From: a virus
Lineage: Duplodnaviria > Heunggongvirae > Uroviricota > Caudoviricetes
DNA length: 64,000 nucleotides
Reading direction: 5' to 3' (one strand)
Virus record (IMG/VR): IMGVR_UViG_3300027833_000012
Span: 48,257-112,256 of that record
Shown: in pieces, positions 1 through 64,000 of the stretch
Layout: each line of letters begins with the position of its first letter
How positions within the stretch are numbered: the stretch's first letter is position 1
Made by a program: the position numbers and the translations under genes
The notes under the pieces: generated by a model
Database searches by the model: none
The model's input: only the letters and a program-made list of their open reading frames with translations
What the model was told of the DNA's origin: nothing

Positions 1-37
1 TCATAACCAGTTTTTCTAATTTTATTATCCATATTCC

Positions 38-286
38 TTACTTTAAGTTTCTTCTATTTAATTCACGTACATAACTGTAATAATTAAGCTCTCTTCTAGC
101 GTCTTCCCCATAGTATGTATCTTCATCATACCACACACTATCAACATCAAAACCACCGCCACCTCTCATTATAGTTAGCCCTTCATCGGCTTGTCTATCA
201 ATCCATTTAATAATATTCTTAAGGTGACTCAACTCTAAATCTATTAATTTAATTTCATCACCGTTTTTTGTTATATGATATTCCAT
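38..286 (-). CDS. hypothetical protein
   Basis: 82-aa ORF, no recognisable motif. Confidence 0.4.
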   Translation of the reverse strand: MEYHITKNGDEIKLIDLELSHLKNIIKWIDRQADEGLTIMRGGGGFDVDSVWYDEDTYYGEDARRELNYYSYVRELNRRNLK

Positions 287-288
287 AT

Positions 289-1323
289 TTAAAGTGCTTC
301 TTGCTCAAAGAAATATTCTCTAGCATATTGTGACACATATTTATTAATTTCTTTTGGTTCAAGACCAGCATCAGATATTATATCTAAATCTTCATCCATA
401 ATATCTTTAATTACTAACCTTATATAAGTTGAAAGATGTTTTCTATTAATATCTTCACCATTCTTAGTTACTTCATTAAACATTTGGCTTAATCTCCATA
501 CTGGAGTTACCTTACCAGCAACATCAATTATCTTCTGAAGTTTTTCATTATCAACCTTCTTAATCTTTTTTATCTTAGATTTACCAGCATGTCTATCATC
601 CTTAGTCTTAAATCTATGCATCGTACCTTTATACTCAACTGACCAAACTAGTCCTTCACCAATTCCGCTTGAACCAAAATGTTTTGCAACTGGACATTCA
701 TCACCTATTGCTGTGGTTAACTCCACAAACTTATTTTGAGCCATCTGAGGCACGTTAAAATCAACAGACACCTCGTAAGTCGGAAATTCATTTATGTTCC
801 AAATTTTATCGTTATTTTCAAACCTATAGTCCTCGAAAGGTAACCAGTAGTTAACAAAATCTGGATTAGATGGTTCAGAAACCTTAACACCAAACATGTA
901 GAATGCTTTTTCCAAATTAGCAATAGCGACATTTTTTTGAATACTACCACCAGCCCACTCACCATATACTGATATAGTGTATTTATCGGTATCAATATTG
1001 TTGTCATCACTTATTTTATTTATTAAACTTGTAAAATCAACTTTATTAGTTTCTACAAAAAAAGCGAAACCAGCATTGTCTTTCTCAAGTGTTATTACTT
1101 TTTCTCTAGATTGTGCCCATAAACCATCTTTTGAGTTATAACAAACTCCAGCATTAGTACCATGTATTTTAACGGTACCTTTGAAAATTAAGGTTGGTTT
1201 TTTAACTGTAGGGTCATAAATAGCATCACCATTTTCGTCTAAACCAACGAATGATATCATTCTACTTATGTTAGATACAACATTTCTAAATTGTGGTATC
1301 TTAGGGTAACTAATATGTTTCAT
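289..1323 (-). CDS. RNA ligase 2 (Rnl2-like nucleotidyltransferase)
   Basis: Motif I KIHGTN (identical to T4 Rnl2 lysine-adenylate motif); motif IV EGLVWS; motif V FKTK; about 344 aa like T4 Rnl2. Confidence 0.8.
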   Translation of the reverse strand: MKHISYPKIPQFRNVVSNISRMISFVGLDENGDAIYDPTVKKPTLIFKGTVKIHGTNAGVCYNSKDGLWAQSREKVITLEKDNAGFAFFVETNKVDFTSLINKISDDNNIDTDKYTISVYGEWAGGSIQKNVAIANLEKAFYMFGVKVSEPSNPDFVNYWLPFEDYRFENNDKIWNINEFPTYEVSVDFNVPQMAQNKFVELTTAIGDECPVAKHFGSSGIGEGLVWSVEYKGTMHRFKTKDDRHAGKSKIKKIKKVDNEKLQKIIDVAGKVTPVWRLSQMFNEVTKNGEDINRKHLSTYIRLVIKDIMDEDLDIISDAGLEPKEINKYVSQYAREYFFEQEAL

Positions 1324-1357
1324 ATTTTTATTATTTAATTGTTAAAGTACAAAGATA

Positions 1358-1399
1358 TAAAAAAAAAGGTTATAAAACAACTTTATAACCTTTTTTTTT
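1358..1399. terminator. bidirectional hairpin terminator
   Basis: A9-ggttataaaacaactttataacc-T9. Confidence 0.6.
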
Positions 1400-1619
1400 A
1401 AAATTTCCTATTATCTTCTACAAATAAGTTTGGGTTCTCTTTAATCCAACTTATTAAGTATTCTTGCAACATTGGTGGAATTGGAACTCCTTCCATATAT
1501 AACACTCCACCCACAATGTGAAATGTTTGACCATTTATGAAATTAAGTGTCCCATTATATCCAGGGATATTTAATACCATCTTATGTTTTAACCTATAAA
1601 CTCTATCTATCATATTCAT
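1398..1619 (-). CDS. hypothetical protein
   Basis: 73-aa ORF. Confidence 0.35.
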   Translation of the reverse strand: MNMIDRVYRLKHKMVLNIPGYNGTLNFINGQTFHIVGGVLYMEGVPIPPMLQEYLISWIKENPNLFVEDNRKF

Positions 1620-1637
1620 ATCAACTTATATTATTTT

Positions 1638-2957
1638 TTAGTCACCACTTGTTTTTACAGGTATCGAATGTATATTTAACCCCCCATTAGAAGTTTTATT
1701 ACTAACTTGGAATCCAGTAGAAGAAGAACTTCTATCAAATTTTTCTTTTAAGAATGATATTTTTCTAACCTCATCAATAACTTTAATTTCTGATTTTATA
1801 CTATTCACTATCATCTCTACAGTAACATTTTCAGTTTCAAGGGTATTATTTCTAAGTTTAAGCATCTTTATAGCATTAAATATATGTGAACCACTAACAC
1901 CCGACATGTGGAATAAACCTACAATAGCTTTATCTGAATAAATATCAATATCTTCATTAGTAATATCATCAAAATTTAATTTTAAAGATTTTAATATAAT
2001 ATTTTTAATATTATCAAATGTTAAGTCATTATAAAGTAATGTTTTATCGAACCTACCAGGTCTTTGTGCCGCTAAGTCTAATAAATGTGCAGCATTTGTA
2101 GTTGCAATAACACCAACATTATCGGCTAATTTGTCAGTACCATCCATAACGTCTAAAAAGTCACCTAATAATTGCGAATAAGACCCAGAGTTTCTATCAC
2201 CTAATGATAAATCTAAATCATCCAAGATAATAAGAGATGGTGCTAGAACATTTGCTAATTGGACCTTTTCGTGTAAATATTCACATATTGGGGTTTTTAT
2301 TATGGTAACACCTTGCTTGTTAAGTTCATTTGCTATAACTATTGTAGATTCCGTTTTACCAACTCCAGGATTACCTACTTTAAGGTATCTTAATATTTTA
2401 TTTGATTTTTTAAAAATATTAACATATAATTTTAAATTATCCATTATCTCATTAGGTAAAAAGATATCATCAAAACTTCTTTTTTCAATATCTTTACAAT
2501 CCCAAGAGAACTTATTCCTAGGCATCGTAAAGTACGACCCCTTAAGTTCTGAAGTTTCTAAAGCACAATATAATAAATAGTTATAAATAAATTCACCACT
2601 ATACTTAGTTTGCCCATTACTTTTCACTTTAACATTATATTTCATGTTAGCACCATCCCTATATTTTTTAAATTGGATAGTGAATAACACTCCATCAAAT
2701 TTAAATAAAAATGAAATACCTTCACTACTAAATGAATCCTCACTTACATTAAAATCAACACATATTGAGTTAGAATATAGTGGACAGATTAAATCAACAC
2801 TTAAACTCTCAGCTTTTTCTTTATCACCATCTATAATGTGAAAAAATGTGTCAAATATTTTAAATATGGCATCATTAGCACCACCCATATTTGAATTGAC
2901 TCTAATCTCAAATTCATTTATTTTATTATCTAATAATTTGTAAATTCTTTTATTCAT
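1638..2957 (-). CDS. AAA+ ATPase (classic clade)
   Basis: Walker A GNPGVGKTE; Walker B IILDDLD; sensor-1/arginine finger ATTNAAHLLDLAAQRPGRFD typical of FtsH/proteasomal AAA. Confidence 0.75.
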   Translation of the reverse strand: MNKRIYKLLDNKINEFEIRVNSNMGGANDAIFKIFDTFFHIIDGDKEKAESLSVDLICPLYSNSICVDFNVSEDSFSSEGISFLFKFDGVLFTIQFKKYRDGANMKYNVKVKSNGQTKYSGEFIYNYLLYCALETSELKGSYFTMPRNKFSWDCKDIEKRSFDDIFLPNEIMDNLKLYVNIFKKSNKILRYLKVGNPGVGKTESTIVIANELNKQGVTIIKTPICEYLHEKVQLANVLAPSLIILDDLDLSLGDRNSGSYSQLLGDFLDVMDGTDKLADNVGVIATTNAAHLLDLAAQRPGRFDKTLLYNDLTFDNIKNIILKSLKLNFDDITNEDIDIYSDKAIVGLFHMSGVSGSHIFNAIKMLKLRNNTLETENVTVEMIVNSIKSEIKVIDEVRKISFLKEKFDRSSSSTGFQVSNKTSNGGLNIHSIPVKTSGD

Positions 2958-2969
2958 ATCTTATATTTT

Positions 2970-4487
2970 TTATATTAATTTATTAAGTCCTTTAGCTGAT
3001 GAATCAATTTCTAAACATTCTTCGAATGAATTTGCAGTAACTTTATCATCCCTTAAGTTTTTTAAGCAAGGGTATAATACTGAATGACCACCATTTCTAT
3101 TACTAGATAAACCATTACACTTTACCTCGATTATAGTACCTAACAATGTTTCTTGATTATCTGTAATATATTCCATTAAATCTTCTGGTATTCCTTGTGC
3201 TTTTGTACTCAATTTACCACAAGAACTTTCACAAGTAACACTAGATATAACATTCTCATTCTTAGTACCTTCACTACCGTAATTGAATTCTACTATTTTT
3301 AAATCTAAGTCAAATTCAACTTTCATTTTAATCTGATAATTTGGTTTACCATTTTTCCAAACACCATCTAATGATTTTAATACAGTACCTTCTTCACCCT
3401 TACTTAACATATCACTAAAATGGTTTAAAGCTTCAGCATATGTACTTATGAATTTAAATTCAACCATAGAAATCATTTCATAATCATTTAAATCTAAGTT
3501 AAACTTCAACCAGTTTAACCTTTCTAATCTAGGTCTTTTACAAATATTAGTGTAATATTCATCAACTCCTATAATATCCCAAACTATAAATCTAATCCTA
3601 TCTAATAATTCAGAATAAACAAGACCATGTTTTTTAAACATATTGTCAATGGATTTAGTAGCAGCCTTATTATCTTTTTCTAAGTCAGAATTTAACTTTT
3701 TAGTTATATTAATTATACTTGTAATTAAACCGTTAGATGTTTCTCTTTTTATCCCATCAATTACTAGCTCCCCATTTAATACACAATCATTAAATGTTGA
3801 TAATTCGGTTAGTAGTTTACCACCACCTAATAATGTTTCTTCACCTTGTCTTGAAACTAGTTCTAATTCACCACTTCTAATTATAGCATTACAGTATCTA
3901 CCATCGGCCTTAACTTCAGAAATTGCCTTAACATCACCATTATAATTAGGGTCTAACTTATGGATTAAAATTTCATCCATGTCGGTAATATCTTTAACTT
4001 TATCAAATATAGCTTCAACTTTTTTACTGTTGAAAGATATTGCACCCATATAATGAGTTTTTTCAATAAGTTTTGGGAAAACCTTATTAATGTTAGATGT
4101 TCCCATACCTATTTTTAAATCCTTCTTTATTATTCTTTCTAGAACAATAGCATCATCCTTATGTGAATAAGTTAATAACTTTTTAAGATATTCAATTGCA
4201 GAATTACCAGTTAATTCTCTATCGTAAAATGTTGATAATTTAGCCAGTAATTGTGGCATTGTATAAGCATCTACTGGGTTATATATTGTCTCATATTCTG
4301 GGATTTGTTTTATAAAAAACTTAATCCTTTTTGATTTAGCATAGTATAACGCTTCAGTTAAGTAAGGTGTATTTTTATACTTTCTAAGTATGTCCATCTT
4401 TGCGTTAGAACCACTTTCATTTGAAATTTCGTCAAATATTTCTTTTATTCTCATGTAATTAATTTTATTTTTTAGCAAGATACTCAC
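2970..4487 (-). CDS. ATP-dependent DNA ligase (T4 gp30-like)
   Basis: Motif I KADGRY matches T4 ligase KADGAR; 505 aa versus 487 aa in T4. Confidence 0.8.
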   Translation of the reverse strand: MSILLKNKINYMRIKEIFDEISNESGSNAKMDILRKYKNTPYLTEALYYAKSKRIKFFIKQIPEYETIYNPVDAYTMPQLLAKLSTFYDRELTGNSAIEYLKKLLTYSHKDDAIVLERIIKKDLKIGMGTSNINKVFPKLIEKTHYMGAISFNSKKVEAIFDKVKDITDMDEILIHKLDPNYNGDVKAISEVKADGRYCNAIIRSGELELVSRQGEETLLGGGKLLTELSTFNDCVLNGELVIDGIKRETSNGLITSIINITKKLNSDLEKDNKAATKSIDNMFKKHGLVYSELLDRIRFIVWDIIGVDEYYTNICKRPRLERLNWLKFNLDLNDYEMISMVEFKFISTYAEALNHFSDMLSKGEEGTVLKSLDGVWKNGKPNYQIKMKVEFDLDLKIVEFNYGSEGTKNENVISSVTCESSCGKLSTKAQGIPEDLMEYITDNQETLLGTIIEVKCNGLSSNRNGGHSVLYPCLKNLRDDKVTANSFEECLEIDSSAKGLNKLI

Positions 4488-5253
4488 GATTCCTACCCAT
4501 ATGTTCTGGGTATAATAAGTAAAGTGGTTCAGATTGTGTTATTTCTTTAGTGTCAATATTCATTATAGATAACTTACCACTATATGTTGCACCAGTGTCC
4601 ATATTCCACACATTACCAATATTTATTGGTTTGTCATCATTGTAGTTAATTGTTGGGGTGTGACCTATATAAATTTCTTTATATTGTCCCCATATTACAC
4701 CCACCTTTTCAAAGTTACGTTGTTCAATCATATAACCCCAGAATGACCTATCCCAATAGAATGTTGCATTTTCACCTTTTTTAGTTTGACCAACATCCAT
4801 ATGATACTGTTTATCCATAGCAACCCTTGGATTAAAACCAGCATGTACGAACACCCTATTATCTTCATCAATATAATATTCTAATGCATTAGTTAAAAAT
4901 TCTAAATGAACGTTTAACATTTCCTCAGATTTATTAAAATAACTATCATATGTTTCTTTACCACCTTGACTATACCATAAATGGTTTTCTGAAGTTGGAC
5001 CCGTTTTAAGTGCGTCACGTAAAAACCTTTCAGTCCATTCATCATGATTACCCTTTAAATAAACCAATTTCTTGATTTTAATTAACTCTTCTATAACTTC
5101 AGCTGTCTCTGGCCAACCATCTGTAGCATCACCTAGGGCAATTAGCTTATCATTATCGTAATCAAAACTAACCTTTTCTAGTACTTGAATAAATGCCTTA
5201 TAACCACCATGAATATCCCCTATACAAAACGTTCTACTTATATTATTTTTCAT
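4465..5253 (-). CDS. calcineurin-like metallophosphoesterase (lambda-phosphatase/PnkP-phosphatase family)
   Basis: GDIHG, GDATDGW (GDxxDRG) and GNHDE motifs. Confidence 0.8.
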   Translation of the reverse strand: MKNNISRTFCIGDIHGGYKAFIQVLEKVSFDYDNDKLIALGDATDGWPETAEVIEELIKIKKLVYLKGNHDEWTERFLRDALKTGPTSENHLWYSQGGKETYDSYFNKSEEMLNVHLEFLTNALEYYIDEDNRVFVHAGFNPRVAMDKQYHMDVGQTKKGENATFYWDRSFWGYMIEQRNFEKVGVIWGQYKEIYIGHTPTINYNDDKPINIGNVWNMDTGATYSGKLSIMNIDTKEITQSEPLYLLYPEHMGRNREYLAKK

Positions 5254-5254
5254 G

Positions 5255-5740
5255 TTATTGTAATAATGTTGTTAAATGGTCCCACATTGGTTGTGCACTA
5301 GATGGTGAAGCTTCATATAAAGCTTCTCTAAATTCAGCATATTCTGTCTTATACATATCAATTTTACCACCCATCTCTACGTTTGCAATTCTATCTGCTA
5401 ATTTTAATATAATAGCGTCTGGTATACTAGCAGTCTTAGGTAAAGTTTTTAGTTTTTTTTCTCTTCTGGACCTACCTAATTCATCAGTCACACCATAAAC
5501 CATTTCAGCTACATCAAGCCCAAAATATTTATTTATTTTGTTGTAAGATAAGTCTGTATCTTCTAGCGTATCATGTAAATAACCACCAATAATATACTTA
5601 CCATGATGTCCGAATTTTTTTAAAACTTCAACAACATCATCCAAGTGTTTCCAATAAGGGTATATATCCGAATACGTCTTATTACCATGAGCTTTTATGG
5701 CTACTAACCTAGCTTCTTCATAAATTTTTACTGTATACAT
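5255..5740 (-). CDS. HD-domain hydrolase, RelA/SpoT-like (p)ppGpp hydrolase fold
   Basis: GYLHDTLEDTD resembles the RelA/SpoT HD motif LHDVIEDT. Confidence 0.55.
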   Translation of the reverse strand: MYTVKIYEEARLVAIKAHGNKTYSDIYPYWKHLDDVVEVLKKFGHHGKYIIGGYLHDTLEDTDLSYNKINKYFGLDVAEMVYGVTDELGRSRREKKLKTLPKTASIPDAIILKLADRIANVEMGGKIDMYKTEYAEFREALYEASPSSAQPMWDHLTTLLQ

Positions 5741-5797
5741 AGTTACTTTTTATTTAAGTCAAAGATACGTATAAAAAACACAATAAACAAATAAATT

Positions 5798-6205
5798 TTA
5801 ACTTATTTGTTTAGGTGGTTCATAATTAGTTTCAAGCAACGTCATAATTTCATTTAATTTTTTAAAATCACCATTTAATATTTTTAAAACTTCGTATGAA
5901 ATTTCATCCCAAGATGGTTCTGACTCTTCCGCTTTATAACTAGAAACTAAACCTGGTATTAATGTGTCCATATCAAGTATATTTAATCTAGTTGATTCAT
6001 TACTAAAGATTTTTCCACAATCTGAAGTGAATAAAATATTATAATAAAGTCTAGGTGACCTAACACAAGCCCCTACGGGTAAAACAATCCAATCACTCTT
6101 AGCAAGATTTGAAGAGATTAGACGTGTTGTAAATGTTAAGTTATCTCGATTTAATTGATTTAATCTAATGGTACCAGACACACCATCTTTATTTATATAT
6201 TTCAT
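5798..6205 (-). CDS. hypothetical protein
   Basis: 135-aa ORF. Confidence 0.4.
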   Translation of the reverse strand: MKYINKDGVSGTIRLNQLNRDNLTFTTRLISSNLAKSDWIVLPVGACVRSPRLYYNILFTSDCGKIFSNESTRLNILDMDTLIPGLVSSYKAEESEPSWDEISYEVLKILNGDFKKLNEIMTLLETNYEPPKQIS

Positions 6206-6209
6206 AATT

Positions 6210-6662
6210 TTAATTTGTTAAACTTTTATTTTCTTCAATTAACGTAAAAAGACAATGTTCAAATGCTATCTTAAGCATTTTTAACCTACTTGAAGCCCCG
6301 AAATCTTCACCCACACCTGGTTTTTCTTCACCAACCCTATAAATGTATAACCTATAGCAAATAAACTCATCACTAACAAGTGTTTCACTTTCTTTTTCAT
6401 TTAGATACCCATCAACTAATAATTCAATATGAAACCCCTTAGTTATTAACCATTCGATAACCTGGTCATTAGTTGGTACTATTACAGTATCTTTTTGGTT
6501 AATATCAATAACTTCATTGAATGCTAAGAAGTGTTCTAATTCTGAATATAATTTAGGTTCATCTTCATTGTAATGGTTTCTATATGTTGCAACACACTCT
6601 TCATTAAAACCTAATTCTTTAAGTTGTAAAGCTAGTTGGTAATTTAAAAACATTTCTTTCAT
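6210..6662 (-). CDS. hypothetical protein
   Basis: 150-aa ORF. Confidence 0.4.
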   Translation of the reverse strand: MKEMFLNYQLALQLKELGFNEECVATYRNHYNEDEPKLYSELEHFLAFNEVIDINQKDTVIVPTNDQVIEWLITKGFHIELLVDGYLNEKESETLVSDEFICYRLYIYRVGEEKPGVGEDFGASSRLKMLKIAFEHCLFTLIEENKSLTN

Positions 6663-6710
6663 AATTTATAATTTTATACAAAGGTAAGAAATAATTAACG
6701 ATTAACCTAA

Positions 6711-7043
6711 TTATTTCTTACTTTCTTTTTTAATCCCTAAGTAAGTTCCAACAGAACCACCAATAATAAATGCTAATATCGGTAAAGGTTGACCCTCGGT
6801 TATTGAATTCATACCAAAGGTCATTGATACTAGCCATGTTATACCAATACCATTACCAGTTATTATCGTAGCTAACATTCTTCTTTCCGAAGTATATATA
6901 ACATTTAATGTTCTCAAATAAATAAAAATTATCTGAGATGCTAAAATAACCAGTGCTGAATAATATTGATTTTCAAGTATTTCAGTAAAATCTACCATGA
7001 TATTATATTTTTTATAAAATGTTATACAATCTCTTATTATCAA
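6711..7043 (-). CDS. small membrane protein
   Basis: 110 aa with three hydrophobic helices. Confidence 0.4.
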   Translation of the reverse strand: MIIRDCITFYKKYNIMVDFTEILENQYYSALVILASQIIFIYLRTLNVIYTSERRMLATIITGNGIGITWLVSMTFGMNSITEGQPLPILAFIIGGSVGTYLGIKKESKK

Positions 7044-8127
7044 GGTTAATCATGTAATCTTCTACTGTATCAACCTTACCATCTTTAAGGTTAAAGAATA
7101 AAGAAGAAAACTCCTTAACATCTCTTTTTGATGTTATTTCAAAAACTTTCATTGCGAACTTTTTTTGTTCACCCTTAGTTATGTTTTTAGGTTTGAATGT
7201 GGTTAATTCTTCCCAAACACTTATTAAGTCTAATGTCAGTTTATCGTAATTCACCTTAAGTCTAGTTATCTCTTCTTTTCTTTCTGGAAAAGCAACTACG
7301 AATTCATCAATTTCATTAGATTTAACTACCTCCATAATACTATGCTCACTAGTCTTAGATTTTAAGTGATGTACCGCAATATATTCTGGATTCTTTAATT
7401 TAACTCTATTAAAATTTGCATCGACAACAACATAACCTTCGTCATACCATGGCATATCTTTAAATGTATTAACTAAAACTCCAGCATTTTTAGCATTCAT
7501 ACTGTATGATTTAACTAATGGTACATTTAAAACTTTTGCAACATCCTTTAATGAATTATAGTCAATTTCCAACAACCCTGACAATCTTCTAGCTGCTAAT
7601 AGTGTTATAGAAGACTCCTTATGTGGTTTAACTACAATATTATAAGGTGTGGTCAATTCGAACATATATACAACACCCTTTGTTAAGGCATCTAAATTCA
7701 TATTTATTTTGTTAGCTGTTTCCCAAAATAAATCATTAAATGTTGTTCCGAATTTATTGTTAACCTCACCATCACCTTCAGCAGTACCAGTTGTTGCTGC
7801 AAACCAAGTTTCTTTATTCCAATCCCAATATAATTGAATCATAGAACCATCTAACTTCTCCAATACGTGTGCAGTATCCCAATCAACTTTAGAAGCTAAT
7901 GATTCTGCATTATTGAAGAATTTTTTAAAAGAAAGTGACATAACTTTCCAAGTTCCCTTTTCCAATATTAAACCTCTACACTCTTGAACTTCCGTTAAAG
8001 ACATGTCAGATTCAATCTGATTGTATTTAATAAGAACTTTATCACCATAGTCTTTAACTTTAAGTTTAAAAGCCTTTTCTACACTATCTATACCGTTTTT
8101 ATTTATGTATTCTACTATCTTTAACAT
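7012..8127 (-). CDS. RNA ligase 1 (T4 RnlA-like)
   Basis: Motif I EKLDGS at about residue 90 (T4 RnlA K99 KEDGSL); 371 aa versus 374 aa in T4 RnlA. Confidence 0.75.
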   Translation of the reverse strand: MLKIVEYINKNGIDSVEKAFKLKVKDYGDKVLIKYNQIESDMSLTEVQECRGLILEKGTWKVMSLSFKKFFNNAESLASKVDWDTAHVLEKLDGSMIQLYWDWNKETWFAATTGTAEGDGEVNNKFGTTFNDLFWETANKINMNLDALTKGVVYMFELTTPYNIVVKPHKESSITLLAARRLSGLLEIDYNSLKDVAKVLNVPLVKSYSMNAKNAGVLVNTFKDMPWYDEGYVVVDANFNRVKLKNPEYIAVHHLKSKTSEHSIMEVVKSNEIDEFVVAFPERKEEITRLKVNYDKLTLDLISVWEELTTFKPKNITKGEQKKFAMKVFEITSKRDVKEFSSLFFNLKDGKVDTVEDYMINLDNKRLYNIL

Positions 8128-8138
8128 ATTTTCATTTT

Positions 8139-8498
8139 TTATTCATCCTTTGGTTCATCATCAAGATTTTCATTATCAAAATCTTCACTAGCATTACCAA
8201 AATCTATATCAAGGTTATCTTTTATCTCACGTAATACGTCATCTAATTCACTATCCCCCATACCAGCGATATTGCTATTCGACATATATTTATCGATTAT
8301 TTTCTTAGATGAAAACATAGAACACAAGTCTGTAAATGTTTTCATATCATCAACATCAAACAACAATCCACTAGCTAGTATTAAAACATCACCAGTTGCC
8401 GATATTAGATAATCACCATTTTCTTGCCCTTCTTTATTTAAGGCTCTACCTAAATTAAATAACTTATCACTAAGTTCATCATGTCTTTTATTTTCCAT
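8139..8498 (-). CDS. acidic hypothetical protein
   Basis: 119 aa; Asp/Glu-rich C terminus. Confidence 0.4.
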   Translation of the reverse strand: MENKRHDELSDKLFNLGRALNKEGQENGDYLISATGDVLILASGLLFDVDDMKTFTDLCSMFSSKKIIDKYMSNSNIAGMGDSELDDVLREIKDNLDIDFGNASEDFDNENLDDEPKDE

Positions 8499-8516
8499 AT
8501 CTCATATTTTATATTC

Positions 8517-8526
8517 ACAAATATAC
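8517..8526 (-). promoter_or_regulatory. -7 promoter element acaaatatac
   Basis: 18 nt upstream of the ATG at 8498. Confidence 0.4.
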
Positions 8527-8560
8527 ATAAATAATAACACTTATGCAAATTGTATTAACT

Positions 8561-9622
8561 TTATTTAAATGTTATTTCATTAACTATACCACTTAGGTTT
8601 ATATAATTCTCCAAATTAGACCAATTAGTGATGTCATTAGACATTACTGGTTTAGCACCCTCTTTAGAATTAATTGCTAAAGTTATGTGTGGTATTTCAT
8701 TATCACTATGATAACCTTCAACCATAACTGCAACAGCCATATCACTAACCCCCACTTTAGTTACCCTTATTGGTTTTATATCACCTAAATCAGACTTCAA
8801 ATCTTCTGACAATCCCTTACCGAAATTTATAGTCATATGTTTAGCTATCACCTCCCAACCTTCTGGTATGTAATGCTTAGTAGCTTCAATCAGTTTTTTT
8901 CTTGAGTTATCACCTAACTTAAGTGAAGCCCATTTTTTTCGTTTACCGTTCTTACTTTCCATTATCTTCTTAACTGTTAATTCACCAATACTAGCGTGTG
9001 ATGAAATCATTCTTTTAATTGTTTCTAAAGGTACATTATGTGTATTTCTATTAGCTAACTCTTCAGCTGTAAACCCATTTGTCCCAATATCAACTATTTT
9101 AATGTTACCTTCATCAAAACCCATCTTTAAAGCTGTCTCAACGTACATCTTAGAGTCTCTAGGTTTTATTCCAGTATTATCTATAATAACTGGAGAAACA
9201 CCCCTTAGCATGTCTGATTTAGCGTTTCTATAATTTTGTCCATGCATCTTTCCAAGTGCACTAAAGTCATTACTTTCTTTCATTTTCTTAAAGAAGTCGT
9301 TATAATCACCATTAGACTCAATCACTTCATCAGTAGAGTGAATTGTACCCTCATTAACTAAGCTTTTTGCTTTAGTACTCTTACCAGCACCTGGTTACGG
9401 TATCCCTCTCATGATGAATAACTCTTGAGAGGGACGTGTAATTTTTACGTTAATTGAATTGTATTCTACTAGAATATCTTTTATATTTTTCTTACCCATG
9501 TTTATTAATGAATCACAAACCTTTACATTATATGAGGAAAAAGAACCCCTAAAAAGGGTGTTGAATCCGACCCATTTAACTAATCTTCTATTTTTATATT
9601 TCATAATTATTATTTTATACAA
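8561..9622 (-). CDS. polynucleotide kinase - 2H cyclic phosphodiesterase fusion (Trl1-like healing module), interrupted by an in-frame TAA
   Basis: Upstream ORF ends ...LFIMRGIP then TAA (9395-9397), and the same frame continues PGAGKST... (P-loop kinase). The C-terminal half has two H-x-T-x motifs (HMTINF, HITLAI) of the 2H phosphoesterase (LigT/CPD) family. Deleting 6 nt (gtaacc) would restore a canonical Walker A RGIPGAGKST. Confidence 0.6.
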
Positions 9623-9658
9623 AGATACTAATAATAATTGGAAATATTATTATAAAAT

Positions 9659-10165
9659 CTAATTAATTTTTAAAAATCTAATGAAAAAGAAAATACTTAC
9701 ACAAAATAAACCTATAGATTCAGCTAAGAATAAGGTTATAACATTTAAGAATAATAAAGTTAGTGTAGTTAAGACTATGATGAATATACTTATTTTAGTT
9801 TGTTTAGAGAAAACCTTACTAAAATAAATCAATATAAATAAATTCTCCAGGAAAAATAAAATAGCAAACACATCATGAATATACTCACCCTCTTTTACTG
9901 GGAAGATAACAACACCTAACATTGAGATACCTAGGATAATGTTAAACCTTCTATTTTTATCTATTATACCGTCTAATATAAAGAAAATACTTATAAAACT
10001 TAAAGTCACAATATAAAACCAACACGCTTCTGAATAGATATATTTACTAACACTATCTAAAAATTCACCAGTAATTACTGGTAAAAATACAGGTAAAATA
10101 AAAAGCGTTATCGATAGAAATAATTCTACCTTGATAACGCTTTTTATAATGTTAATTTGGTTCAT
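9659..10165 (-). CDS. polytopic membrane protein
   Basis: 168 aa; 5-6 hydrophobic helices. Confidence 0.45.
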   Translation of the reverse strand: MNQINIIKSVIKVELFLSITLFILPVFLPVITGEFLDSVSKYIYSEACWFYIVTLSFISIFFILDGIIDKNRRFNIILGISMLGVVIFPVKEGEYIHDVFAILFFLENLFILIYFSKVFSKQTKISIFIIVLTTLTLLFLNVITLFLAESIGLFCVSIFFFIRFLKIN

Positions 10166-10230
10166 AACGGACTATATGTTTTCTATTAAATAAATATGTA
10201 AAATTTCCACTTTTATTGGGGTTTTTACAC

Positions 10231-10413
10231 TTATTTTCTAAAAAATCCTGTCCAACCCAATGTCTTACCTTTTCTTCCCCTAGATTTAGGTCCTTCTTTT
10301 AAGTACCAACCACCTTTTTTTGATTTACTCTTATAAACATGTGTTTCTCTATCACTAAACATGTCAAGTAAATTTTCCCACATTTCTAACCAATCAAAAT
10401 CATCTTTTGCCAT
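10231..10413 (-). CDS. small basic protein
   Basis: 60-aa Lys/Arg-rich ORF. Confidence 0.3.
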   Translation of the reverse strand: MAKDDFDWLEMWENLLDMFSDRETHVYKSKSKKGGWYLKEGPKSRGRKGKTLGWTGFFRK

Positions 10414-10415
10414 AA

Positions 10416-10814
10416 CTATTCGTTTGTTTTAAATTTATAATACCAGACTTTACCATTAAACTTACTTAAATCTGGTACTAAAGTATCACCAATAGTTTTA
10501 TCTTGAATTTCTGAAACATGTAATTCATCACAAAATTCAATTGTTGACTCATACAATCTCTTACCACCTATAACCCAATCAGGGTTTTTAGCAAGAGCTT
10601 CTTCTAAAGTATGATAACCCTTTCCGACAACAATAACCTCTCTACCACTTAATTTAGGCATAGATTCAAATGTTGTTCTACCTACTAGTAATTTACAACC
10701 CATAGTCATTTTTTTAAAATGCTTTAAATCATCACTACTCTTCCATGGTAATTTATTATCTAAACCTATGTAGTCAAGTTTGTTAATTGCTATAATAGCT
10801 TTTAATTTATTCAT
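10416..10814 (-). CDS. frd: dihydrofolate reductase (short form)
   Basis: LPW motif, MGCKLLVGRTTFESMP (MGRKTxES) and GGKRLYE motifs; ends in TAG. Confidence 0.65.
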   Translation of the reverse strand: MNKLKAIIAINKLDYIGLDNKLPWKSSDDLKHFKKMTMGCKLLVGRTTFESMPKLSGREVIVVGKGYHTLEEALAKNPDWVIGGKRLYESTIEFCDELHVSEIQDKTIGDTLVPDLSKFNGKVWYYKFKTNE

Positions 10815-11832
10815 ATTGGTTTATATAACTTTTATTAATTTCACTAAACTTATCTAAAATTATTTGATGTTCACCATGTTCACCACATTGTGGGGTTAGG
10901 TATAACATATTCTCTTTAAAGTAACCAGACATTGGGTAAAGGTTTCTAGATATAGTATTTAAATCACTAAGTAATTTACCATGAACCCTAAAATCTCTTT
11001 TATATTTACCATTTAAAGTTTTAGGTTCTGGTTCTTTTTCTACTAACTCATCTAATTCTGAAGTAGCTTTACCTTGTTTAATATAAATTTTACGTAAAAT
11101 ATCTAAACTACTATTAAGGTCATACACACTTACACCTATAATTTGTAATAGTAATTCTTTACAAATTGAATCATCTAGGTGTTCCCATAATTGATACATA
11201 TTCTTTGTCCCAACCCATAATTTATCATCAGATAAATCTATATGACTTAATAAAGAGTCTGTACTATCTGAATCATTAAAATAATATATTGATTTACCGT
11301 CCCATGTTTTCAAATCTCTACCATCAGAAATGAATTTTTTACCACTATGTGAGTATAAATGTTCATCCTCCCCTTCACTTTCCCCTTCATACTTAAAATC
11401 TAATAACTTAAGAATACTTGAATCACCTAATCTTAAAGAATCTGTAGATTTAATAAAATTAGTTGACATGAAATCATAAACTTTTTTATTAATAAACATG
11501 AAATTCCAATCTTCAACTTCACTAGGATTTTTAATCTTATTCAACACTTCTTTATATTTATCTCTACCAAAAGTGTGTTTACCATCAACAAAATAAACAA
11601 CAAATTCTTCAATTGTAACACCAAAGTGTTCTTCAATTAATTTTGTGTTTTCATCTTTTTGTATATTTTTTAAACCACCATAATCATCATACGTACCAAA
11701 AATTGGTAACGTTGCTGGTAAATTTGGTTGATAACCAAAACCATTATTTTTCTTTAAGGGTAATAAAACACATTCATTACCAGATGTAATCGCTATATTA
11801 CTTATTCCACAGTGCACTGACCAACTTCCCAT
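10807..11832 (-). CDS. hypothetical protein
   Basis: 341-aa ORF. Confidence 0.45.
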   Translation of the reverse strand: MGSWSVHCGISNIAITSGNECVLLPLKKNNGFGYQPNLPATLPIFGTYDDYGGLKNIQKDENTKLIEEHFGVTIEEFVVYFVDGKHTFGRDKYKEVLNKIKNPSEVEDWNFMFINKKVYDFMSTNFIKSTDSLRLGDSSILKLLDFKYEGESEGEDEHLYSHSGKKFISDGRDLKTWDGKSIYYFNDSDSTDSLLSHIDLSDDKLWVGTKNMYQLWEHLDDSICKELLLQIIGVSVYDLNSSLDILRKIYIKQGKATSELDELVEKEPEPKTLNGKYKRDFRVHGKLLSDLNTISRNLYPMSGYFKENMLYLTPQCGEHGEHQIILDKFSEINKSYINQYE

Positions 11833-11850
11833 ATTTGTTTTTTTGTTTTA

Positions 11851-11860
11851 ACAAATATAC
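11851..11860 (-). promoter_or_regulatory. -7 promoter element acaaatatac
   Basis: 18 nt upstream of the ATG at 11832. Confidence 0.4.
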
Positions 11861-11892
11861 TATTTTTAATCCAATAAAACAAATAATAAAAC

Positions 11893-11921
11893 AAAAAAAA
11901 ACACCTAAATTAGGTGTTTTT
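11893..11921. terminator. hairpin terminator acacctaaattaggtgt plus T-run
   Basis: Flanked by A9 and T5. Confidence 0.55.
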
Positions 11922-12032
11922 AATTAATTGATAATAACCACTCACAAATCCATAAGTATTAGTTTTACATGTACTTTTCCGCATGACCTTACTTCTATTG
12001 GTTAAATAACCTCAGAGGGTGGTTTATTATAT

Positions 12033-12311
12033 TTATTTTCGTGAATACTTATCAACATGTTCTTTGGTCCAACCATAATCGATTAGTTCACCGTAAAAGT
12101 TAATATATTTTTCTTTACTTTCCTCAATTAACCATCTATAATCAAGATATTCCCAATCATTAATAATTTCTTTTGGAAGTTTTAAATAAAAATCTTCATC
12201 ACAATAGTGTTTTTTTAAATGTTGCTTCCAACATCTTCTAATTCGACTCCAATAATCTTGTGTCGTCATCATCTTACTCTTATAGTAAGGTTTTCTTTTA
12301 CTTCTACTCAT
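12033..12311 (-). CDS. hypothetical protein
   Basis: 92 aa, basic. Confidence 0.35.
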   Translation of the reverse strand: MSRSKRKPYYKSKMMTTQDYWSRIRRCWKQHLKKHYCDEDFYLKLPKEIINDWEYLDYRWLIEESKEKYINFYGELIDYGWTKEHVDKYSRK

Positions 12312-12376
12312 ATCTTCTATATAGGACGTTAGTTTCCCTAGAAGACTGAAGCTTTTATATATTTTTCCATAATTTT

Positions 12377-12610
12377 TTAATCATTTACACTAACATGTAT
12401 TACACCGTCAATAATATCAACCTTAGTATTATAAATACCTTCATGAATTATAATCGGTACATTATCTGATACTTTATTAGGTTTTTTATTTTTTATTTCA
12501 CTAATAACTCTCCTAATTTCATCTTCTTTAGCGGATTTACTTAACCTTGTTGAGTAATCGAAGGATTTTTTTAATATCCTATAAAGTCTTAACATCTCTG
12601 ATATCTTCAT
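12377..12610 (-). CDS. hypothetical protein
   Basis: 77 aa. Confidence 0.35.
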   Translation of the reverse strand: MKISEMLRLYRILKKSFDYSTRLSKSAKEDEIRRVISEIKNKKPNKVSDNVPIIIHEGIYNTKVDIIDGVIHVSVND

Positions 12611-12615
12611 AATAA

Positions 12616-12840
12616 TTACTTGATTAAATGTTTAACTTTTTCACAAGGCACACAAGTAACACCTAGACCAGTTGTTTCTAATGATGCTGCTTTTCTAGAA
12701 GCAACAACAGCAAAACATAACCCAGTCCTATCATCCTTATCGTAGACTAAATCCTCAGCTTTAAAATTTACATTACTAGATGTACCAACTGAACAACTAC
12801 ATAAGAATAATGTAACACATAATACCATTAATTTTTTCAT
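12616..12840 (-). CDS. small lipoprotein
   Basis: Signal peptide MKKLMVLCVTLFLCSCS with lipobox. Confidence 0.45.
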   Translation of the reverse strand: MKKLMVLCVTLFLCSCSVGTSSNVNFKAEDLVYDKDDRTGLCFAVVASRKAASLETTGLGVTCVPCEKVKHLIK

Positions 12841-12863
12841 ATACTTTCTTTTTTTTATATTAG

Positions 12864-13022
12864 TAGAGAGTACAGGATTCGAACCTGTATGGACTTTGTT
12901 TCTTTCGAATCTTTTGTTCCTAGCATTGTCATCTTACCACGCCATATAAGCGGTCTTGATAAGAAACTGATTTTAACGACTATCAGTTTGCATAGCTTCT
13001 TTCCCAATTTAGCCAACTCCCT
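12864..13022 (-). ncRNA. 159-nt tRNA-like RNA (acceptor and T arm canonical, interior expanded)
   Basis: 5' AGGGAGU (rc of actccct, 13016-13022) pairs 7/7 with 3' ACUCUCU (12865-12871), next to T arm ACAGG-UUCGAAU-CCUGU. The D arm is GCU/AGC with a GG loop. The interior holds an 8-bp hairpin AAACUGAU/AUCAGUUU whose 10-nt loop contains GUUAAAA. Confidence 0.35.
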
Positions 13023-13473
13023 ATTTAAAGTACAAGTAACTAACATTACAATGATTCAACTCACTAGAACTCAACTGATTGTACTTCTAAGCTTGCCTTA
13101 TTCTTTATTTCAATAACAAATATTCTATATTGCATCTTTATCCCCTTATGACATATCAAGGGGTACACTGGATAAGGTTATGTGTAGCTCGGTTAGATTT
13201 CTCTCCCTCTACCGATATATTTTTACGTCAGAGACACTACACTTTCCCTCAACTCTCTGTTTGAACTTTAAAATATTTTTGTTATTATATACCAAACACC
13301 CTCACACAGTTTTATAATAAACCAAAAAAATGAAGCTATTATAAGTAATCTTGAATGCCAACTTAAATTATATTTTTTACTTTTATGTGGTATGTGTATT
13401 GATATCAAACTACATCCCAGTAACAATAATAGTGTTTCCATTTTATTTAATTTATATTAATACTTTTTATTTC

Positions 13474-13580
13474 TATAAATAACAAGCTGAATAACCACAA
13501 TCATTACATTCCTCACCATAAGTGCAATGATTGTAATTCTCACTTCCACATTGGGGACATATTTCATTGTTTCTTTTCAT
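13474..13580 (-). CDS. 35-aa zinc-ribbon miniprotein (not in ORF track)
   Basis: MKRNNEICPQCGSENYNHCTYGEECNDCGYSACYL; two CxxC pairs. Confidence 0.3.
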
Positions 13581-13828
13581 CTCTTCTAATTTATTTTTTA
13601 AAAGTAACTATTACTACGCAGTTGTTAACAACTCCACAAGCCCTAATTTGTGTCATATATCATCTCAGACATACTTGTAGTAATCGGATATTAAAGAGCA
13701 TTTCTATCTGTCTCTTATTACTTAAAAACTCTTTGACTCCACCTTCAGTCTTGTGGAATGTTTATTAATAATGTGTGCTATTGCAGCTTCAATACAGCTA
13801 AGTCTCATACATTTAAACATCATCCAAC

Positions 13829-13859
13829 AAACAACAACTACTCTGAAATGTAGTTTGTA
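13829..13859. repeat. 31-bp hairpin repeat, copy 1 (aacaacaactactctgaaatgtagtttgta)
   Basis: Identical copy at 14667-14696; forms AACUAC/GUAGUU stem; both copies lie 3' of minus-strand genes. Confidence 0.6.
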
Positions 13860-13979
13860 GGTTTATAAAAGACTCACCCTTTCGGGTTCCACTTACCTCC
13901 AATGATAGCTTCTTTATTTTCCTACTGTTTATATTCAACCAAAGAGTTTTATTTCATTCTTGTATTTCACAAAATACCA

Positions 13980-14192
13980 TTATTTATATTGTGTTTTTCT
14001 ATTATACTTCCAGGTTCTCCATTTTCTCTGTTGTTGTCTCCATATAAGTTTTTTATTATATTTACCTATTGAATCCCAACCTAAATCCCAATCTATATCA
14101 CTCCAATTATACGCTAATCTTTTGTAATCTAAATTATTTAAAGCTTCTTTAGTTTTAGCTCTACTAATCTTTTTATTTTTTCTTCTTGTCAT
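13980..14192 (-). CDS. small basic protein
   Basis: 70 aa; Lys/Arg/Trp-rich. Confidence 0.3.
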   Translation of the reverse strand: MTRRKNKKISRAKTKEALNNLDYKRLAYNWSDIDWDLGWDSIGKYNKKLIWRQQQRKWRTWKYNRKTQYK

Positions 14193-14435
14193 AATTTATA
14201 GTTTTAATAAAACTATAAATTGTCAAACTTCTTTTTCATACAATATTTATTTTTCTAACCAAATTAACATTTTATTAAACCAATCTCTTTTATTCAGTAA
14301 ACCACATAAAATAGCGATTGGGTAACATAAAAATAATTTTAAGACATATATAATATCACTTTTATTATTATAACCCCATTTTTGTCTAAAATTTTTAACT
14401 TTGGACGTTATTTTATTCATGTTACTTACTTTAAG

Positions 14436-14543
14436 TGTTAGGTGTAGGACTCGAACCTACATACCTTTAATTTAGTTAATTACTCTAAACTAATCAGTTG
14501 CCGCAACATTTACGGAGCGTTGAAACCATTCCGCCAACCTAAC
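14436..14543 (-). tRNA. 108-nt tRNA-like gene (type-II-like, expanded; loop GUUUAGAG contains UUA)
   Basis: 5' GUUAGGU pairs with 3' ACCUAAC; T arm GUAGG-UUCGAGU-CCUAC; D arm GCG/CGC with a GG loop; interior has extra hairpins and no canonical 7-nt anticodon loop. Confidence 0.4.
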
Positions 14544-14666
14544 TTAATTAAAAAAAAAACCCTTTACCCCTTATATTCAGATTATGGGGAATACTGGAAA
14601 CAACCTCCTACCGCCCATGATTCAATGGACAGTGCCAGAATCTAACTGACGTATCTGATACTAATA

Positions 14667-14696
14667 AACAACAACTACTCTGAAATGTAGTTTGTA
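14667..14696. repeat. 31-bp hairpin repeat, copy 2
   Basis: Identical to 13829-13859; also followed by the shared caaagagtttta motif. Confidence 0.6.
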
Positions 14697-14785
14697 ATCA
14701 CGCTAATTCTCCTATTTCAAATTAGTCTTACCGCTCTCCCTAGATTACCGTTTATCTTCAAACAAAGAGTTTTATATTTTAATTA

Positions 14786-16102
14786 TTATTCACAAAGACT
14801 ATCCCCAGGTATATAACTTGTATTCCATTGAGTCAATACATCTCCATTTGATGAAGTCCATTGTCCTGTTGGTAATGGTTGGCCTGATACAGCTTTCCAT
14901 AGAATCATATCTCCTGGCTCAATACTAATACTAAGTACTTCTCCATTCCCATAATCAAATGTAATACTTATTGTGTCTGAACTACCATTATACATTTCAA
15001 TAATGTCTGTTCTAACCCCATCAATATAAATACCTCTAGCGTATACTGTATTGTAGTCAGTTAAATACACATAAGGTGTTACATTTACAAAACTACCAGC
15101 TGGGCTATCACACATACCATACACATATTCTGTGTAGTAAGATGTATCTTCTTCTACTTCCCAGTTATCATCAAAATCACATGGGTGACAATCTAATTCT
15201 GTCCAATCAAAGTTAAAGGTAAAATTATTTACATCCTCAACAACCGAATCATGGTTTACAATCAACATACACCCAAGAGATTCTCCAGTTGTAATATCAA
15301 ATGATGTTGTAAATGTGTTTGTAACATTTGGAAAACTATCACAAACTCTAAACTCATACTCTACCGTAGCACCAGTTGAAGTATCGTCAACATGAGACCA
15401 ATAAAATCTTAATACTTCACTGTAGTTAGTAGCATCAAATTGCTTAGTTAATGTTGTTGAATTACCACTACTATCAGTGTATGTGGCAACAACTACAATG
15501 TAATTTGAATTAAATGTGGCAACCATTTCATCATCTAAGGCTATTAAAGTCATTAATCTTCCAGATGATGCACTCATTTCGAAGACAACCACATTATTAC
15601 CTTCTTCAGTAACTAATACATCATTGTCTTCACCGTAAAATGTAGTGTGAGGTGCTTTTGCCCTCATCTCACCCATTAAATCATTCATATCTGAAGATGT
15701 AGACCCTGGTACAAAACCATAACTGAATTCACCCTCTTTTCTGTAGGTATCAGCAGTAGCTATAAAGTTGTTTGTACCAAGAGCAACGTCCTGTAATACA
15801 AATTCATTTTCACCCGACCCATCGTCAGTCATTTCATAAGTTTCTGAAGTGGAATAACTTGTATTACCTATCGCACCAACATGATTGGCTGTGATGTCAA
15901 TTACATCTATAAATGGTAATACCGTTAGAGGTCTATTAATTGCAACCCTAGATTGACTATTACTTGACGGAGCAACAATAATACTAACGTCTTGTGTTTT
16001 TAATGTTGGGTTAATTACTTCTGGACTCTCAGAGTCATCATTACTGCATGATGTTAACCCAATAATCATCATTAATAATACTAATTTAAAATACTTTTTC
16101 AT
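14786..16102 (-). CDS. large secreted lipoprotein, Ser/Thr-rich
   Basis: MKKYFKLVLLMMIIGLTSCSND signal peptide plus lipobox; 438 aa. Confidence 0.6.
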   Translation of the reverse strand: MKKYFKLVLLMMIIGLTSCSNDDSESPEVINPTLKTQDVSIIVAPSSNSQSRVAINRPLTVLPFIDVIDITANHVGAIGNTSYSTSETYEMTDDGSGENEFVLQDVALGTNNFIATADTYRKEGEFSYGFVPGSTSSDMNDLMGEMRAKAPHTTFYGEDNDVLVTEEGNNVVVFEMSASSGRLMTLIALDDEMVATFNSNYIVVVATYTDSSGNSTTLTKQFDATNYSEVLRFYWSHVDDTSTGATVEYEFRVCDSFPNVTNTFTTSFDITTGESLGCMLIVNHDSVVEDVNNFTFNFDWTELDCHPCDFDDNWEVEEDTSYYTEYVYGMCDSPAGSFVNVTPYVYLTDYNTVYARGIYIDGVRTDIIEMYNGSSDTISITFDYGNGEVLSISIEPGDMILWKAVSGQPLPTGQWTSSNGDVLTQWNTSYIPGDSLCE

Positions 16103-16439
16103 ATTGTTAATTTTTTTTTATTTTGCCTACTCTAAATTAAGTTTTCAGCTACCCTTATTTATTTACTAAAACAAATATACAACTTATTATTTAATAAAAC
16201 AAGTTTAAATTAAATATTTAACTTATTTTTTATATGTGTATGTTGTATCACACTCTTTTGAACCATCAACCTCAACACAATTTATCTTAACACTAGGGTT
16301 AATTAATTTTGATGATGTTAATGTATTACTAGGTTTATTAGGTAAAAAAAACATTGCGAATATACCACCCAATACAAAAAAAAATACCATAACATTAATC
16401 TTTTCATTACTTTTATTTTCCTCCATAATATTTTATATT

Positions 16440-16889
16440 TTAAATTAATTTTAATCCTTCTTGTAGCCCTTCCTCCAATGCTTCTTCGTAGGTTTTAAAA
16501 CTACCTAATTCAATAGGAACATAACCATTTTCATTTTTTTCTGTATAATGATATACCTCACACCCATAGGATTTTCTCTTGGAATAAGGACTAGGTATTA
16601 CTTCTATACCATGTACTTCCCTTAACCATTTTTGTAGTAATGATTGTGATGGTCTTTCATAAAGTGTGTAATACTCATTACTTAAGTCACCAAGATTAGG
16701 TTCACCGTTAACCATGTAAAATTTACTATCAGTTGTTAAATCACCTTCTTCATAAGACTCCAAATGATTAGGGTCACCATCATATTCATAAGTTGAATTA
16801 TGTAAGATGAATAGACAATTACTACCACCTTTATAAGATTTTTCTTTAGCTAACTTTGCCGTTTCAAATGTTATTAAATCTTCTTTCAT
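16440..16889 (-). CDS. hypothetical protein
   Basis: 149 aa; preceded by the 62-bp promoter repeat. Confidence 0.45.
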   Translation of the reverse strand: MKEDLITFETAKLAKEKSYKGGSNCLFILHNSTYEYDGDPNHLESYEEGDLTTDSKFYMVNGEPNLGDLSNEYYTLYERPSQSLLQKWLREVHGIEVIPSPYSKRKSYGCEVYHYTEKNENGYVPIELGSFKTYEEALEEGLQEGLKLI

Positions 16890-16899
16890 TATTTATTTT

Positions 16900-16961
16900 T
16901 ATATGTTTTGATTTACACAAATATAAGAAGAATTTATTTACTGTGCAAATTTAATGTGAAG
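16900..16961 (-). promoter_or_regulatory. 62-bp promoter-bearing intergenic repeat, copy 1
   Basis: tatatgttttgatttacacaaatataagaagaatttatttactgtgcaaatttaatgtgaag. On the coding strand this reads TTTG (-33) ... TTATATTTG (-7, TAnnTTTG), immediately 5' of the start of 16440..16889. Confidence 0.55.
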
Positions 16962-16970
16962 TTTTTTATA

Positions 16971-17414
16971 TTAACATATTGGTTGGTTATCACGTATTAA
17001 TGTATCAACATAAAACCTTTCTTTATCTGATAACTTATTATACCACTCATTAGCTTCTTTAATCCCGTTCAGTTCTTTATACCTTTCTATCTTTAACCTC
17101 TCAACCTCATTAAAATCCTCGACACTTATAGCTTTGAAAGATATATTTTTTGACCCAAATACATTATACAATTTAACCACATAACCTAAATTTTCAACAC
17201 CATACCAATCATCATTATTAAATATATTTAAAGCTTCAAATATATCAATACCCAAAGTTTCCTTTAACTTTTTAATAACTTCGATTTTAGTATACGATAG
17301 TCGCTTTACCTTAAATTTAATATATCTATAAATCACATTTTCATCAAAATATTTATAATCCATATCTAATTCTGCTGAGACAATATTATATTTTATGTTA
17401 CACAATTTACTCAT
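16971..17414 (-). CDS. hypothetical protein
   Basis: 147 aa. Confidence 0.4.
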   Translation of the reverse strand: MSKLCNIKYNIVSAELDMDYKYFDENVIYRYIKFKVKRLSYTKIEVIKKLKETLGIDIFEALNIFNNDDWYGVENLGYVVKLYNVFGSKNISFKAISVEDFNEVERLKIERYKELNGIKEANEWYNKLSDKERFYVDTLIRDNQPIC

Positions 17415-17417
17415 GAT

Positions 17418-17702
17418 TTATTTTAAAGTTCCTATTACTAACCCTTCGAATATAATATCAGTACCTATAATATAACCAAGTTTTTTCAAACCCTCAATTT
17501 CACCAGATACTGGTAAGGGTTTATATGGTAAAGGTTTACCACCAAATCTTTGGATAATCTCACGATAAATGTAAGGTGAAATATTAGAATTAAAAACTTT
17601 ACTAAACCAATAAATATTTGATAAATGTTGGTCATCGATTTGGTTTAAACTTAAAACCCTATCATCATATGTTCTCCATTTAAATTCTGTAACAGTACTC
17701 AT
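17418..17702 (-). CDS. hypothetical protein
   Basis: 94 aa. Confidence 0.4.
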   Translation of the reverse strand: MSTVTEFKWRTYDDRVLSLNQIDDQHLSNIYWFSKVFNSNISPYIYREIIQRFGGKPLPYKPLPVSGEIEGLKKLGYIIGTDIIFEGLVIGTLK

Positions 17703-17706
17703 AATT

Positions 17707-18051
17707 TTAATTATTTTTTGTTATAAAAAAATCAAACCCATTAAAAGGTAAATTAACCCTAAATTTAGTTCCTTTAGGTGCTTTCCATTTGTAAATTAAC
17801 CTCTTAGCTGCCTTTAATGACATAGGGTTAGGTAAACCTAAATAATTCATTGAATAATAAGAGCTGTGTAAACCTCCAAGATTTTTAGGGTTTTTTATCC
17901 ACTCTAATTTGTCAGAATCAAACCACATACCCCTTTCTACTGGCTCAACCCATAGAGGTCTTTTTGTTTTTATGTTATTATTGTGCGGGTTTAAATAACT
18001 AACCGATTTAAACATTCTTTGACCCTTTGGTTTTCTTGATTTAGTACGCAT
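17707..18051 (-). CDS. hypothetical basic protein
   Basis: 114 aa. Confidence 0.4.
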   Translation of the reverse strand: MRTKSRKPKGQRMFKSVSYLNPHNNNIKTKRPLWVEPVERGMWFDSDKLEWIKNPKNLGGLHSSYYSMNYLGLPNPMSLKAAKRLIYKWKAPKGTKFRVNLPFNGFDFFITKNN

Positions 18052-18056
18052 ACCTT

Positions 18057-18125
18057 TATATGTTTTGATTTATTGATTTACACAAATATAAGAAGAATTT
18101 ATTTACTGTGCAAATTTAAAGTGAA
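18057..18125 (-). promoter_or_regulatory. promoter-bearing intergenic repeat, copy 2
   Basis: Near-identical to 16900-16961 with a 7-bp internal duplication; 5' of 17707..18051. Confidence 0.55.
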
Positions 18126-18715
18126 AAAGATTTAAAAAAATTAGTTATCTTGTAACAATGGTTACTAGAAAGACCATTACAACTGTCAACATGAAAGAAA
18201 TTATTACGTTGATTATATAACATGTCTGAATCGTCATCAATTATTACATATCTTCTGAAATTCCAAGCTAAACTTACATCTAATTCCAATTTATCACACA
18301 AATAATCCCTAATGAATGATTGAATCTCCATACCCCTACATGATTCGTTTCTATTAAAGTGTGGGGTAAGTCCTATTATATCGAAATCACAACCTAAAGT
18401 TTTAAAAAATAATCTCATATAGTCTAAACCATGACTTCTCCATGTTGAAGAAATAACAACTTTACTATTGGTATCTTTACATAATTCATTAAATAATTTA
18501 ACTGTGTTAAAGTCAACTGATTCGATATTATATTTTAATTTATCTACATGACTATAACTTTCAACTTCACTATATATGTTTTCATTATCCAACGATAGTT
18601 TATCTAGGTTATTTGGTTCTGAGTTTAATTCTCTTTTATACCTTTCAGAATAAAATTTATGATGATTTAAAACTCCATCAATATCTAAGAATATAATGTT
18701 AGGTACTTTACTCAT
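18116..18715 (-). CDS. HAD-superfamily phosphatase (possible polynucleotide 3'-phosphatase)
   Basis: Motif I FLDIDGVL (DxDG[TV]); motif II SST; motif IV IIDDDSD; directly flanks the tRNA island. Confidence 0.5.
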   Translation of the reverse strand: MSKVPNIIFLDIDGVLNHHKFYSERYKRELNSEPNNLDKLSLDNENIYSEVESYSHVDKLKYNIESVDFNTVKLFNELCKDTNSKVVISSTWRSHGLDYMRLFFKTLGCDFDIIGLTPHFNRNESCRGMEIQSFIRDYLCDKLELDVSLAWNFRRYVIIDDDSDMLYNQRNNFFHVDSCNGLSSNHCYKITNFFKSFSL

Positions 18716-18724
18716 GATTTATTT

Positions 18725-18786
18725 ATATGTTTTGATTTACACAAATATAAGAAGAATTTATTTACTGTGCAAATTTAAAGTGAAGT
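18725..18786 (-). promoter_or_regulatory. promoter-bearing intergenic repeat, copy 3
   Basis: Identical core to copies 1 and 2; 5' of 18116..18715. Confidence 0.55.
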
Positions 18787-18793
18787 TTTTTTG

Positions 18794-18866
18794 AGACCCT
18801 ACTCAGATTCGAACTGAGACTGTAGCTTTCGTAGAGCTAAGTGCTTGTCCATTACACCATAGAGCC
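18794..18866 (-). tRNA. tRNA-Arg (anticodon ACG)
   Basis: rc folds GGCUCUA-UG-GUGU/ACAC... anticodon arm UAGCU-CUACGAA-AGCUA, T arm CUCAG-UUCGAAU-CUGAG, acceptor 3' UAGGGUC. Confidence 0.75.
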
Positions 18867-18870
18867 AATT

Positions 18871-18950
18871 TGTAGCGTAAGTCGGAATTGAACCGACCCA
18901 GCAAACCTTATGAGGGTAAGCCCTCCACCTTGGAGCTACGCAATTTTTGA
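18871..18950 (-). tRNA. tRNA-like gene, non-canonical
   Basis: Clear T arm GUCGG-UUCAAUU-CCGAC and a 6/7-bp acceptor (GCGUAGC/CUUACGC). The interior has a GAGGG-CUUA-CCCUC tetraloop hairpin instead of a 7-nt anticodon loop; about 67 nt only. Confidence 0.3.
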
Positions 18951-19020
18951 GACCCTACCCAGATTCGAACTGGGGCTATAACTTTAGAAGAGTTAGGTGC
19001 TTCCGCTACACCATAGAGCC
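18950..19020 (-). tRNA. tRNA-Arg (anticodon UCU)
   Basis: GGCUCUA-UG-GUGU-AGCGGA-AGCAC; anticodon arm UAACU-CUUCUAA-AGUUA; T arm CCCAG-UUCGAAU-CUGGG. Confidence 0.8.
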
Positions 19021-19023
19021 TTA

Positions 19024-19209
19024 TTATTTTTTATTATTTAACTTTTTTAATTGGGTGATTATCTCATTTAACATACCAAGAAGAGACCCGAATAAAAGTG
19101 CTAAAGATAGTTTATTATAAAATACCATTTCTGAAGGTATTAATATCACAAATGTAAGGGCACTGTAAATAAACCATTGAACTAAACCTTTATAATTATA
19201 TGTTTTCAT
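19024..19209 (-). CDS. small membrane protein
   Basis: 61 aa; two hydrophobic helices. Confidence 0.35.
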   Translation of the reverse strand: MKTYNYKGLVQWFIYSALTFVILIPSEMVFYNKLSLALLFGSLLGMLNEIITQLKKLNNKK

Positions 19210-19213
19210 AAGC

Positions 19214-19480
19214 TTAACCTCTAGTTTTTATTAAATCATTTAATTTTATAATATTTTTACTTACCCATTCATCTAACCCATATATTTGATAATCATCAAA
19301 ATTATATTCCATATGGTTATCATTACTTAAACCCTTAGACTCTAGTAACATATATTCTACACTAAATATATCATTAGCCTCAACAACAATATTATACTCG
19401 AAAAAATCTCCTTCACCACCGCCAGATAATATTACAACAAATTTTTTCATGTTATTACATATTAAAATTAGAACCTCCAT
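19214..19480 (-). CDS. hypothetical protein
   Basis: 88 aa. Confidence 0.4.
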   Translation of the reverse strand: MEVLILICNNMKKFVVILSGGGEGDFFEYNIVVEANDIFSVEYMLLESKGLSNDNHMEYNFDDYQIYGLDEWVSKNIIKLNDLIKTRG

Positions 19481-19544
19481 CCAGATTCGAACTGGAACTA
19501 AAACTTTAGAAGAGTTTTGTGCTTATCCATTACACCATGGAGGC
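19472..19544 (-). tRNA. tRNA-Arg (anticodon UCU), second copy
   Basis: GCCUCCA acceptor; anticodon arm AAACU-CUUCUAA-AGUUU; T arm UCCAG-UUCGAAU-CUGGA. Confidence 0.75.
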
Positions 19545-19552
19545 TTATATTG

Positions 19553-19630
19553 TGGTCCAGGTGAGACTCGAACTCACATGTGACCAAATTACGGTTTCAA
19601 CTGCTTATGAGGCAGAGCCGATACTGGACC
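19553..19630 (-). tRNA. tRNA-like gene with CAU (Met/Ile2-type) loop, non-canonical architecture
   Basis: Perfect 7-bp acceptor GGUCCAG/CUGGACC; T arm GUGAG-UUCGAGU-CUCAC. The CUGC-CUCAUAA-GCAG hairpin lies only 8 nt after the acceptor (no normal D arm), and 23 nt separate it from the T arm. Confidence 0.45.
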
Positions 19631-19638
19631 TTATTTTG

Positions 19639-19715
19639 TTGTGCGAAAGGGATTCGAACCCTTATTTCCAACCTTTACCTTAGTCACGCTTATCAGACGT
19701 GCTGGTTACCGCACA
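19639..19715 (-). tRNA. tRNA-like gene with GAU (Ile-type) loop, non-canonical architecture
   Basis: Acceptor UGUGCGG/UCGCACA; T arm AAGGG-UUCGAAU-CCCUU. The anticodon arm CACGU-CUGAUAA-GCGUG is almost identical to E. coli tRNA-Ile(GAU) but displaced toward the 5' end. The D-arm-equivalent sequence lies 3' of it (CCAG...UUGG pairing). Confidence 0.45.
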
Positions 19716-19785
19716 ATATTACACTTTTATATCACAAAGATACAACTAATAATTTAAATACACAAGTAATTTAAATATTATTTTG

Positions 19786-19857
19786 CGGACATGGAGAATT
19801 ACGATATCTCGACCCTTCGGTTAACAACCGAACGCTCTTCCTCTGAGCTACATGTCC
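19786..19857 (-). tRNA. tRNA-Asn (anticodon GUU), copy 1
   Basis: GGACAUG-UA-GCUC-AGAGGAA-GAGC-G-UUCGG-UUGUUAA-CCGAA...; acceptor 3' CAUGUCC; T loop variant AUCGUAA. Confidence 0.7.
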
Positions 19858-19868
19858 TAATTATTTTG

Positions 19869-19940
19869 CGGACATGGAGAATTACGATATCTCGACCCTT
19901 CGGTTAACAACCGAACGCTCTTCCTCTGAGCTACATGTCC
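19869..19940 (-). tRNA. tRNA-Asn (anticodon GUU), copy 2
   Basis: Identical to copy 1. Confidence 0.7.
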
Positions 19941-19948
19941 TAATTTAG

Positions 19949-20034
19949 TAGAAAGACTGGGACTCGAACCCAGGGACCCCTTTTGAGGGCCTACGGTTTA
20001 GCAAACCGCTGCATTACCACTCTGCCACCTTTCC
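19949..20034 (-). tRNA. tRNA-Ser (anticodon GCU), type II
   Basis: GGAAAGG acceptor; D arm GCA/UGC with GG loop; anticodon arm GCGGU-UUGCUAA-ACCGU; long variable arm; T arm CUGGG-UUCGAGU-CCCAG. Confidence 0.8.
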
Positions 20035-20039
20035 AATTG

Positions 20040-20157
20040 TGTAAGAAATAGGATTCGAACCTATGAATGATTACCTTCTCTGATAATCTCAGTATAACTA
20101 ATGTTAACATACCATTTTCAAGTACCCTGGTGCTTTCAACCACTCAGCCATTCTTAC
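20040..20157 (-). tRNA. 118-nt tRNA-like gene (Ser/Leu-type D arm) with about 30 nt of extra internal sequence
   Basis: Perfect acceptor GUAAGAA/UUCUUAC; D arm GCU-GAGUGGUUGAA-AGC; T arm AUAGG-UUCGAAU-CCUAU; no canonical anticodon arm located; contains the palindrome AUGUUAACAU. Confidence 0.4.
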
Positions 20158-20179
20158 ATATCTTTATGAATATAATGTA

Positions 20180-20464
20180 CTAATTATTTTTCTTATATTC
20201 ATCAAAAAACCAACTATAATATTTTTTTGACTCCATAAAACCATAATCAGTTATATTAACATCTTCTTGATATATATTTTCTGTATGATTACAAAATGGA
20301 CAATCTTTAACAATAATCCCATCTAAATGTGCGTCAAACCCAGAATGAAACCCCATATTAACTAAAATTTCTTTATTACACTTATTACATTCACATACAC
20401 CAATTATAGAAGCTAATGGGTCATCTTTTAGCACTTCTTTAACATTTTTAACTAACTTTTCCAT
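20180..20464 (-). CDS. Cys-rich small protein (zinc-binding?) inside the tRNA island
   Basis: 94 aa; CECNKCNK ... CPFCNH. Confidence 0.45.
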   Translation of the reverse strand: MEKLVKNVKEVLKDDPLASIIGVCECNKCNKEILVNMGFHSGFDAHLDGIIVKDCPFCNHTENIYQEDVNITDYGFMESKKYYSWFFDEYKKNN

Positions 20465-20490
20465 ATTACAAAATTTTTACATTACTATGG

Positions 20491-20577
20491 TAGAGAGAAT
20501 GGGACTCGAACCCACACAGCGAATGAACGCTGAACAACTTTCCAAGCTGCTGCAATACCAATTATGCTTACCTCTCT
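20491..20577 (-). tRNA. tRNA-Ser (anticodon GGA), type II
   Basis: Acceptor AGAGAGG/UCUCUCU; anticodon arm GCAGC-UUGGAAA-GUUGU; variable arm CAGCG-UUCAUU-CGCUG; T arm GUGGG-UUCGAGU-CCCAU. Confidence 0.7.
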
Positions 20578-20696
20578 ATTTACGAGTTCTTAGTTAATAC
20601 CGAAGTATATTCTGGTGTTACTCGCCTTATATGTCACCTACTATTATTCGGTCACATACGTCACTAACCCTAAGATTAGTTGTTTATCGTACAAAA

Positions 20697-20774
20697 AGTC
20701 AAGGTAGTAGATAGAGTAATCGAAACCCATGGTGTAACCCATCCCTGGGTTTCAAGCCCAGTTTGTCACCTTGA
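20697..20774 (+). ncRNA. tRNA-like element with aberrant topology
   Basis: 7-bp GUCAAGG...CCUUGAC closing stem and T-arm-like CUGGG-UUUCAAG-CCCAG, with 7 extra nt between T arm and acceptor. Long internal hairpin GAAACCCA...UGGGUUUC. Strand uncertain. Confidence 0.25.
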
Positions 20775-20792
20775 CGGTACCTACTAATTTTG

Positions 20793-20885
20793 CGGAAGAA
20801 GTGGGATTCGAACCCACACGGCTTTTTACACCCCTTCGTTTTCAAGACGAGCACTGTTACCCAGAATCTTTCAGTTTATTCTTCC
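20793..20885 (-). tRNA. tRNA-Ser (anticodon UGA), type II with enlarged D loop
   Basis: Acceptor GGAAGAA/UUCUUCC; anticodon arm UCGU-CUUGAAA-ACGA; long variable arm; T arm GUGGG-UUCGAAU-CCCAC. Confidence 0.6.
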
Positions 20886-20898
20886 TTATTTTATTTCG

Positions 20899-20970
20899 CA
20901 CGTCATCCAAGATTCGAACTCGGAGCCTTCGGGTTGGAGCCGAAAATGTTAGCCGTTACACCAATGACGT
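20899..20970 (-). tRNA. tRNA-Trp (anticodon CCA)
   Basis: ACGUCAU-UG-GUGU-AACGGCUA-ACAU-U-UUCGG-CUCCAAC-CCGAA-GGCU-CCGAG-UUCGAAU-CUUGG-AUGACGU. Confidence 0.8.
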
Positions 20971-21049
20971 GTGTTTTAATTTTAATATGTCAATGAACTT
21001 TCTTTCATAAACCCCGACTGACTGTACAGTCGAGGTAAATATCATTATG

Positions 21050-21123
21050 TCAACCGTATGGGAATCGAACCCATGTTACTCGTTTCACAGACGAGCCACC
21101 TTTCCAATTTGGTGCAACGGAGG
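21050..21123 (-). tRNA. tRNA-His-like (anticodon GUG), imperfect acceptor
   Basis: D arm CACC/GGUG; anticodon arm CUCGU-CUGUGAA-ACGAG; T arm AUGGG-UUCGAUU-CCCAU. The acceptor CCUCCGU/ACGGUUG has two pyrimidine-pyrimidine mismatches. Confidence 0.5.
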
Positions 21124-21168
21124 GATGTTGAGTGAGGTTTTTACATTCACTTTATTTTGGGTGTTACC

Positions 21169-21241
21169 ACGGTATCGAGCCGAGTTCTTCAGATTCACAG
21201 TCTGACGCTTCACCTTAAAGCTTGAAACACCATATTTAATT
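21169..21241 (-). tRNA. second GUG-loop tRNA-like gene with degenerate T arm
   Basis: Anticodon arm UCAGA-CUGUGAA-UCUGA at canonical 27-43; acceptor 6/7; T loop CUCGAUA with a mismatched stem. Confidence 0.4.
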
Positions 21242-21765
21242 TTTTGGGAAAACTACCCATTTACTTTTCTTTTCTTTTTCGTTGATGTCTTTTAAAGTTT
21301 TATCAATTACTTGTTTTAATTTATTTTCCCATTCTTTTTGGGTTGATTTTCCTTTATTATACATCTTTAATTTTCTTCTAATTCAACAAAGATAATCATC
21401 TTACCTTTTTCTTTTTTAAATTTAAGTGGACCATTATAACCAGTTGTATCTGCTATTGTTCTGTACTTATCAACAATTAGGTCAAAATCTTTCATAAAGT
21501 TTTTAACTTTTTCACTCCCTAACTTTCTAACTAAAATTCCCATACTTATTAAAATTAAAAAACCCGAAACTATTTCTAGAATCGGGTTTTGTTTATATTA
21601 TTTATATGAATCTTACTTCATACTGTAAACATTTAGCATACCCGCTTCTCTTGAAGAATTACGTCTCCAATTACTGCTCGAAATCATATGTATGTTAATT
21701 GTTCTCATTTTACTTTTTTTATAAACACTTTTTTAGTGTTGTTATTAATATATATGACAAAGATA

Positions 21766-22197
21766 CTAAAAGTTATCTGATTTGTCAAGTTTTTTTGTAA
21801 AAACTTTTTCGTTTTGTACTAATTTTTTTATAAACGCCTCATTTTCAGCGTTTTTTAAATTACTACCATCATATTCATTTTCTAAATATTCTGTAATAGT
21901 GTTAGTTATTTCTTTTATAAGTTTAAAATTCTTAATTGATTTACTCTTGTACCATTGTGGGAAAAAAGTAGTTTTCATATCGAATAAACTTTCTGTTGAG
22001 TCAGCTTCAACTTCTTCAACTTTCATTCTAAAGTATTTTTCATCAAATCTAATTGATGCTACCATATTTTTATTATTATATTTAAATGGTATAACTTTGA
22101 ATAATTTTTTATTATCATCTAAGAATAAGTGTTTTGATGTTTTATTAACATATTCATTCATTCTTTTTGTCCAGTTTTCTAATTTTATATTTTCCAT
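21766..22197 (-). CDS. hypothetical protein
   Basis: 143 aa; the overlapping plus-strand ORF 21782..22213 is judged spurious. Confidence 0.45.
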   Translation of the reverse strand: MENIKLENWTKRMNEYVNKTSKHLFLDDNKKLFKVIPFKYNNKNMVASIRFDEKYFRMKVEEVEADSTESLFDMKTTFFPQWYKSKSIKNFKLIKEITNTITEYLENEYDGSNLKNAENEAFIKKLVQNEKVFTKKLDKSDNF

Positions 22198-22310
22198 AAT
22201 TTCTTTTTTTTAATTTATTAATTTTAAGTATAAAAGCTCAAGGCTTTAACATTGCTGTTTGGAAAATATACTTTATGGACCTCTGGTGTAAACCTAAGTG
22301 TTTTTCATAG

Positions 22311-22672
22311 TTACTGATTTTTATTAGTTAAATTATTTGTATTACCTAGTAGTGGTAATGAACTTACTAACTTTCTAGTCAATTCTGTAGGTTCAAATGC
22401 TACTGCTGTTATTTGGTCCCCTATATCGGGTTCTCTAAATACTGTATGGTTTATTCCCTTTACGTCAGCTTTTTCTATTAATTTTTCTAAGGATGCTTCA
22501 TCCTTTGCTGTTAGGAATATTAAATAATTCGATGTTGTATTCCAATCTTTAGCGTCTATCGGATTTTCTAATATGTAATCTGCGACTGCATGTCCACTTT
22601 GGACTGCTTGATATCCGATTGGAAGGTCTTTTCTTGTAACTACTGTTAACTTTTTGTTTTTAATCTAAGTCA
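22311..22672 (-). CDS. peptidyl-tRNA hydrolase, PTH2 family (not in ORF track; in-frame TAG at codon 3)
   Basis: ATG(22672-22670) ACT TAG(22666-22664), then an uninterrupted frame IKNKKLTVVTRKDLPIGYQAVQSGHAVADY...TAVAFEP matching the PTH2 core (VVRTDL, GKxAAQxxHA). The frame has no internal Met, so a Met-dependent ORF caller missed it. Confidence 0.6.
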
Positions 22673-22704
22673 TAACTTCTTAATTTATTTATTATTAATT
22701 TATC

Positions 22705-22781
22705 TGGTGCGAATAGTGGGAATCGAACCCACTACATCCGAGTTTAGAAGTCGGTACCCCAACCATTAGGGTCTTACTCGC
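22705..22781 (-). tRNA. candidate amber-suppressor tRNA (anticodon CUA) with encoded CCA
   Basis: GCGAGUA acceptor pairs UAUUCGC, then A and CCA. D arm CCC/GGG with G18G19. Anticodon stem CCGA/UCGG plus C-C closing pair and 7-nt loop UUCUAAA: U33, CUA at 34-36, A37 A38, as in supF-type loops. T arm GUGGG-UUCGAUU-CCCAC. Confidence 0.55.
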
Positions 22782-22813
22782 AGTTTTGATTAATCTTATT
22801 AGATTATCTTAAT

Positions 22814-22823
22814 ACAAAGATAC
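22814..22823 (-). promoter_or_regulatory. -7 promoter element (coding strand GTATCTTTGT, TAnnTTTG) upstream of the suppressor tRNA - Pth2 unit
   Basis: Plus-strand acaaagatac; same motif family as other intergenic promoters. Confidence 0.45.
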
Positions 22824-23007
22824 TACATATTTTTGGATTAATCAAGTTTTTTTTAAAAATAATTAAAAACTTATAATAGATTGTTATTTAACGATTTATA
22901 TTCGATTATATTATTTGTTTTTTTTTAAGTTATCCTAAGATTATCTTAATTCGTTTAAGTTAAACGTTGGGATACCATCAACTCTAATATGACCATAGAA
23001 TCTGTTG

Positions 23008-23499
23008 TTAAAATTTACGTAATTTAGCGGTATATTCTGTCCCACCTATATATTTACCAGTATCATCTTTTTTCATTAATTTATAATTCCCCCAAATATT
23101 TTTTAAATCTTCTTTAGTATATAATTTAACTCCCATTTGCTGTTTAGAATATTGAGCACCAGTTAAATCAATAAATAAATCACCAACCTTTAATATTGTA
23201 TGTACTAAATATTTTTTATCATATTTTTTCCATTCTGGGTGAGCATCATCAGTTTCAAATTTAGGGTTTAATAAATCGATTAATATCAATTGGTTATCAT
23301 CATAACCTATCTCTAGTAAATGTTTATATAACATATTAGATACAGTGTCACATTGACCTTTTGATAAATCACATGAATTAATTAAATCACTTATTTTAAC
23401 ACCAGAATTTAAATTTAACTTTGTGAAATTATTAATGTCATTTATAAGTTTATCTTTATTTAATCCTTCCCTTAATAAATTTTGTATAAATTTTTTCAT
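23008..23499 (-). CDS. leader-family protein A1 (MKKFIQNLLREGLN...), putative capsid-targeted protein
   Basis: N-terminal 14 aa identical to the next gene, also at nucleotide level. Confidence 0.5.
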   Translation of the reverse strand: MKKFIQNLLREGLNKDKLINDINNFTKLNLNSGVKISDLINSCDLSKGQCDTVSNMLYKHLLEIGYDDNQLILIDLLNPKFETDDAHPEWKKYDKKYLVHTILKVGDLFIDLTGAQYSKQQMGVKLYTKEDLKNIWGNYKLMKKDDTGKYIGGTEYTAKLRKF

Positions 23500-23526
23500 A
23501 ATATATTTTTATTAAATATCTTCATC

Positions 23527-24813
23527 TTATTCTATTAAACCTGGGTTATATGAATTTGCTAAACGTTCTAGTTCATTTGCGTATTCTGGTATTATAATTT
23601 TCATAATATTAATATCTCCTTTAGGTATTATATTATTAAGACTAGTAGAAAGTAACTGAATTGCCTTATCCTCATCACCATCCACCATATCCATCCAAAG
23701 ACTTGCATCCTTAGTGTATTTTTTACCTTTAATACTTTTTATACCTCTTAATGCTCTAATTATATGCATATATTTCGATTTATAAGATTTACCTAAAAAA
23801 CCATTTAAATTTTTATCAATTTCTTTATATATTTTAGGTGTATAAATACCCTTAGTTTCGGATACAAACATATCAATACCCATTTTTTCAATAATATATT
23901 TCAAAGTCTCATATCTACCTTCAACTAAAACATGTCTATATATATCATCATTAATATCAGTACTTCTTATTTTTTCAAGTATTTCACTATCTGAGATATC
24001 TGATAAATCTTTTTTACTAATATTATTTACTTCTTCATGATATGTATCACTCCATTGTTCTATAAATTTAGAGAACTCTATATTATATGAACCATACATA
24101 TCAATTGGTGCTTTTATTTTTTTATCAGTACATAACACACCAACTACATACCTAGAAATTGGGTCTTGTATATTCCAATCTCCATCCTCAATTAAGTAAA
24201 ATATTACATCACCATCAAGTATTGAATCTCTAATTTGACCAGCACCACCTTCACCATCGTGCTGCCCTTTACTTGTCCAATTAGAATCATCATCTTTTAA
24301 ATCTTTCATATCTCTAAGGTCTTCACAAGATGTTATCCTAGGTTTTGCTGATTTACTAGCTAAATCATGTGGATGTCTCGATACTACAACATATAAATCA
24401 CTTCCTTCATCATTTGAACGATTTAATCTATCTAAGTATGAATTATAATTTTTAAGTAATTTAAAATCTAATTTATTTAATATTTTACTAATTTTAATAT
24501 TTTGATTACTTTTATTATTTTTAGCAATATTTTTATCCATATCAACAATAGAATAATTATATTTTTTAAGCATACTTGAAATATCATTATTTAGTTTTTC
24601 AATATTTTTAACATCAAATTTAAGTTTTGGTGTCTTCCTTGTTGGAGTGATTTGTTTACCAGTCTCCAAATTATAGTATAATCTATATACATTTTTACCA
24701 AAAATATCATCTAATTTACTTTTATCCCAAGTATTCCTTAATTGTTTACTTAAATTTAATGATATACTCTCATTCAAACCTTCCCTTAATAAATTTTGTA
24801 TAAATTTTTTCAT
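23527..24813 (-). CDS. leader-family protein A2 (MKKFIQNLLREGLN...)
   Basis: 428 aa; same leader; body unrelated to A1. Confidence 0.5.
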   Translation of the reverse strand: MKKFIQNLLREGLNESISLNLSKQLRNTWDKSKLDDIFGKNVYRLYYNLETGKQITPTRKTPKLKFDVKNIEKLNNDISSMLKKYNYSIVDMDKNIAKNNKSNQNIKISKILNKLDFKLLKNYNSYLDRLNRSNDEGSDLYVVVSRHPHDLASKSAKPRITSCEDLRDMKDLKDDDSNWTSKGQHDGEGGAGQIRDSILDGDVIFYLIEDGDWNIQDPISRYVVGVLCTDKKIKAPIDMYGSYNIEFSKFIEQWSDTYHEEVNNISKKDLSDISDSEILEKIRSTDINDDIYRHVLVEGRYETLKYIIEKMGIDMFVSETKGIYTPKIYKEIDKNLNGFLGKSYKSKYMHIIRALRGIKSIKGKKYTKDASLWMDMVDGDEDKAIQLLSTSLNNIIPKGDINIMKIIIPEYANELERLANSYNPGLIE

Positions 24814-25928
24814 ATTTCCATAAATTCTGGTACATTTTCACCAGGTGGGTTGTTTTCACTAACATATTTTATTAATTCTTTAAAATAATCTTCTAATTCT
24901 CTTTGATTATCTTCTTCACCATTTATGTCTTTTATTAATTTACTTGTTAAAACACTAACTGTTTCATTGTTTAAATTATTAGTAAGTTTTAATAAATCAC
25001 TAACATCAACTCTAAAATGATAATCACGTCTACTTTCGTATTCATTCATTAAGAAAATAACATAAACATCATCTAAAGTTAATTCATTAACATTAACATC
25101 TTCCTTGACCTCATAACCACTTACGTATAAAAGTTTTAATGAATCAATAAAATCTTCATTAATTTTTTCTTTTTTTACATCATTATATAAGTAATTTTGT
25201 AAATTACTTATATTATCAACGCTAATTATTTCATCAAAACCTTCACTTTTAGAAGGTTGTTCGTATGATTTAAACATTCTATCAAAAGCTTGTGGTGGTA
25301 TTGTTTTTGATTTACCCATTCGTTTAGCTGATTCTGCTCTATTATTTGCCACTTGTTTAATTAATTCTTCAGAACCTTTAAATTTAAAATCAACAGCAAT
25401 TTTAATATAATCACCTTCATTACCTTCGATTGCTTTTAATGCTCCTTTTCTTGAACCAGAATTCATATTAGTCATATCCACTACTATCACTTTACCACTA
25501 GGGTGTGCGTCTTTAACCCTTGAATTGAATAAATTTTGAACTTTATTATTTGCATTAATTACTTTATCAAAAACAGTGTCGGCCCATGTCATCCAGCTTG
25601 GTGATTCTATAACAGTACCATATTTTTCGTCAACATCACCTATTTTAGCATCTTCTGGTGGTGTTGAAAATAAATCATCATATGTCCAATTGTAAGTTGA
25701 AGCAACTTCTTCAACAATATCATCTCTACTAATTACATATGAATTAGGGAAATTACTTTTAATCCATGTTGATTTACCTACTGATGGTGGGCCTACTAAA
25801 ACTATTATTTTTCTCTTTTTTAACCCCCCATCTACCTCTTCACGTAAAAGACTATTTTGTTTAATATATCTTTGTTCTGAAAGTATATTAGCTTTCATCA
25901 TATTTTTAAATTTATCTAATTTTCTCAT
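24810..25928 (-). CDS. polynucleotide 5'-kinase (T4 Pnk kinase-domain-like) behind a 30-aa shared leader B
   Basis: VLVGPPSVGKSTW and FPNSYVISRDDIVEE parallel T4 Pnk GCPGSGKSTW and NPGFYNINRDDYRQ; DMTNMN ~ DTNLN; no DxDGT phosphatase domain; leader MRKLDKFKNMMKANILSEQRYIKQNSLLRE. Confidence 0.7.
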   Translation of the reverse strand: MRKLDKFKNMMKANILSEQRYIKQNSLLREEVDGGLKKRKIIVLVGPPSVGKSTWIKSNFPNSYVISRDDIVEEVASTYNWTYDDLFSTPPEDAKIGDVDEKYGTVIESPSWMTWADTVFDKVINANNKVQNLFNSRVKDAHPSGKVIVVDMTNMNSGSRKGALKAIEGNEGDYIKIAVDFKFKGSEELIKQVANNRAESAKRMGKSKTIPPQAFDRMFKSYEQPSKSEGFDEIISVDNISNLQNYLYNDVKKEKINEDFIDSLKLLYVSGYEVKEDVNVNELTLDDVYVIFLMNEYESRRDYHFRVDVSDLLKLTNNLNNETVSVLTSKLIKDINGEEDNQRELEDYFKELIKYVSENNPPGENVPEFMEI

Positions 25929-26002
25929 AACTTTTTTTATCTTTTTTTCTCATTAGTATTTTTTAATATTAACATATCCATGTTATAAATAAATATCATT
26001 AA

Positions 26003-26045
26003 AAACAAAAAAAAACCATACTTAAAATATGGTTTTTTTGTTTTT
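26003..26045. terminator. hairpin plus T-run terminator
   Basis: aaccatacttaaaatatggtt flanked by A-run and T-run. Confidence 0.55.
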
Positions 26046-26052
26046 AATGATA

Positions 26053-26679
26053 TTAATCTCTTTCTGGTGGGTCCATATCTGGACCTTCTGGTAGATAATA
26101 TTCTGAGTGTTCCTCTATATGATTTTCAATAGCATTACGTATTTTACTAAGTGTTTCAGAACTAACCTTAACTTCATGAATTATTTCTTGATTATCGTCA
26201 ATTTTATAGATTTCATGTATATAAAAATACACCTCAAACTCTGGATATTCCTCTGGCTCTTCAAGGGTTGATGCTCTATGACTACCAGACCAAGAACTTT
26301 CGTCATCGATTTTAACCAAATATCTACCACCATCATAAATCCATGGGTATTTATCTTTAGATGTTACATTACCAAAAGCAAAATAATATTCACCATCTTC
26401 TTTAATATAATCTTCTAAATAAACTTTATCGTTATGTATTACATTACCTAATTCATTTTCATTAATCCTTTTTATTTTATTAAAGGTCTTATTAAATGAT
26501 TCGATAAGATTACTTCTATTAACATTTAAATCTGTAACTAATTTTTTTGATGGATTTTCATCAACATCTTTATATTCAATTTCATTATTTTCCCTTAAAA
26601 GACTATTTTGTTTAATATGTCTTTGTTCTGAAAGCATATTAGCTTTCGTAATATTTTTAAATTTATCTAATTTTCTCAT
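26053..26679 (-). CDS. leader-B family protein (MRKLDKFKNITKANMLSEQRHIKQNSLLRE...)
   Basis: First about 30 aa and about 80 nt nearly identical to 24810..25928; body unrelated. Confidence 0.5.
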   Translation of the reverse strand: MRKLDKFKNITKANMLSEQRHIKQNSLLRENNEIEYKDVDENPSKKLVTDLNVNRSNLIESFNKTFNKIKRINENELGNVIHNDKVYLEDYIKEDGEYYFAFGNVTSKDKYPWIYDGGRYLVKIDDESSWSGSHRASTLEEPEEYPEFEVYFYIHEIYKIDDNQEIIHEVKVSSETLSKIRNAIENHIEEHSEYYLPEGPDMDPPERD

Positions 26680-26730
26680 AACTTAATTTTATTATAAATA
26701 TTATTAAAATATTAAAAAAATTATAAATTT

Positions 26731-28227
26731 TTATTTTAAGTGCGGTTTAATTGCGAATGATATATAACATCCTACCATAAATCCAAGTGTTGATGGAATT
26801 GGGAAAACAACATCCTTACCGAACTTTGTCTTATATTTTTCTCTATTAAGTATTAAGCTATCAAATCTTTTAAAGATGTAATATGATAACCCTATTAAAA
26901 TATAGTTACCAGAAGCTACCATTGCAATTGCTAACCCACTTAATAGTCCATGAGTAAAGTTTATAATAGAGTGTTTTGAAACTGTCTTAATAGTTTCGTT
27001 AGCATCCATCATTTTTCTTTCTTTTTCTATAATTTTTTTAATTTTCATTTCTCTTTTTTTTAATTTAGGGTAAATATATGACCTTTTTTTAGTTCTACCA
27101 AATATTTTATCAATAAATTTATCTTTCTCTAACGTTTTGATAACATTACCTAATTCTGGCCCTGGTTTCAAGTCGTATTTCTCTAATACTTCACCCCCAG
27201 TTACTGTTAATTCAAAAACAATGAATGCATTAACAAAATTCTCATCAAGATTAATAAGTTTAGAAAACTTAACAATTTGTTTAGGTGTTAAACCAGACCT
27301 TTTTTGTTCTTTTTTCATAGAAGAAACTTCAAAAATAGATTTATCATTAACAAAGTTAGTAAATAGAATTAAGAATTTAATACCTCTTATTTCCTCACTA
27401 CTATATTTTAATTTATTTAACGTTTTAACAATATTTAAAATATTATTATCACGTAAAAGAACAGTTAACAATAATATTGGGTCACGTTCTTCAATTAAGA
27501 AATTATTGACCATTAACCCTTTAAAGATATCCTTGAATAAGCCAAATTTATTAGTTAAAGTTAAAAAGTGAGTTACTGATTTAGAAGTCTTAAGACCCTT
27601 AAGGAATTCATCTCTAATTCGCTCACCAGAAACACCTTCTAATGAAGAATCTTTAATTAAAGCTTGTTCGGTATCAGTATGAAGGTTTGAACCGAATCTA
27701 CCAGCAAATCTGATTGCCCTTAGTATTCTAAGTCTATCCTCATTAAATCTTTCTTCAGCTTTACCTACTGTTCTTACCACACCGTTTTTAATATCTTCAA
27801 CACCACCCACTAAATCAACGATTTCATTAGTATCTATGTCAAAAAATAGTGCATTAATTGTTAAGTCACGTCTTAATACATCCTTATCAATGGTTGTAAA
27901 TTCTACTGAATCTGGTCTTCTACCAGATGATAGGTCACTTCTGAATGTAGCAATTTCGAATTCATTTGAGTCAGTGAATACGTTAATTACACCGAATGAC
28001 TTACCCGTTGGTAGAGTTCTGATACCAGCTACCTCCATCATTTCTTCTACTTTATCTGGTGTTGCGTCTGTTGCTAAATCCCAATCTTTAATTGGTTTGT
28101 TTAAAATAGAATCACGAACAGCACCACCAACAATGTAAAGTTTAAAACCATTACTTAAGAAAATATCCTTAATGGTTAAAATATCCTTTGGGATTGGTAG
28201 GTTAAATTTAATTCTTTTTGTGTTCAT
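26731..28227 (-). CDS. cca: CCA-adding enzyme / tRNA nucleotidyltransferase (class II) with C-terminal membrane-helix extension
   Basis: YIVGGAVRD (GGxVRD) and DWDLATD motifs; C-terminal about 90 aa hydrophobic. Confidence 0.7.
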   Translation of the reverse strand: MNTKRIKFNLPIPKDILTIKDIFLSNGFKLYIVGGAVRDSILNKPIKDWDLATDATPDKVEEMMEVAGIRTLPTGKSFGVINVFTDSNEFEIATFRSDLSSGRRPDSVEFTTIDKDVLRRDLTINALFFDIDTNEIVDLVGGVEDIKNGVVRTVGKAEERFNEDRLRILRAIRFAGRFGSNLHTDTEQALIKDSSLEGVSGERIRDEFLKGLKTSKSVTHFLTLTNKFGLFKDIFKGLMVNNFLIEERDPILLLTVLLRDNNILNIVKTLNKLKYSSEEIRGIKFLILFTNFVNDKSIFEVSSMKKEQKRSGLTPKQIVKFSKLINLDENFVNAFIVFELTVTGGEVLEKYDLKPGPELGNVIKTLEKDKFIDKIFGRTKKRSYIYPKLKKREMKIKKIIEKERKMMDANETIKTVSKHSIINFTHGLLSGLAIAMVASGNYILIGLSYYIFKRFDSLILNREKYKTKFGKDVVFPIPSTLGFMVGCYISFAIKPHLK

Positions 28228-28250
28228 AACTACTTTATTTAATTGTTAGA

Positions 28251-28262
28251 GTGCAAATATAG
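28251..28262 (-). promoter_or_regulatory. -7 promoter element (rc TACTATATTTGC)
   Basis: gcaaatatagta, 25-36 nt upstream of the cca start. Confidence 0.4.
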
Positions 28263-28387
28263 TAAATTATATTTAATAAAACAAAATTATTTAGCTAAAT
28301 TTCTTTTAATTAGTGTTTGTAGGTCATTAATATCCTTAGCTATGAAGTCAAATGTAAGTAAAATTTATATAATTAACAAATAAATTG

Positions 28388-28795
28388 TTAAATTTTTATA
28401 ACATAGGCAATAATAAAGGTATCACCTGATAAGATTCTAGATGTTATCCTATGGTGACCATCAATAGCATAATAAGTATCACCAATTAATATTAATGTTG
28501 CATTTGTGTCTTTACCAACACCCTTAACTTTATCTAAATTATTTAATGATATAAATCTTTGTGTAGGTGCAATATCTTTAAGATTAACTTGTTGTTTATC
28601 AGCATTTGATAAGTTATTTATTTTATCTTCAACTGAATTTACCTTGGCGTTAAAATCTGAATTATATGATGTCCCATGTGGGTTAGGTTTAGCAAATATT
28701 ACTCTAGTCCTAACTTTAGATTGACCATTAAATAATTTATCAACATTACTATCATATAAACCCTCTTTAAGTAATTTTTTAATTAAACTTTTCAT
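28388..28795 (-). CDS. leader-A family protein with ParB/Srx-like nuclease domain
   Basis: MKSLIKKLLKEGL leader; IDGHHR motif. Confidence 0.5.
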   Translation of the reverse strand: MKSLIKKLLKEGLYDSNVDKLFNGQSKVRTRVIFAKPNPHGTSYNSDFNAKVNSVEDKINNLSNADKQQVNLKDIAPTQRFISLNNLDKVKGVGKDTNATLILIGDTYYAIDGHHRITSRILSGDTFIIAYVIKI

Positions 28796-28796
28796 A

Positions 28797-29981
28797 TTAT
28801 TTTATATTAAACATGTTAGATTCATCTTCTCTCCTAGATTTATGACCTTCATAACTAACATTAGTTGTTTTTATTTTTTCCTTAGCTTCTTTATACTTAC
28901 CATTCTTTACTAATTGTATAAATTCTGTATTTCTAAAACCTTGTCTACCCATATTAAAGGCCATGGATGTCATAGCATCATACATACCTTGTGTTATATC
29001 AAATTCAATACCCTTATTTTTCCAATCTTCCAATATATCATCAATAGTAGCTTTAGCCTTACTTAAATCTTGTTTAAATAATTCATTAGCGGTTTTAATA
29101 TCTATTTTTTGATTTTTCTTAAAGCTTGAAGATTTAATTGGTTCAGCATGTCCCCAACCAACGGTAACTTTACCATCACCCAATTCATATGCTCTTAAAA
29201 CTGGTTCACCCTTTCTCTTAGCCGAACCTTCATGATTTTTAAGCATATTTATTAAATTCGAAGATACTTTATTTGGAGTATTAAATTTTGTGTCAACAAC
29301 ATCCTTAATATTTGTTTTTAAAGAATTTGTATCAACTTTTTTGCTAGGTACCTTTATTTCTTTAGAATCTAAAGCATTACCCATATCACCTATTAAATTA
29401 TTAAAGGAAGTTAAGCCTATAACACCAATTAAGGTTGTTATAGCATACTTCTTCAACTTCTTTTTTATATTTTTGGGTAATCTATCACTTTTATTATTTA
29501 ATGCGTTTAAATAGCTCTTAGCATCTTCTTCACTACTTATATCATTAACTGATTTATCGATATTATCCTTAGCAACCTCCCAGGATATTGTTGGAGATGA
29601 ATCGTCTGAATCGTAATCAAATTGACTTACAGCTTCGTTTAAAAATTTATTCTCATATAATGGTAAATCTTTATGTTTAAACTTTGCACCTAGGTCGGTT
29701 TTCATTGATGGTACATATTGATATTCAGGGAATTCATTCTTTATGTATTTAACCATCCTTGAACCTAAACCTTGTCTCCTTAATTCTGGTCTAACTCCAA
29801 TATCACTTATTGTTATTTCACCATCATAAAGTACATATTCAGTAACACCAACTAGTTCACCATTTAATGATAATTCTAGTTGGTAGTTATGTTGGTCAGA
29901 ATATGAATCCATATGTCTGTTATAATATGTTATTTTACCTTCAAGTTCTTCTCTAAGTAATTTTTTTATAAAACCTCTCAT
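28797..29981 (-). CDS. leader-A family protein: GNAT acetyltransferase plus C-terminal lysozyme (GH24-like) fusion
   Basis: MRGFIKKLLREELE leader; GNAT motif RRQGLGSRM; C terminus DAMTSMAFNMGRQGF...KEAKEKI resembles the T4 lysozyme NMVFQMGETG region. Confidence 0.6.
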   Translation of the reverse strand: MRGFIKKLLREELEGKITYYNRHMDSYSDQHNYQLELSLNGELVGVTEYVLYDGEITISDIGVRPELRRQGLGSRMVKYIKNEFPEYQYVPSMKTDLGAKFKHKDLPLYENKFLNEAVSQFDYDSDDSSPTISWEVAKDNIDKSVNDISSEEDAKSYLNALNNKSDRLPKNIKKKLKKYAITTLIGVIGLTSFNNLIGDMGNALDSKEIKVPSKKVDTNSLKTNIKDVVDTKFNTPNKVSSNLINMLKNHEGSAKRKGEPVLRAYELGDGKVTVGWGHAEPIKSSSFKKNQKIDIKTANELFKQDLSKAKATIDDILEDWKNKGIEFDITQGMYDAMTSMAFNMGRQGFRNTEFIQLVKNGKYKEAKEKIKTTNVSYEGHKSRREDESNMFNIK

Positions 29982-29982
29982 T

Positions 29983-31128
29983 TTAATGTACTGCTAAAAA
30001 TGTCTTGTGTACATCCTTACGTTGTGCACTTATATCTGTATCACCAGTAGGTAACACTATCACATCATATTGTAAAGGTTTACCTTCATTAGGTGGTAAT
30101 TCATCATGATATTTTATTCTATTTATATCGATATTATAAGAGTCAGATACTCTTTTTCTAAGTTCTTCTTTTCCCCCATCAACAAATATAGGTAACCCTT
30201 TTTCATCCTTAACATAGTGAGGACCTTTTTTCTCAAAAATGTCGTTAAATAACTTCTTTGGAATTATGTCGGAATATTTGTTTTTATCTAAATCAACTAA
30301 TTTTAATTCTTTTGGTGCTGAACCCTTAGAGAAGTTCATAATGAAATCATCACTAGCTAGGTTAACAAATTTAGCTTGTTTAGTGTAAGCATATGATTTA
30401 ACATCAAAACCAGCATTAACCAAATCTTCAGTAACTTTCTTTGCTATATCAAAATACTTTTGACTAAAGAAATCACCAGCATCATTCCACCTCATAACTA
30501 ATTTAGGTACTGAACCACTTCTTCTACCTTGTCTTTTTAATTTGAAGGCTAGAGGTTCTAATTCATCCATAATCATATTGTAGTATTCTTCTGGGTCATT
30601 CATTAATAAGTTAAGTCTTCTAATCAATTTAAGAACTTTACCATCATTCATACCATAGAAACCTTTTCTAGCATAACAAACTAGTTGACAAGAACCAGCA
30701 CCTGGACAAGTATTTATGTGGTAAAATTTATCACCAGCTTCATCATATATGATACCCTTTATGGCTGGTAAACCAGTATTAACTGTCATTTGTTCACCAC
30801 CATCATCACTCTTCTCCATCTTAGGGTTTTGGTCGAATATTCGTTTAGGTGGTGTAGTTATTAATTCTTTAAATTTAGCCACATCTAATTCACCATCACC
30901 AGTTAAATTCTTTTCAATTTGTTTTCTAGTTAAAATAGCATCCTTAGTACCACGCTTATCTCTATCTTTAGAAGATTGATTAAGCCTGTCTAATTCCTTA
31001 TTCATATCATTAGCTAATTGTTGTGGTGAAACACAACTTGCCTTAGTATCTGAAAAATCACCTTCCCAATCAACCTCATTAATTAAGTTTAAACTTTCTC
31101 TAAGTAACCCCTTTATAAATTTTTTCAT
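29983..31128 (-). CDS. leader-A family protein (MKKFIKGLLRESLN...), function unknown
   Basis: ORF track starts 17 codons upstream at 31179; the internal Met gives the conserved leader; Cys cluster CPGAGSCQLVC. Confidence 0.5.
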   Translation of the reverse strand: MKKFIKGLLRESLNLINEVDWEGDFSDTKASCVSPQQLANDMNKELDRLNQSSKDRDKRGTKDAILTRKQIEKNLTGDGELDVAKFKELITTPPKRIFDQNPKMEKSDDGGEQMTVNTGLPAIKGIIYDEAGDKFYHINTCPGAGSCQLVCYARKGFYGMNDGKVLKLIRRLNLLMNDPEEYYNMIMDELEPLAFKLKRQGRRSGSVPKLVMRWNDAGDFFSQKYFDIAKKVTEDLVNAGFDVKSYAYTKQAKFVNLASDDFIMNFSKGSAPKELKLVDLDKNKYSDIIPKKLFNDIFEKKGPHYVKDEKGLPIFVDGGKEELRKRVSDSYNIDINRIKYHDELPPNEGKPLQYDVIVLPTGDTDISAQRKDVHKTFLAVH

Positions 31129-31165
31129 ATTAATAACTTTATTTACATATAAATATCTATTAAAC

Positions 31166-31200
31166 ACAAAAAAACCCAATAGTTTTACCTATTGGGTTTA
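31166..31200. terminator. hairpin terminator
   Basis: aaacccaatagttttacctattgggttt. Confidence 0.5.
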
Positions 31201-31283
31201 TAGTTCGTGTACCTATCCATTACGTTCAGTGACTACACTTTACCATTACTAAATTGTTTACTGAAACAACAACCGTTCACACA

Positions 31284-32690
31284 CTATTTATCTTTGTTAG
31301 TTAATTGCATTAACATAAGAGTTTCATTTGAAATACTTGAACTTCCTTTACCATCACCACCAACAATCATAGTATTAGGTACAGCTCTTTTAGCTCTAGC
31401 TTCTTCTTTAGCAACCTCAGCATTTAATTCCATTTCTAATCTCTTTTCTGGCGTAATACCCGCTTGAACTTTCTTTTTAATTTCATAAGACTCAGCATCT
31501 GCCATAACTCTAACTCTTTGTGCTTGTTTTTTAGCAGCCGCAAGTAAATTAGTTTCTTCCTGTTCTTTATAAGACGCTTCTTTAGCTTTAGTGTCAGCCG
31601 AAATAGTTTTTTCTAATTGGATTTTTTCTAATTTAACCCTAGTTTCAGCTTTTTCACGCTCACCCTTAGCAATTGCCTTTTGTGTTGCATAATATTCTTT
31701 CTCAGCTTCTTGTTTTTCAAGTTGAGTCTGGGCTACTTGTTCTTTTTGGTCAGTTAACCTCTCATCAAAGCTTTTTTCCCAATCAATATTAGTTACAGCC
31801 GCTTGTTGAACTGTTAAACCATACCTCTTTAATGAATTAGAACTATCTCTAATTGGGTCACCATTACTATCTCTTCTAATTCTATATTTCTTTTCACGTT
31901 TATTACCATTACTAACTTTACCCTTGGCAACTGTTTTTGTTGTATCATTCGCAACTATTGAAACTTCTTCAATGTCTGAATAAACTTCTTCGGTTAAATA
32001 CATACCGTTTTCCATTTGGTCTTTTAAGTAATAATCGAATTGAGAAGATGCTCCAGAAATATAATCTTGTGCATCCATTAATTTACATGTATTCTTTAAC
32101 GCTTGTTCATAAACTGGGTATATCCTAGCCTTAACTAATTTGAGTTCACTTCTATTTTTATCCACCATAGTTAAAAAACCTTCTTCATCTGAATAATTAA
32201 TAGAAACAATTAAAGATGCGGCAACATCAGCCTTAATTGCATCAGCAAACTCCCTTTGCTGGGCTTTTCGAAAGTAAATCCCCTCACTTTCTGGTAATGG
32301 CATAAATTTACCATCTTCATCTTTTTCTAGGATTACATCTTGCATTGCAATTTCAAAAGATACTGGTATTGTATTCCCCCAGAATTTTAATTTTAACCCT
32401 TGTGTTGTTACGGCTTTATCACCACCCCATAAATACTGAATTGATGTTGCTGTTCCAGACTTATTGATGAAGAACATACCACTAATACACATTAAAAATA
32501 CACCTAAACCAACAAACATAAGTGTTTTTTTACCAGTGTAATTTAATAAAAAAGGTGGGCTCGCCCTTAAGGTTATTTTTTCACCAAAACGATTAGTGGA
32601 AACCACATCTTCTTCCCTTAAGTTGATAAATTTTGTTACTACATATAAAGCAACCGATAATAGAATAATTAATACTCCTAATACTGTCAT
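31284..32690 (-). CDS. SPFH/band-7 (flotillin-like) membrane protein
   Basis: N-terminal TM helices; long EA/KE-rich coiled coil typical of flotillin/HflK. Confidence 0.5.
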   Translation of the reverse strand: MTVLGVLIILLSVALYVVTKFINLREEDVVSTNRFGEKITLRASPPFLLNYTGKKTLMFVGLGVFLMCISGMFFINKSGTATSIQYLWGGDKAVTTQGLKLKFWGNTIPVSFEIAMQDVILEKDEDGKFMPLPESEGIYFRKAQQREFADAIKADVAASLIVSINYSDEEGFLTMVDKNRSELKLVKARIYPVYEQALKNTCKLMDAQDYISGASSQFDYYLKDQMENGMYLTEEVYSDIEEVSIVANDTTKTVAKGKVSNGNKREKKYRIRRDSNGDPIRDSSNSLKRYGLTVQQAAVTNIDWEKSFDERLTDQKEQVAQTQLEKQEAEKEYYATQKAIAKGEREKAETRVKLEKIQLEKTISADTKAKEASYKEQEETNLLAAAKKQAQRVRVMADAESYEIKKKVQAGITPEKRLEMELNAEVAKEEARAKRAVPNTMIVGGDGKGSSSISNETLMLMQLTNKDK

Positions 32691-32728
32691 AATTTTTTTT
32701 TTATTTATTAATATTTAATTTATTGATT

Positions 32729-32738
32729 ACAAATATAC
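32729..32738 (-). promoter_or_regulatory. -7 promoter element acaaatatac (rc GTATATTTGT)
   Basis: Conserved intergenic motif 38 nt upstream of the 32690 start. Confidence 0.4.
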
Positions 32739-32772
32739 AACCTTTTTTCAATACTCACAAGTATTTTTTAAT

Positions 32773-33063
32773 TTATTTTACTTCATTAGGGAAATCTGGT
32801 AATTTTCTCCAATGCGTATATGGTAAATGTGCTTCTTCTGTACCAGTAGGGCCAGCCATCCAACATTGTTTTTCCTTATTCCACCAAGCGGTATCCATAG
32901 TCCAACCACAATCATAAGTATCACAAGCCGCTAATACAACTTCATGAGGTGGTTTTTGTTTTGAAAATTCTACCCAAGGTGATGGTGTGGGTACTATTGG
33001 TATTTCTTTAATAACTTCTACTATAACTTCCTTTTCTCTAAATAACCTACTTAACCAACTCAT
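32773..33063 (-). CDS. hypothetical protein
   Basis: 96 aa; Trp/Cys-rich. Confidence 0.4.
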   Translation of the reverse strand: MSWLSRLFREKEVIVEVIKEIPIVPTPSPWVEFSKQKPPHEVVLAACDTYDCGWTMDTAWWNKEKQCWMAGPTGTEEAHLPYTHWRKLPDFPNEVK

Positions 33064-33350
33064 ATTTTACTTTCTTTAATTTCAATTAATTCATATTCAA
33101 CAACAACCCAATCTTCTTTACTTGTAATCAAATAATTTCCAAATTGATTAGTTTCAATCTTTTTTAAATTAAATTTTTTAATTAAAGTTTCAGAAATATT
33201 TACACCTTCTGTATGTAAATATTTTGGGTATTGATGTGTTTCATATAATTTACCTCTAGTGCCAAGATTTGACTTATCTTTAGACCATCTACCCTTAACG
33301 GGTTGGTAAAATAACCCCGTAGGTTTATGTCTTAGTTTGTATACTATCAT
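33060..33350 (-). CDS. hypothetical protein
   Basis: 96 aa. Confidence 0.4.
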   Translation of the reverse strand: MIVYKLRHKPTGLFYQPVKGRWSKDKSNLGTRGKLYETHQYPKYLHTEGVNISETLIKKFNLKKIETNQFGNYLITSKEDWVVVEYELIEIKESKI

Positions 33351-33619
33351 AATAAAGCTTCTAAATAAATTGACTTATGTGGTTTACTTAAACCTTTTAC
33401 AATATCGACAATATCAGTAAATGATTTTGTGATATCATTAGTTTCTGAACATTCATTATGAATTTCTATATTACCACCATCCATGATTCGACAAAAATTG
33501 TATTCACATTTCTTATCAATTTCTTTCTCTAATAAAGTGAAATAGTCTTCTTTATTTGTCTCAGGTAATAAGACAACTATAACACTAAACGCTTGTACTC
33601 CTTCTTGTATTTTTAACAT
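33347..33619 (-). CDS. hypothetical protein
   Basis: 90 aa. Confidence 0.4.
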   Translation of the reverse strand: MLKIQEGVQAFSVIVVLLPETNKEDYFTLLEKEIDKKCEYNFCRIMDGGNIEIHNECSETNDITKSFTDIVDIVKGLSKPHKSIYLEALL

Positions 33620-34497
33620 ATTAAACTTAAATTTCTAAATTCTTTAATTAACTCATTTAAATCACCATTATTATTTATAACATAGTCAAACTCATAATCA
33701 TCTAATGCTATTTCTGAAGGGTGATTCAATTTTTCACTCATTTCTTTATCATGACCCAATAACCAAGCTAGAATCCCACCAGAATAACTTAAATATTTAT
33801 TAGAAGAAGCATAAAGTTTCCATAACTTAGGAAATCTTAAATCAATAGGTCTTTCAACCCTAATTAAAATGCCACCCCTATCTTTAATAGCTTGAGCTTC
33901 GTTAGGAAATCTAACATCTGTTATTATCCATTTAGGTTTAATCAAATCAAAACCTTGTTGAGGAGGGTTACTTAATAATAAAGTATTATTATTAATTTTT
34001 ACAGCTTTATAATCAGCAAATAAAGCCTTTACCCAAATATCTGGGTGTATAATTTGTCTACCACATTCAGTACCTATAAGTTGCATGATTTTTCTAGGTG
34101 TTAGTTTAACTAATGTTACTTCTTCCTCGTTTTTAGGGAATCCATCGTTATAATTAAATTTAAAACCATTACCTTCTTCATAATACCACCACTCTTCACC
34201 AAGTTCTTTTTCCTTGAAAACTCTATCTTCTAATTGTTCTCTAGTGCAACCAATAAGTATACAAACAATATCTTTAAGTTTATCACCATATTTCTTGTTT
34301 AAGAAACCATCAGACCTTGTATAACTAATATTGGGGTTGAATTCCCCTCTTAGTTGGTCTGTAAAATGAGAATCATCATCCTTATAATTAAGAAGTAGTA
34401 ATTCCCTAGCGATTATTTGACCTAGAGTATCTTTACCAGAACCTATCTTCCCACTAATACCTATTAAATTTGGTATTGTTTTTGTTTTTTTATCCAT
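33613..34497 (-). CDS. deoxynucleoside monophosphate kinase (T4 gene 1-like)
   Basis: LIGISGKIGSGKDT ~ T4 FLSGVKRSGKDT; WIITDVRFPNEAQAIKDRGGILIRVERP ~ T4 YIVPDTRQDHEMDAARAMGATVIHVVRP. Confidence 0.75.
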   Translation of the reverse strand: MDKKTKTIPNLIGISGKIGSGKDTLGQIIARELLLLNYKDDDSHFTDQLRGEFNPNISYTRSDGFLNKKYGDKLKDIVCILIGCTREQLEDRVFKEKELGEEWWYYEEGNGFKFNYNDGFPKNEEEVTLVKLTPRKIMQLIGTECGRQIIHPDIWVKALFADYKAVKINNNTLLLSNPPQQGFDLIKPKWIITDVRFPNEAQAIKDRGGILIRVERPIDLRFPKLWKLYASSNKYLSYSGGILAWLLGHDKEMSEKLNHPSEIALDDYEFDYVINNNGDLNELIKEFRNLSLIC

Positions 34498-34511
34498 AAA
34501 CTTTTATTTAT

Positions 34512-34521
34512 ACAAATATAC
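34512..34521 (-). promoter_or_regulatory. -7 promoter element acaaatatac
   Basis: 14 nt upstream of the ATG at 34497. Confidence 0.4.
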
Positions 34522-34780
34522 TACTTTCATTTTAAAATAACAACAATAAAAAAACCTAACACAATGTGCTAGGTTTTAATTATTTTCAGAAAGATGTTTT
34601 TAGTTTTCCATACTGTTAAAATTGCTGAATTCTTTCTTTATTAATCATTTTCAGGTTAGTGTTTGTTAAAATGTATAAAATTTTCCTAGTGTAAATTGCT
34701 GAAACTAACCTTTATTTTTTTGTGACAAAATACCAAAGTCTCACATGACAAAGATACTAATAATTTACATTAATGTCAAG

Positions 34781-35017
34781 TTATTTTTTAACTTTATTTG
34801 TTAATGCAAAATCATCTGTATATTCTTCTATTATAATATAAATGTCAATCGAATCACTAACATTGTGTATGACATTTACAACTCTATAATATACCCCTTC
34901 ACTCTTTAAATAAATTAATTCATGTGTTCTAGGAATAAATTTTAATTTAACATTTTCCAACTTAACTTCCCATTTTTCATTTAAAAATGAAATTCTACTT
35001 TTATTAAATAACCCCAT
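34781..35017 (-). CDS. hypothetical protein
   Basis: 78 aa. Confidence 0.35.
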   Translation of the reverse strand: MGLFNKSRISFLNEKWEVKLENVKLKFIPRTHELIYLKSEGVYYRVVNVIHNVSDSIDIYIIIEEYTDDFALTNKVKK

Positions 35018-35139
35018 ATCTATGTTTTACCTTAAAATAACATAAATTTATTAAAAAATAAAGTTATAATATTTATAATTTAATATAATATCATTATATT
35101 TATTAATAAATAACAAAGTTAAATAAAAAACAGATATAT

Positions 35140-35262
35140 TATGGGATGTTCGTGTAAAAACAAAAAAAACAAAAAAACTAACACAAATACTAACAGTGTT
35201 AATTCTAAAAGTAAAACTACAATAAAGGTAGATACTTCAAAGAAACCAGGAAATAAAAAGTA
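35140..35262 (+). CDS. 40-aa basic miniprotein MGCSCKNKKNKK... (not in ORF track)
   Basis: Plus-strand ATG with a hairpin terminator immediately downstream (35263-35293). Confidence 0.25.
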
Positions 35263-35293
35263 ATAAAAAACCCACTTAATAGTGGGTTTTTTC
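35263..35293. terminator. hairpin terminator aacccacttaatagtgggtt plus T-run
   Basis: Near-identical hairpin recurs at 36435-36456. Confidence 0.55.
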
Positions 35294-35301
35294 AGTTTTA
35301 A

Positions 35302-35532
35302 TTAGTTTTCACTCTTTCTCCTAAATGTTTTGAACACAGATGCCCCTAACATTGAACCAGCAAATATCAACATAGAATCAAACATGTCGTTATTTATGTC
35401 GTAAAAATCAAAACCATCAACTACAAAGGCTATAAATGTTAATAGCCCAGCTAAGATACCCATAGTTTTTTTTGATGAAAATTTTTCATCAGATTTGTCT
35501 TCCGTAAAAATGTCTTTAATAAATTGTTTCAT
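35302..35532 (-). CDS. small membrane protein
   Basis: 76 aa; two TM helices. Confidence 0.4.
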   Translation of the reverse strand: MKQFIKDIFTEDKSDEKFSSKKTMGILAGLLTFIAFVVDGFDFYDINNDMFDSMLIFAGSMLGASVFKTFRRKSEN

Positions 35533-35561
35533 AATGTTTGTTTAATGATAAATACCCTTAA

Positions 35562-35596
35562 AACAAATAAAGCTCCCAATTTGGGAGCTTTATTTT
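35562..35596. terminator. hairpin terminator aaagctcccaatttgggagcttt
   Basis: Perfect 10-bp stem, flanking T-run. Confidence 0.55.
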
Positions 35597-35612
35597 AACA
35601 ATATAAAATAAA

Positions 35613-36359
35613 TTATACGAATGAAACTATTTCTAAATCGAAAGTTAAATCCTTACCAGCTAATGGGTTGTTCCCGTTGATTACAACTGTCTCGTCTTTT
35701 ACCTCAGATACAACAACATTCATAGGTCCATGTTCTGTTTGAGTTGTTAGTAACGCACCCACTTGAATGTTTTCTGGGACAAATTTCTTTTCAATTTCCT
35801 GGAAACGTTCAGGTAATACATCACCATATGCTTGAGATGATTCAATTGTGACTGTTTTCTTTTCACCTTGCTTCATCCCCTTTAAAGCATCTTCGAATCC
35901 AGGTATAACCATACCTTTACCTAATTCTACTGTTATAGCTTCTTTATCGGTAAATTGTGTTCCTTCAACAGCAACAGATGAGTCAAAGACTTCACCGTTA
36001 TCATACTTACCCGTATAGTGCACTTTTACAATGCTATTCTCATTAATTTCTGACATAATTTTCTCTTTTTTATTTACTTTATTATTTAATTTCAACCTTA
36101 AAACTGGTATTATTTTACTAGAAGTTTGGTAGTCAACATCGAGTTCAAAATTAATTAAATGCTTTTTTAAACAATGGTGTAATCTATAATTTAACCCACC
36201 ACCCTCTTCTATATCCTCTAACATGAAAAATTTAAAAGGTTTATCACCTTCTTCATAAGCTTCACCAGTAGTGTACATAGTAGGTGTTACTTTATTTTTA
36301 AAATCATCATCATTAATTTTATCCATTTGTTTATCGTAAAACTCACTTATATTAACCAT
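35613..36359 (-). CDS. FKBP-type peptidyl-prolyl cis-trans isomerase with N-terminal extension
   Basis: HYTGKYDNGEVFDSS...ELGKGMVIPGFEDALKGMKQGEKK FKBP signature. Confidence 0.75.
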   Translation of the reverse strand: MVNISEFYDKQMDKINDDDFKNKVTPTMYTTGEAYEEGDKPFKFFMLEDIEEGGGLNYRLHHCLKKHLINFELDVDYQTSSKIIPVLRLKLNNKVNKKEKIMSEINENSIVKVHYTGKYDNGEVFDSSVAVEGTQFTDKEAITVELGKGMVIPGFEDALKGMKQGEKKTVTIESSQAYGDVLPERFQEIEKKFVPENIQVGALLTTQTEHGPMNVVVSEVKDETVVINGNNPLAGKDLTFDLEIVSFV

Positions 36360-36390
36360 ATTTATTTTTTTATTAATTATTTAATTGATT

Positions 36391-36423
36391 ACAAATATAC
36401 TACAATTTTTCTTAATTGTCAAG
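36391..36423 (-). promoter_or_regulatory. promoter: TTGACA - 17 nt - TATATTTG on coding strand
   Basis: rc of acaaatatactacaatttttcttaattgtcaag; 31 nt upstream of the FKBP start. Confidence 0.5.
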
Positions 36424-36429
36424 TTAAAA

Positions 36430-36458
36430 TAAAAAAACCCACTTAGTAGTGGGTTTTA
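36430..36458 (-). terminator. hairpin plus U7 terminator ending the tmRNA-like unit
   Basis: On minus strand AAACCCACUACUAAGUGGGUUUUUUU. Confidence 0.55.
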
Positions 36459-36500
36459 GTTGTTTAAACGTTTCTGTAAAAGGTACAAAAACGTGTCAAA

Positions 36501-36868
36501 TGTGGAGATGGAGGGGCTCGAACCCTCGTATCAACCTAAGCTTAAAAAGCTTTCTACATGTTTAGGTTAACATTTTTCTTATGTTCCAAAAATAGTTAAT
36601 TTTTTTATGGATACAAAAAACAAAATCCACTAACCATTTTTTTTAACATCACAAGGTTTAGTTTCGTGATGGTGGGCGAACCCACTACAATCATTTAGGC
36701 GAATGCTACCTCTCCTGATTCAACTTCTACAGAAGCGTTTTCAAGGAAATTTACGTCAATGTCAAACGAGTTGTCATCTAAAAAAATCGATAGGTTATTT
36801 AAGTGTTTCCATCTAACACTACATGCTTACAAGAAAAGTCATTAAGTGAGCAATTCCAAGTCATCCCC
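36501..36868 (-). ncRNA. ssrA: tmRNA-like (ssrA-like) RNA, about 368 nt
   Basis: 5' GGGGAUG pairs with 3' CAUCUCC (G3:U70 wobble, A73). T arm GAGGG-UUCGAGC-CCCUC. 5' segment ACUUGGAAUUGC resembles the tmRNA D-loop analogue. Internal tag-like frame ...ASVEVESGEVAFA-UAA (36736->36695). No ORF longer than 30 aa. Own promoter and terminator. Embedded UUCG tetraloop hairpin GUGGG-UUCG-CCCAC. Confidence 0.6.
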
Positions 36869-36902
36869 AATATGTTTAAGAACATTTATAATTAAATATA
36901 CA

Positions 36903-36912
36903 CAAATATACT
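36903..36912 (-). promoter_or_regulatory. -7 promoter element for the tmRNA-like transcript
   Basis: acaaatatac, about 35 nt upstream of the proposed mature 5' end, with no coding gene downstream. Confidence 0.45.
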
Positions 36913-36961
36913 AATAAACTTTTAATTATGCAAGTTTATTTAAAAATATTTTTCATATTCT

Positions 36962-37297
36962 TTAAAAATATAAAATATAAATATCTTTACCGAGCTTGTG
37001 AGCCTTACCTATACTGTCCCTAGTACCTCTTGATTTTTTATCCCAACAAGCTAATACCATATCACAATCATTTATTATATCTGAATTTCTAATGAATCCA
37101 GCAGCCTTACCATGCTTATCCCAATCTGGTTTATGTATTATGGTTTTTAAACTGTTTTCAGATGCATACCTTTCACTTAATTTATCTGCACCATGTGCAC
37201 CTCCAGAAATAATAGTAGATGGCTTAAGACGGTCTAAAACCACCTTAAGCCTATTATAATCATCAAATGACCTACTACCTACTACTGCAATTTTCAT
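36962..37297 (-). CDS. SLOG/DprA-LOG-like Rossmann protein (DUF2493-like)
   Basis: VVGSR...ISGGAHGADKLSERYA motif. Confidence 0.5.
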   Translation of the reverse strand: MKIAVVGSRSFDDYNRLKVVLDRLKPSTIISGGAHGADKLSERYASENSLKTIIHKPDWDKHGKAAGFIRNSDIINDCDMVLACWDKKSRGTRDSIGKAHKLGKDIYILYF

Positions 37298-38034
37298 TAA
37301 GGGTTCTTTTTCAATATAATACCATCGATTATACCGTATTCTTTAGCTTCTTCAGCTGTTAACCAGAAATCTCTATTGGCATCTAACTGAACTTGTTCTG
37401 ATGTTTTACCAGTAAATTCACCAAGCATTTCAAATAAAATATCATTATATTTATCACCCTCAGCTACACTAATCCTTACATCGGCCATAGTTCCTTGTGC
37501 TCCAGTACTAACTTGGTGTAACATAACCTTACTATGTTTAAGACTATAACGCTTACCCTTAGTTCCGTTACCTAATAATATTGACCCCATCGATGCCGCC
37601 ATACCTGTGTTGATTGTCATTACATCAGATGTTATATAGTTCATAACATCAACCATACCTAACCCAGATTTAACTGAACCACCTGGTGAGTCAACGTGCA
37701 TAGTTATATCAAGATTACTATCAATACTATCTAAGAACATTAATTGTGCCTGTACAACTGTACTCATCATATCGTTTACTGGACCATTAACCCATAAAAT
37801 TCTATCAGCCATCATTCTAGAGAATATGTCCATTTGAGTAACCCTCATAGGTCTTTCCTCTAAGATATATGGTGTTAAACTATTCTTTGGTGTTGAAGCA
37901 CCTACACTCACATTAGAGTATAACTGGCTTTGAATTTTATCCCATGCGTGAAATTGCATTGAACTAACACCCATATGTTGTATAGCGTATTTCTTAAACT
38001 CGCTATAAAAATCTAAATTACCGTATCCTTCCAT
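37297..38034 (-). CDS. clpP: ClpP-family serine protease
   Basis: DSPGGSV, MAASMGS (Ser nucleophile), HQ and D catalytic triad context; 245 aa. Confidence 0.85.
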   Translation of the reverse strand: MEGYGNLDFYSEFKKYAIQHMGVSSMQFHAWDKIQSQLYSNVSVGASTPKNSLTPYILEERPMRVTQMDIFSRMMADRILWVNGPVNDMMSTVVQAQLMFLDSIDSNLDITMHVDSPGGSVKSGLGMVDVMNYITSDVMTINTGMAASMGSILLGNGTKGKRYSLKHSKVMLHQVSTGAQGTMADVRISVAEGDKYNDILFEMLGEFTGKTSEQVQLDANRDFWLTAEEAKEYGIIDGIILKKNP

Positions 38035-38049
38035 ATTATTTTATATTTT

Positions 38050-38301
38050 TTAAATTTCTGTGTTTATAAAAACTGGTGTATATTCCCCTAACCATCCACC
38101 AACTATGTTATATGAATAAAATTCATAAGCTTCTGTATAATCCATACCATCTCTTTCCATCATAATGTTTATGATTTTATCAACATCGTATGCAACTACT
38201 GGACCTAGATTTATTCTTTCAGCCATACCGATTATAGCTTTATCAAACCCATCCACCATTAATGCTTCAGGGTTTATTTCACTTACATCTTCTCTAGTCA
38301 T
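38050..38301 (-). CDS. hypothetical protein
   Basis: 83 aa. Confidence 0.4.
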   Translation of the reverse strand: MTREDVSEINPEALMVDGFDKAIIGMAERINLGPVVAYDVDKIINIMMERDGMDYTEAYEFYSYNIVGGWLGEYTPVFINTEI

Positions 38302-38708
38302 TATTTTTTATTTTTTTCCATTTCATAAAGCGTCCTAATGCTTTCTTGTAACGATTCATAATGGTCTTTATACTTTGCAAGTATCCCAGAGAATGTCTTA
38401 ACATCTGGAGTTTTAACTTCTAATTTATCTTTTTCAGTATTAAAGTATAAAGCAGCAATAGCTTCTTCAGCGACAATTGTTCTATGTAAGTCATTTAATT
38501 GTTCGAAGATTAATTCATTTAAGAAGATAGTTGCATCTACACCGACTTTAAACTTAGTATATTCATTTGTTTTAGAAACACTATATATTTTTTTCATATT
38601 GTTATCCGAAACAATATCTATGTTAATATATCTATCTAATTCAGCTACCGATATTAGATTCTTAAACGTTTCTAACGTGTCCTCGAAAGGAGTTTCAAAC
38701 TTTCCCAT
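38301..38708 (-). CDS. hypothetical protein
   Basis: 135 aa. Confidence 0.4.
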   Translation of the reverse strand: MGKFETPFEDTLETFKNLISVAELDRYINIDIVSDNNMKKIYSVSKTNEYTKFKVGVDATIFLNELIFEQLNDLHRTIVAEEAIAALYFNTEKDKLEVKTPDVKTFSGILAKYKDHYESLQESIRTLYEMEKNKK

Positions 38709-38820
38709 ATTTTTTTTTATTTATTTATATAATTACTTTAGACAAATATACTAATACTTTTACTTAATTGCCATATTTGAACTATTTATTTTTAAATAAA
38801 GTTATTTATATTTAACTTAT

Positions 38821-39480
38821 ATGTATAGAGTCATTTTAACGAAAAATGGTGAGTATAAAAAAACACTTCACCGCTGTAAAACTAGGGAAACATCATTTAT
38901 TAATTATAGACAATTAATAGAGGAAAATAAATCTATAATTTATCCAAAACAACATATAAATTATAATGGTATTAAGAGAGTTACTTATAAGATTTATATA
39001 GTAAAGGATATTGAAGATGGTGATGAATATAGGTTACTTAGAGATTCTTTAGGTAGGTCATATGTTGAAAAACCTATTTTTGACCTATGGACTGTCTTGG
39101 ATGATAATGAGTATAATATTGAAGAGACTTTTTGGATGTTTGGTAGAGATTCTAAGGTTGATAGAATCACAATACATGATTTTTTAAAACCATTAATGAA
39201 GAATGCTTATAGAAAAATGTTAACTAAACAATTAATCGTTGTTCACAATAAATTAGTCTTATATAATGAAGAGCAATTTGAGATGGTTGTCTGTAAGAAT
39301 AAATTAGACGCACAACGTTTACATCATGCATTAAATAAAGCTTGTAAAAAGAATAAAATTAAGAGTATTATATTTATGGGTACTGCTTCTGAAGCAACTA
39401 TCCCACAGATGTATAAAATAATACATGAGCATACTGGTTGGCCAATGACTAAGATTCGTAGGACATCTACTCGTCCTTAA
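38821..39480 (+). CDS. hypothetical protein (one of few plus-strand genes)
   Basis: 219 aa; AT-rich upstream region. Confidence 0.45.
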
Positions 39481-39718
39481 TTAATTTCAATTTATCAGCT
39501 CGTTTTAATTTTTTTATTTTATACTCTAACTTACTAGCTTCTGACCTATTAATACTTTCCCAGGATTTCTTAAGTATTACTGGTCTCCTATGTTTTGTAT
39601 ACTTTGCCCCTTTACCCTTGTTATGAGTTTCAATTCGTTTAGTTAGATTATTCGTGATACCAGTATAGAGTGAACCATCGGAACACTCTACAATGTATAC
39701 GTACCACTTATCTTTCAT
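39467..39718 (-). CDS. GIY-YIG nuclease-domain protein (short)
   Basis: [30 protein letters not shown]; start taken at the internal Met just after the stop of the upstream gene. Confidence 0.55.
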
Positions 39719-40238
39719 ACATGACATCTGTTCTAATTGCATATTTAACACCGTGTTTAACAGCAAGTCCAGCATGCATGACATTTTGTTGGAAGACAAG
39801 ACATTTACCAGTTTCAGGTGTAACCGCACCATTTAGGAAAAATGTTTCACCACCTCTATAATCTTCATTTAAATAAATTAACATAGTTAATAAACTTCTT
39901 TCATTTTCATCACTAACAAAAGAAACATCTTTGTGCATTTTAAATCGTTGGCCAACTTCATACTTATACACCTTCATTTGCCCATTTAAACCCTTTAATT
40001 TCCAACCATCAATATTAGCTGGTAACTTATCTTTAAATTTATCAAATAGTTCATTACATAAGTTAACATCGTCTAATAACGCACTACCATTATTTCTAAT
40101 ATGCTCTTGAATCATTTCACCTCTAGGTGTCTTTACTTTAGGTTTACTAAACCCAATACTTTCACCTAATGATATGAATTTAGAACATTCACTTTCTGAT
40201 AATAAATTTTCAATTTCTATTTTAACCATAATTTTCAA
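39708..40238 (-). CDS. 2OG-Fe(II) oxygenase (prolyl-hydroxylase-like)
   Basis: HKD ... H facial triad in a jelly-roll context; RxS near C terminus. Confidence 0.6.
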
Positions 40239-40824
40239 CTTTTATTACACCACAACCTTTTGTGTATTGTTCTTCTATTTGTTCAAGTGATAAATCATCA
40301 AATAACATTAATTTAAGTTTATATGAACCTTCAATTGAGTTACCATCCTTATCTATAGGATTTTCATCAGTAAATTCAAGATAATAAGGTTTTTTAATAA
40401 CATTTGAGTTATAAACAATTACTAAATTATCATCTAAATTATCACTAAAATTGATTTTATATCTATTAAGGTAATAATTTGAACCAAAGGTATAATCAAT
40501 AAATTTTCTTAAATTACTACTAATCATTAAGTTATTACCAGGACCAATCATCGTAGCTTGATGAATTTGTGTTGAAATTTGATTAATCTTAGTAACTAAA
40601 GTTACGTTCCAATCCTCTTTAGTGTATGGAGAACGTAACCCGTAATAATCCCATCTAAGTTTCCATTTATGTTTTTCAACATGAAATATACTGAAATTTA
40701 AATCATTTAACTTATCAGATAAATTAGGGTGATTTGTAAAATAAAAATCACCCGAATTATTTGGTATATTATAATTTAATTGTTTAATCATTTTTACCTT
40801 CATCAGCCCCTTGGCCAATATCAA
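40222..40824 (-). CDS. hypothetical protein
   Basis: 200 aa. Confidence 0.4.
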   Translation of the reverse strand: MILAKGLMKVKMIKQLNYNIPNNSGDFYFTNHPNLSDKLNDLNFSIFHVEKHKWKLRWDYYGLRSPYTKEDWNVTLVTKINQISTQIHQATMIGPGNNLMISSNLRKFIDYTFGSNYYLNRYKINFSDNLDDNLVIVYNSNVIKKPYYLEFTDENPIDKDGNSIEGSYKLKLMLFDDLSLEQIEEQYTKGCGVIKVENYG

Positions 40825-41080
40825 AATTTTTAACTAGAGATTCTACAATAGAATTAACCCTACTCATATCAACCTCAGCTAATTGAATAGGGTTAATACA
40901 TTCTAATCTTTCCTCACCATCAGTTGGTAAGAAGAAAGCCATTGCATTAGCTCCAGTGTTTTTAATCATGAAATTAACTTGCTCCGTAAATGGAACAATT
41001 ATCTCATTAGTACTCATCATTTCCCTATCTAGATAAAAAACTAGAATTAATGGGTAGTTGTTAACACTGTTTTCTTCCAT
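40784..41080 (-). CDS. hypothetical protein
   Basis: 98 aa. Confidence 0.35.
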   Translation of the reverse strand: MEENSVNNYPLILVFYLDREMMSTNEIIVPFTEQVNFMIKNTGANAMAFFLPTDGEERLECINPIQLAEVDMSRVNSIVESLVKNFDIGQGADEGKND

Positions 41081-41082
41081 AA

Positions 41083-41457
41083 TTAAAACGGTAAATCGTC
41101 ATTATCTATCCCATCACTTTTATTAGCGTAACTTTGAAAAGCTTCAGCATGAGAAGGTTCACTAGCACTAGTAGTACCTTCACCTAATTTTAAAATTTTC
41201 CAACCTTGTACTGAGTTGAAATACTTAACCTCTCCTTGAGGATTAGTCCATTCTCTACCCCTTAAATTTAAAGATACTCTAACGGCTTCACCAACAGCAT
41301 AACTATTTAACATATCACACTTGTCTTGTACAAATTCAATTAAAATATGTTGTGGGTATTGCTCTTCAACAGTCACAACTAATTCTCTTTTTCTAAAACC
41401 ATTCGCACCGAATGTTTTTGTTTCACCAATTAATTTGATTTTTCCTTCTAATTCCAT
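41083..41457 (-). CDS. SSB-like OB-fold protein with acidic C-terminal tail
   Basis: C terminus DGIDNDDLPF resembles the bacterial SSB DDDIPF tip. Confidence 0.45.
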   Translation of the reverse strand: MELEGKIKLIGETKTFGANGFRKRELVVTVEEQYPQHILIEFVQDKCDMLNSYAVGEAVRVSLNLRGREWTNPQGEVKYFNSVQGWKILKLGEGTTSASEPSHAEAFQSYANKSDGIDNDDLPF

Positions 41458-41493
41458 ATTTATTTATTTTTATATTTATAAACTTTTATTATG

Positions 41494-41503
41494 ACAAATA
41501 TAC
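41494..41503 (-). promoter_or_regulatory. -7 promoter element acaaatatac
   Basis: 37 nt upstream of the 41457 start. Confidence 0.4.
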
Positions 41504-41525
41504 TACTAATTTATTAAAACCACAA

Positions 41526-41723
41526 CTATTTTTGGTTAATATATTCAGTATAAGCCATTAATCTAACATTATATGTTAACCCAATAATATTTAAAGAGTG
41601 TAAAACCTCATTTTTAGTTTCTATAGACATGATTCTAGCACTTTCCACTATACCATCACTAGTCTTATAATAGACTAATAATTTAGAACCATTAGCATCC
41701 ATTTCTTTTATTAATATATTCAT
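41526..41723 (-). CDS. hypothetical protein
   Basis: 65 aa. Confidence 0.3.
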   Translation of the reverse strand: MNILIKEMDANGSKLLVYYKTSDGIVESARIMSIETKNEVLHSLNIIGLTYNVRLMAYTEYINQK

Positions 41724-41774
41724 ATTACTTTATTTTAATTAAAGCTAATTAAAATATTTCATATTGTAAACAAT

Positions 41775-41808
41775 AAAAAAGGTTTATGCGAACATAAACC
41801 TTTTTTTT
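41775..41808. terminator. hairpin plus T8 terminator
   Basis: ggtttatgcgaacataaacc then tttttttt. Confidence 0.55.
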
Positions 41809-41969
41809 CAGAATGTTGTGGTAATTTACTTCTATTACCAAATAAGAAGTTAGTTATTTTAAAAAACTTTTTTTTAAAATTAATAGAGTGGATAACCAAT
41901 TAAAACCACTCAGTGATTACAGTTTATATATATATGTGTTATTTGCTGTATACATTCTTTATATTTTTA

Positions 41970-43433
41970 TTAAATAACAATCTGACTATATCTATCAGAA
42001 TTTATTGTTTTATACATAATATTAATTGGTGACATATCTTCACCACTTAAGATACTTGTTAATATACTAGGACTAAACCCAGATACTAATGCGGCATTCA
42101 TCTTGTTAAATTGAACTGGATTATTATCACTAGAAGCGTTAATATTCCAATAAACAATCTTAGGTGTGTCATAACCAGACTCAGTATATAACCTTTCAAT
42201 CATTTTTTGAGCTGTAGGGTTATCACCACCCCTAATACCTCTATTAAATTCCATGTCACTAAGAATTAAAATAGTTGTTGGCATTTCTTCTTTAGGTACA
42301 TTCATTTTAGTAGCTTTATCTAATAAAACTTGGAAAGTTATTTCTAAATTTGTTGAACCACCCCAGTTAGCATTTTTCATTTGTTTATAACGTTCACTAA
42401 GTGAACCACTCACATATTCAAGTCTTGGGTTATTATCGAATGTTATGAATCCATTTTTAAATGGTCCTTCATTTCTTTCAGAAATATATAAACCTAACGA
42501 TATTGCTACATCCATACAATTAAGTGTTGGTGAACCACCAGCTGAACATGTCATTGAGTACGACACATCAACTACAGGAAGAACCATTTCTTCATTACCT
42601 TCTAAATAGTTAGGTAATGAAGACCATTGTGTATTTGCACCAAGTACATTACCAGACTTTAAACTTTTTAAAACATCATATGGGTATATAGCACCAGCAT
42701 TTATTTTGACATCACCAGAATTAACTTGCTCAAGATAATCAGTAAATCTAACAGTATCGTGTTTAGTAAACGCTCTCATGTAGTCAGACATAGCCTTAGA
42801 TGGTACATGAGAATAGTTAATTTTATCAAACTCCTTAGCACACATTTGTTGCTCAATAGTATTAGATAAACCTACAATTAAATTTCTATATTTTTTTTGA
42901 GATAAGTTTAAGTGTTCTCTTAATTTTTTAGCTAAGAAGTTCTTCTTACTATTTTTAGAGTTACCTCTTGGCATCCATTTAGCACATAAATTATTAGACT
43001 CTTTTAAACCTTTAGAAATAACATCTAAAGCTTCTTTTTCTAAAGGCGTACCTAATAAAGTAAATAAATCATCCCATCTACCATAAACTGGTATTAAGTG
43101 TAGATTTTTACTTAAAGTTTTAGTTTGGTGTGTTGCCAGGTATGTGATTATTTCTTTAAATGTAGACCTTTCACCAGCACCACCTCTAATATCCCTAACC
43201 CAGAATAATATTTTCATAGCCGTTAACGCATCTTCAGCAAATGCTTTAGTAAATGAATTAATCTTAATAGATTCATCTTTACCTCTAACAGCACCTATCT
43301 TAAAAAATAGGTCAACACATGAGTTTAGTGTTGTAGAATTTGTTGTCATACCATTTTGGGTATAACCATCTTCAGTTCTTAATGCGTCTATTAATCTCAT
43401 AATATTTTTTTTAGTGTGATACAAATATATCAC
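41970..43433 (-). CDS. vWA-domain protein (MIDAS DVSYS), possible TROVE/Ro-like
   Basis: VVDVSYSM (DxSxS) ... TILILSDMEF; 487 aa. Confidence 0.45.
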   Translation of the reverse strand: MIYLYHTKKNIMRLIDALRTEDGYTQNGMTTNSTTLNSCVDLFFKIGAVRGKDESIKINSFTKAFAEDALTAMKILFWVRDIRGGAGERSTFKEIITYLATHQTKTLSKNLHLIPVYGRWDDLFTLLGTPLEKEALDVISKGLKESNNLCAKWMPRGNSKNSKKNFLAKKLREHLNLSQKKYRNLIVGLSNTIEQQMCAKEFDKINYSHVPSKAMSDYMRAFTKHDTVRFTDYLEQVNSGDVKINAGAIYPYDVLKSLKSGNVLGANTQWSSLPNYLEGNEEMVLPVVDVSYSMTCSAGGSPTLNCMDVAISLGLYISERNEGPFKNGFITFDNNPRLEYVSGSLSERYKQMKNANWGGSTNLEITFQVLLDKATKMNVPKEEMPTTILILSDMEFNRGIRGGDNPTAQKMIERLYTESGYDTPKIVYWNINASSDNNPVQFNKMNAALVSGFSPSILTSILSGEDMSPINIMYKTINSDRYSQIVI

Positions 43434-43458
43434 TTTATTTCCATTAATTCAAGTTAAT

Positions 43459-43689
43459 TTACTTTTTTTTTATTAATTTAACTAAAATACCACTTATTTC
43501 TATTTCTATAACATCATTATGTATGAATTCACCTGTTAAACTATCCTTAGATGATTTATAAAAAAGGTGTTCATCCATCTTCATATGGTTAATTTCATCT
43601 AACTCGTAAACTAAAATTAAACCACCCTTAAATATGTTTTCATTCTCGACAATCTCTGAGACTGTCTTTATTAAATTATCATAATCCAT
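43459..43689 (-). CDS. hypothetical protein
   Basis: 76 aa. Confidence 0.35.
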   Translation of the reverse strand: MDYDNLIKTVSEIVENENIFKGGLILVYELDEINHMKMDEHLFYKSSKDSLTGEFIHNDVIEIEISGILVKLIKKK

Positions 43690-43690
43690 A

Positions 43691-43999
43691 TTAAAACTTT
43701 TTAAATATTTTTCTTAAAGTTATTTTAACCCTTTCTAACAAACTTTTCTTGATTATTTTAACTTCATTTGGGTTTGTTTTTATTTTTGCACCTAAACCAC
43801 CATTAATTTCGTTAATAAAATTTTGTTTTTTTAATTCGGTACTATTTTTAGAGGTTATAATACTATTCTTAATTGATTCAATAGATTCAATTGGTTGTAT
43901 TGATTCTTCTTTTTCCAAATCATTAATAAATTTTTTGTTATGTGTATTAAATTTATTAACTAAATCATCTAAGGAAGTTAACTTATTTTTATCATTCAT
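43691..43999 (-). CDS. hypothetical protein
   Basis: 102 aa. Confidence 0.4.
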   Translation of the reverse strand: MNDKNKLTSLDDLVNKFNTHNKKFINDLEKEESIQPIESIESIKNSIITSKNSTELKKQNFINEINGGLGAKIKTNPNEVKIIKKSLLERVKITLRKIFKKF

Positions 44000-44020
44000 A
44001 ATTTATTTATATTTAAAATC

Positions 44021-44383
44021 TTGACTTATTGTACAAATATACGTATTTTTAAATTAAAATTAAACGTTATGATTAAATTAATTATTTTTATATTAGTAAG
44101 TTATGGAATAACCAATATCTTAATATATGGGTCTATTTTCTCTAGGTGGAGGGATTTTATTGGTGCATCGGTTGAAGAACCTAAGAATCTTGGTAAGTTA
44201 TTTAGTTGTTTTATGTGTCTATCCTTTTGGGTTGGTGTACTGGTTTCTTTGGTTATGTTTTCACCAACATTAACTTATGGTATGTTTGATAATGTAAACT
44301 TTTTAAATGTATTCTTTGATGCTTGTTTAGCTTCTGGAGGTGTTTGGTTAGTTCATACTTTACAAGAGTATTTAGAACAATAA
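44021..44383 (+). CDS. membrane protein, 3-4 TM (holin-like candidate)
   Basis: Plus-strand ORF ending at a bidirectional terminator; hydrophobic. Confidence 0.45.
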   Translation: MTYCTNIRIFKLKLNVMIKLIIFILVSYGITNILIYGSIFSRWRDFIGASVEEPKNLGKLFSCFMCLSFWVGVLVSLVMFSPTLTYGMFDNVNFLNVFFDACLASGGVWLVHTLQEYLEQ

Positions 44384-44412
44384 AAAAAGACCCATTATGG
44401 GTCTTTTTTTAT
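44383..44412. terminator. bidirectional hairpin terminator agacccattatgggtct
   Basis: Flanked by A7 and T7. Confidence 0.6.
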
Positions 44413-44416
44413 TATT

Positions 44417-45115
44417 TTAAAATCCTTTTTCATTCATACATTTCCCACAAGCTTCTTCTGGACCACATTCACATGGACCAGTTGTCATTTCATGTGGTAA
44501 GTCATATGTTTCTACTTCTATGTTACCCTTTGGAGGTAATTCAATCGTCTGATTTTTATAAGTGGCTGTCCTAACATTACTAGAGTTTAAAACACCTACA
44601 CCACCATTAGTAAAACCATCAAACTTATCATCTTCTGAAATTAAACTTTCTTGTTCTGAAACGTCTTCTTGTTCTACAATTTCAACGCTTTGTTCAACAA
44701 CATCTGATTCATTTAAATTAATATCTAATTCACTAATTTTTGGGTTAATAGAATCACCATCACTGAAAGTGAATCTTAAGGTTTCTAATTTATTTAATTC
44801 GTTAGTTTTAAATAATTCTTTTAATTCATCAACCTTAACTTTTAATAATTGAAACTTATTTTCTCTTTCAATATTAATGTTAATTATAGCCTCAACATAA
44901 TCTAACAATGTATCGACTGTAACATTATCATTATCTTGACTGTAGAACATGTAGTAGTTCTTAGGTTCATCAACTAATTCTTTCTTAATGATATCAGAAT
45001 CTGGTACAGTCCAACCTTCTTTAAACATCGCATCAACTATCTGAATACCTTCCAGGTATCTTATACCCACTATATAAGGTTTTAATATATTTAACCTATC
45101 TTGTATCTTTGCCAT
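44417..45115 (-). CDS. hypothetical protein, acidic middle, Cys-rich C terminus
   Basis: 232 aa; ...CECGPEEACGKCMNEKGF. Confidence 0.4.
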   Translation of the reverse strand: MAKIQDRLNILKPYIVGIRYLEGIQIVDAMFKEGWTVPDSDIIKKELVDEPKNYYMFYSQDNDNVTVDTLLDYVEAIININIERENKFQLLKVKVDELKELFKTNELNKLETLRFTFSDGDSINPKISELDINLNESDVVEQSVEIVEQEDVSEQESLISEDDKFDGFTNGGVGVLNSSNVRTATYKNQTIELPPKGNIEVETYDLPHEMTTGPCECGPEEACGKCMNEKGF

Positions 45116-45123
45116 AAAACTTT

Positions 45124-45339
45124 TTATTTAATATATAAACCATTAAAAATGGTCATTAATATGTATGCTATTGACATAGCAAAAACCCACAAACTACTCT
45201 TACTTAACAAATATCTTGATGGGTTAGATGAGTTTGATTTAACCCATACTTGTATAAAATAAAATATATGTCTAAGTGTGTTTAAAATAGACATATATAA
45301 TAGAAATACTAATACTTTATTTATTATTGCTATAAGCAT
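45124..45339 (-). CDS. small membrane protein
   Basis: 71 aa; two TM helices. Confidence 0.35.
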   Translation of the reverse strand: MLIAIINKVLVFLLYMSILNTLRHIFYFIQVWVKSNSSNPSRYLLSKSSLWVFAMSIAYILMTIFNGLYIK

Positions 45340-45796
45340 TGTTTATTTTTTCTTTAGTTCAGAAACTTCAACCCTTACGTCTTGTGCAATTTTTTTCAAT
45401 TGTTGCATACCCTGTCTTAATCTAGTTCCAGCAGCATTATTTTTTTTGTCATAGAACTTCTCAGCGTCCTCAGTTAAATTACTTAACAATTCTTTTAATT
45501 TTTCAAAATTTTCCATCTATATATTTTTTTTTAATTTTCACTATTATTATCTACACTAGCATTCGTGACTCCACCAGTATAATCATTCCACTTTTTAATC
45601 ATGGAATCTATCATAACTAATTCCTTTAAACATTCTTTAATCTTTAAAGTAGTTGGATTAGTATCATCTTTACTATTTACTAACCTTTGTAAATTCTCTT
45701 CCTGGATTAATTTATCAATTCCAAGTTGCATTAAAACTATTTGTACTATTCTCATATCCAAATATAGTTTTTATATTTGGATAAATAAACCCTTAT

Positions 45797-46222
45797 TTAA
45801 TTAATTTTTAAACTTTTTTCAAGCATTAGGTAAGATTCTATTAGAAGCTCTATATCACCACCAATTTTATTTTTATCATAATTTAATATATTTAACCAAT
45901 CTAATTTTAATTCGTTATTAAGTTCTTCAGTCTTTTCAAAATCCCAATAACTACTATAAAGATATAAATAATAATGTTCAAACGCATTATCATTATGTTC
46001 AAATATAATACCCTCTGATTTAAAATTTTCAATGTTTTTTTCCCAACACCATTTAAAATGTGCGTACTTATCATCGTCATTCATCACATCATCACCTAGA
46101 TAAGTTTGAAATACAATCGATAAAAGAGATTGTGAAAAATCGCTGAATAATTCACATAACTCATACTTAATATTATTTGCACTATAAATCATTTTAACAC
46201 TATGTATACTCATTTTTCTCAT
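45797..46222 (-). CDS. hypothetical protein
   Basis: 141 aa. Confidence 0.4.
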   Translation of the reverse strand: MRKMSIHSVKMIYSANNIKYELCELFSDFSQSLLSIVFQTYLGDDVMNDDDKYAHFKWCWEKNIENFKSEGIIFEHNDNAFEHYYLYLYSSYWDFEKTEELNNELKLDWLNILNYDKNKIGGDIELLIESYLMLEKSLKIN

Positions 46223-46227
46223 AATAC

Positions 46228-47097
46228 TTATATACTTAATAACATATCTATAAGTTCTTGCTGTGGGAACATATCAAATTTATCTTTTCTTGTGTTAGTG
46301 TGTGTCCACATACCTTTAACTCTACCATAATATGCATCCTCGTTGAATTCAAATGCTTTTACACCATTCTTTTTTATTTCTGATATAAGACCATCCCTTA
46401 CTTGTATATTGTCCCTCTCAGCTAAGTATTTAATTAATTTTTCTGCGGACTTTATTTGTTCATCTGAATATTTATGCCATTCACTATATCCTCTAAAAGG
46501 TTTACTTAATTTTACTATTTGTTCTTCTACAACATTAGTTCCAGCATATGTTTTACCATCAGTTAATTGACCAAAATTACATACTTCTATACCTATTGAA
46601 TGTGTATGCATGTATTGTGACCCATTTTTACCTAAATGCCAACCATAACCACCATTTGGTATAGCTTGTAGAATGTTACCATCATAAGTATTTTCATTAC
46701 CCTTAACACTTTGACCACCTATCACAAATTCAGTACATATAGTTCCTCTAGTATCTCTACCCCATTGGTCAATTTGATTATAAGGATTGTGCCAACCAGC
46801 TGTGTGGTGTAAAAATAAATAATCCTTAGATGTTGGACCTGGTTTATATTCTCCGTTAGGTAAGAAGTGTTTAATTATACCTATTTTATTTATATTTTCT
46901 GACATATCTGTAGAAGCCAACATCATAGAGTCCCAAGTTTTTGGGCCTACAATACCGTCAGCAACTAAATTGTTTTTACTTTGCCAAAGTTTAACATGTT
47001 TTTCCGTATTAACACCAAAAATACCATCAGCATTAAGGTTTAAAAACTCTTGTAATAATTTTACATCATCACCAGTACTACCTTTTTTTAATATCAT
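46228..47097 (-). CDS. endolysin: PG-binding domain plus N-acetylmuramoyl-L-alanine amidase (Amidase_2/PGRP)
   Basis: Two PG_binding_1-like repeats (DGIFG..T, DGIVGPKT); FLHHTAG ... HSIGIEVCN zinc-amidase motifs. Confidence 0.75.
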   Translation of the reverse strand: MILKKGSTGDDVKLLQEFLNLNADGIFGVNTEKHVKLWQSKNNLVADGIVGPKTWDSMMLASTDMSENINKIGIIKHFLPNGEYKPGPTSKDYLFLHHTAGWHNPYNQIDQWGRDTRGTICTEFVIGGQSVKGNENTYDGNILQAIPNGGYGWHLGKNGSQYMHTHSIGIEVCNFGQLTDGKTYAGTNVVEEQIVKLSKPFRGYSEWHKYSDEQIKSAEKLIKYLAERDNIQVRDGLISEIKKNGVKAFEFNEDAYYGRVKGMWTHTNTRKDKFDMFPQQELIDMLLSI

Positions 47098-47123
47098 AAC
47101 TTTTTATTAATAAATACCCTTAA

Positions 47124-47157
47124 ACAAAAAAAACTCCCCTTGTGGGAGTTTTTTTAT
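47124..47157. terminator. hairpin terminator aactccccttgtgggagtt
   Basis: Flanked by A-run and T-run. Confidence 0.55.
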
Positions 47158-47217
47158 TATTTAATTTTATTTTTTTATTAACATCCATTTCTACTATATT
47201 CAATTAATTAAAAAATA

Positions 47218-49284
47218 TTAAACATTACTTAACATAGAAAGGATAACTCCAGACATTATATGTGGTTGATAATATTCACCAGGTCTTCTGTCTTGTAATT
47301 TTTTAATGACTTGTGTTAACACTTCTTTTTTTGTGTTAAAATGACTATAAAACATACCTGGGTCATCACCAACAAATGAATTATAATAATCTTCCCCAGC
47401 ATCTTCATCATCATCAAAATTTTCATTTACACTGTTATCTGCTGATTTATTTCTAAGATTTTTTAAATCTTCACCATCAATATCACCATCTTTATCAGTA
47501 TCCATATTATCTGACTGCTTATCACTTAATTCCTCATCAATTGATTCAAGGCCTTCGAATATCTCATCAAATCTATCATTATCTTCACAATCCCCTTCTT
47601 CTTTAATTGGTAAATTAGGACTCTTAGGACCAGCATGTGTGTCATCACCTTTTTTACCCTTTACTGGTAAACCTTTAATAGTTTTACTATGGTTTTCTTC
47701 ATTATCACCATTTACTGGTAAACCTTTAATAGATGGTCCAGAGAATTCTTTAGTAGATTCAGTTAACATATTTGATGTTTTATTCACATTTTCCAATAGA
47801 ACTTTTGTCTTATTCAAAACATCTTTAAATGATGCATTTTCTGTTAATCTTTCACTACCCTTAAGTGTTCCAAGAGTCTCTTGTGATTTATAACCCATAA
47901 GGTGTTTCATATGATTCATGTTTTCACTAATCATATTTTTATCTTCAGCCTTTAAAATTACAGCTCTACCTTCATTTAATGAACCTTCCCATCTGATTTC
48001 ATAATTTTCATTACCGTCTGTCATTTGGAAAGTCTTATCATTTACTTTATAATTTTCTGGTATTAATTGTAAAGCTTTACCTACACCATTAAATGGTTTT
48101 TTAAATCTAAGTCTTTTCATTTTCGTTTCTTTTTTATAATTTTCTTGTATTTTATCTTGTTTAATTTCATCACTAAGTTTAATTAATTCTTTTTTTAACG
48201 TATTAAACTTAGTATATACTGGCCCAACTGCTTGATTACCGTCTTGTGAAAAAAACTTAGTTATTAAGTCTATAGCAGTATTTAAAGTGTTTCGTTCTTT
48301 TGGGTTTAATCCCATTTTAGCTAAATCTTTGCCAGTTTGTTTTGTATTTTTAACTAAATCAGTAGTTGATGTTGAATTATTAATTCCATCAACATCACCT
48401 TCGATAATTAACCTATAAGCTAATTCTTTTATTTGTTTTTTATTCATTGTTATATTTTTTTTACCTTTTGTCTCTAATAATTCATCTTGTAATTTACTAC
48501 TTAGTTTTTTTTTATTTAAATTAAATTTACCACTAAAATTTAATTTATATTGTTTAACTTTATCACCAACCTCATTCAAACTTTTTATTGTTGTATCCCA
48601 TAACCAACTATATTTATTTTTAAAAAAACCTAATAATTTATAAACTTCATCGAAACTATTACCACTCAATTTATTTAAATTAGTAAATACATCAGTAACA
48701 CCACTTAAGAAATCACCTTCAAACTCATTTAATATATTTTTTATCTTACTACCATCTAAGTTCTGTATAGAATCTTTAATCTTACTTACAACACCATTAA
48801 TAATTAAATTAACACTAGAGATTTTCTTGTTAATATATGATAACAATGTGTCTGTTATAATTGATATTAAAAATGTTAACCAACCATTATTAATTTTATC
48901 ATTTAAAAAACTTAATATCTTTTTTAAGTACTTACTTAAACCTTCTTTAAATTTAAGTAAAAATTTAAAACCACCTTCTATTTTATTATTTTTTAATTTA
49001 TTTATAATAATTTCTAAATTATTATCAAAAATATCAAACTCTTTAATTATAAGTTCTGATGACTTTTTTAATTTACTTGTAAAAAAGGTATTAACATCGT
49101 TAAGTAAATTAGGGTTATCTATTAAATTTTTAATTAATAACGCTATTTGACCTGGGGTTTTAACTACATCAACTACATTTTTTTTTGTTTTATCTGCCCA
49201 TTTTTTTAAGTCTTGATAGAATGCTTCTTTAATTAATTCCTCATTAATTAAAACCCTTAATTCTATATCACTATTAATAGACAT
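47218..49284 (-). CDS. large hypothetical protein (virion/internal protein candidate)
   Basis: 688 aa; acidic; C-terminal domain paralogous to that of 49292..50353. Confidence 0.45.
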   Translation of the reverse strand: MSINSDIELRVLINEELIKEAFYQDLKKWADKTKKNVVDVVKTPGQIALLIKNLIDNPNLLNDVNTFFTSKLKKSSELIIKEFDIFDNNLEIIINKLKNNKIEGGFKFLLKFKEGLSKYLKKILSFLNDKINNGWLTFLISIITDTLLSYINKKISSVNLIINGVVSKIKDSIQNLDGSKIKNILNEFEGDFLSGVTDVFTNLNKLSGNSFDEVYKLLGFFKNKYSWLWDTTIKSLNEVGDKVKQYKLNFSGKFNLNKKKLSSKLQDELLETKGKKNITMNKKQIKELAYRLIIEGDVDGINNSTSTTDLVKNTKQTGKDLAKMGLNPKERNTLNTAIDLITKFFSQDGNQAVGPVYTKFNTLKKELIKLSDEIKQDKIQENYKKETKMKRLRFKKPFNGVGKALQLIPENYKVNDKTFQMTDGNENYEIRWEGSLNEGRAVILKAEDKNMISENMNHMKHLMGYKSQETLGTLKGSERLTENASFKDVLNKTKVLLENVNKTSNMLTESTKEFSGPSIKGLPVNGDNEENHSKTIKGLPVKGKKGDDTHAGPKSPNLPIKEEGDCEDNDRFDEIFEGLESIDEELSDKQSDNMDTDKDGDIDGEDLKNLRNKSADNSVNENFDDDEDAGEDYYNSFVGDDPGMFYSHFNTKKEVLTQVIKKLQDRRPGEYYQPHIMSGVILSMLSNV

Positions 49285-49291
49285 TACTTTA

Positions 49292-50353
49292 TTATTTATT
49301 TAATTTATTATCATTTTCACTTAATAGTGATTTTATTTTATCTATCCCATCTCTAAATGAAATATTTTCATTAACACTACCAGTGTCTTCTGATTTATAA
49401 CCCATAAGGTGTTTCATGTGTAACATGTCCTCATTAAGTGTAACTTTATTAGAAGCTTTTGTTACCACTGCTTTACCTTCTGACAATGTTCCTTTCCATA
49501 CCATTTGATATTTCTCATCCCCATCTGTCATTTGGAATACTTTATTATCTATCTTATAAGATTCAGGTATTAAATCTAAAGCGTTTGATAACCCATTAAA
49601 TGGTTTTTTGAATGTTAACCTTTTAATTTTATTTTCACTTATAGCAACCTGTTTTTGTTTTTTATTTTTACCTCTTGGAATAGCAACATCACCCATACCA
49701 TCGTAATTTTGAGCATCAGATTCTTTATCTACCCTAGACTTTATACGCTTACTTAAATTCTTACCGAATTCTGGACCCGTGAACCCAGCTTGGTCAGCCG
49801 TAATAACATTACCCCATTCTGGGTTATTACCCATCCTAGACGAACCCTCTAAAGCTTCTTTAGCTCTTTCACTATAAGTTTCATCTGGTTTGTTATCAAA
49901 TTTAGTCATCTCCAAACCGTTTAAAGTTTCTAATTCATCATGAATTTCTTTTTGTTCTTTAGAATTTTCATATTTCTTAGTAACTTCATCATTCTCCTTT
50001 TCATCCTTTGGAGCTTTATCATACTCAGACATTTTAGAACCAACTTCTTTTTGGTATTCTTTGTTGAATTTTTCACTATCTTTTTGAACCTTTTCAGTAT
50101 CAGATAAACCTTTAGGTTTTTTATCCTCATTAATTTGAGAAATTTTCCAATTACTACCAGTATCACCAATAGTGAAGAAATGTCCATCATCACTTTTAAA
50201 CCTACCACCTTCTAAATTATCAATATAAGTGTAGTTATCACCCTTATCGTTAGGACCATTATTAGCGTTTCTGATATTGTACTTAACACCCTTAACGAAC
50301 TTTTCAGTTATGAAAGTTTCATTTAAATATTTTTTTATTTTATTTTTATTCAT
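49292..50353 (-). CDS. hypothetical protein sharing a C-terminal domain with the preceding gene
   Basis: KRLTFKKPFNGLSNALDLIPESYK...HMKHLMGYKS aligns with KRLRFKKPFNGVGKALQLIPENYK...HMKHLMGYKS. Confidence 0.45.
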   Translation of the reverse strand: MNKNKIKKYLNETFITEKFVKGVKYNIRNANNGPNDKGDNYTYIDNLEGGRFKSDDGHFFTIGDTGSNWKISQINEDKKPKGLSDTEKVQKDSEKFNKEYQKEVGSKMSEYDKAPKDEKENDEVTKKYENSKEQKEIHDELETLNGLEMTKFDNKPDETYSERAKEALEGSSRMGNNPEWGNVITADQAGFTGPEFGKNLSKRIKSRVDKESDAQNYDGMGDVAIPRGKNKKQKQVAISENKIKRLTFKKPFNGLSNALDLIPESYKIDNKVFQMTDGDEKYQMVWKGTLSEGKAVVTKASNKVTLNEDMLHMKHLMGYKSEDTGSVNENISFRDGIDKIKSLLSENDNKLNK

Positions 50354-50393
50354 CTTATGTATTTTTATATAAATATTATAATAAATCTTAAAC

Positions 50394-51734
50394 TTATTTA
50401 TTTCTCTTTATAATAGCTTTAACTTCCTTTATACTTCTACCAGTCTTTCTTGCTATTTCAGCAAAAATGTTTTTACTAATAACTGAGTTTTTACTACCCT
50501 TTGTTTTAACAACACCACTATCACCCTGGTTACAACCTCCGTTTTGAGCCACTTTATTATTATTTAGTTTAGTACAATCGTCTAAATCAACAAACCCACC
50601 ACCTGGATACTGAGTATCTGTCTTTGCGTTTTCATTAACTTTTTTCTTGTTTTGTTTATTTCCAGCATTCCAAAAATCACTACCATCACCAGCTGGTGCA
50701 TCGTAAGCGAAAGTTCCGCTATCACCACCTACTGAAGTTGTTGTTGTGGTTTCTTGTAATTCATCGTCTAAGTTTGATTCGAATTTTTTACTAGTTGATA
50801 AAGGAGCTACAAAAGAACCTGAAGAACTAGCTGTTGTTGTTTCTGACATAGGTACTAATGATTTCATAAGGGCCTCGTCATTACCATAATATTTTTTAAT
50901 ATCTCTAAGGTTTCTAGGTGTAACTATAGCTAAGATATGTTTAAATGGGTCTTTACCCACCTTTAATTTACCACTAACAAATTTATCATTAATAAAATTA
51001 TTAGAACGTTCAGCATCAAAATCACCAACTTGTGATTGACCACAATAATCGTTTACCTCTTCACCACTATTATATGAGTCAAAATGTACAAATGCTTTAC
51101 CTTCCATATGGAAAACTACAACACCGTCTTCTTCTTCATTAGAATAAACCATTTTAAGTGGGTATTGAGAAGCTTCTATACAATCTTCCTCTTCTTCTTC
51201 TGGTGCGTCTGGTTGATTCCATGGTGCGTCTGATGTGTCCATATAATCATCATACTCATTAACCATAGTTTCCATGTTTTCCATAGCTCTATATTCGTTA
51301 CAACCATTTTCAATTTCACTTAAAACTTTAGACATAATTTCCTTAAGTCTATTTTTGTCGTTTTTAAATTTTTCTTTTTTTAATCTACCATTCTCTATAA
51401 GACCAGCAACCTCCATAAGTGAAATCAATTTACCGTACTTTGAATCAGAACTTTCATTAAGACCGTAAACCTCATTTATGAAATCTTCATATAATTTTCC
51501 CATTTCTTTTTTAACACCACTATCTAATGACTTTGAGAAATTTTTTGTAACTTTATTACTAGGCATGCTATTTTTTGGGACTGATTTACCAGCAATAACA
51601 TCTTCGGTTGAAAGTTCCCTCATTTCCATTTCTTGTAACATTTTATATTGTTTTTCAGAAACCTTAAGGGTTTTGTTATTGGTTCTATTAGAAATCATCT
51701 TAGCTTGCGATTCTGTGATTTTTAATCTTTTCAT
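50394..51734 (-). CDS. hypothetical acidic protein
   Basis: 446 aa. Confidence 0.45.
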   Translation of the reverse strand: MKRLKITESQAKMISNRTNNKTLKVSEKQYKMLQEMEMRELSTEDVIAGKSVPKNSMPSNKVTKNFSKSLDSGVKKEMGKLYEDFINEVYGLNESSDSKYGKLISLMEVAGLIENGRLKKEKFKNDKNRLKEIMSKVLSEIENGCNEYRAMENMETMVNEYDDYMDTSDAPWNQPDAPEEEEEDCIEASQYPLKMVYSNEEEDGVVVFHMEGKAFVHFDSYNSGEEVNDYCGQSQVGDFDAERSNNFINDKFVSGKLKVGKDPFKHILAIVTPRNLRDIKKYYGNDEALMKSLVPMSETTTASSSGSFVAPLSTSKKFESNLDDELQETTTTTSVGGDSGTFAYDAPAGDGSDFWNAGNKQNKKKVNENAKTDTQYPGGGFVDLDDCTKLNNNKVAQNGGCNQGDSGVVKTKGSKNSVISKNIFAEIARKTGRSIKEVKAIIKRNK

Positions 51735-51735
51735 A

Positions 51736-51990
51736 TTATACTGATTTATTTTTTAATGTTGTAGTCCAAAACCCACGCTTAACCCAAAGAGTCTTGTAAA
51801 GTTGTGTAATTACATTCTTAGTTATTTCAACAACCTTATCTTCTAAGGCTTTTTCATTTTTAATTCTATCTTTAACTATTTTTTCAATTTTACTTTTAAA
51901 ATCATTAGTATCTAAATAACTTTTAACCTCTTTTTTAACATCAGATTTAGATATCTCTTCCTTTAGTATTTTTCTTATTGAATTTTTCAT
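51736..51990 (-). CDS. hypothetical protein
   Basis: 84 aa; Lys-rich. Confidence 0.35.
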   Translation of the reverse strand: MKNSIRKILKEEISKSDVKKEVKSYLDTNDFKSKIEKIVKDRIKNEKALEDKVVEITKNVITQLYKTLWVKRGFWTTTLKNKSV

Positions 51991-52024
51991 AATTAACTTT
52001 TATTATAAATATTAGTAATAACAA

Positions 52025-52050
52025 TAAAAGCCCTATTCGGGCCTTTTTTT
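52025..52050. terminator. hairpin plus T-run terminator
   Basis: aagccctattcgggcc then ttttttt. Confidence 0.5.
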
Positions 52051-52480
52051 AGAGTACTAATTTAGCACTATTAGGTTTTATACTTAATTCATATTCTATC
52101 AACCCATCATCCCTATAATCAAGTTTACCGAAATCAACCTCAACAATTTCACACTTATTTATTTCCCATATCTCAAGTACAACCCCAGTTGGGTCTAACA
52201 AAGATAATTGAATGTCAAAATTTGAACCTTCAGTTAAGGTTTTATATACTTCTTTTATTGTTGAATTCGTAACGGTATCTCTTAGTCTTATTTTCATTAA
52301 ACTAATTTCATACTTTTTCCAGAAATTCCACCATTTAGTTTTTTTAAATTTAGGTCTTTCAAACGAGCTAACCAATTGTTCATTCAAACCATCATCACCC
52401 ATTATTTTTAGTACCCAAAGATTTGATTTCTTAGGTTCATAATGAACCACCTTTGTATTATAAGTTTCCCCTATTTTCAT
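52049..52480 (-). CDS. hypothetical protein
   Basis: 143 aa. Confidence 0.4.
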   Translation of the reverse strand: MKIGETYNTKVVHYEPKKSNLWVLKIMGDDGLNEQLVSSFERPKFKKTKWWNFWKKYEISLMKIRLRDTVTNSTIKEVYKTLTEGSNFDIQLSLLDPTGVVLEIWEINKCEIVEVDFGKLDYRDDGLIEYELSIKPNSAKLVL

Positions 52481-52514
52481 AACATTAATGTTTTAATAAT
52501 AAATATACGTTATA

Positions 52515-52994
52515 TTATTTTATCAATAATATAGTTGCTATTGGTAGAATACCCGCTGATATAAATCCGAAAACCTTAAGCCTTTTTTGTCTCCTAGTTT
52601 CCTTTATTTGTAATCTAAGGTTTTCATTAATAATTTCAATCTCTTTATTTTTATTTTTAACAACCACATTCAAATTATCAACCTTACTCACATAATTAGA
52701 ATTCTTATTGATTAATTTTCTAATCATGTCTTCTTGTAGTGTGATTGTTTTAGTATTTAAAGTATCTTTTCTCTTATAAACAATTAACAAACTATCAGCA
52801 TACTTTTTTTCTAGAACATCCCTAAGTAGGATTTTAGCATCCTTATATGATAATACTATGTTAGACCCACCAAATGAATCTTTAACGACTGATACCCTCT
52901 CTTTTTTATTTACTTTCGAGATATTCTGAGAGTGACCTTGCAACCCCATCAGCATCAAGCCCATCAACAAAATGACGTAATTTACTTTTTTCAT
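52515..52994 (-). CDS. secreted/membrane-anchored protein
   Basis: N-terminal signal peptide; C-terminal TM. Confidence 0.4.
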   Translation of the reverse strand: MKKVNYVILLMGLMLMGLQGHSQNISKVNKKERVSVVKDSFGGSNIVLSYKDAKILLRDVLEKKYADSLLIVYKRKDTLNTKTITLQEDMIRKLINKNSNYVSKVDNLNVVVKNKNKEIEIINENLRLQIKETRRQKRLKVFGFISAGILPIATILLIK

Positions 52995-53257
52995 CTTCTA
53001 ATTCTTTAATTTTTATTTCACTTAATTCTAATTTATCCTTAATTGTATCCAACTTTTTATCTATGATTGATATCTCTTTATCTAATTTTAAATTTACTAG
53101 AATTAAACTATCATTTTTCTTTAATAAATTTTTATTATCAACCTTTAACTTATTTAATATTTTTTCATTATTATCTGTAACAAGTGAAGGTCCAAATACA
53201 ACCATCCCTATCAATATGATAGTTAAGGATATAATTAATATTGTTTTTAAATCAATT

Positions 53258-53728
53258 TTATAATTCATCGTTTGTTTTATTTGAATATTCTTTTCTCATT
53301 CTTTCTTCCCACTCGATTTTAAAGTTTTCACCAAATGCATTTAGTTTTTTAATTTGATTAGCTAACTTATCATCTAATTCTACATTATCCATGTTGATAT
53401 ACATACCATCATTTACTGATACTTGCCATTCTAAACCACTCTTAAGTTTACCGTTAAAAATAGCATTACCATTTTCTGGGTATAATTTAAAAAAACCAAA
53501 ATCTGAGGGACCAACTTGTTCCACAAAAGAATCTTGTTGTTCAAGAGCTTCTTGGTTACCTAAATCTTCACCATCAGAGACTTCAGTTTCCTCAGTATCG
53601 ACAATATCATCATTAGCCTCACCACCTAAATTATCTTCTAAATTTTCAATTAATTTTTTTCTACTATTACTCTCAGCTTTCCTTATTGTTTCAAGCATCG
53701 ATTTAGTTATATCGTGTTCTTTACTCAT
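53258..53728 (-). CDS. hypothetical acidic protein
   Basis: 156 aa. Confidence 0.4.
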   Translation of the reverse strand: MSKEHDITKSMLETIRKAESNSRKKLIENLEDNLGGEANDDIVDTEETEVSDGEDLGNQEALEQQDSFVEQVGPSDFGFFKLYPENGNAIFNGKLKSGLEWQVSVNDGMYINMDNVELDDKLANQIKKLNAFGENFKIEWEERMRKEYSNKTNDEL

Positions 53729-53734
53729 AATCTT

Positions 53735-54349
53735 TTATATTTCTTCTACTTTATTTTTAAATAATTTAAAATCCCAGGCTGGACTTAAATCCGTATAACC
53801 CTTATTAAAATTACTCTTATAAAAAACTCCATTATCATTTGATTCGTTTTTTATAATTGTATTATTGTCAATCACATTCAACGGTATGTCAAATGTTTTA
53901 GATAATTCTTTAACTAAGTTAATTGCAGAATTAAATTGTTCCTCACTGTAAGGTGCCCAATATCTAAAATTTCTCCATTTTTTATTGAATATTGAGTCAT
54001 CTCTTTTATAAATAGTCCCAACATAATTAACATACTCTTTTTCGTTTAACAAATTTTTATTCAACCAACCCTCATTCTCTATTAATATGGATATAATTGA
54101 TTCGTCAAGTTTAATATCGTTAGTGAAGTTTGAGAAATATTTAGGTGGGAAGTGTTGGTGAATTTCACCATTTAAAGATACTGTAAACATAGCAGTTTTT
54201 TTATATTCACCACCATTTCTTTTTGACCAACCTATTGTATGTTGCATATCACTAGAAAAGGTATTACCAAGAACAATTCTGGTCTTGATAGTACCTTCAC
54301 TTATATAATTCTTACCACTTAATGTGTAGTCATTTTTATTTATTTTCAT
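53735..54349 (-). CDS. possible Amidase_2/PGRP-like cell-wall hydrolase
   Basis: ISILIENEGW and YWAPYSEEQFNSAINLVKEL resemble amidase_2 conserved blocks; weak. Confidence 0.35.
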   Translation of the reverse strand: MKINKNDYTLSGKNYISEGTIKTRIVLGNTFSSDMQHTIGWSKRNGGEYKKTAMFTVSLNGEIHQHFPPKYFSNFTNDIKLDESIISILIENEGWLNKNLLNEKEYVNYVGTIYKRDDSIFNKKWRNFRYWAPYSEEQFNSAINLVKELSKTFDIPLNVIDNNTIIKNESNDNGVFYKSNFNKGYTDLSPAWDFKLFKNKVEEI

Positions 54350-55598
54350 TACTACCCTTTTTAAAGATTAAATTATTAGGGTCGTCACCCTTAGTAATCT
54401 TATTGGTACCCACTCTATTTACATTACCAGAATTTTCATCTCTATTAGGTATTTTAACTGAAAAACCTCTTTCCCTTTCTTTTATCTCCCTTATATCACC
54501 TCTAACTATTTTCTTAACTTTATTTGACTTATCCTTAAATTTTACCGCATCATTTGCCGCATCAGAATCAGTTATAGTAGGTTTTACTGGTTCACTTTCA
54601 ATAACTTTAGGTGTTTCAATAATCACTGGGTTCTTTAATTTTATTTTATCATCAGTAACTTCTAATTCTGGTGTAGGTGCGTTATCTACACTATAATGAA
54701 GTTTTGGCTCATTTGCATACACACCAGGACTTACAAATACTTTATCAGTATTAGGTGGTGTTGGATTGTTTGGCTCATCACCATTTGATTCGTCGTCAAT
54801 ATCACCCTTATTAACTATTTTATTAAATACAATTACCATTAATACTGCCATAGGGTCACCAATCACAATTAATAATAATATAAACCACTTCATAACTTCA
54901 TCCATAGATTTACCAGTTACTGTTGATAAGTATTTCAATGAATTCAATTCACTAGCACCTTCATTGTTTTGATTTAATTCAATAACCTTTAGAGAATTAG
55001 AGTTGATACTATCGTTAATCACACCTAACTTATTACTTAATCCGTTAATTTCATTCTCAATAATCTTGATATCATTGTTAGCATCTGATATTATTTTCTC
55101 AGTCTTTTTAGCTGAACTATACCATCTTTTATTATATAGTGAATCTAACCTAACCTCTTGTTGTGACCTAACCTCTAGAATTTTATTTATCCTACTTCTT
55201 TTAAGTTTTATATCCTCATTTAAATTTACCTTATTCTCGATTAGTAACTTACTCTTACCTTCAATTAATTCTATTTTATTTTCAGTAACTATCATTGAAT
55301 TAAAAGATTCTTGATATGAAGTACTTAAAAAACCATATATACCAACGGAAGTGATTATCATTGAAATAAGAATACCTAAAGAAAGACATATTGAATAGAA
55401 TAAACCTATTTTTTTATTGTAAGTGTGTATTGCTGATGTTGCAACAATTTTAGCAATCTCTATTGAAGAGAATAATAACAACCCTAGAGTACCAGCACCC
55501 GAAAATACTTTAAGTAAACCGTTGACTGATACATAAGCAACTATAGCAGCCATAGTAACTGCCATAAGTAAAACTAAATATAATAATATCTTTTTCAT
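54336..55598 (-). CDS. membrane protein with coiled-coil and Pro-rich C-terminal region
   Basis: 420 aa; 4 N-terminal TM helices. Confidence 0.45.
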   Translation of the reverse strand: MKKILLYLVLLMAVTMAAIVAYVSVNGLLKVFSGAGTLGLLLFSSIEIAKIVATSAIHTYNKKIGLFYSICLSLGILISMIITSVGIYGFLSTSYQESFNSMIVTENKIELIEGKSKLLIENKVNLNEDIKLKRSRINKILEVRSQQEVRLDSLYNKRWYSSAKKTEKIISDANNDIKIIENEINGLSNKLGVINDSINSNSLKVIELNQNNEGASELNSLKYLSTVTGKSMDEVMKWFILLLIVIGDPMAVLMVIVFNKIVNKGDIDDESNGDEPNNPTPPNTDKVFVSPGVYANEPKLHYSVDNAPTPELEVTDDKIKLKNPVIIETPKVIESEPVKPTITDSDAANDAVKFKDKSNKVKKIVRGDIREIKERERGFSVKIPNRDENSGNVNRVGTNKITKGDDPNNLIFKKGSNENK

Positions 55599-55618
55599 TT
55601 CTTTTTTATTTATAAATA

Positions 55619-56461
55619 TTAATCATTTATTATATCAAATAAATTATGAGCATTATGTCTAAGTTTTCTTAACGCTTTTTCTTTTATTTGTCTTATCCTT
55701 TCCTTTGTTAAACCATATCTACCCCCAATATCTTCAAGGGTCATATGTTCAAAACTTTTATTAACACCATAATAACATTCAACTATTTCTCTTTCTCTTT
55801 CTGAAAGTAACCCTAACATAATGTCAAGTTCTTCTTTAACCATATTTTCATTATCTAAAAACATATCGTCTGTATAACTAGATTTATCCTCAATTAATTG
55901 TTGTAATTCACTACCATCTTCATTGATAGATTCATTTAAAGAAGAACACTTTGGTAATGAGCTTATATCTAAAACATCATCATTACCTATAAAGTCATCA
56001 TACGTTGCTTCTCGTTCATTATTAAACTCAAACCTTTCAAAGTGTTTCTTTGAACTTGATAATTTATTAATAATATTAGAAGGTAATCTAATAGTTCTTG
56101 AGTTATCGTTTAAACTTTGTTTTATACTCTGTCTAACCCACCATACAGCATATGATATAAAACGAAAACCCCTGGTATGGTCAAAACGTGAAGCCGCTTT
56201 TACCATACCAAGGTTTCCTTCATTTATTAAATCCCCAAGTGTTAAACCTTGACCTTGATATTCTTTAGCAACTGAAATTACAAACTTTAAATTTGATTCA
56301 ACTAATTTATTAAGTGCCTTTTGGTCACCATCCTTAATTCTTATTGCTAATTCAACTTCTTCTTCTGGGGTTATTAACGATGTTTTTCTAATTTCATTAA
56401 AGTAATTAGAAATAGTTTCATCATTAACTGTATTTACGTATGTTTTACTCATCTTTTTCAT
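55619..56461 (-). CDS. sigma-70 family RNA polymerase sigma factor
   Basis: Region 2 FISYAVWWVRQSI; region 4.2 LTLEDIGGRYGLTKERIRQIKEKALRKLR. Confidence 0.8.
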   Translation of the reverse strand: MKKMSKTYVNTVNDETISNYFNEIRKTSLITPEEEVELAIRIKDGDQKALNKLVESNLKFVISVAKEYQGQGLTLGDLINEGNLGMVKAASRFDHTRGFRFISYAVWWVRQSIKQSLNDNSRTIRLPSNIINKLSSSKKHFERFEFNNEREATYDDFIGNDDVLDISSLPKCSSLNESINEDGSELQQLIEDKSSYTDDMFLDNENMVKEELDIMLGLLSEREREIVECYYGVNKSFEHMTLEDIGGRYGLTKERIRQIKEKALRKLRHNAHNLFDIIND

Positions 56462-56547
56462 TTTTTAATCTATATTATTTACGTCACTCGGAACATATTA
56501 ATATACGTAAAAAACTGAAAAAGTAAACTATTTTTGACTACTTTTTT

Positions 56548-57141
56548 TTATATTTTTTCAGATAATTTAGATAGAATTCCCTTTTCATATTCTGTTATTG
56601 AATCACCCTTATCTAATATTTCATCTATTATTCTCTCTATTTCTGATGTCCCCATATCTTCCCTTATATGATACCAAACTTTAGCTTTAACTCTTTTCGT
56701 TTCTACTTTCATATCTATTTCTGGGGTTTCAAAACCATTATCAGTTAATGATGATTTTATCTGGTCTTGTAGGGATGTGAATTTATTTACGGTTTCTTCA
56801 AATTCTTCTTTATTAAGTAATGAATCAAATAATGAGTCTGTCTTAGATTCCGAACCATTTTTCTTATCTAACATTTCATCAAAAATCAACTTCTGAATAT
56901 TTTTATCAGTTAAATTAAAACCAGAATTATCTAGGTTGAGTTCGAATACAACAAAATTTCTTTTAAATGATTTAAAATATGAAGTTAATTCTTTAACTAA
57001 TAAGACACTACTGAATGTCGAAATAACTAATCCAGTAGCCTCCATATATCTGGGTTTTTCAATGTCGGAAACTTTTTCTATTTGAGTTTTACAACCACTA
57101 ACATCCCCTAACATTATTACACAATATTTTTTAAATTCCAT
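56548..57141 (-). CDS. hypothetical protein
   Basis: 197 aa. Confidence 0.4.
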   Translation of the reverse strand: MEFKKYCVIMLGDVSGCKTQIEKVSDIEKPRYMEATGLVISTFSSVLLVKELTSYFKSFKRNFVVFELNLDNSGFNLTDKNIQKLIFDEMLDKKNGSESKTDSLFDSLLNKEEFEETVNKFTSLQDQIKSSLTDNGFETPEIDMKVETKRVKAKVWYHIREDMGTSEIERIIDEILDKGDSITEYEKGILSKLSEKI

Positions 57142-57221
57142 ATATTTTTTTTATTATTATTTATCTATATTACAAATATACATTTTTTTTAACTTAAATA
57201 ACTAATATTCGTTAAAAAAAA

Positions 57222-59600
57222 TTAACTTATTTTAACTTTAGATATGTTACCTTCCTTAACAACAGTAACAACATTATCACTCCACTCTTTAACTAAATCA
57301 CTTTGAGTTATGAAGAATACTTTATCGAACATATCTGATACTCTATCAAATAGAGGTTTTAATTTAGGTACGTTATTTCTAGCTACCCTTCCACCTAAAA
57401 CCTCATCAAAAGCTATAAAATTAGGTGTTGGTAAGGAAGAAACTTTACCTAAGACACATCTAAGTGCTATACTAGATATGGTTAATTCAAATCCACTACC
57501 AGATTTTAATGGTGCTTCTACCTCATCTTTAATTAATAAATATCTGACTTCGTTTTTATCGTCAATAAAAATTTCAACATCGAAATCAGTTATATCTTCT
57601 AATAGTCTTTGTAATTCCCCGTTTATTATTGGTAAGACTGACCTAAGTACTAACTTACTAATACCTTTTTTACCAATCATTTCAATATAAACTTTAAAAA
57701 CTTTATTTATTTCATCTTCTTGTTCTATTGATTTAATAATTTTACCCTTACTAATGATATCCTTATTATTAGAGTTTAAATCTATAGCTACCATTTGTAA
57801 CTCTTTATTTAATAAACCACTCTCATGTTCATTAACCCTTATTTTAGTATCAACTATACTTATTTGACTATCTATATCTCTATTTTTCTCAATACCGTCG
57901 ATATTCTCTTGGTATTTAGTTAAGTCTAACCTCTTCAATCTTAAGTCGGTCCTAAGTGATTCTAATTCAACTGATATTCTATCTTTTTTTAACTCTAATT
58001 GATTCTTAAGGTTAACTTTATCTTTAGAATCCTTTAATTTGTCAATCTCAGATTGAATTTTGGTTAATTCTAAATTATGACCTTCTAACTCTTTAATTAA
58101 AAGTTCTATTTCTTTTTCATGACTTTCAATATGTTTTGAATTATCTACATCATCTAACTTTCTATTACAAGCATGACAAATACCACTAGAAATTAAATTC
58201 TTTATAACAGATTTTAATCTACCTATTTCAGATTCTTTAACACCAATTTTTGTGGTTAATAAACCCTTACTTTTATTTAATTCAAAATCCCTATCTTCAT
58301 CGAAATTAATAGTACCAATATCTAATATTTCTTTACTAATTTTATCCTGATTAGATTTAAAATTCTTACCTTTAGTAGTAATAGCTTCAATCTCATCATT
58401 AATTTTTGATGGGTTTAATGATAGTATTTCTGAATCTATTTTTTCTTTAGATTCGATTAACTTAACCTTTTGGTCGTGCAATTCTACTTTTTCATTAGTC
58501 TTAACTTTAATTTGATTTTCTAAGGTTTCATTCTGGAAATTCAAATCAACAATATTTTTCTCATGTTCTTCAATTTCTTCAACCAATGTTGGGCTATCAT
58601 ATATGTTAGACTTCATTGTTTTTGTGAAATTAGAATACATTTTCCTAACTACAACTTCCTTTAATGTAATAACTTCAAGACCAATTAACCTTGTGATTAA
58701 TTTACCACTTTCACCACTTGTTGAGTCAACCAGTGTGTCTAAATTCCTTGATGTAACTAAAACAACTAAGTCAAAATCTTTTTCTGTACCAACCGTTTCA
58801 CTAATTAGTTTTGTAGTCTTAATAGCATCCTCATCATTTAATTCCTCTTCGTCACCATCTGGTAGTATTCTATAATAGTTAACTTTATTTGTAATATTAA
58901 AACCACCCTTCCTTTTTGGAGTTCTTTTTAACTTTCTTTCGATTATAATTTCATCTTCACCGTCAATTTCAATCATCCCTCTAACGGTTAACTCATCCTT
59001 ATCACTAAACTTATTAAATACTTGACTATTGGTATCCGTCTTGGTTGTTTTACCAAAAAGTAAATATTTCATAGCATCAATAACTAATGTAGTCTTACCA
59101 CCTTGATTTTCTGGTATTGAATTTACAACTGTAAAACCTTTGAATCTATCCACTGGGAAAAAGTTACCTTCACCAAAAGAAAGGAAGTTATTAAGCATTA
59201 TCCAACTTACTTTATATTTTTTATTCTGCTTTTCATCTAAATCAATATCCAATTCGCTATTAACTTTATCATCTAATTTAAATAACCTATTGATATCGAT
59301 ATTTTTATTCTCCCTAACTAACCATTCTTTAAATAGTTCACGTTGGTAAGGGGTATTCATTATATTATCTATTGTGGCACCATCTATAGATATTGTTTCA
59401 CCAGCACTATTAACCCTAACTGGTCTATAGATTACATTTATTTGTTGTGATGATACCCCATATTTCTTTGCGAAATACTTCTTAACTTTGCTTCTATTGT
59501 CTTTAGAATAGTTTTCTGGCATATCATCCCAGTGCACCTTTATTTTAGCGTAAGGTGGTATATTTACTATATCATTATTTTTATTATTTAACATCTCCAT
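57222..59600 (-). CDS. Rad50/SbcC-like recombination ATPase (T4 gp46-like)
   Basis: Walker A NQGGKTT; long coiled coil; zinc hook CHACNR; signature/Walker B near C terminus (IAFDEVLG). Confidence 0.8.
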   Translation of the reverse strand: MEMLNNKNNDIVNIPPYAKIKVHWDDMPENYSKDNRSKVKKYFAKKYGVSSQQINVIYRPVRVNSAGETISIDGATIDNIMNTPYQRELFKEWLVRENKNIDINRLFKLDDKVNSELDIDLDEKQNKKYKVSWIMLNNFLSFGEGNFFPVDRFKGFTVVNSIPENQGGKTTLVIDAMKYLLFGKTTKTDTNSQVFNKFSDKDELTVRGMIEIDGEDEIIIERKLKRTPKRKGGFNITNKVNYYRILPDGDEEELNDEDAIKTTKLISETVGTEKDFDLVVLVTSRNLDTLVDSTSGESGKLITRLIGLEVITLKEVVVRKMYSNFTKTMKSNIYDSPTLVEEIEEHEKNIVDLNFQNETLENQIKVKTNEKVELHDQKVKLIESKEKIDSEILSLNPSKINDEIEAITTKGKNFKSNQDKISKEILDIGTINFDEDRDFELNKSKGLLTTKIGVKESEIGRLKSVIKNLISSGICHACNRKLDDVDNSKHIESHEKEIELLIKELEGHNLELTKIQSEIDKLKDSKDKVNLKNQLELKKDRISVELESLRTDLRLKRLDLTKYQENIDGIEKNRDIDSQISIVDTKIRVNEHESGLLNKELQMVAIDLNSNNKDIISKGKIIKSIEQEDEINKVFKVYIEMIGKKGISKLVLRSVLPIINGELQRLLEDITDFDVEIFIDDKNEVRYLLIKDEVEAPLKSGSGFELTISSIALRCVLGKVSSLPTPNFIAFDEVLGGRVARNNVPKLKPLFDRVSDMFDKVFFITQSDLVKEWSDNVVTVVKEGNISKVKIS

Positions 59601-59913
59601 AAATATCTAATCTATTATTATCTTTCTCTATTTTCAATTCTTCTTTAACTTTAATTAATTCCGCATCTAAGGATTTAATTTTATCTGTTAGTTTTTTTAC
59701 TTCCACATCGTTGGTAACAAATACTTCTTTTTCAACTATTTTTTCTACCACCTTTTCTTTAATTTGAACTTTACCAGACCCAGGTTGTGAACCATACTTT
59801 TCAGATGTGAAGCCCGATTTAAAAATCTTAATCATGAATTCATTTATGTTGGTGATATCGTTTACTCTACAATAATCCCAAACCTCATCTTTTAATTTTT
59901 TACCTAATTCCAT
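59584..59913 (-). CDS. hypothetical protein between the SbcC and SbcD homologues
   Basis: 109 aa. Confidence 0.4.
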   Translation of the reverse strand: MELGKKLKDEVWDYCRVNDITNINEFMIKIFKSGFTSEKYGSQPGSGKVQIKEKVVEKIVEKEVFVTNDVEVKKLTDKIKSLDAELIKVKEELKIEKDNNRLDIYGDVK

Positions 59914-59915
59914 AC

Positions 59916-60728
59916 CTACTTGTTTGTTAATATTTCATTATTATTTTCTATATCATTTATTGAATTTATTTTAAATTGGTAAAAACCAAAATTTGTTTCA
60001 ATATCACATTCTTCAAATGTCCTTTGTTCAATATCCCAAAATAAAAACCCATGTTTGTTAATACTTTCCCCAAAGTTTTGTTGTATTAATGATGATGGGT
60101 AAACTATAGGTGCACCCTTATATTTGAAAGATTGCCTCTTATGTATATCACCTAACATTACGATGTCACAACCTTCAAAATGTGATAACCCTTGTGCTTC
60201 ATCAAATTCATAACCAATATCTGTACTAGAACCTACTATTGGTGCATGGTATAATCCTATGTACGTTTTGTCATCACCATACTCAAGTCTAGCTAATTCA
60301 ATATCTGGTCTATCATTATCTTCGAATATCGAATATACGCACCAAACAATATTGTCATCTAACATACATTCACTCTTTTTGTAATAACTAATACTCTGAC
60401 TATCAATTAAATTAACCATAGGTGATAGACTATCTAACCTATCTTTATTTCCCTCAATTAAATCATGATTACCAGCTATAAGCACTACTGGGGCTATTTT
60501 ATCTAATTGTTTTAAAAACCAAGTTCCTAACATTAATAATTCGTTAGATATTGTGATTTTTTGATGAACGTAATCCCCAACAATGACAATTCTAACCTCA
60601 TCTCTTTCATAACCCTTAACTAATCTATTAATCTCATCAATTGTTGAGTTAAAGGCTTCAGCGTATTCCTCATGCATCTTATATGTTCTGATATGTAAAT
60701 CAGCCATATGTATTACTTTTTTTATCAT
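59916..60728 (-). CDS. Mre11/SbcD-like nuclease (T4 gp47-like)
   Basis: HMADLHI (motif I), GDYVH (II), AGNHD (III). Confidence 0.8.
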   Translation of the reverse strand: MIKKVIHMADLHIRTYKMHEEYAEAFNSTIDEINRLVKGYERDEVRIVIVGDYVHQKITISNELLMLGTWFLKQLDKIAPVVLIAGNHDLIEGNKDRLDSLSPMVNLIDSQSISYYKKSECMLDDNIVWCVYSIFEDNDRPDIELARLEYGDDKTYIGLYHAPIVGSSTDIGYEFDEAQGLSHFEGCDIVMLGDIHKRQSFKYKGAPIVYPSSLIQQNFGESINKHGFLFWDIEQRTFEECDIETNFGFYQFKINSINDIENNNEILTNK

Positions 60729-60734
60729 ACTATT

Positions 60735-61676
60735 TTATAATTTATCTAATGATTCTTTTAATAATTTTAACCTATCTTCTTCAGCTATAATATCAAATTT
60801 CTTTTTCTTCATTACTGAATCTATTCTAGGTAATGGGTCCATAGTTAATACTGTATTTATAAAATCTTTTGGTACTCTGAATTCTGTAAATACTGTATGT
60901 TCTGTTAAATGTACTATAATACAACCTAATAATTTAATATCACCATATTTTGTACCTTTTAACATGTCTAATAACAATCTACCGTATAGTGGTAGTTGGA
61001 TTTTATAATGACCTAGTGCGGTATCCATTTCATCCTGGAATGGTTCTAACATTGGTTCTGTGTAAGAATGTACTTGGAAGTTTTTAGGTTTATTTGTTTT
61101 CCAATCTGTGATTATTAACCCTAAATTACCATCTTTATCTAACATAATCCACACTTTATCTGGTTGACCAGTATACTTTAAAGTGTTACTACCTAACACC
61201 ATTTCGGTATCTAACAATACCGCACCTCTCCTATGCATTAAACGTATAAAATCATGTCCAGCATCAATCATAGCATTACCATCAGCTGTTTGTTTTTCAT
61301 CACATTCAAAAATAGGTTTTCTAACACCTTTATAAGAACCATATTGTTTCAATAAATCAGTTTCTAATAAGTAATGTACCCTAGAACCCTTACTGTTTGC
61401 GTAGTCAGCTGTACCTTTCCATTGTCTAAGTAAATCATCCTGTTTAAATATATTACCATCACACATGTCCAAAGATTTCTCAAGTGCTGGGAAATCATTG
61501 TAAAATTGCTTTATAACGGTAGATACTGAAGGGAACTCTGTAGTTATTTCACCCTCTAACGTTCTTATATAGTATGTGTGTGTATCTTCAACGAATGATA
61601 AGTCTAATTCTTTTTGTTTTTCTTCTATAATAGCTCTAATTTCTTTAGCTATTTCTAATAATTTACTGTTATCCAT
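60735..61676 (-). CDS. PD-(D/E)XK (RecB/Cas4-like) nuclease
   Basis: GQPD ... ITDWKTNK (D..DxK) and QLPLY (QxxxY) motifs. Confidence 0.5.
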   Translation of the reverse strand: MDNSKLLEIAKEIRAIIEEKQKELDLSFVEDTHTYYIRTLEGEITTEFPSVSTVIKQFYNDFPALEKSLDMCDGNIFKQDDLLRQWKGTADYANSKGSRVHYLLETDLLKQYGSYKGVRKPIFECDEKQTADGNAMIDAGHDFIRLMHRRGAVLLDTEMVLGSNTLKYTGQPDKVWIMLDKDGNLGLIITDWKTNKPKNFQVHSYTEPMLEPFQDEMDTALGHYKIQLPLYGRLLLDMLKGTKYGDIKLLGCIIVHLTEHTVFTEFRVPKDFINTVLTMDPLPRIDSVMKKKKFDIIAEEDRLKLLKESLDKL

Positions 61677-61747
61677 ATAATTTTAATATATTAGCAAATA
61701 TACGTTAAATTTGTAGGATTTTCAACTATTTATAATAAAAGTTAATT

Positions 61748-62488
61748 ATGAAGGATTTCATTAAACAAAAATTAAGAGAAGATTTAGAGTATCATCACGC
61801 TTCGGATGCTACTAAAGATGAATATGTGATAAGTGAAAATAATAATAGTTTTACCTTATATCATGGTAGTCAACATAAGATAAATTCAAAAGAGGGTTTT
61901 TTAACAAAATACGTTTTAAGTGGTGAAGGGTTAAATGCATTTGGTTGGGGTTTATATTTTACTGATGTAATTGAAATTGCTAAATTTTATTCTAGAAATA
62001 ATAGGGCTAATGAGCTTAATAAATTTTTAACATTAGCTAATGACTTTGGTATTGATTCTGTTGTTGATTTTATAGAATTTATTGATATGCAAGATGGTTG
62101 GGGGGAAATTTCTAAAGAAACTGAAGTTTTTCTTAAGAAGAATAAAAATAAGAGTATAAGTAAATTATTTAAAGGTGGTATACTTTATACTGTTCAAATA
62201 ACCCCGTCTAAAAATAAGACTCTTGATTGGTTTGAATCTATTGAGTCTAGTGAATTAGAATTACTTAACATTAATAATGATAACATGACTGGGAAGGATG
62301 TTTATAATTATTTAATAAATGAGTTGGGGAGTGATAAATTAGCTTCAAAATACCTATATAATAATGATTATTTTGCTATTAAATACCCAACTGAATCTTA
62401 CGTTAAAGTTAAAACTGACACAAAGGGTTATAATTATGTAATTTTTAATGAAAAAGATATCAAAATAACTAATATAGAAAATCAATAA
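61748..62488 (+). CDS. leader-A-like protein (MKDFIKQKLREDLE...), plus strand
   Basis: N terminus follows the leader-A pattern. Confidence 0.45.
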   Translation: MKDFIKQKLREDLEYHHASDATKDEYVISENNNSFTLYHGSQHKINSKEGFLTKYVLSGEGLNAFGWGLYFTDVIEIAKFYSRNNRANELNKFLTLANDFGIDSVVDFIEFIDMQDGWGEISKETEVFLKKNKNKSISKLFKGGILYTVQITPSKNKTLDWFESIESSELELLNINNDNMTGKDVYNYLINELGSDKLASKYLYNNDYFAIKYPTESYVKVKTDTKGYNYVIFNEKDIKITNIENQ

Positions 62489-63432
62489 ATTTTACTTTCT
62501 AATAACCTCCTACTAGTCTTTAGAAGTCTAACAATACCATCACTACCCCATTTCTCAAATATAGAGGATGGGTCGTGGTTAGGTGGTGGTGTACACATTT
62601 TAACTCTATTATATAAGTCACCTATATTTAAACTTTTATAAAGTCTAATAGCATCTTCTTGAGCATCATCATCTAATAGAATTACTATATCAGCCTTTGT
62701 ATTTTTATATAATAATCCTCTTAATTTTTCTGAAATAGTCTTACCTAATAATGGTATTGAGTTTGGGATTACAATATGGTCAAAAACACCTTCAACTAAA
62801 TATAAAGTAGCATCCCAATTAATTTTATCTTCATTGAATATTATCAATTGTTTTTCAGCATCTGGGTTTAGGTATTTATATCTAACCCAATTATCCCAAG
62901 CTCTACCTACAAAGAAATTTAATTCACCAACCTCATCATATGATGGTATTATAACCCTAAATTTATACTTATCAAGAACTGTATAACCGATATTATAATA
63001 TTCAATCATATCATCTGTGAAACCTCTATTAACTAAATAATTGTAAGCATCTTTGTATTTGTAATCTGAAATGGAAGATTCACTTAGTTTTTTAAAACCT
63101 TTTGGTAAGGTTACTTTTGTTGGAACTAATTTACTCTTGTCGTAATCATCTTCTGGTTTTAAAAGAAGGTATTCTCTAAGTAATTTTTTATTACCAAACC
63201 TAACAATTAATCTTGATAATTTACCATACATATTATTTTCATATGCACATACCCAACACTTAAAAATACCCTTTTTATAATTTACAGCAAGTTTGTATTT
63301 ACCATCACCATCTGACATACCCTTTTCTTCAGCACAAGCTGGACAATTAAATGACATTTGACCACTACTTTCGTTGTGGTCTTTATAATCACCTAAAAAA
63401 CTCTTTAATATGTTTGGGATAATGTTTAGCAT
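62482..63432 (-). CDS. DNA primase (T4 gp61-like; zinc ribbon plus TOPRIM)
   Basis: CPACAEEKG...CWVCAY zinc ribbon; TOPRIM LVEGVFD and LLDDDAQ. Confidence 0.75.
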   Translation of the reverse strand: MLNIIPNILKSFLGDYKDHNESSGQMSFNCPACAEEKGMSDGDGKYKLAVNYKKGIFKCWVCAYENNMYGKLSRLIVRFGNKKLLREYLLLKPEDDYDKSKLVPTKVTLPKGFKKLSESSISDYKYKDAYNYLVNRGFTDDMIEYYNIGYTVLDKYKFRVIIPSYDEVGELNFFVGRAWDNWVRYKYLNPDAEKQLIIFNEDKINWDATLYLVEGVFDHIVIPNSIPLLGKTISEKLRGLLYKNTKADIVILLDDDAQEDAIRLYKSLNIGDLYNRVKMCTPPPNHDPSSIFEKWGSDGIVRLLKTSRRLLESKIY

Positions 63433-63461
63433 AATGCAAATATACTAAAAAGATAATAAAC

Positions 63462-63773
63462 TTACAAATTAAATTTATTATCTTTTGAAAAATTTATTAA
63501 ATATTCTTTTAATAGTTCAACTCTAAATTTAAAATCAACTCTATTTGTTTCTTTAAATCTAATTGCATTTTCATCTTCTTTTAGTACTGAGTTAATACTA
63601 TGATATATTTCTTTTACTAATTCAGTTAATTTATCTTCAAAACTAAATTTATTAACTTGTTTTGTTTCTATAACTTCATTTTCTAATTCTTGACAATATT
63701 GTATTAATTCTTTAACAGATTCTTCTTCCATTAAATATTCATTATCTTTAAATATCTGTCTTATTGATTTCAT
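63462..63773 (-). CDS. hypothetical protein
   Basis: 103 aa. Confidence 0.4.
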   Translation of the reverse strand: MKSIRQIFKDNEYLMEEESVKELIQYCQELENEVIETKQVNKFSFEDKLTELVKEIYHSINSVLKEDENAIRFKETNRVDFKFRVELLKEYLINFSKDNKFNL

Positions 63774-64000
63774 AATGTAAAAATACTGAAATTATTTTAC
63801 AAATGCAAGTTAGTCTAAATTTTCTGGTGACCATTTACCTATTTTATGCATGAATCCAAGGGTACATGCAACAGCATCTGTCATATCAAACACTTCCTTT
63901 CTAAGTGTATTATTTCTAGTGTATAACCAATTTATCTGAGGTTCTAAATCTGAAACTAATTCCCATATTATCATTTTCTTATCAACATCCCATGGGTGAG

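What the first reader, a model, noticed from the sequence alone, without database searches (positions are those of the whole stretch)
19553..19715. Two adjacent tRNA-like genes with perfect acceptor/T arms and textbook anticodon arms placed where the D arm should be
First gene, 19553-19630:
- 7/7 acceptor, a canonical T arm, and the Met-type arm CUGC-CUCAUAA-GCAG.
- That arm begins only 8 nt after the acceptor.
- About 23 nt then separate it from the T arm.

Second gene, 19639-19715:
- 7/7 acceptor and T arm.
- Its arm CACGU-CUGAUAA-GCGUG is nearly the E. coli tRNA-Ile(GAU) arm, again displaced 5'.
- The sequence able to form a D-stem (CCAG...UUGG) brackets it.

Overall:
- Lengths are 77-78 nt, so these are not simple deletions.
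- They may be tRNAs with a non-standard core, D-arm-less tRNAs, or processed or rearranged precursors.
- Given the elaborate RNA ligase set, precursor rearrangement is not implausible.
Basis: seen in the sequence. Interest (0 to 1): 0.6.

Follow-up and report, generated by a model that had tools for sequence, protein, structure and literature searches.

The report
Phage tRNAs with a rearranged core
The two odd tRNA-like genes are real members of a large, conserved and mostly unannotated class of phage tRNAs. In this class the D-arm parts sit after the anticodon arm instead of before it, an arrangement I found described nowhere.

Summary
On the minus strand, G1 (19630→19553, anticodon CAU) and G2 (19715→19639, anticodon GAU) have perfect acceptor, anticodon and T arms. 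Neither has a D hairpin, and 21-23 nt lie between the anticodon and T arms.

They are not degenerate genes. More than 150 distinct relatives share the layout. They come from IMG/VR phage contigs, 77 cultured Streptomyces phage records, and MAG contigs.

In this family, 3 nt after U8-A9 pair with 3 nt downstream of the anticodon arm. In a 50-sequence alignment this helix is 100% paired, with double-sided changes at all three pairs. A D-loop-like A-A-Y-U-G-G motif follows.

Anticodons are almost only Ile, CAU and Arg. The base after GG is A in 43/45 Arg members and U in 74/76 Ile members. A20 is the ArgRS identity base (from memory). In G2's subfamily the 15/48 equivalents covary perfectly (A..U 21, G..C 7).

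Moving the D block back by computer turned 51/51 members into exact canonical cloverleaves (ARAGORN), against 0/51 for the native sequences.

Best reading: functional tRNAs whose core (positions 10-45) is block-swapped. Aminoacylation, decoding and the 3D fold are inferred, not shown. Seven literature searches found no description.

The parts
19553..19630 (-). G1: 78-nt core-permuted tRNA, anticodon CAU (Met, or Ile2 if lysidinylated), main subtype
   Evidence: RF00005 at 33.7 bits. Custom model R1 at 94.4 bits. Aligns without gaps to 49 relatives apart from one extra U (A6). After in-silico un-permutation ARAGORN calls an exact 75-nt cloverleaf, tRNA-Met(cat).
19624..19630 (-). G1 acceptor stem 5' strand GGUCCAG, pairing with 19554-19560 (CUGGACC). 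Discriminator A at 19553.
   Evidence: 7/7 Watson-Crick pairs read from the sequence. The helix covaries in the family, 98.3% paired.
19622..19623 (-). G1 U8-A9
   Evidence: UA is present in 38/38 members found with a pattern that did not specify these positions.
19618..19620 (-). G1 D-stem-equivalent strand CGG (equivalent of positions 23-25), pairing with CCG at 19592-19594
   Evidence: Alignment columns 11-13 with 37-39 are 100% paired in 50 sequences, with 16, 21 and 9 double-sided changes. RNAalifold predicts the helix independently. 329/348 cells pair in register against 15-45% in shifted registers.
19600..19616 (-). G1 anticodon arm UCUGC-CUCAUAA-GCAGU. Anticodon CAU at 19607-19609. The 27:43 position is U.U, so the stem is effectively 4 bp.
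   Evidence: U.U at this pair in 47/50 relatives.
19595..19599 (-). G1 spacer UGAAA (proposed 44, 45 plus a 3-nt AAA linker)
   Evidence: AGAAA, UGAAA or CGAAA is the family consensus. G-A-A-A is invariant in A6, though pattern 2 specified GAAA for part of that set.
19592..19594 (-). G1 D-stem-equivalent strand CCG (equivalent of positions 10-12)
   Evidence: Same evidence as for 19618-19620.
19578..19591 (-). G1 D-loop-like joiner UAAUUUGGUCACAU (proposed U13, A14, A15, Y16-17, G18, G19, U20, A21, then C-A-U as 46-48)
   Evidence: UAA..GG..A.A are invariant or nearly invariant in A6. U follows GG in 74/76 Ile members and 4/4 CAU members, and A follows it in 43/45 Arg members.
19561..19577 (-). 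G1 T arm GUGAG-UUCGAGU-CUCAC
   Evidence: The helix is 98.4% paired in the family.
19639..19715 (-). G2: 77-nt core-permuted tRNA-Ile, anticodon GAU, second subtype (tail GG-UUG-N-AAA-Y)
   Evidence: RF00005 at 34.0 bits. R1 at 87.7 bits. About 28 subtype relatives. The closest is L429:4498-4574, with the same acceptor stem and compensatory anticodon-stem changes. Un-permuted, ARAGORN calls an exact 75-nt tRNA-Ile(gat).
19704..19706 (-). G2 D-stem-equivalent strand ACC (equivalent of 22-24), pairing with GGU at 19677-19679
   Evidence: (A/U)CC with GGU is conserved across the subtype. The register is shifted one position relative to G1. There is little covariation within this subtype, apart from L430, which has CAG with CUG.
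19685..19701 (-). G2 anticodon arm CACGU-CUGAUAA-GCGUG. Anticodon GAU at 19692-19694.
19664..19684 (-). G2 spacer ACUAA, then GGU, then the D-loop-like joiner AAAGGUUGGAAAU (proposed A14, A15, G18, G19, U20 ... U48)
   Evidence: The subtype consensus is UA(A/G)-N-GG-UUG-N-AAA-(U/C). The equivalents of positions 15 and 48 covary: A..U in 21, G..C in 7, none mixed.
19647..19663 (-). G2 T arm AAGGG-UUCGAAU-CCCUU

Best explanation
G1 and G2 are elongator tRNA genes of a conserved, mainly phage-borne class whose core is block-swapped.

**Order of parts.**
- Canonical order: 8-9, then [10-21: D-stem 5' strand plus D loop], then [22-45: D-stem 3' strand, 26, anticodon arm, 44-45], then 46-48.
- Order here: 8-9, then [22-45], an AAA-type linker, then [10-21], then 46-48.

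**Secondary structure (shown by covariation).**
- A 7-bp acceptor stem.
- One long composite hairpin: a 3-bp D-stem equivalent, an internal loop, and a 4-5-bp anticodon stem.
- A 13-14-nt single-stranded joiner carrying A14, R15, G18, G19, N20 and A21.
- A normal T arm.

**Three-dimensional fold (inferred).** The three new junctions are 9 to 22, 45 to 10, and 21 to 46. In the known tRNA structure (from memory) each joins residues that lie in the same or adjacent layers of the core. The usual L-shape, with U8-A14, R15-Y48 and the G18G19/T-loop contacts, can therefore still form.

**Function (inferred).**
- The RNAs would be processed like their neighbours in the array and receive CCA, which is not encoded.
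- G2 would be charged by IleRS and read AUU and AUC.
- G1 (CAU) would read AUG as Met, or AUA as Ile if lysidinylated.

Why phages keep this topology is unknown. Evasion of host tRNA-directed nucleases or modification is only a guess.
For: 1. **Detection.** Rfam aligns both genes with intact acceptor, anticodon and T arms, no D arm and a long insertion.
2. **A large family.**
   - A model built from G1 and G2 found the layout in 5 of 80 distantly related huge-phage loci.
   - Three independent pattern scans of IMG/VR found it again.
   - More than 150 distinct sequences were seen in all.
   - Members occur in 77 Streptomyces phage records, for example Jay2Jay NC_029098 75237-75313.
   - About 20 MAG contigs also carry members.
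3. **The D-stem-equivalent helix.**
   - 100% paired in 50 sequences, and all three pairs show double-sided changes.
   - RNAalifold predicts it independently.
   - 329/348 cells pair in register against 15-45% when shifted.
   - 0 of 10,000 shuffles of the distinct triplet combinations reach the observed pairing.
4. **Identity elements in the displaced D loop.**
   - The base after GG is A in 43/45 Arg-anticodon members.
   - It is U in 74/76 Ile members and 4/4 CAU members.
   - N73 is A in all Ile and CAU members.
   - A20 is the ArgRS identity element and A73 an Ile element (established knowledge, from memory).
5. **Levitt-pair equivalents.** In G2's subtype they covary without exception: A..U in 21, G..C in 7.
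6. **Un-permutation test.**
   - Native sequences: ARAGORN/51.
   - Un-permuted sequences: 51/51 called as exact-end cloverleaves with the expected anticodons.
   - Control with the moved block reversed: 5/51.
7. **Array context.** In 42 loci with at least 8 canonical tRNAs, only 8 of 49 permuted members duplicate a canonical anticodon. The baseline among canonical tRNAs is 127/692.
8. **Need in this window.** No canonical Ile or Met tRNA was found in the window. ATT, ATA and ATG run at 38, 35 and 27 per 1000 codons.
Against: - There are no expression, processing, aminoacylation or structure data.
- The 3D argument rests on recalled tRNA tertiary contacts. It was not modelled.
- The scan patterns imposed several conserved positions:
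  - Pattern 1 imposed UA at 8-9, the CU..A of the anticodon loop, AU before the T stem and the GGG/CCC T stem.
  - Pattern 2 imposed GAAA, TAAYTGG and GGTTCRA.
  - Only features left free by at least one pattern are counted as evidence.
- In the main subtype the 15/48 equivalents are almost invariant A..U, with two A..C cases, so they say little there.
- G2's D-stem equivalent is only 3 bp and hardly covaries within its subtype.
- G1's amino-acid identity is unresolved.
  - Some phages carry permuted GAU, UAU and CAU genes together (L428, L418), which favours Met.
  - G1's core is nearly identical to that of a UAU member (L342), and it has C4-G69 and C5-G68, which favours Ile2.
- No reason for the rearrangement is established.
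Confidence: 0.8

Rival explanations
1. They are tRNA mimics that are not used for decoding. For example, they could act as decoys or competitors for host anticodon nucleases, modification enzymes or toxins, or serve as regulatory RNAs.
For: The topology is unusual. The window carries RNA-repair genes (HAD_SAK_2 at 18116-18715). Phage tRNAs are known to counter tRNA-targeting defences (PMC10264068, title and abstract listed).
Against: Synthetase identity elements track the anticodon: A after GG in Arg members, U plus A73 in Ile members. Members fill otherwise empty anticodon slots in near-complete tRNA arrays. Acceptor and T arms are canonical, with no 3' deviation. No conserved partner protein was found nearby.
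Confidence: 0.12
2. They are precursors that RNA cleavage and ligation re-order into canonical tRNAs.
For: In-silico re-ordering gives perfect cloverleaves in 51/51 cases. The same covariation would be expected after re-ordering. RNA-repair genes lie nearby in this window.
Against: - The change is a transposition of adjacent blocks, not a rotation, so circularisation followed by cleavage cannot produce the canonical order. Three cuts and three joins would be needed, and no such pathway is known.
- The native order itself gives a consistent nested structure.
- A conserved AAA-type linker and conserved lengths suggest the junctions are structural.
- No ligase-like neighbour was found by clustering the ORFs within 3 kb of family members in 118 loci.
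Confidence: 0.03
3. They are ordinary or decayed tRNA genes: a normal cloverleaf that was missed, a class II-like tRNA with a long variable arm and a lost D arm, or pseudogenes.
For: ARAGORN offers an 88-nt Ile(gat) call for G2 and, at a relaxed threshold, a Thr(cgt) call for G1. Rfam scores are only about 5 bits above the threshold.
Against: - The Thr 'anticodon' CGU of G1 lies on nucleotides that covary with the 5' linker, and its loop has C33.
- The 88-nt G2 call uses a mismatched acceptor stem.
- The hairpin that G1's insert could form (UUGAA/UUUGG) is not conserved. The family consensus AGAAAGGGUAACUGGUCACAU cannot form it.
- Conservation with compensatory changes across more than 150 sequences excludes pseudogenes.
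Confidence: 0.03

Closest known systems
Canonical bacterial and phage elongator tRNA (Rfam RF00005)
   Same: A 7-bp acceptor stem, a 5-bp T stem with a UUCRANY loop, an anticodon loop with U33 and R37, U8, a discriminator base, no encoded CCA, and a position inside a tRNA array. All D-arm elements are present.
   Different: The order of the core parts differs. The equivalent of the D-stem 3' strand precedes the anticodon arm, and the D-stem 5' strand and D loop follow it. The junction becomes three-way, and the D stem and anticodon stem form one continuous hairpin.
D-arm-lacking mitochondrial tRNAs, such as metazoan mt-tRNA-Ser(GCU/UCU) (reviewed in PMC7609411)
   Same: No D hairpin lies between the acceptor and anticodon stems. 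Standard predictors miss them.
   Different: The mitochondrial tRNAs are truncated, have lost the D stem and loop, and are described as flexible (PMC7609411). The RNAs here are full length (77-78 nt) and keep a covarying D-stem equivalent and a G18G19 motif.
Circularly permuted tRNA genes of Cyanidioschyzon merolae and some archaea (PMC3978253)
   Same: The gene order of tRNA parts differs from the canonical order.
   Different: In those genes the whole molecule is rotated, with the 3' half upstream of the 5' half, and processing restores a canonical mature tRNA. Here the ends are normal and two internal blocks are transposed, which rotation cannot undo.
Other natural non-canonical tRNAs: tRNA-Sec, tRNA-Pyl, allo-tRNAs with 8/4 or 9/3 branches (PMC5389517, PMC7609411)
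   Same: They are functional tRNAs that depart from the standard cloverleaf. Some were found in phages and metagenomes.
   Different: They vary stem and loop lengths but keep the order acceptor, D, anticodon, variable, T.
Viral tRNA-like structures such as the valine-accepting TLS of RNA viruses (PMC7749636)
   Same: They show that a tRNA-like shape can be built from a different strand connectivity.
   Different: They are 3'-terminal elements of RNA virus genomes that only partially mimic tRNAs (PMC7749636 abstract). They are not free decoders in tRNA arrays.

Membership tests
tRNA (Rfam RF00005 / canonical cloverleaf) | Score at or above Rfam's gathering threshold | tested here: met
   33.7 and 34.0 bits against a threshold of 29.
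tRNA (Rfam RF00005 / canonical cloverleaf) | 7-bp acceptor stem, 5-bp T stem with a 7-nt UUCRANY loop, and an anticodon arm with U33 and R37 | tested here: met
   Read directly from the sequence. All three helices covary in relatives.
tRNA (Rfam RF00005 / canonical cloverleaf) | D hairpin (10-25) between position 9 and the anticodon arm | tested here: not met
   Only 5 nt lie between U8-A9 and the anticodon stem. Infernal deletes the D arm.
tRNA (Rfam RF00005 / canonical cloverleaf) | Core tertiary-contact nucleotides: U8, A14, R15:Y48, G18G19, A21 | tested here: met
   All are present but in displaced order. UA at 8-9 in 38/38 unbiased members. UAA..GG is invariant. The 15/48 equivalents covary, 21 A..U and 7 G..C. 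Whether the contacts form in 3D was not testable.
tRNA (Rfam RF00005 / canonical cloverleaf) | Aminoacylation and decoding on the ribosome | not testable with these tools
   Indirect only: identity elements track the anticodon, and members fill anticodon slots in arrays.
Core-permuted tRNA class (defined here) | Layout: acceptor, UA, 5 nt, anticodon arm, 4-5-nt A-rich spacer, 3 nt complementary to the 5-nt linker, U-A-R..G-G joiner, T arm | tested here: met
   G1 fits the main subtype column for column (A6). G2 fits the second subtype with its helix register shifted by one.
Core-permuted tRNA class (defined here) | Becomes a canonical cloverleaf when the block [10-21] is moved back after position 9 | tested here: met
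   G1 gives an exact 75-nt Met(cat) call and G2 an exact 75-nt Ile(gat) call. The family gives 51/51.
D-arm-lacking (mitochondrial-type) tRNA | D arm replaced by a short connector, with no D stem and no G18G19/T-loop contact, in a truncated molecule | tested here: not met
   Length is 77-78 nt. A covarying D-stem equivalent and a conserved GG motif are present.
Circularly permuted tRNA gene | The 3' half is encoded upstream of the 5' half, with the acceptor strands internal | tested here: not met
   The acceptor 5' and 3' strands lie at the two ends in normal order.
Class II tRNA (long variable arm) | A normal D arm plus a conserved hairpin between the anticodon and T arms | tested here: not met
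   There is no D arm. The inserted stretch has no conserved hairpin and instead pairs with the 5' linker.

The most novel reading that the evidence does not exclude
This is a previously undescribed topological isomer of tRNA, a block swap of the D and anticodon core. It would fold into a working L-shape and be charged and used in translation for AUN and Arg codons. It is widespread in phages, is present in cultured Streptomyces phages, and may occur in some bacterial chromosomes. Standard annotation misses it almost entirely. It may have been selected because it escapes host factors that recognise the canonical tRNA core.
Probability: 0.55. Interest if true: 0.9.

Novelty: new variant of a known kind. 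Interest (0 to 1): 0.85.

Why it matters
[quoted passage not shown] A natural, abundant, conserved class with a different strand connectivity would show that the tRNA fold tolerates core permutation.
- **It gives a test system.** It would let one ask which contacts synthetases, RNase P, EF-Tu and the ribosome really need.
- **It offers scaffolds** for orthogonal tRNA engineering.
- **Phage tRNA repertoires are under-counted.** ARAGORN overlapped only 7 of 130 members in their genomic context. Most of the listed Streptomyces phage records leave the gene unannotated, and one calls it tRNA-Leu.
- **Experiments are feasible now,** because cultured Streptomyces phages carry it.

Tried and rejected
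- **Exact search** for G1's core 32-mer in IMG/VR found no match.
- **blastn of the region** against GenBank phages hit only the neighbouring canonical tRNA.
- **Single-sequence MFE folding** was uninformative. It breaks G1's T arm, and G2's z-score is only -1.7.
- **MAFFT alignment of G1 with G2** placed a gap in the anticodon stem (A1). I padded G2 with one A to build model R1.
- **Hairpin in the insert as a transposed D arm** (G2 CUAA/UUGG, G1 UUGAA/UUUGG) was my first idea. I rejected it because the hairpin is not conserved and the 5' linker covaries with the insert instead.
- **A conserved protein partner** was not found. Clustering ORFs within 3 kb in 118 loci gave only HNH-type endonucleases (31 loci) and lineage-specific phage genes.
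- **Literature:** seven full-text searches and three papers read found no description. The supplements of PMC10690425 are not held. Subscription journals are largely outside the library.
- **Not tested:** G1's identity could not be scored with isotype-specific models, and no RNA 3D modelling tool was available.

Full report
**1. The observation**

The region lies in a minus-strand tRNA array at 18.8-22.8 kb of an AT-rich (about 28% GC) window in which all genes point the same way. The window also holds a tmRNA, a tRNA with a CUA anticodon and RNA-repair-type genes, and looks like part of a large phage genome.

Rfam's tRNA model hits 19553-19630 at 33.7 bits and 19639-19715 at 34.0 bits, against a gathering score of 29. 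Both alignments keep the acceptor, anticodon and T arms, delete the D arm (4 nt where 15 are expected) and insert about 19 nt before the T arm.

On the RNA strand the two genes read as follows:
- G1: GGUCCAG UA UCGGC UCUGC-CUCAUAA-GCAGU UGAAA CCG UAAUUUGGUCACAU GUGAG-UUCGAGU-CUCAC CUGGACC A
- G2: UGUGCGG UA ACCAG CACGU-CUGAUAA-GCGUG ACUAA GGU AAAGGUUGGAAAU AAGGG-UUCGAAU-CCCUU UCGCACA A

ARAGORN at default settings misses G1. It calls G2 only as an 88-nt gene with a poor acceptor stem. At a relaxed threshold it proposes Thr(CGU) with C33 for G1.

**2. A large family**

Close DNA searches found nothing. I fetched 80 loci around distant homologues (42% identity or less) of the neighbouring HAD_SAK_2 protein. 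I then searched them with a covariance model built from G1 and G2 that contained only the three obvious helices.

The same odd layout appeared in L046 (GAU), L052 (UCU), L044 and L045 (UCU) and a second site in L045 (UAU). Comparing G1 with L044 showed a compensatory change. The linker CGG with downstream CCG in G1 became CAG with CUG in L044.

Three pattern scans of IMG/VR, each fixing different parts of the molecule, recovered many more. Together they give well over 150 distinct sequences.

The family is also present in:
- 77 GenBank records of cultured Streptomyces phages (Samistivirus). In Jay2Jay it lies at 75237-75313, directly after a nucleotidyltransferase gene. Most listed records leave it unannotated, and EGole calls it tRNA-Leu.
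- About 20 of 80 loci from a scan of GTDB species genomes, mostly inside dense tRNA arrays on MAG contigs.

**3. Structure**

The common layout is:
- acceptor strand (7 nt)
- U8-A9
- five nucleotides, x1 to x5 (consensus U-C-N-N-C)
- anticodon arm (17 nt)
- spacer (AGAAA or UGAAA)
- three nucleotides, y1 to y3
- U-A-A-Y-U-G-G-(U or A)-Y-A-C-A-U
- T arm, acceptor strand, N73

I anchored y on the UAA..GG motif, which is independent of pairing. On that anchor x2-x4 pairs with y3-y1 in 329 of 348 cells, against 15-45% for registers shifted by 1-3 nt.

Nineteen distinct triplet combinations occur. Thirteen are fully complementary, for example CGG/CCG, CUC/GAG, CCC/GGG, ACC/GGU, CGC/GCG, CAG/CUG, CCG/CGG, CGU/ACG, CAC/GUG, AGG/CCU and AAC/GUU. 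In the first 65 members, 0 of 10,000 shuffles of the 16 combinations then seen reached the observed pairing.

On a structure-blind MAFFT alignment of 50 non-redundant sequences including G1 (A6):
- The helix is 100% paired.
- All three pairs show double-sided changes, in 16, 21 and 9 sequences.
- The whole structure pairs in 94.3% of cells, against 59% in shuffles and 38-49% in slid controls.
- RNAalifold predicts the same helix on its own.

The 27:43 position is U.U in 47 of 50 sequences, so the anticodon stem is effectively 4 bp.

**4. The two subtypes**

G1 is a main-type member. Its linker, anticodon stem, spacer and y triplet match those of L342, a UAU member; its D-loop-like joiner differs by one extra U and one U/C change.

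G2 belongs to a second subtype of about 28 sequences, mostly GAU. Its layout is UA-(A/U)CC(A/C)N, anticodon arm, A(C/G)(U/C)AA, GGU, A-(A or G)..GG-UUG-N-AAA-(U or C). Here the helix register is x1-x3 with GGU. L429:4498-4574 has G2's acceptor stem and compensatory anticodon-stem changes.

In this subtype the base two positions after the U (the position-15 equivalent) and the last base before the T stem (the position-48 equivalent) covary without exception. A..U occurs 21 times and G..C 7 times, although the pattern allowed either pyrimidine. This is the signature of the R15:Y48 Levitt pair. These may represent few independent evolutionary events.

**5. What the arrangement is**

Reading the joiner as U13, A14, R15, Y16, U17, G18, G19, N20, (N), A21 and then 46-48 gives this mapping:
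- x1-x4 correspond to positions 22-25.
- x5 corresponds to position 26.
- The first two spacer bases correspond to positions 44-45.
- y1-y3 plus the following U correspond to positions 10-13.

The molecule is then a canonical tRNA in which block [10-21] has been moved from after position 9 to after position 45, joined by about 3 A residues. The length fits: 73 nt plus 3-4 nt gives the observed 76-78 nt.

I tested this directly. ARAGORN, given isolated sequences with neutral flanks:
- of 51 native members;
- of 51 un-permuted versions as exact-end cloverleaves with the expected anticodons (G1 as Met(cat) and G2 as Ile(gat), both 75 nt);
- calls only 5 of 51 controls in which the moved block is reversed.

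From the known tRNA tertiary structure (from memory: triples 9-[12:23], 45-[10:25] and 46-[13:22], and 21 with 8:14), each new junction joins residues in the same or adjacent core layers. The L-shape is therefore plausible. This step is inference and was not modelled.

**6. Evidence for function**

- **Anticodons are restricted**: UAU 49, GAU 27, CAU 4, UCU 27, UCG 10, ACG 7, CCU 1 and UAC 1.
- **Identity elements track the anticodon.** The base after GG is A in 43 of 45 Arg-anticodon members and U in 74 of 76 Ile members and 4 of 4 CAU members. N73 is A in all Ile and CAU members and G, A or U in Arg members. A20 is the classical ArgRS identity element and A73 an Ile element (established knowledge, from memory). 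Their presence in the displaced D loop argues that synthetases see this loop where they expect it.
- **Members fill empty anticodon slots.**
  - In 42 loci with at least 8 canonical tRNAs, only 8 of 49 permuted members share an anticodon with a canonical neighbour. Three of the eight are CAU. The baseline among canonical genes is 127 of 692.
  - In L281, a 35-tRNA array has Arg(tcg, gcg, cct) and the permuted gene supplies UCU. L237 and L219 are similar.
- **The window itself needs them.** G1 and G2 are the only CAU and GAU tRNAs found. ATT, ATA, ATC and ATG occur at 38.4, 34.8, 6.4 and 26.5 per 1000 codons.

G1's amino acid is open.
- Phages such as L428 and L418 carry permuted GAU, UAU and CAU genes together, which favours Met.
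- G1's near-identity to a UAU member, its C4-G69 and C5-G68 pairs (E. coli TilS determinants, from memory) and the high ATA usage favour Ile2.

**7. Rivals**

- **A non-decoding mimic** cannot be excluded without experiments, but it does not explain the synthetase identity elements or the slot-filling.
- **RNA-level re-ordering** would require three cuts and three joins, because a transposition of adjacent blocks is not a rotation. The native order already folds consistently, and no conserved ligase neighbour was seen. Sequencing the mature RNA would settle it.
- **Missed cloverleaves, class II-like tRNAs and pseudogenes** are contradicted by the comparative data.

**8. Novelty**

Rfam 15 has no family for these RNAs other than weak RF00005 hits. 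ARAGORN overlaps 7 of 130 members in their genomic context.

Seven full-text searches and three papers read gave no description of a tRNA with this order of parts. The papers read included a 2020 review of natural non-canonical tRNAs and the tRNAscan-SE 2.0 paper. The library does not cover most subscription journals, so prior description cannot be excluded.

I classify this as a new variant of a known kind: a tRNA with a new core topology.

Noticed in passing
window 20040-20157 (-): A 118-nt RF00005 hit (42.7 bits) has normal acceptor, D and T arms, but about 50 nt where the 17-nt anticodon arm should be and a further 14-nt insertion. ARAGORN misses it. It may be an intron-containing tRNA or another non-canonical one.
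   Followed up: partly
window 21160-21230 (-): A tRNA hit (42.1 bits) with a GUG-type anticodon loop has mismatches in the acceptor and T stems and an odd T loop (CUCGAUA). ARAGORN does not call it. A canonical tRNA-His lies next to it at 21049-21123.
   Followed up: no
window 19785-19857 and 19868-19940 (-): Two identical tandem tRNA-Asn(GUU) genes have an atypical T arm (GAGAU-AUCGUAA-UUCUC) with no UUC in the loop.
   Followed up: no
window 36500-36868 (-): A tmRNA gene (64.5 bits) with tag peptide DNSFDIDVNFLENASVEVESGEVAFA sits in what looks like a phage genome.
   Followed up: no
window 22705-22781 (-): A tRNA with anticodon CUA, labelled Pyl by ARAGORN, is a likely amber suppressor. It hints at TAG recoding in this genome.
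   Followed up: no
window 18116-18715 (-) and 24810-25928 (-): A HAD_SAK_2 'Swiss Army Knife RNA repair' domain protein and an AAA_33 kinase-like protein flank the tRNA array.
   Followed up: partly
L262:6514-6589 (1.28-Mb Actinomycetota MAG contig); L221:7618-7693: A permuted tRNA-Arg(UCU) lies alone rather than in an array. It is near a tRNA-His, an RNase_T-family exonuclease gene, a rhodanese gene and a GDSL lipase gene, which looks like chromosomal context. The class may not be restricted to phages.
   Followed up: partly
L429:4580-4670, L418:936-1025, L401:8578-8667: These 90-91-nt family members carry an extra hairpin after the GG motif, for example UAUC-UUGC-GAUA. It resembles a variable arm grafted onto the permuted core.
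   Followed up: no
L428, L418, L177, L401, L429 (IMG/VR loci): Single phages carry three or four permuted tRNAs side by side. A typical set is GAU, UAU and CAU, sometimes with UCU, which covers the whole AUN box in permuted form.
   Followed up: partly
L344:4-80: One main-type member has the anticodon loop UUUACAC, giving UAC (Val). It is the only anticodon seen outside Ile, CAU and Arg.
   Followed up: no
A6 columns 15 and 31 (G1: 19616 and 19600): The 27:43 position is U.U in 47/50 members, leaving a 4-bp anticodon stem. A 2026 paper links 4-bp anticodon stems to relaxed decoding (PMC13092985, seen). The relevance here is unknown.
   Followed up: no
31 of 118 family loci, e.g. L093:9283-10329: HNH-type endonuclease genes often lie within about 0.6 kb of permuted tRNAs. 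No other protein is shared broadly.
   Followed up: partly
L044:15769-15842 and L045:14363-14436: Another odd tRNA-like gene has a good acceptor stem, D arm and T arm (AAGGG-UUCGAAU-CCCUU), but I could find no recognisable anticodon arm.
   Followed up: no

What the first reader, a model, noticed from the sequence alone, without database searches (positions are those of the whole stretch)
20040..20157. Over-long tRNA-like genes (118, 108 and 159 nt) with canonical ends and unexplained internal insertions
Three minus-strand genes have 7/7 acceptor stems, canonical T arms and type-II-like D arms, but carry 20-70 nt more than any tRNA class:
- 20040-20157: contains the palindrome AUGUUAACAU.
- 14436-14543: loop GUUUAGAG with UUA, 8- or 9-membered.
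- 12864-13022: an 8-bp hairpin with loop AGUCGUUAAA containing a UAA (Leu-type) triplet.

Interpretation:
- They are too short for group I introns.
- The size is right for BHB-type or other small insertions that would need endonuclease plus ligase processing.
- A Trl1-like kinase/CPD plus ligase set is encoded here.
- They could alternatively be tRNA-derived regulatory RNAs.
Basis: partly seen in the sequence, partly recalled or inferred. Interest (0 to 1): 0.6.

Follow-up and report, generated by a model that had tools for sequence, protein, structure and literature searches.

The report
Anticodon-less tRNA look-alike genes in a phage
Three conserved phage genes have the outer frame of a leucine- or serine-type tRNA, but unrelated 55-105 nt hairpin modules replace the anticodon arm, so they are most likely non-decoding tRNA mimics from a widespread, apparently undescribed phage RNA class rather than tRNAs with introns.

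Summary
All three minus-strand genes (S1 20040-20157, S2 14436-14543, S3 12864-13022) have:
- a 7/7 acceptor stem;
- U8;
- a class-II-like D arm with GG;
- a canonical T arm.
A reversed-sequence control gave no such frame in about 1.4 Mb.

All three are more conserved than their flanks. S2 differs from a relative only by a compensatory D-stem pair, against 10% flank divergence. They are therefore functional, not pseudogenes.

The intron reading is not supported:
- no anticodon stem is anchored after the D arm, intact or split;
- no 7-nt loop has both U33 and R37;
- there are no more bulge-helix-bulge motifs than in shuffles;
- Rfam finds no ribozyme or intron.
A true contrast case, with an intact anticodon stem and a 74-nt insert, exists in another phage (L044).

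The same architecture recurs widely in viral contigs. At least 52 non-redundant Leu-type frames carry unrelated inner modules, mostly with discriminator A73, and often with no ordinary tRNA in the stretch fetched around them. S3's frame halves occur in at least 10 viral contigs and in none of 185,579 cellular genomes.

Best reading: tRNA-processed, non-decoding tRNA mimics carrying variable structured cargo. Their role is inferred to lie in the conflict over tRNA damage and repair. The function remains unproven.

The parts
20040..20157 (-). S1: a 118-nt tRNA-like RNA gene with a Ser/class-II-type frame. It ends 5 nt upstream of tRNA-Ser(GCU). Acceptor 20151-20157 / 20041-20047, D arm 20132-20148, T arm 20048-20064, discriminator A at 20040.
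   Evidence: Rfam tRNA 42.7 bits with the anticodon arm skipped. Found by the frame scan. 0/118 differences from relatives L081 and L153, whose flanks diverge by 2.6-13%.
20065..20131 (-). S1 inner module (67 nt) in place of the anticodon and variable arms. It holds a remnant CUUGAAA (20116-20122) identical to the Ser(UGA) anticodon loop but with no stem around it. It also holds the palindrome AUGUUAACAU (20101-20110) and a 7-bp hairpin GAUUAUC-AGAGAA-GGUAAUC (20069-20088) at the variable-arm position.
   Evidence: z = -0.6 for the inner part; no anchored anticodon stem; palindrome p about 0.09.
14436..14543 (-). S2: a 108-nt tRNA-like RNA gene with a Leu-type frame (GGCGGAAUGGUUUCAACGC, discriminator A73). 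Acceptor 14537-14543 / 14437-14443, D arm 14517-14534, T arm 14444-14460.
   Evidence: Rfam tRNA 37.2 bits. Against L153 it has only 2 changes, C11-G26 to U11-A26, which is compensatory in the D stem. Flank divergence is 10.1%.
14461..14516 (-). S2 inner module (56 nt). Hairpin CCGUA-AAUGU-UGCGG (14501-14515) sits at the anticodon-arm position with a 5-nt loop. Hairpin UGAUUA-GUUUAGAG-UAAUUA (14477-14496) follows, then an A/U-rich tail whose CUAAAU can alternatively pair with the GUUUAG loop.
   Evidence: z = -2.0. 0 changes in the inner part, against about 5 expected from flank divergence.
12864..13022 (-). S3: a 159-nt tRNA-like RNA gene with a Leu-type frame, discriminator A73 and G3.U70. 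Acceptor 13016-13022 / 12865-12871, D arm 12995-13013, T arm 12872-12888. It belongs to a virus-only frame family, AGRGAGUUGGCGGAAUUGGUAGACGC...ACAGGUUCGARUCCUGUACUCUCUA.
   Evidence: 2/159 differences from L081, with 5% flank divergence. The frame halves have 0 matches in 185,579 cellular genomes.
12889..12994 (-). S3 inner module (106 nt). It holds the 8-bp hairpin AAACUGAU-AGUCGUUAAA-AUCAGUUU (12964-12989), which starts 5 nt after the D stem, then a second bipartite hairpin and an A-rich, weakly structured tail.
   Evidence: z = -1.3. At the syntenic locus, relative L153 carries a 98-nt family member with an unrelated inner part.
26731..28227 (-). Context: a phage CCA-adding enzyme. None of S1-S3 encodes a 3' CCA.
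   Evidence: Pfam PolyA_pol, E = 9e-37. Sequences. The functional link is inferred.
7012..9325 (-). Context: an Rnl1-like RNA ligase (7012-8127) and a kinase plus Trl1-type CPD protein (8561-9325). They are part of an RNA-repair island that also holds Rnl2 (289-1323), Metallophos (4465-5253), HD (5255-5740) and HAD_SAK_2 (18116-18715).
   Evidence: A link to S1-S3 rests on proximity only.
41970..43433 (-). Context: a Ro60-like (TROVE + vWA) protein, a possible but unproven protein partner of tRNA-like RNAs.
   Evidence: Pfam DUF2828/DUF7788. The AlphaFold model matches Thermus phage phiLo Ro60 (9kop, 9l5y) at E about 1e-9 to 1e-8.

Best explanation
S1, S2 and S3 are stand-alone genes for non-decoding tRNA mimics.

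Each keeps the tRNA frame:
- a 7-bp acceptor stem with an unpaired discriminator A;
- U8 and A14;
- a class-II D arm with G18G19;
- a T arm with UUCGAAU.
The acceptor/T-arm helix and the D-loop/T-loop elbow can therefore form.

The anticodon arm and variable arm are replaced by a gene-specific cargo of hairpins, 55-105 nt long.

Inferred mechanism
- They are transcribed with the neighbouring same-strand genes.
- The enzymes that recognise the acceptor/T-arm helix and elbow cut them out: RNase P at the 5' end and a 3' processing nuclease.
- The phage CCA-adding enzyme adds the CCA tail.
- The products accumulate as stable 110-160 nt RNAs.
- Leu and Ser synthetases do not read the anticodon, so these frames may even be chargeable. 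Without an anticodon arm of the right length and loop they cannot decode.
- They then act through the frame plus cargo as tRNA surrogates. The most likely roles are baits, decoys or cofactors for proteins that handle tRNAs during infection: host tRNA-targeting defence nucleases or modifiers, or the phage's own repair and Ro60-like machinery.

What is shown: the architecture, the conservation, the recurrence in phages, and the absence of intron hallmarks.
What is inferred: processing, stability, charging and the biological target.
For: Frame is real and selected
- The frame passes the Rfam tRNA threshold for S1 and S2 although the anticodon arm is skipped.
- The reversed-sequence control gives 0 hits.
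- There is purifying selection over the full length. S1 has 0/118 differences and S3 2/159. S2 has 2/108, both in one compensatory D-stem pair, with flanks at 2.6-13% divergence.
- S3's T stem (ACAGG/CCUGU) and that of its syntenic L153 counterpart (AUAGG/CCUAU) differ by a compensatory change.

Not decoders
- No anticodon stem is anchored after the D arm.
- The hairpins at that position have 5-, 7- (with G33) or 10-nt loops and stems displaced or lengthened to 8 bp.

Recurrence
- Over-long frames occur in many large-phage loci.
- The S3-type frame carries unrelated 43-121 nt inner parts in at least 10 viral contigs. It has no match in cellular genomes.
Of these, 40 have A73, and 53 of the 80 loci have no ordinary tRNA nearby.
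- The 52 non-redundant inner parts share no k-mer above shuffled expectation.
- None has a canonical anticodon arm.

Cargo is structured in a related subfamily
- Between L164 and L167 a 6-bp loop-tail helix is fully exchanged: AGCUUU/AAAGCU becomes UGUAAU/AUUACA. I read this by eye from the sequences.
- In family A the hairpin at the anticodon position covaries. It is capped by a 4-6 nt loop, mostly of GNRA type (GAGA, GGAA, GAAA; CAAA in L008). The RNA lies next to an RNA ligase gene.

Context
- The window carries an RNA-repair island, a CCA-adding enzyme and a Ro60-like gene.
Against: - There are no expression, processing or aminoacylation data.
- The inner parts of S1 and S3 are not significantly more stable than shuffles (z = -0.6 and -1.3).
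- No conserved protein neighbour was found across S3-family loci.
- Many Leu-frame genes elsewhere sit in replication or recombination modules, not repair islands. The repair link is therefore not general.
- The Ro60-like gene has its own conserved non-coding candidate partner directly downstream.
- Loops in S2 and S3 contain UAG and UAA triplets, which are Leu anticodons, and the phage tRNA cluster shows no ordinary tRNA-Leu. An exotic decoder is therefore not formally excluded.
- Close homologues of S1 and S2 are nearly identical, so covariation in their cargo could not be tested.
Confidence: 0.55

Rival explanations
1. They are intron-containing tRNA genes (Leu or Ser). The small inserts would be cut out by a protein endonuclease, and the exons rejoined by the phage kinase/CPD plus RNA ligase, giving decoding tRNAs.
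For: - A Trl1-like healing and sealing set is encoded.
- The tRNA cluster lacks an ordinary tRNA-Leu, while S2 and S3 have Leu-type frames with UAG and UAA in hairpin loops.
- S1 keeps CUUGAAA, identical to a Ser(UGA) anticodon loop.
- Another phage, L044, has a tRNA with an intact anticodon stem and a 74-nt insert in the loop. Small inserts at the intron position therefore exist in phages.
Against: - None of S1-S3 has a 5-bp anticodon stem anchored 1-3 nt after the D arm, intact or split.
- BHB candidates do not exceed shuffles.
- Deletion scans give many mutually inconsistent weak models, not one clean tRNA.
- There is no Rfam group I, group II or ribozyme hit.
- In 48 related genes, anchored split stems occur at chance level.
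- The inserts are conserved as strongly as the frame, which is unexpected for a discarded intron.
Confidence: 0.1
2. They are unpermuted Y-RNA analogues. These tRNA-like RNAs would bind the phage Ro60-like protein (41970-43433) and tether it to nucleases or repair enzymes, as YrlA does in bacteria.
For: - The phage encodes a Ro60-like protein.
- Bacterial and phage Ro60 proteins partner with tRNA-like Y RNAs (PMC4201824, PMC12135203).
- A relative, L155, has sub-threshold YrlA matches directly upstream of a homologous gene.
- No YrlA match exists anywhere in the window at E <= 0.5.
- Family A tRNA-like RNAs lie next to RNA ligase genes, as in the rsr-yrlA-rtcB arrangement.
Against: - S1-S3 lie 22-29 kb from the Ro60-like gene.
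- They lack the permuted topology and give no YrlA score.
- There is no GNCGAAN0-1G motif outside the T loops.
- A conserved, structured, roughly 150-nt non-coding stretch directly downstream of the Ro60-like gene is a better candidate partner.
- The inner modules share no motif that a single protein could recognise.
Confidence: 0.15
3. They are decaying tRNA pseudogenes: duplicated Leu or Ser tRNA genes whose anticodon region was destroyed by insertions and which now have no function.
For: - S1 resembles the neighbouring Ser(UGA)-like genes. Its acceptor GUAAGAA compares with GGAAGAA in the neighbour, and the CUUGAAA loop is identical.
- The array contains other aberrant tRNAs.
- The S2 and S3 loci are replaced by other genes in close relatives.
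Against: - All three are more conserved than their flanks along their whole length, with a compensatory D-stem change in S2.
- The same architecture recurs in dozens of unrelated phages, often as the only tRNA-like gene in the stretch fetched.
- Frame sequences are held nearly invariant across divergent phages.
Confidence: 0.05
4. They are functional but unorthodox adaptors. One version is a tRNA with an expanded anticodon loop (8-10 nt) that decodes Leu or quadruplet codons. Another is a charged Leu/Ser/Ala donor for a non-ribosomal aminoacyl-transfer reaction or a tmRNA-like rescue.
For: - Leu and Ser frames with A73 are classes whose synthetases ignore the anticodon (established knowledge).
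- S3 has G3.U70 plus A73, the AlaRS determinant (read from the sequence).
- Like tmRNA, they have an acceptor and T arm formed by the two ends with an internal insert. A tmRNA is also encoded, at 36500-36868.
- 40 of 48 related genes have A73.
Against: - The candidate loop-bearing hairpins are displaced from the D arm, or have 8-bp stems, or sit at the variable-arm position. The anticodon-to-elbow distance required by the ribosome is therefore not met (established tRNA geometry).
- G3.U70 is absent from most S3-family members.
- There is no ORF or pseudoknot array as in tmRNA.
- No aminoacyl-transferase gene was identified among the proteins scanned.
Confidence: 0.1

Closest known systems
YrlA / bacterial and phage Y RNAs (Rfam RF02553; Chen et al. 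2014, PMC4201824; phiLo Yrl1/2, PMC12135203)
   Same: - Both are non-decoding RNAs that mimic the tRNA D arm, T arm and acceptor stem, with tertiary-contact nucleotides kept.
- Both are encoded by phages that also carry Ro60-like and RNA ligase genes.
- The anticodon region is replaced by another helix.
   Different: - YrlA is circularly permuted. Its ends lie in the Ro-binding stem and its acceptor stem is closed by a loop.
- YrlA carries a GNCGAAN0-1G motif and lies next to the Ro60 gene.
- S1-S3 have open acceptor ends with a discriminator base, no such motif, no YrlA score, and lie 22-29 kb from the Ro60-like gene.
tmRNA tRNA-like domain (RF00023)
   Same: - The 5' and 3' ends pair into an acceptor stem next to a T arm.
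- There is no anticodon arm.
- A large internal insert replaces the middle of the tRNA.
   Different: - tmRNA has a reduced D region, several pseudoknots, a tag reading frame and a conserved G3.U70.
- S1-S3 keep a full class-II D arm, are 108-159 nt long and have no reading frame or pseudoknot array.
- The phage has a separate genuine tmRNA.
Phage T4 species 1 and 2 RNAs (rnaC, 139 nt; rnaD, 119 nt)
   Same: Both are small stable RNAs of unknown function encoded within a phage tRNA cluster, of similar size. rnaC has a T arm and an acceptor-like helix.
   Different: - There is no sequence similarity.
- rnaC has a 5' extension and an 8-9 bp acceptor-like stem, and lacks a full tRNA frame enclosing an insert.
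Intron-containing pre-tRNAs (archaeal/eukaryal BHB introns; group I introns in bacterial tRNA-Leu(UAA))
   Same: The gene is longer than a tRNA, with extra sequence in the anticodon region. The Leu identity recalls the classical tRNA-Leu intron. Healing and sealing enzymes are encoded nearby.
   Different: There is no split anticodon stem, no BHB motif, no group I core and no clean spliced product. The inserts replace the anticodon arm rather than interrupt it.
Engineered tRNA scaffolds
   Same: They have the same design: a tRNA frame in which the anticodon arm is replaced by a cargo RNA, which gives correct processing and high stability.
   Different: Those are man-made. I found no natural family of this design in the searchable literature.

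Membership tests
tRNA (RF00005) | 7-bp acceptor stem with an unpaired discriminator, a D arm with G18G19, and a T arm with the T-loop consensus. | tested here: met
   Met in all three genes. Rfam scores are 42.7 bits (S1) and 37.2 bits (S2) against a threshold of 29. S3 gives no Rfam hit but passes the frame scan.
tRNA (RF00005) | An anticodon arm with a 5-bp stem one nucleotide after the D stem and a 7-nt loop with U33 and a purine at 37. | tested here: not met
   Rfam alignments skip this region as a 50-nt insertion. No anchored stem exists. Loops are 5, 7 (with G33), 8 or 10 nt.
BHB-intron pre-tRNA (archaeal/eukaryal type) | A bulge-helix-bulge motif (3-nt bulge, 4-bp helix, 3-nt bulge) at the exon-intron junctions. 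| tested here: not met
   There are 2-3 weak candidates per gene, no more than in shuffled inner sequences, and none lies at a sensible junction.
BHB-intron pre-tRNA (archaeal/eukaryal type) | Removing one segment restores a canonical cloverleaf. | tested here: not met
   The deletion scan gives many inconsistent low-quality models. The split-stem test fails for S1-S3 but passes for control L044.
BHB-intron pre-tRNA (archaeal/eukaryal type) | A splicing endonuclease (EndA/Sen family) is available. | not tested
   Only about 30 of roughly 85 window ORFs were scanned against Pfam, and none matched. The rest of the phage genome and the host are unknown.
Group I intron in tRNA-Leu | A catalytic core (P3-P9) of at least about 200 nt inserted in the anticodon loop. 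| tested here: not met
   The inserts are 13-64 nt beyond class-II length. There is no Rfam intron hit at E <= 0.5-10.
YrlA / Y RNA (RF02553) | A covariance-model match with permuted topology, ends in a Ro-binding stem and a closed acceptor hairpin. | tested here: not met
   There is no YrlA hit in the window at E <= 0.5. L155 serves as a positive example, with 34.7 and 24 bits, both below the family's gathering score of 69. S1-S3 have open acceptor ends.
YrlA / Y RNA (RF02553) | Encoded next to a Ro60 (TROVE) gene and bound by that protein. | tested here: inconclusive
   A Ro60-like gene is present but lies 22-29 kb away. Binding cannot be tested here. Another conserved non-coding RNA candidate lies directly downstream of that gene.
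tmRNA (RF00023) | A tRNA-like domain plus a tag reading frame and pseudoknots, with G3.U70. | tested here: not met
   There is no tmRNA score at these loci. G3.U70 occurs only in S3. No reading frame is present.
Virus-specific Leu-frame family of S3 (defined here) | Frame AGRGAGUUGGCGGAAUUGGUAGACGC ... ACAGGUUCGARUCCUGUACUCUCUA enclosing a variable inner part that lacks an anticodon arm. | tested here: met
   S3 matches the 3' half exactly and the 5' half with a diverged D arm. There are at least 10 viral members of 95-173 nt and 0 cellular matches.

The most novel reading that the evidence does not exclude
Phages may carry a large, so far undescribed class of natural "tRNA scaffolds".
- These would be Leu- or Ser-type tRNA frames, chargeable or at least processed like tRNAs.
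- Each would present a rapidly exchanged, structured cargo module.
- The cargo would be swapped as cassettes between close relatives.
- They would act as decoys or adaptors in the arms race with host defences that sense, cut or modify tRNAs.

S1-S3 would be three members in one jumbo marine phage.

A less likely but still open variant is that some of them are substrates of a phage-encoded cut-and-rejoin pathway. That would be the first enzymatic tRNA splicing outside archaea and eukaryotes.
Probability: 0.3. Interest if true: 0.8.

Novelty: new variant of a known kind. Interest (0 to 1): 0.62.

Why it matters
- tRNA-finding programs either miss these genes or call them intron-bearing tRNAs with arbitrary anticodons. 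ARAGORN, for example, gave Thr(agt), Asn(att) and Ser(gct) with odd introns. Phage tRNA inventories and codon-usage arguments are therefore distorted.
- If they are stable tRNA mimics, they add a new layer to the conflict over the translation apparatus, which already involves anticodon nucleases, tRNA-modifying toxins, RNA repair and Ro60/Y RNA. They would be a natural counterpart of the engineered tRNA scaffold.
- The class is easy to test, because the sequences are short, numerous and specific to phages.

Tried and rejected
- **ARAGORN with introns allowed:** it gives implausible models, not used.
- **Exhaustive single-deletion scan with ARAGORN:** too permissive. It shows only that no unique clean tRNA emerges.
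- **BHB search:** negative.
- **Rfam, whole window at E <= 0.5 and sub-regions at E <= 5-10:** only tRNA and tmRNA. No ribozyme, intron or YrlA.
- **Palindromes as a hallmark:** AUGUUAACAU and similar are individually not significant. GUGCAC is conserved only in family A and occurs in 2 of 52 Leu-frame inner parts.
- **Insert as a repeated mobile element or antisense RNA:** there are no significant matches of the inner parts elsewhere in the window on either strand.
- **Close phage relatives in deposited genomes:** none.
- **Conserved protein neighbour of the S3 family:** none. The 438-aa neighbour of S2 is a lipoprotein, with a signal peptide and Cys. It has no structural or Pfam match.
- **Neighbours of Leu-frame genes in other phages:** mostly replication or recombination-type genes, judged by eye from sequence and not scanned, and not RNA repair.
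- **Host tRNA-Leu as the source of the S3 frame:** no exact match in 185,579 genomes.
- **MAFFT alignment of S1 with the neighbouring Ser tRNAs:** uninformative.
- **Promoter and terminator scans:** at background level in this A+T-rich DNA.
- **Sequence-profile search of the DUF2828 protein against PDB:** negative. Only the fold comparison revealed Ro60.
Full report
**1. What is there**

The window is 28.5% G+C, and nearly all its genes lie on the minus strand. It is phage-like, with:
- a tRNA array at 18.8-22.8 kb and a tmRNA at 36500-36868;
- a lysozyme and a GP88-like gene;
- a dense RNA-repair gene set.

An identical copy of one window protein lies on a 222-kb contig, so the source is probably a jumbo phage from marine samples.

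I call the three flagged genes S1 (20040-20157), S2 (14436-14543) and S3 (12864-13022). All lie on the minus strand.
- a 7/7 acceptor stem (S3 with one G.U) and an unpaired discriminator A;
- U8 and A14;
- a 3-4 bp D stem with a GG-containing loop of class-II type;
- a 5-bp T stem with loop UUCGAAU or UUCGAGU.

Rfam's tRNA model scores S1 at 42.7 bits and S2 at 37.2 bits against a threshold of 29. In both alignments the whole anticodon arm is skipped as a 50-nt local insertion. S3 gets no Rfam hit, but it passes a rule-based frame scan.

**2. More than chance**

- The frame scan found 92 hits in the window plus 80 related phage loci, and none in the same sequences reversed. About 18 hits were 98 nt or longer.
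- T-arm motifs in the window number 17 on the minus strand and 0 on the plus strand. Each lies in a tRNA, the tmRNA or S1-S3.

**3. The genes are under selection**

Three close relatives were found:
- L081 (97% protein identity);
- L153 (92-98% nucleotide identity);
- L085.

| Gene | Compared with | Differences in gene | Flank divergence |
|---|---|---|---|
| S1 | L081, L153 | 0/118 | 2.6-13% |
| S2 | L153 | 2/108 | 10.1% |
| S3 | L081 | 2/159 | 5% |

The two S2 changes convert the D-stem pair C11-G26 into U11-A26. The 55-nt inner part of S2 has no change at all.

At the S3 locus, L153 carries a 98-nt gene with the same kind of frame. Its T stem is AUAGG/CCUAU instead of ACAGG/CCUGU, which is compensatory, and its inner part is wholly unrelated. 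The S2 locus in L081 is replaced by 0.9 kb holding other aberrant tRNA-like genes.

So the genes are functional, and they turn over as cassettes between close relatives.

**4. They are not tRNAs with introns**

- *No anchored anticodon stem.* A genuine interrupted tRNA keeps a 5-bp anticodon stem anchored one nucleotide after the D arm. L044 (2322-2468) does exactly this. Its stem UCGGA/UCCGA flanks a 74-nt insert, and removing the insert gives a clean 73-nt tRNA. None of S1-S3 has such a stem, intact or split.
- *What sits at that position instead.*
  - S2 has the hairpin CCGUA-AAUGU-UGCGG with a 5-nt loop. Its 8-nt-loop hairpin sits at the variable-arm position.
  - S3 has an 8-bp stem with a 10-nt loop, starting 5 nt after the D stem.
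  - S1 has a displaced hairpin with loop UGAAAAU (G at position 33). It also keeps an orphan CUUGAAA, identical to the Ser(UGA) anticodon loop of a neighbouring gene, but nothing pairs around it.
  - With these stem lengths and offsets, the anticodon-to-elbow distance needed on the ribosome is not met. This step rests on established tRNA geometry.
- *No intron hallmarks.* Bulge-helix-bulge candidates are no more frequent than in shuffled inner sequences. Single-deletion scans give many inconsistent models. Rfam shows no group I or II intron or small ribozyme.

**5. The architecture recurs widely in phages**

- *Loci with HAD_SAK_2 homologues.* Over-long frames of 98-161 nt are common.
- *Family A (L008, L013, L017, L018, L023, L025, L040).*
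  - It is syntenic between a roughly 190-aa protein and an RNA ligase gene, with no ordinary tRNA in the stretch fetched.
  - Its alignment shows covarying acceptor, T and anticodon-position stems.
  - The anticodon-position stem is capped by a 4-6 nt loop, mostly of GNRA type (GAGA, GGAA, GAAA; CAAA in L008). It is followed by a roughly 38-nt region with a GGUGCACC motif.
- *The S3 frame.* It recurs in at least 10 viral contigs of about 30% G+C, with inner parts of 43-121 nt. These are unrelated to one another and begin with short hairpins capped by 3-6 nt loops. Neither half of this frame occurs in 185,579 species-representative bacterial and archaeal genomes.
- *A pattern for a Leu-type D arm followed 55-85 nt later by a T arm.*
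  - Of 79 matches, 68 have a paired acceptor and T stem, giving 48 distinct genes of 103-131 nt. Forty of these have A73, and 24 share the frame AGUCAGG...CCUGACU.
  - In 53 of the 80 loci, no ordinary tRNA lies in the fetched region.
  - None of the 48 has a canonical anticodon arm. Anchored split stems occur at chance level, 6 observed against 7.1 expected.
  - Fifty-two non-redundant inner parts share no k-mer above shuffled expectation.
- *Cargo is structured in one subfamily.* L164 and L167 share a stem GAGUA/UACUC, while a 6-bp loop-tail helix is completely exchanged: AGCUUU/AAAGCU becomes UGUAAU/AUUACA. I read this by eye from the sequences.

**6. Context in the window**

The RNA-repair island holds:
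- Rnl2-like ligase, 289-1323;
- DNA ligase, 2970-4487;
- Metallophos, 4465-5253;
- HD, 5255-5740;
- Rnl1-like ligase, 7012-8127;
- kinase plus Trl1-type CPD, 8561-9325;
- HAD_SAK_2, 18116-18715;
- AAA_33 kinase, 24810-25928;
- CCA-adding enzyme, 26731-28227.

None of S1-S3 encodes a 3' CCA.

The DUF2828/DUF7788 protein (41970-43433) is a Ro60 homologue. Its AlphaFold model (pLDDT 74.7) matches Thermus phage phiLo Ro60 over its full length at E about 1e-9 to 1e-8. PMC12135203 describes that protein and its Y-RNA-like partners.

A distant relative, L155, has sub-threshold YrlA matches directly upstream of a homologous gene. The window has no YrlA match at E <= 0.5. It does have a roughly 150-nt non-coding stretch directly downstream of the Ro60-like gene. 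That stretch is conserved and structured in 60-70% identical relatives, and it is the better candidate Y RNA.

Elsewhere, Leu-frame genes mostly lie in what look like replication or recombination modules, judged by eye from sequence and not scanned. A repair link is therefore not general.

**7. Most likely mechanism**

*Shown:*
- a selected tRNA frame that can form the acceptor/T-arm helix and the elbow;
- no anticodon arm;
- gene-specific cargo;
- restriction to phages and cassette-like turnover.

*Inferred:*
- The RNAs are excised by RNase P and a 3' nuclease.
- They are CCA-tailed by the phage enzyme and are stable.
- LeuRS and SerRS do not read the anticodon, and class-II tRNAs tolerate a large arm pointing away from the core. 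These frames are therefore the natural choice for carrying cargo, and they may be chargeable.
- They then act as tRNA surrogates: baits, decoys or cofactors for tRNA-handling proteins during infection.

I put about 0.55 on "non-decoding tRNA mimic". This umbrella also covers the Y-RNA-analogue sub-case, scored 0.15 on its own. No specific target has strong support.

| Rival explanation | Confidence |
|---|---|
| Y-RNA analogue of the Ro60-like protein | 0.15 |
| Enzymatically spliced tRNAs | 0.10 |
| Unorthodox adaptors or aminoacyl donors | 0.10 |
| Pseudogenes | 0.05 |

**8. Comparison with known systems**

The closest known systems are:
- YrlA/Y RNAs, which are tRNA mimics but permuted and Ro-linked;
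- the tmRNA tRNA-like domain, which has the same end-to-end topology;
- T4 species 1 and 2 RNAs, unexplained stable RNAs in a phage tRNA cluster;
- engineered tRNA scaffolds, which have the same design.

Membership in tRNA proper, in BHB or group I intron-bearing pre-tRNAs, in YrlA and in tmRNA fails on tested defining features.

Literature searches found no description of over-long, anticodon-less Leu-type tRNA-like genes in phages. The library is limited to open-access text, so absence there is not proof of novelty.

**9. Verdict**

- The intron interpretation is not supported. The "tRNA-derived non-coding RNA" alternative is favoured.
- S1-S3 are members of a broad, phage-specific and apparently undescribed variant of tRNA-mimic RNAs.
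- Their function remains to be shown experimentally.

Noticed in passing
window 41775-41960 (-), directly downstream of 41970-43433: A roughly 150-nt non-coding stretch followed by a terminator lies after the Ro60-like gene. It is conserved in relatives with 60-70% protein identity (L159-L162). It has a long-range stem (GUGGUUUUA / UAAA..CCAC), an internal hairpin (CUUC/GAAG) and some compensatory changes. It is a candidate Y RNA of a type that Rfam's YrlA model does not match.
   Followed up: partly
window 41970-43433 (-): The DUF2828/DUF7788 protein (PHROG 850, 'RNA-binding protein') is a Ro60/TROVE + vWA homologue by fold. Sequence searches against PDB, both single-sequence and profile, found nothing. 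The family is very widespread in large phage contigs, with more than 6900 hits.
   Followed up: yes
L155 828-925 and 1047-1102 (also L157): There are two sub-threshold YrlA (RF02553) matches, at 34.7 and 24 bits, flanking a tRNA-Met. They lie immediately upstream of a DUF2828 homologue. The second shows the permuted order T arm, closed acceptor hairpin, D arm.
   Followed up: partly
L008 18722-18827, L017 12121-12226, L040 14908-15013, L018 19566-19726, and L013, L023, L025: This is the 'family A' tRNA-like RNA (105-161 nt). The hairpin at the anticodon position is capped by a 4-6 nt loop, mostly of GNRA type (CAAA in L008), and there is a GGUGCACC motif. It is syntenic between a roughly 190-aa protein (weak methyltransferase hit) and an RNA ligase gene. 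Further conserved non-coding sequence lies on both sides in L013, L023, L025 and L040, so the RNA may be part of a larger element.
   Followed up: partly
L044 2322-2468 and L045 916-1062: A tRNA (anticodon GUA) has an intact anticodon stem and a 74-nt insert in the anticodon loop. The insert has no BHB motif and is far too short for a group I intron. It is a genuine small intron-like insert in a phage tRNA, with no known removal mechanism.
   Followed up: partly
window 19553-19630 and 19639-19715 (-): Two tRNAs (anticodons CAU and GAU) have good anticodon and T arms but no recognisable D arm, and they have a roughly 23-nt variable region. Rfam scores are only 33.7 and 34 bits.
   Followed up: no
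window 20705-20786 and 20794-20885 (-): Two aberrant Ser(UGA)-like genes are found only as weak tRNA-Sec matches or at a lowered ARAGORN threshold. One has an odd D region and the other an odd T arm. The acceptor GGAAGAA of 20794-20885 and the shared CUUGAAA loop resemble S1.
   Followed up: no
window 22705-22781 (-): An amber-suppressor-type tRNA (anticodon CUA, called tRNA-Pyl by ARAGORN) has an encoded CCA. Among the greedy ORF set, stop codon use is TAA 75, TAG 6 and TGA 4.
   Followed up: no
window 8561-9325 and 7012-8127 (-): A single protein combines a P-loop kinase (residues 16-110) with a fungal Trl1-type cyclic phosphodiesterase (152-241; weak, at Pfam's cut-off). It lies next to an Rnl1-like ligase. 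This resembles a split Trl1 healing and sealing pathway, which would leave a 2'-phosphate. No Tpt1-like gene was seen among the ORFs scanned.
   Followed up: partly
window 16124-16158 (-): There is a near-threshold match to the DUF805b RNA motif: 32.6 bits against a gathering score of 35.6, E = 2e-5.
   Followed up: no
L164 6527-6634 and L167 (110-nt gene): Two Leu-frame genes share a cargo architecture in which a hairpin loop and the 3' tail are complementary. All six positions are exchanged between the two genes: AGCUUU/AAAGCU in one, UGUAAU/AUUACA in the other. This suggests a conserved pseudoknot in the cargo.
   Followed up: partly
L081 2477-2567, 12054-12129 and 12272-12353; L146 2485-2558: Further odd tRNA-like genes occur in relatives. 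One is a 91-nt class-II frame with a 22-nt 'anticodon' loop. One is a 76-nt gene with an 11-nt loop. One is a gene that ARAGORN calls with a 4-nt anticodon (tcca).
   Followed up: no
window about 19745, 21770, 22830 and 41505 (-): A motif (T)AGTATCTTTGT(N)ATA recurs upstream of tRNA blocks and genes. It may be a phage-specific promoter.
   Followed up: no

What the first reader, a model, noticed from the sequence alone, without database searches (positions are those of the whole stretch)
22311..22823. CUA-anticodon (amber suppressor-like) tRNA encoded 32 nt upstream of a hidden Pth2 gene whose third codon is TAG
The tRNA-like gene:
- A well-formed minus-strand tRNA spans 22705-22781 and encodes CCA.
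- It has a 7-bp acceptor, G18G19 in the D loop, and T arm GUGGG-UUCGAUU-CCCAC.
- Its anticodon stem is CCGA/UCGG, closed by a C-C pair.
- The 7-nt loop is UUCUAAA: U33, CUA at 34-36, A37, A38.
- This is the supF-type amber suppressor context.
- Reading the loop as the Arg-UCU loop seen elsewhere in the island gives no stem.

The downstream gene:
- Directly downstream is a PTH2-family peptidyl-tRNA hydrolase gene, which the ORF caller missed because its frame has no internal Met.
- Its only possible ATG (22672) is followed by ACT and then TAG (22666-22664), after which the PTH2 frame runs uninterrupted.
- Either TAG is decoded by the neighbouring tRNA, making Pth2 expression suppression-dependent, or initiation uses ATT.
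- A -7 promoter motif (22814-22823) sits just upstream of the tRNA, consistent with co-transcription.

Wider effect:
- TAG is a normal stop in at least one gene, DHFR at 10416-10418.
- A suppressor would therefore also extend some proteins.
Basis: partly seen in the sequence, partly recalled or inferred. Interest (0 to 1): 0.85.

Follow-up and report, generated by a model that had tools for sequence, protein, structure and literature searches.

The report
Amber-gated Pth2 gene with suppressor tRNA
A marine jumbo phage carries an amber-suppressor tRNA next to a peptidyl-tRNA hydrolase gene whose third codon is a TAG stop; the same pairing recurs in dozens of large phages that otherwise use the normal genetic code, including cultured ones, so it looks like a natural suppressor-dependent gene switch.

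Summary
ARAGORN and the Rfam tRNA model both read the minus-strand tRNA at 22781-22705 with anticodon CUA.

TAG is not generally recoded here. The window and 20 kb of flanks have no other in-frame TAG, and seven window genes end in TAG.

The arrangement is a conserved module:
- Of 74 unique homologous Pth2 genes, 58 carry a TAG 1-3 (rarely 6) codons after the start. The remaining 8,669 codons hold only 8 TAGs.
- A CUA tRNA lies within 3 kb in 52 of 66 such loci, against 4 of 21 without the TAG.
- In the complete 462-kb relative LR756500, which uses the standard code, Pth2 is the only gene that clearly needs TAG decoding, and there is one CUA tRNA.
- Cultured phages ME3, XacN1 and RAS14 show the same start.

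The upstream context favours the ATG over the ATT as start codon. One Bacteroidetes-type promoter precedes the tRNA and Pth2.

Best reading: Pth2 synthesis depends on suppression, in a feed-forward gate. Read-through, the inserted amino acid and the purpose are inferred. I found no prior description.

The parts
22843..22846 (-). -33-like element CTTG of a Bacteroidetes-type promoter
   Evidence: aaaaaaCTTG, then 20 nt, then TATCTTTG. Most intergenic -7 boxes in the window show the same [AC]TTG element upstream.
22815..22822 (-). -7 promoter box TATCTTTG (TAnnTTTG type), 33 nt upstream of the tRNA 5' end
   Evidence: TAT[AC]TTTG occurs 33 times on the gene strand and 6 times on the other strand. 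24 are intergenic and 21 lie within 80 nt upstream of a gene, tRNA or tmRNA start. No such box lies between the tRNA and Pth2.
22705..22781 (-). tRNA with anticodon CUA (amber-suppressor type). It has a C31.C39 mismatch, loop UUCUAAA, A73 and an encoded CCA.
   Evidence: ARAGORN. Rfam tRNA 46.6 bits with the loop aligned as UUCUAAA. Identical in four other metagenomic contigs of the same phage, L109 and L111-L113, and also in the insertion variant L110.
22674..22704 (-). 31-nt A/T-rich spacer that forms the translation-initiation region of Pth2
   Evidence: A matrix built from the 22 nt upstream of 71 window ATG starts scores this context 7.27. That is the 86th percentile of true starts and above essentially all of 5000 random positions.
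22668..22673 (-). Start codon ATG plus one sense codon (ACT): the leader Met-Thr
   Evidence: Homologues have 1 (31 cases), 2 (18), 3 (7) or 6 (2) sense codons between the start and the TAG.
22665..22667 (-). In-frame TAG at codon 3: the amber gate
   Evidence: Conserved in 58 of 74 unique homologues. The base after the TAG is always a purine (48 A, 10 G).
22311..22664 (-). PTH2-family coding sequence after the TAG (117 codons, IKNKKLTVVTRKDL...) plus stop TAA at 22313-22311
   Evidence: Pfam PF01981 E=4e-8. The family profile matches solved PTH2 structures. No ATG, GTG or TTG for 94 codons.
21766..22197 (-). 143-aa ORF of unknown function, probably the last gene of the same transcription unit. 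It ends in TAG (21768-21766), and the next -7 box follows at 21765-21758.
   Evidence: Weak homologues lie directly downstream of Pth2 in L015 and L017. No Pfam match. Membership of the unit is inferred.

Best explanation
This is a suppressor-gated Pth2 module of a large marine phage whose promoters suggest a Bacteroidota host.

Proposed mechanism:
1. One promoter (-7 box at 22822-22815) drives a transcript that carries first a tRNA with anticodon CUA and then, 31 nt later, the Pth2 mRNA.
2. Ribosomes start at ATG 22673, add Thr, and meet UAG at codon 3.
3. If host RF1 acts, or the peptidyl-tRNA drops off, only a dipeptide results.
4. If the phage tRNA(CUA) has been processed and charged and it decodes the UAG, the 119-residue PTH2-type peptidyl-tRNA hydrolase is made.

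Pth2 output therefore needs both transcription and working suppression. This is a coherent feed-forward (AND) gate that ties the amount of a tRNA-recycling enzyme to suppressor activity. Placing the stop at codon 3-4 makes failed attempts cheap.

The module is conserved across jumbo phages that otherwise use the standard code. There, the gate gives the otherwise orphan suppressor tRNA an in-genome target.

Shown: the sequence features, their conservation, the co-occurrence of gate and tRNA, and the initiation context.

Inferred: co-transcription, read-through, the amino acid inserted (possibly Gln) and the biological purpose.
For: tRNA:
- Two independent models read the anticodon as CUA.

Pth2:
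- The Pfam match is above threshold and the profile starts right after the TAG.
- No canonical start occurs for 94 codons after the TAG.

Start codon:
- The window's initiation-context matrix scores the ATG at 7.27 (86th percentile of true starts) and the ATT at -4.45 (8th percentile).
- Relatives have Shine-Dalgarno sequences 5-9 nt before the ATG. They would be 14-18 nt from the post-TAG codon (L003, L006, L007, XacN1, RAS14).

Conservation:
- 58 of 74 unique homologues have start-(1-3, rarely 6 codons)-TAG, although they share as little as 32% identity (median 50%).
- Only 8 TAGs occur in the other 8,669 codons.
- In 19 of the 58, the codon after the TAG cannot initiate translation.

Linkage to the tRNA:
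- A CUA tRNA lies within 3 kb, on the same strand, in 52 of 66 gated loci against 4 of 21 ungated ones (Fisher p=1.4e-6; the loci are not independent).

Standard code elsewhere:
- No internal TAGs in the 64-kb window or in about 20 kb of flanks.
- The complete 462-kb LR756500 has one CUA tRNA and Pth2 is its only unambiguous TAG-containing gene.
- The structural genes of ME3 are intact under code 11.

Other support:
- The same phage shows tRNA and gate 100% conserved in four other metagenome contigs.
- One promoter lies upstream and none between tRNA and Pth2.
- A synthetic circuit of the same design works in E. coli (PMC7969014).
Against: - No expression or proteomic data exist. Read-through, tRNA charging and processing are untested.
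- The tRNA has a C31.C39 mismatch and A8/U14. Its amino-acid identity could not be assigned; nearest-neighbour comparison was uninformative.
- In the window, and in 39 of the 58 gated homologues, the codon after the TAG is AUU, AUA or AUC, a weak start codon. Reinitiation is therefore not excluded for those genes.
- Only about 84 kb of a genome of at least 222 kb was seen, so further TAG-containing genes may exist.
- The CUA tRNA also sits next to Pth2 in relatives whose Pth2 has no gate (L075, L086, and mycobacteriophages Catera and Myrna). The link between tRNA and enzyme is therefore broader than gating, and it is unexplained.
- The usual PTH2 GK(G)K lysine region is replaced by G-Y in this clade, so the enzyme's activity is itself an assumption.
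Confidence: 0.7

Rival explanations
1. Leader mini-ORF with reinitiation. ATG-ACT-TAG is a two-codon upstream ORF that truly terminates. The same ribosome then restarts at the adjacent ATT (Ile), so Pth2 is made without any suppression. The nearby CUA tRNA serves some other purpose.
For: - ATT follows the TAG in the window and in 33 of 58 gated homologues. ATA or ATC follows in 6 more.
- AUU is a known weak bacterial start codon, for example in E. coli infC (own knowledge).
- In mycobacteriophages Catera and Myrna the annotated GTG start directly follows (A/G)TG-TAG, and the Shine-Dalgarno sequence is spaced for that GTG.
Against: - 19 of 58 homologues have non-initiator codons after the TAG (GTT, GTA, AAC, ACT, ACA, AAA, AGC, GGC, AAT, GAA) and 51 of 58 have no canonical start before the conserved core.
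- The Ile after the TAG is also conserved in ungated relatives (MATIK..., MAIK...), so it reflects the protein rather than a start signal.
- This reading does not explain why the stop is always TAG and never TAA or TGA.
- It does not explain the co-occurrence with a CUA tRNA.
- The initiation context in the window fits the ATG and not the ATT.
Confidence: 0.12
2. Ordinary genome-wide TAG reassignment (code 15). The phage recodes TAG in many late genes that lie outside the window. The tRNA serves those genes, and the Pth2 TAG is just one recoded codon among many.
For: - TAG-recoded phages with suppressor tRNAs are well documented (bioRxiv 10.1101/2021.08.26.457843; PMC7162821).
- Some relatives do carry extra internal TAGs in Pth2 (L003, L004) or in neighbouring genes (L006).
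- Only about 84 kb of a genome of at least 222 kb was examined.
Against: - The 64-kb window plus about 20 kb of flanks has no internal TAG. That stretch includes large genes upstream of the window, and seven window genes stop at TAG.
- The complete LR756500 genome shows 94% ORF coverage in a crude count under code 11 and no other unambiguous in-frame TAG.
- ME3's structural genes are intact under code 11.
- Random recoding would not place the TAG at codon 3-4 in 58 genes while leaving only 8 TAGs in 8,669 other codons.
Confidence: 0.13
3. No functional link. The tRNA is a defective or Arg(UCU)-type tRNA with an odd 9-nt loop, and Pth2 is a decaying pseudogene.
For: - The 31.39 pair is C.C, which leaves a 4-bp stem with a 9-nt loop.
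- GenBank annotates the similar tRNAs of Catera and Myrna as tRNA-Arg and tRNA-Ser.
- Code-11 gene callers skip Pth2 in every contig of this phage.
Against: - The Infernal and ARAGORN alignments both give CUA. The UCU register gives a much poorer stem (read directly from the sequence).
- The window already has two normal tRNA-Arg(UCU) genes.
- A non-Watson-Crick 31.39 pair occurs in 26 of 58 CUA tRNAs against 39 of 235 other phage tRNAs, so it is a class trait and not decay.
- The Pth2 frame is open for 117 codons with its invariant motifs kept.
- It is identical across samples.
Confidence: 0.03

Closest known systems
Stop-codon recoding in phages: code 15 Lak, crAss-like and other gut phages, with suppressor tRNAs proposed to switch on late genes (Ivanova 2014; Borges et al., bioRxiv 10.1101/2021.08.26.457843; PMC9523058)
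   Same: A phage-encoded tRNA(CUA) in a host that uses the standard code. In-frame TAG is proposed to make translation depend on the suppressor. TAG is rare as a stop codon.
   Different: - There, many TAGs are scattered through many (mostly late) genes and coding density under code 11 collapses.
- Here the genome reads normally under code 11. A single TAG sits at codon 3-4 of one small translation-maintenance gene next to the tRNA.
- The preprint text contains none of the terms peptidyl, hydrolase or N-terminal.
Orphan CUA suppressor tRNAs in standard-code jumbo phages, e.g. Xanthomonas phage XacN1 (PMC5852040)
   Same: A jumbo phage with a large tRNA set, a CUA tRNA, a PTH2-type gene and the standard code.
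   Different: - The XacN1 authors tested read-through of the 18 amber stops at gene ends and reported no target.
- Here the target is at the start of the gene.
- XacN1 ORF364 (an HD-like plus PTH2-like fusion) is itself preceded by SD-ATG AAG TAG ACC, upstream of its annotated start.
PTH2 peptidyl-tRNA hydrolases of jumbo phages and cluster C mycobacteriophages (Iyer et al. 2021, PMC7824862; GenBank annotations)
   Same: The same protein family. It lies among tRNA, tmRNA and RNA-repair genes.
   Different: That work treats PTH2 as part of tRNA repair and ribosome rescue. A search of the paper for 'suppressor' and 'amber' found no mention of an amber codon or a link to a suppressor tRNA.
Synthetic suppressor-tRNA feed-forward 'leak dampener' (Ho et al., NAR 2021, PMC7969014)
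   Same: One promoter drives both a suppressor tRNA and a target gene carrying premature stop codons, so output needs transcription and suppression together.
   Different: It is engineered in E. coli. Its results section describes the tool as containing a hammerhead ribozyme; that the ribozyme frees the tRNA from the transcript is my reading, since only the outline was read. The natural module would rely on RNase P and host 3' processing, and it gates a tRNA-recycling enzyme.
Early in-frame stop codons as sensors in translation-factor genes (E. coli prfB UGA at codon 26), and lambda bar minigenes whose toxicity depends on Pth (own knowledge, not tested here)
   Same: A stop codon a few codons into a gene for a translation factor reports on the termination machinery. 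A start-plus-one-codon-plus-stop unit resembles a bar minigene, a known source of peptidyl-tRNA drop-off that Pth must clear.
   Different: prfB uses +1 frameshifting rather than a suppressor tRNA. Bar minigenes are free-standing and are not followed in frame by an ORF. No feedback from Pth2 activity to its own gate is evident.

Membership tests
PTH2 peptidyl-tRNA hydrolase (Pfam PF01981) | Sequence match to the family model above the curated threshold | tested here: met
   33.9 bits against a cutoff of 23, E=4e-8. Residues 5-95 match profile positions 2-104 of 115.
PTH2 peptidyl-tRNA hydrolase (Pfam PF01981) | Relationship to experimentally solved PTH2 structures | tested here: met
   The profile of 7 phage homologues hits 2zv3 (E=3e-7), 24bt, 1rzw/3erj, 1q7s (human Bit1/PTH2) and 1wn2 over nearly full length. 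No structure prediction was run.
PTH2 peptidyl-tRNA hydrolase (Pfam PF01981) | Active-site residues: Lys in the GK(G)K segment and Asp in the D-A-G segment, as reported for archaeal Pth2 (own knowledge) | tested here: inconclusive
   An invariant Asp (EPD motif, D80) aligns near the DAG region. The GKGK segment aligns to an invariant G-Y with a gap.
PTH2 peptidyl-tRNA hydrolase (Pfam PF01981) | Hydrolysis of peptidyl-tRNA | not testable with these tools
   Needs an enzyme assay.
Amber suppressor tRNA | Canonical cloverleaf recognised by tRNA models | tested here: met
   ARAGORN. Rfam RF00005 at 46.6 bits, full-length model match.
Amber suppressor tRNA | Anticodon CUA in a 7-nt loop with U33 and a purine at position 37 | tested here: met
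   Both programs place the loop at UUCUAAA. The closing 31.39 pair is C.C.
Amber suppressor tRNA | An in-frame UAG in a gene that needs decoding | tested here: met
   Pth2 codon 3. It is the only such gene in the window.
Amber suppressor tRNA | Aminoacylation and UAG decoding in vivo | not testable with these tools
   The amino-acid identity could not be inferred from similarity.
Genome-wide TAG-recoded phage (genetic code 15) | Many genes interrupted by in-frame TAG; low coding density under code 11 | tested here: not met
   Window: long ORFs under code 11 sum to about 60 kb of 64 kb in a crude six-frame count, with 0 internal TAGs. Flanks L088 and L092: 0. LR756500: 94% by the same count, with no real internal TAG. 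The rest of this phage's genome was not seen.
Genome-wide TAG-recoded phage (genetic code 15) | TAG not used as a stop codon | tested here: not met
   Seven window genes end in TAG, DHFR among them.
Suppressor-tRNA feed-forward gate (as in the synthetic leak dampener) | Suppressor tRNA and stop-containing target under the same promoter | tested here: inconclusive
   A promoter box lies 33 nt upstream of the tRNA. There is none in the 31-nt spacer and no terminator-like site. Co-transcription was not measured.
Lambda bar-type minigene | Free-standing start plus 1-2 codons plus stop, whose expression loads Pth | tested here: not met
   The start-Thr-stop unit exists but continues in frame into a conserved 117-codon ORF. 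Toxicity is not testable here.

The most novel reading that the evidence does not exclude
tRNA(CUA) plus N-terminally amber-gated Pth2 forms a self-contained translational circuit. In some phages the gate also sits on an HD-domain gene or on a small gene downstream of Pth2. The circuit is conserved from marine Bacteroidota phages to Acinetobacter, Xanthomonas and Stenotrophomonas jumbo phages that use the standard code. In these phages the gate is the main or only in-genome target of the suppressor. That would explain the orphan suppressor tRNAs of jumbo phages. It could also represent the selectable first step from which genome-wide TAG recoding later evolved. The gate may act as a sensor of the balance between RF1 and the suppressor, setting the level of a tRNA-rescue enzyme.
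Probability: 0.45. Interest if true: 0.88.

Novelty: new variant of a known kind. Interest (0 to 1): 0.8.

Why it matters
- It gives a concrete in-genome target for amber-suppressor tRNAs in jumbo phages that use the standard code. The XacN1 authors searched for such a target and reported finding none.
- It would be a natural example of a single-codon, suppressor-dependent translational switch, a design that synthetic biologists built independently.
- It suggests how a suppressor tRNA can be kept under selection before any genome-wide recoding. That bears on how alternative genetic codes arise in phages.
- It exposes a systematic annotation error. Code-11 gene callers either skip these Pth2 genes (every contig of this phage) or start them inside the conserved core (ME3 gp266, RAS14). 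Some of the tRNAs are labelled Arg, Ser or OTHER.
- The same start occurs in cultured phages (ME3 on Acinetobacter baumannii, XacN1, RAS14), so the idea can be tested directly.

Tried and rejected
- DHFR read-through. I suspected that DHFR (132 aa) continues through its TAG. Rejected: the protein ends with its last strand, and the next ORF starts at 10413 in another frame.
- Other gated genes in the window. None of the other in-frame TAGs that lie just upstream of long window ORFs is preceded by ATG-x.
- TAGATTAA as a general motif. It is not enriched in the window: 9 found against 11.6 expected.
- Source and near relatives. Megablast and blastn of the region and of the tRNA against GenBank phages found nothing. 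An exact 53-mer was absent from IMG/VR. The metagenome scan returned only relatives at 52% identity or less. The phage itself was found through exact-protein look-ups.
- Amino-acid identity of the tRNA. Nearest-neighbour comparison with 235 labelled phage tRNAs gave weak, scattered labels. The only hints of Gln are one internal TAG that aligns with Gln (L004 against L006) and a CAA codon at the gate position in L075 and L086.
- Conserved neighbours. Apart from weak ORF143 homologues in L015 and L017, the flanking window genes are not conserved next to Pth2 elsewhere.
- Sigma-70 promoter and intrinsic terminator scans were uninformative: counts were below the shuffle expectation and there were no terminators.
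- Frameshifting past the TAG was rejected. The +1 frame reaches a stop within 8 codons (read).
- Not done: structure prediction of Pth2, judged unnecessary given the Pfam and PDB profile hits; fetching the rest of the ME3 genome; the large protein-database searches.
Full report
**What the window is**

- The window has 28.5% G+C, and nearly all genes lie on the minus strand.
- PHROG, Pfam and precomputed hits show:
  - an SbcC-like nuclease, a DNA ligase and DHFR;
  - two RNA ligases, kinase/phosphatase domains and a CCA-adding enzyme;
  - a sigma factor.
- There are 11 ARAGORN tRNAs plus a tmRNA. Rfam adds three more tRNA-like hits.
- It is therefore part of a large phage with a translation and RNA-repair island.
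- Exact-protein look-ups find the same phage in several marine metagenomes, including a 222,253-bp TARA Oceans scaffold.
- Promoters are of the Bacteroidetes type, [AC]TTG followed about 19-20 nt later by TAT[AC]TTTG.
  - 33 boxes lie on the gene strand and 6 on the other strand.
  - 24 are intergenic and 21 lie within 80 nt upstream of a gene or RNA start.
  - This points to a Bacteroidota host (inference).

**Checking the observation**

- ARAGORN calls a tRNA at 22705-22781 (-) with anticodon CTA.
- Rfam's tRNA model scores it 46.6 bits against a gathering score of 29. It aligns the loop as UUCUAAA, so positions 34-36 are CUA, and it flags only C31.C39 as non-standard.
- 31 nt downstream lies ATG (22673-22671), ACT, TAG (22667-22665), ATT, then an open frame to TAA at 22313-22311.
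- The frame after the TAG matches Pfam PTH2 above threshold, beginning at profile position 2.
- A profile of the family finds solved PTH2 structures.
- The frame has no Met, and its first ATG/GTG/TTG is 94 codons in. This explains why code-11 gene callers skip the gene in every contig of this phage.
- The -7 box TATCTTTG is at 22822-22815, with CTTG at 22846-22843. No box lies between the tRNA and Pth2, and no terminator-like site was found.
- The DHFR TAG is a true stop.

**Is TAG generally reassigned? No, as far as can be seen**

- Long ORFs under code 11 already sum to about 60 kb of the 64-kb window in a crude six-frame count.
- Seven real genes end in TAG, and their read-through extensions would be only 3-17 codons.
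- No TAG in the window has 60 or more open codons on both sides. The same holds for about 20 kb of flanking sequence from other contigs of the phage.
- Pth2 is the only ATG-x(1-4)-TAG in the window followed by a long ORF that is not nested in a longer gene.

**The key result: the arrangement is conserved**

- The best Pth2 relatives in GenBank are huge uncultured phages. All of them start the same way:
  - ATG AAG TAG ATT (LR756500);
  - ATG AAC AAT TAG ATT (LR745206);
  - ATG TCG TAG ATT (LR756501).
- I collected 80 IMG/VR loci and 14 metagenome loci. This gave 74 unique genes of this Pth2 clade.
- 58 of the 74 have a start codon, then 1 (31 cases), 2 (18), 3 (7) or 6 (2) sense codons, then TAG.
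- The remaining 8,669 codons of these genes hold only 8 TAGs.
- The gated genes have diverged to as little as 32% identity, with a median of 50%. Eighteen different codons occur at position 2, yet the TAG stays.
- The ungated genes are mainly one higher-GC clade that starts MATIK..., MAIK... and the like.
- The base after the TAG is always a purine (48 A, 10 G). This fits the classical context preference for amber suppression (own knowledge). It also fits the Ile/Val/Thr that the protein has at that position.

**Read-through or reinitiation?**

- In 19 of 58 genes the codon after the TAG cannot initiate translation, and 51 of 58 have no canonical start before the conserved core.
- Where Shine-Dalgarno sequences exist, they sit 5-9 nt before the ATG (L003, L006, L007, XacN1, RAS14).
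- A position matrix built from the 22 nt upstream of 71 window genes gives the following scores:
  - the ATG scores 7.27, the 86th percentile of true starts and above essentially all of 5000 random positions;
  - the ATT scores -4.45, the 8th percentile of true starts.
- Only TAG is used, never TAA or TGA.
- A CUA tRNA lies within 3 kb on the same strand in 52 of 66 gated loci, against 4 of 21 ungated ones. The loci are related to one another, so the p-value is only indicative.
- Together these results favour decoding of the TAG by the phage tRNA.

**A standard-code genome carrying the module**

- I fetched all 462,018 bp of LR756500.
- Under code 11 its long ORFs sum to 94% of the sequence by the same crude count, and 33 long ORFs end in TAG.
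- It has 26 tRNAs, one of which has anticodon CUA, plus a tmRNA.
- The eight candidate internal TAGs are off-frame artefacts or gene junctions.
- Among ATG-x-TAG starts, only Pth2 lacks a canonical start within 30 codons. It lies 776 nt from the CUA tRNA.
- The same test with TAA or TGA yields no such case in that genome.
- In most low-GC IMG/VR loci, the 3 kb on either side of Pth2 also lacks internal TAGs.

**Cultured phages**

- Acinetobacter phage vB_AbaM_ME3:
  - it has four tRNA genes according to PMC5000817;
  - one is annotated 'tRNA-OTHER, anticodon CTA' and lies about 450 nt upstream of a PTH2-like gene;
  - that gene's real context is ATG ACT TAG ATT CAT..., the same first four codons as in the window;
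  - GenBank starts the gene at a GTG inside the conserved core;
  - its structural genes are intact under code 11.
- Xanthomonas phage XacN1 ORF364 and its Stenotrophomonas phage RAS14 homologue:
  - both are fusions of an HD-like domain and a PTH2-like domain, preceded by SD-ATG AAG TAG ACC;
  - the RAS14 annotation starts at a GTG inside the conserved region.
- The XacN1 paper reports two CUA tRNAs for which no target gene could be identified. Its authors looked only beyond the amber stops at gene ends (PMC5852040).
- Mycobacteriophages Catera and Myrna:
  - Pth2 lies inside the tRNA array, followed by a tRNA that ARAGORN reads as CUA;
  - that tRNA shares the window tRNA's NNNN-C-UUCUAA(A/C)-C-NNNN anticodon arm and its GCGAG acceptor start;
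  - their starts read (A/G)TG TAG GTG, with the Shine-Dalgarno sequence spaced for the GTG, so the TAG is probably outside the ORF there.

**Other gated genes**

- A family of about 85 aa directly downstream of Pth2 also begins M-x-TAG-I/N in at least six loci, including L014, L054, L057, L070, L079 and L084.
- An HD-like gene begins ATG AAT ACT TAG ATT in LR745206.
- The gate is therefore not strictly specific to Pth2, but Pth2 is its commonest carrier.

**The tRNA class**

- The 58 unique CUA tRNAs are very diverse in sequence.
- 26 of the 58 have a non-Watson-Crick 31.39 pair, against 39 of 235 other phage tRNAs (p=1.4e-5).
- The C.C pair in the window tRNA is therefore a trait of the class rather than a defect.
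- The amino acid it carries is unknown.

**Mechanism proposed**

- One promoter makes a tRNA(CUA)-Pth2 transcript.
- Pth2 is completed only when the processed, charged tRNA outcompetes RF1 at codon 3.
- This is a coherent feed-forward gate. Ho et al. built the same logic artificially (PMC7969014).
- A plausible purpose is to scale a tRNA-recycling enzyme to suppressor activity, or to delay it until the suppressor is active. This purpose is inference.
- The linkage of Pth2 and CUA tRNAs even where no gate exists hints at a further functional tie that I cannot explain.

**Literature**

- Borges et al., Al-Shayeb et al., Iyer et al., the XacN1 paper and the ME3 paper do not describe an N-terminal amber codon in Pth2 or its link to the suppressor tRNA.
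- Full-text searches found nothing else.
- The library excludes many subscription papers, so absence is not proof.

**Verdict**

The finding extends from one locus to a conserved module.
- It is a new variant of suppressor-based regulation in phages. It is of high interest and directly testable in cultured phages.

Noticed in passing
L110 3823-4447 (ENA ERZ26695902 ctg116813; corresponds to window ~22646): A strain variant of the same phage has a ~577-bp insertion right after Pth2 codon 9. It encodes three repeats of a CPxHGxF...GSGCPxC zinc-finger-like unit (precomputed Pfam DUF723), fused in frame to Pth2 from VVTRKDLP onward. The ATGACTTAGATT start segment is also duplicated.
   Followed up: partly
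window 36500-36868 (-): A phage-encoded tmRNA (Rfam 64.5 bits; tag peptide DNSFDIDVNFLENASVEVESGEVAFA) with its own CTTG / TATATTTG promoter at 36910-36903.
   Followed up: no
window 20040-20157, 21160-21230, 19553-19630 (-): Rfam finds three more tRNA-like sequences that ARAGORN did not call. The first spans 118 nt and may carry an insertion or intron.
   Followed up: no
window 18749, 18090, 16925 (-), 38 nt each: Three near-identical copies of a promoter region, (t/a)ttaaatttgcacagtaaataaattcttctTATATTTG, precede three consecutive small genes.
   Followed up: no
L126 3105-3178 (Mycobacterium phage Catera) and L125 2966-3037 (Myrna): The tRNAs just downstream of Pth2 are annotated tRNA-Arg and tRNA-Ser, but ARAGORN reads them as CUA. 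They share the window tRNA's C31.C39 arm and GCGAG acceptor start. The Pth2 starts there read ATG TAG GTG and GTG TAG GTG, with the annotated GTG start right after the TAG.
   Followed up: partly
L127 1940-2800 (XacN1 ORF364), L129 1940-2800 (RAS14), L002 3998-4588 (LR745206): An HD-like domain gene also begins start-x-TAG: ATG AAG TAG ACC in XacN1 and RAS14, where it is fused to a PTH2-like domain, and ATG AAT ACT TAG ATT in LR745206. GenBank starts these genes downstream; for RAS14 the annotated start lies inside the conserved region.
   Followed up: partly
at least six loci, including L014, L054, L057, L070, L079, L084 (just downstream of Pth2): A small family of about 85 aa (..IVFHFNKKHLEDPTIPMWV..GFSTKETP..TKGS..) with no Pfam match also starts M-x-TAG-I/N.
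   Followed up: partly
58 unique CUA tRNAs across L001-L108: A non-Watson-Crick 31.39 pair (C.A, A.C, C.C, C.U) occurs in 45% of these suppressor-type tRNAs, against 17% of other phage tRNAs. A weakened anticodon stem may be a functional trait of the class.
   Followed up: partly
L128 1841-1913 (Prevotella phage Lak-B4): A tRNA with anticodon UUA (ochre-suppressor type) lies about 500 nt upstream of the open frame holding the Lak PTH2-like gene (~590 nt before the matched PTH2 region). That gene shows no N-terminal TAG.
   Followed up: no
L127 330-773 (XacN1 ORF360): A gene annotated glutamyl-tRNA amidotransferase lies about 1.2 kb upstream of the gated HD-PTH2 gene. This may bear on which amino acid the suppressor carries.
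   Followed up: no
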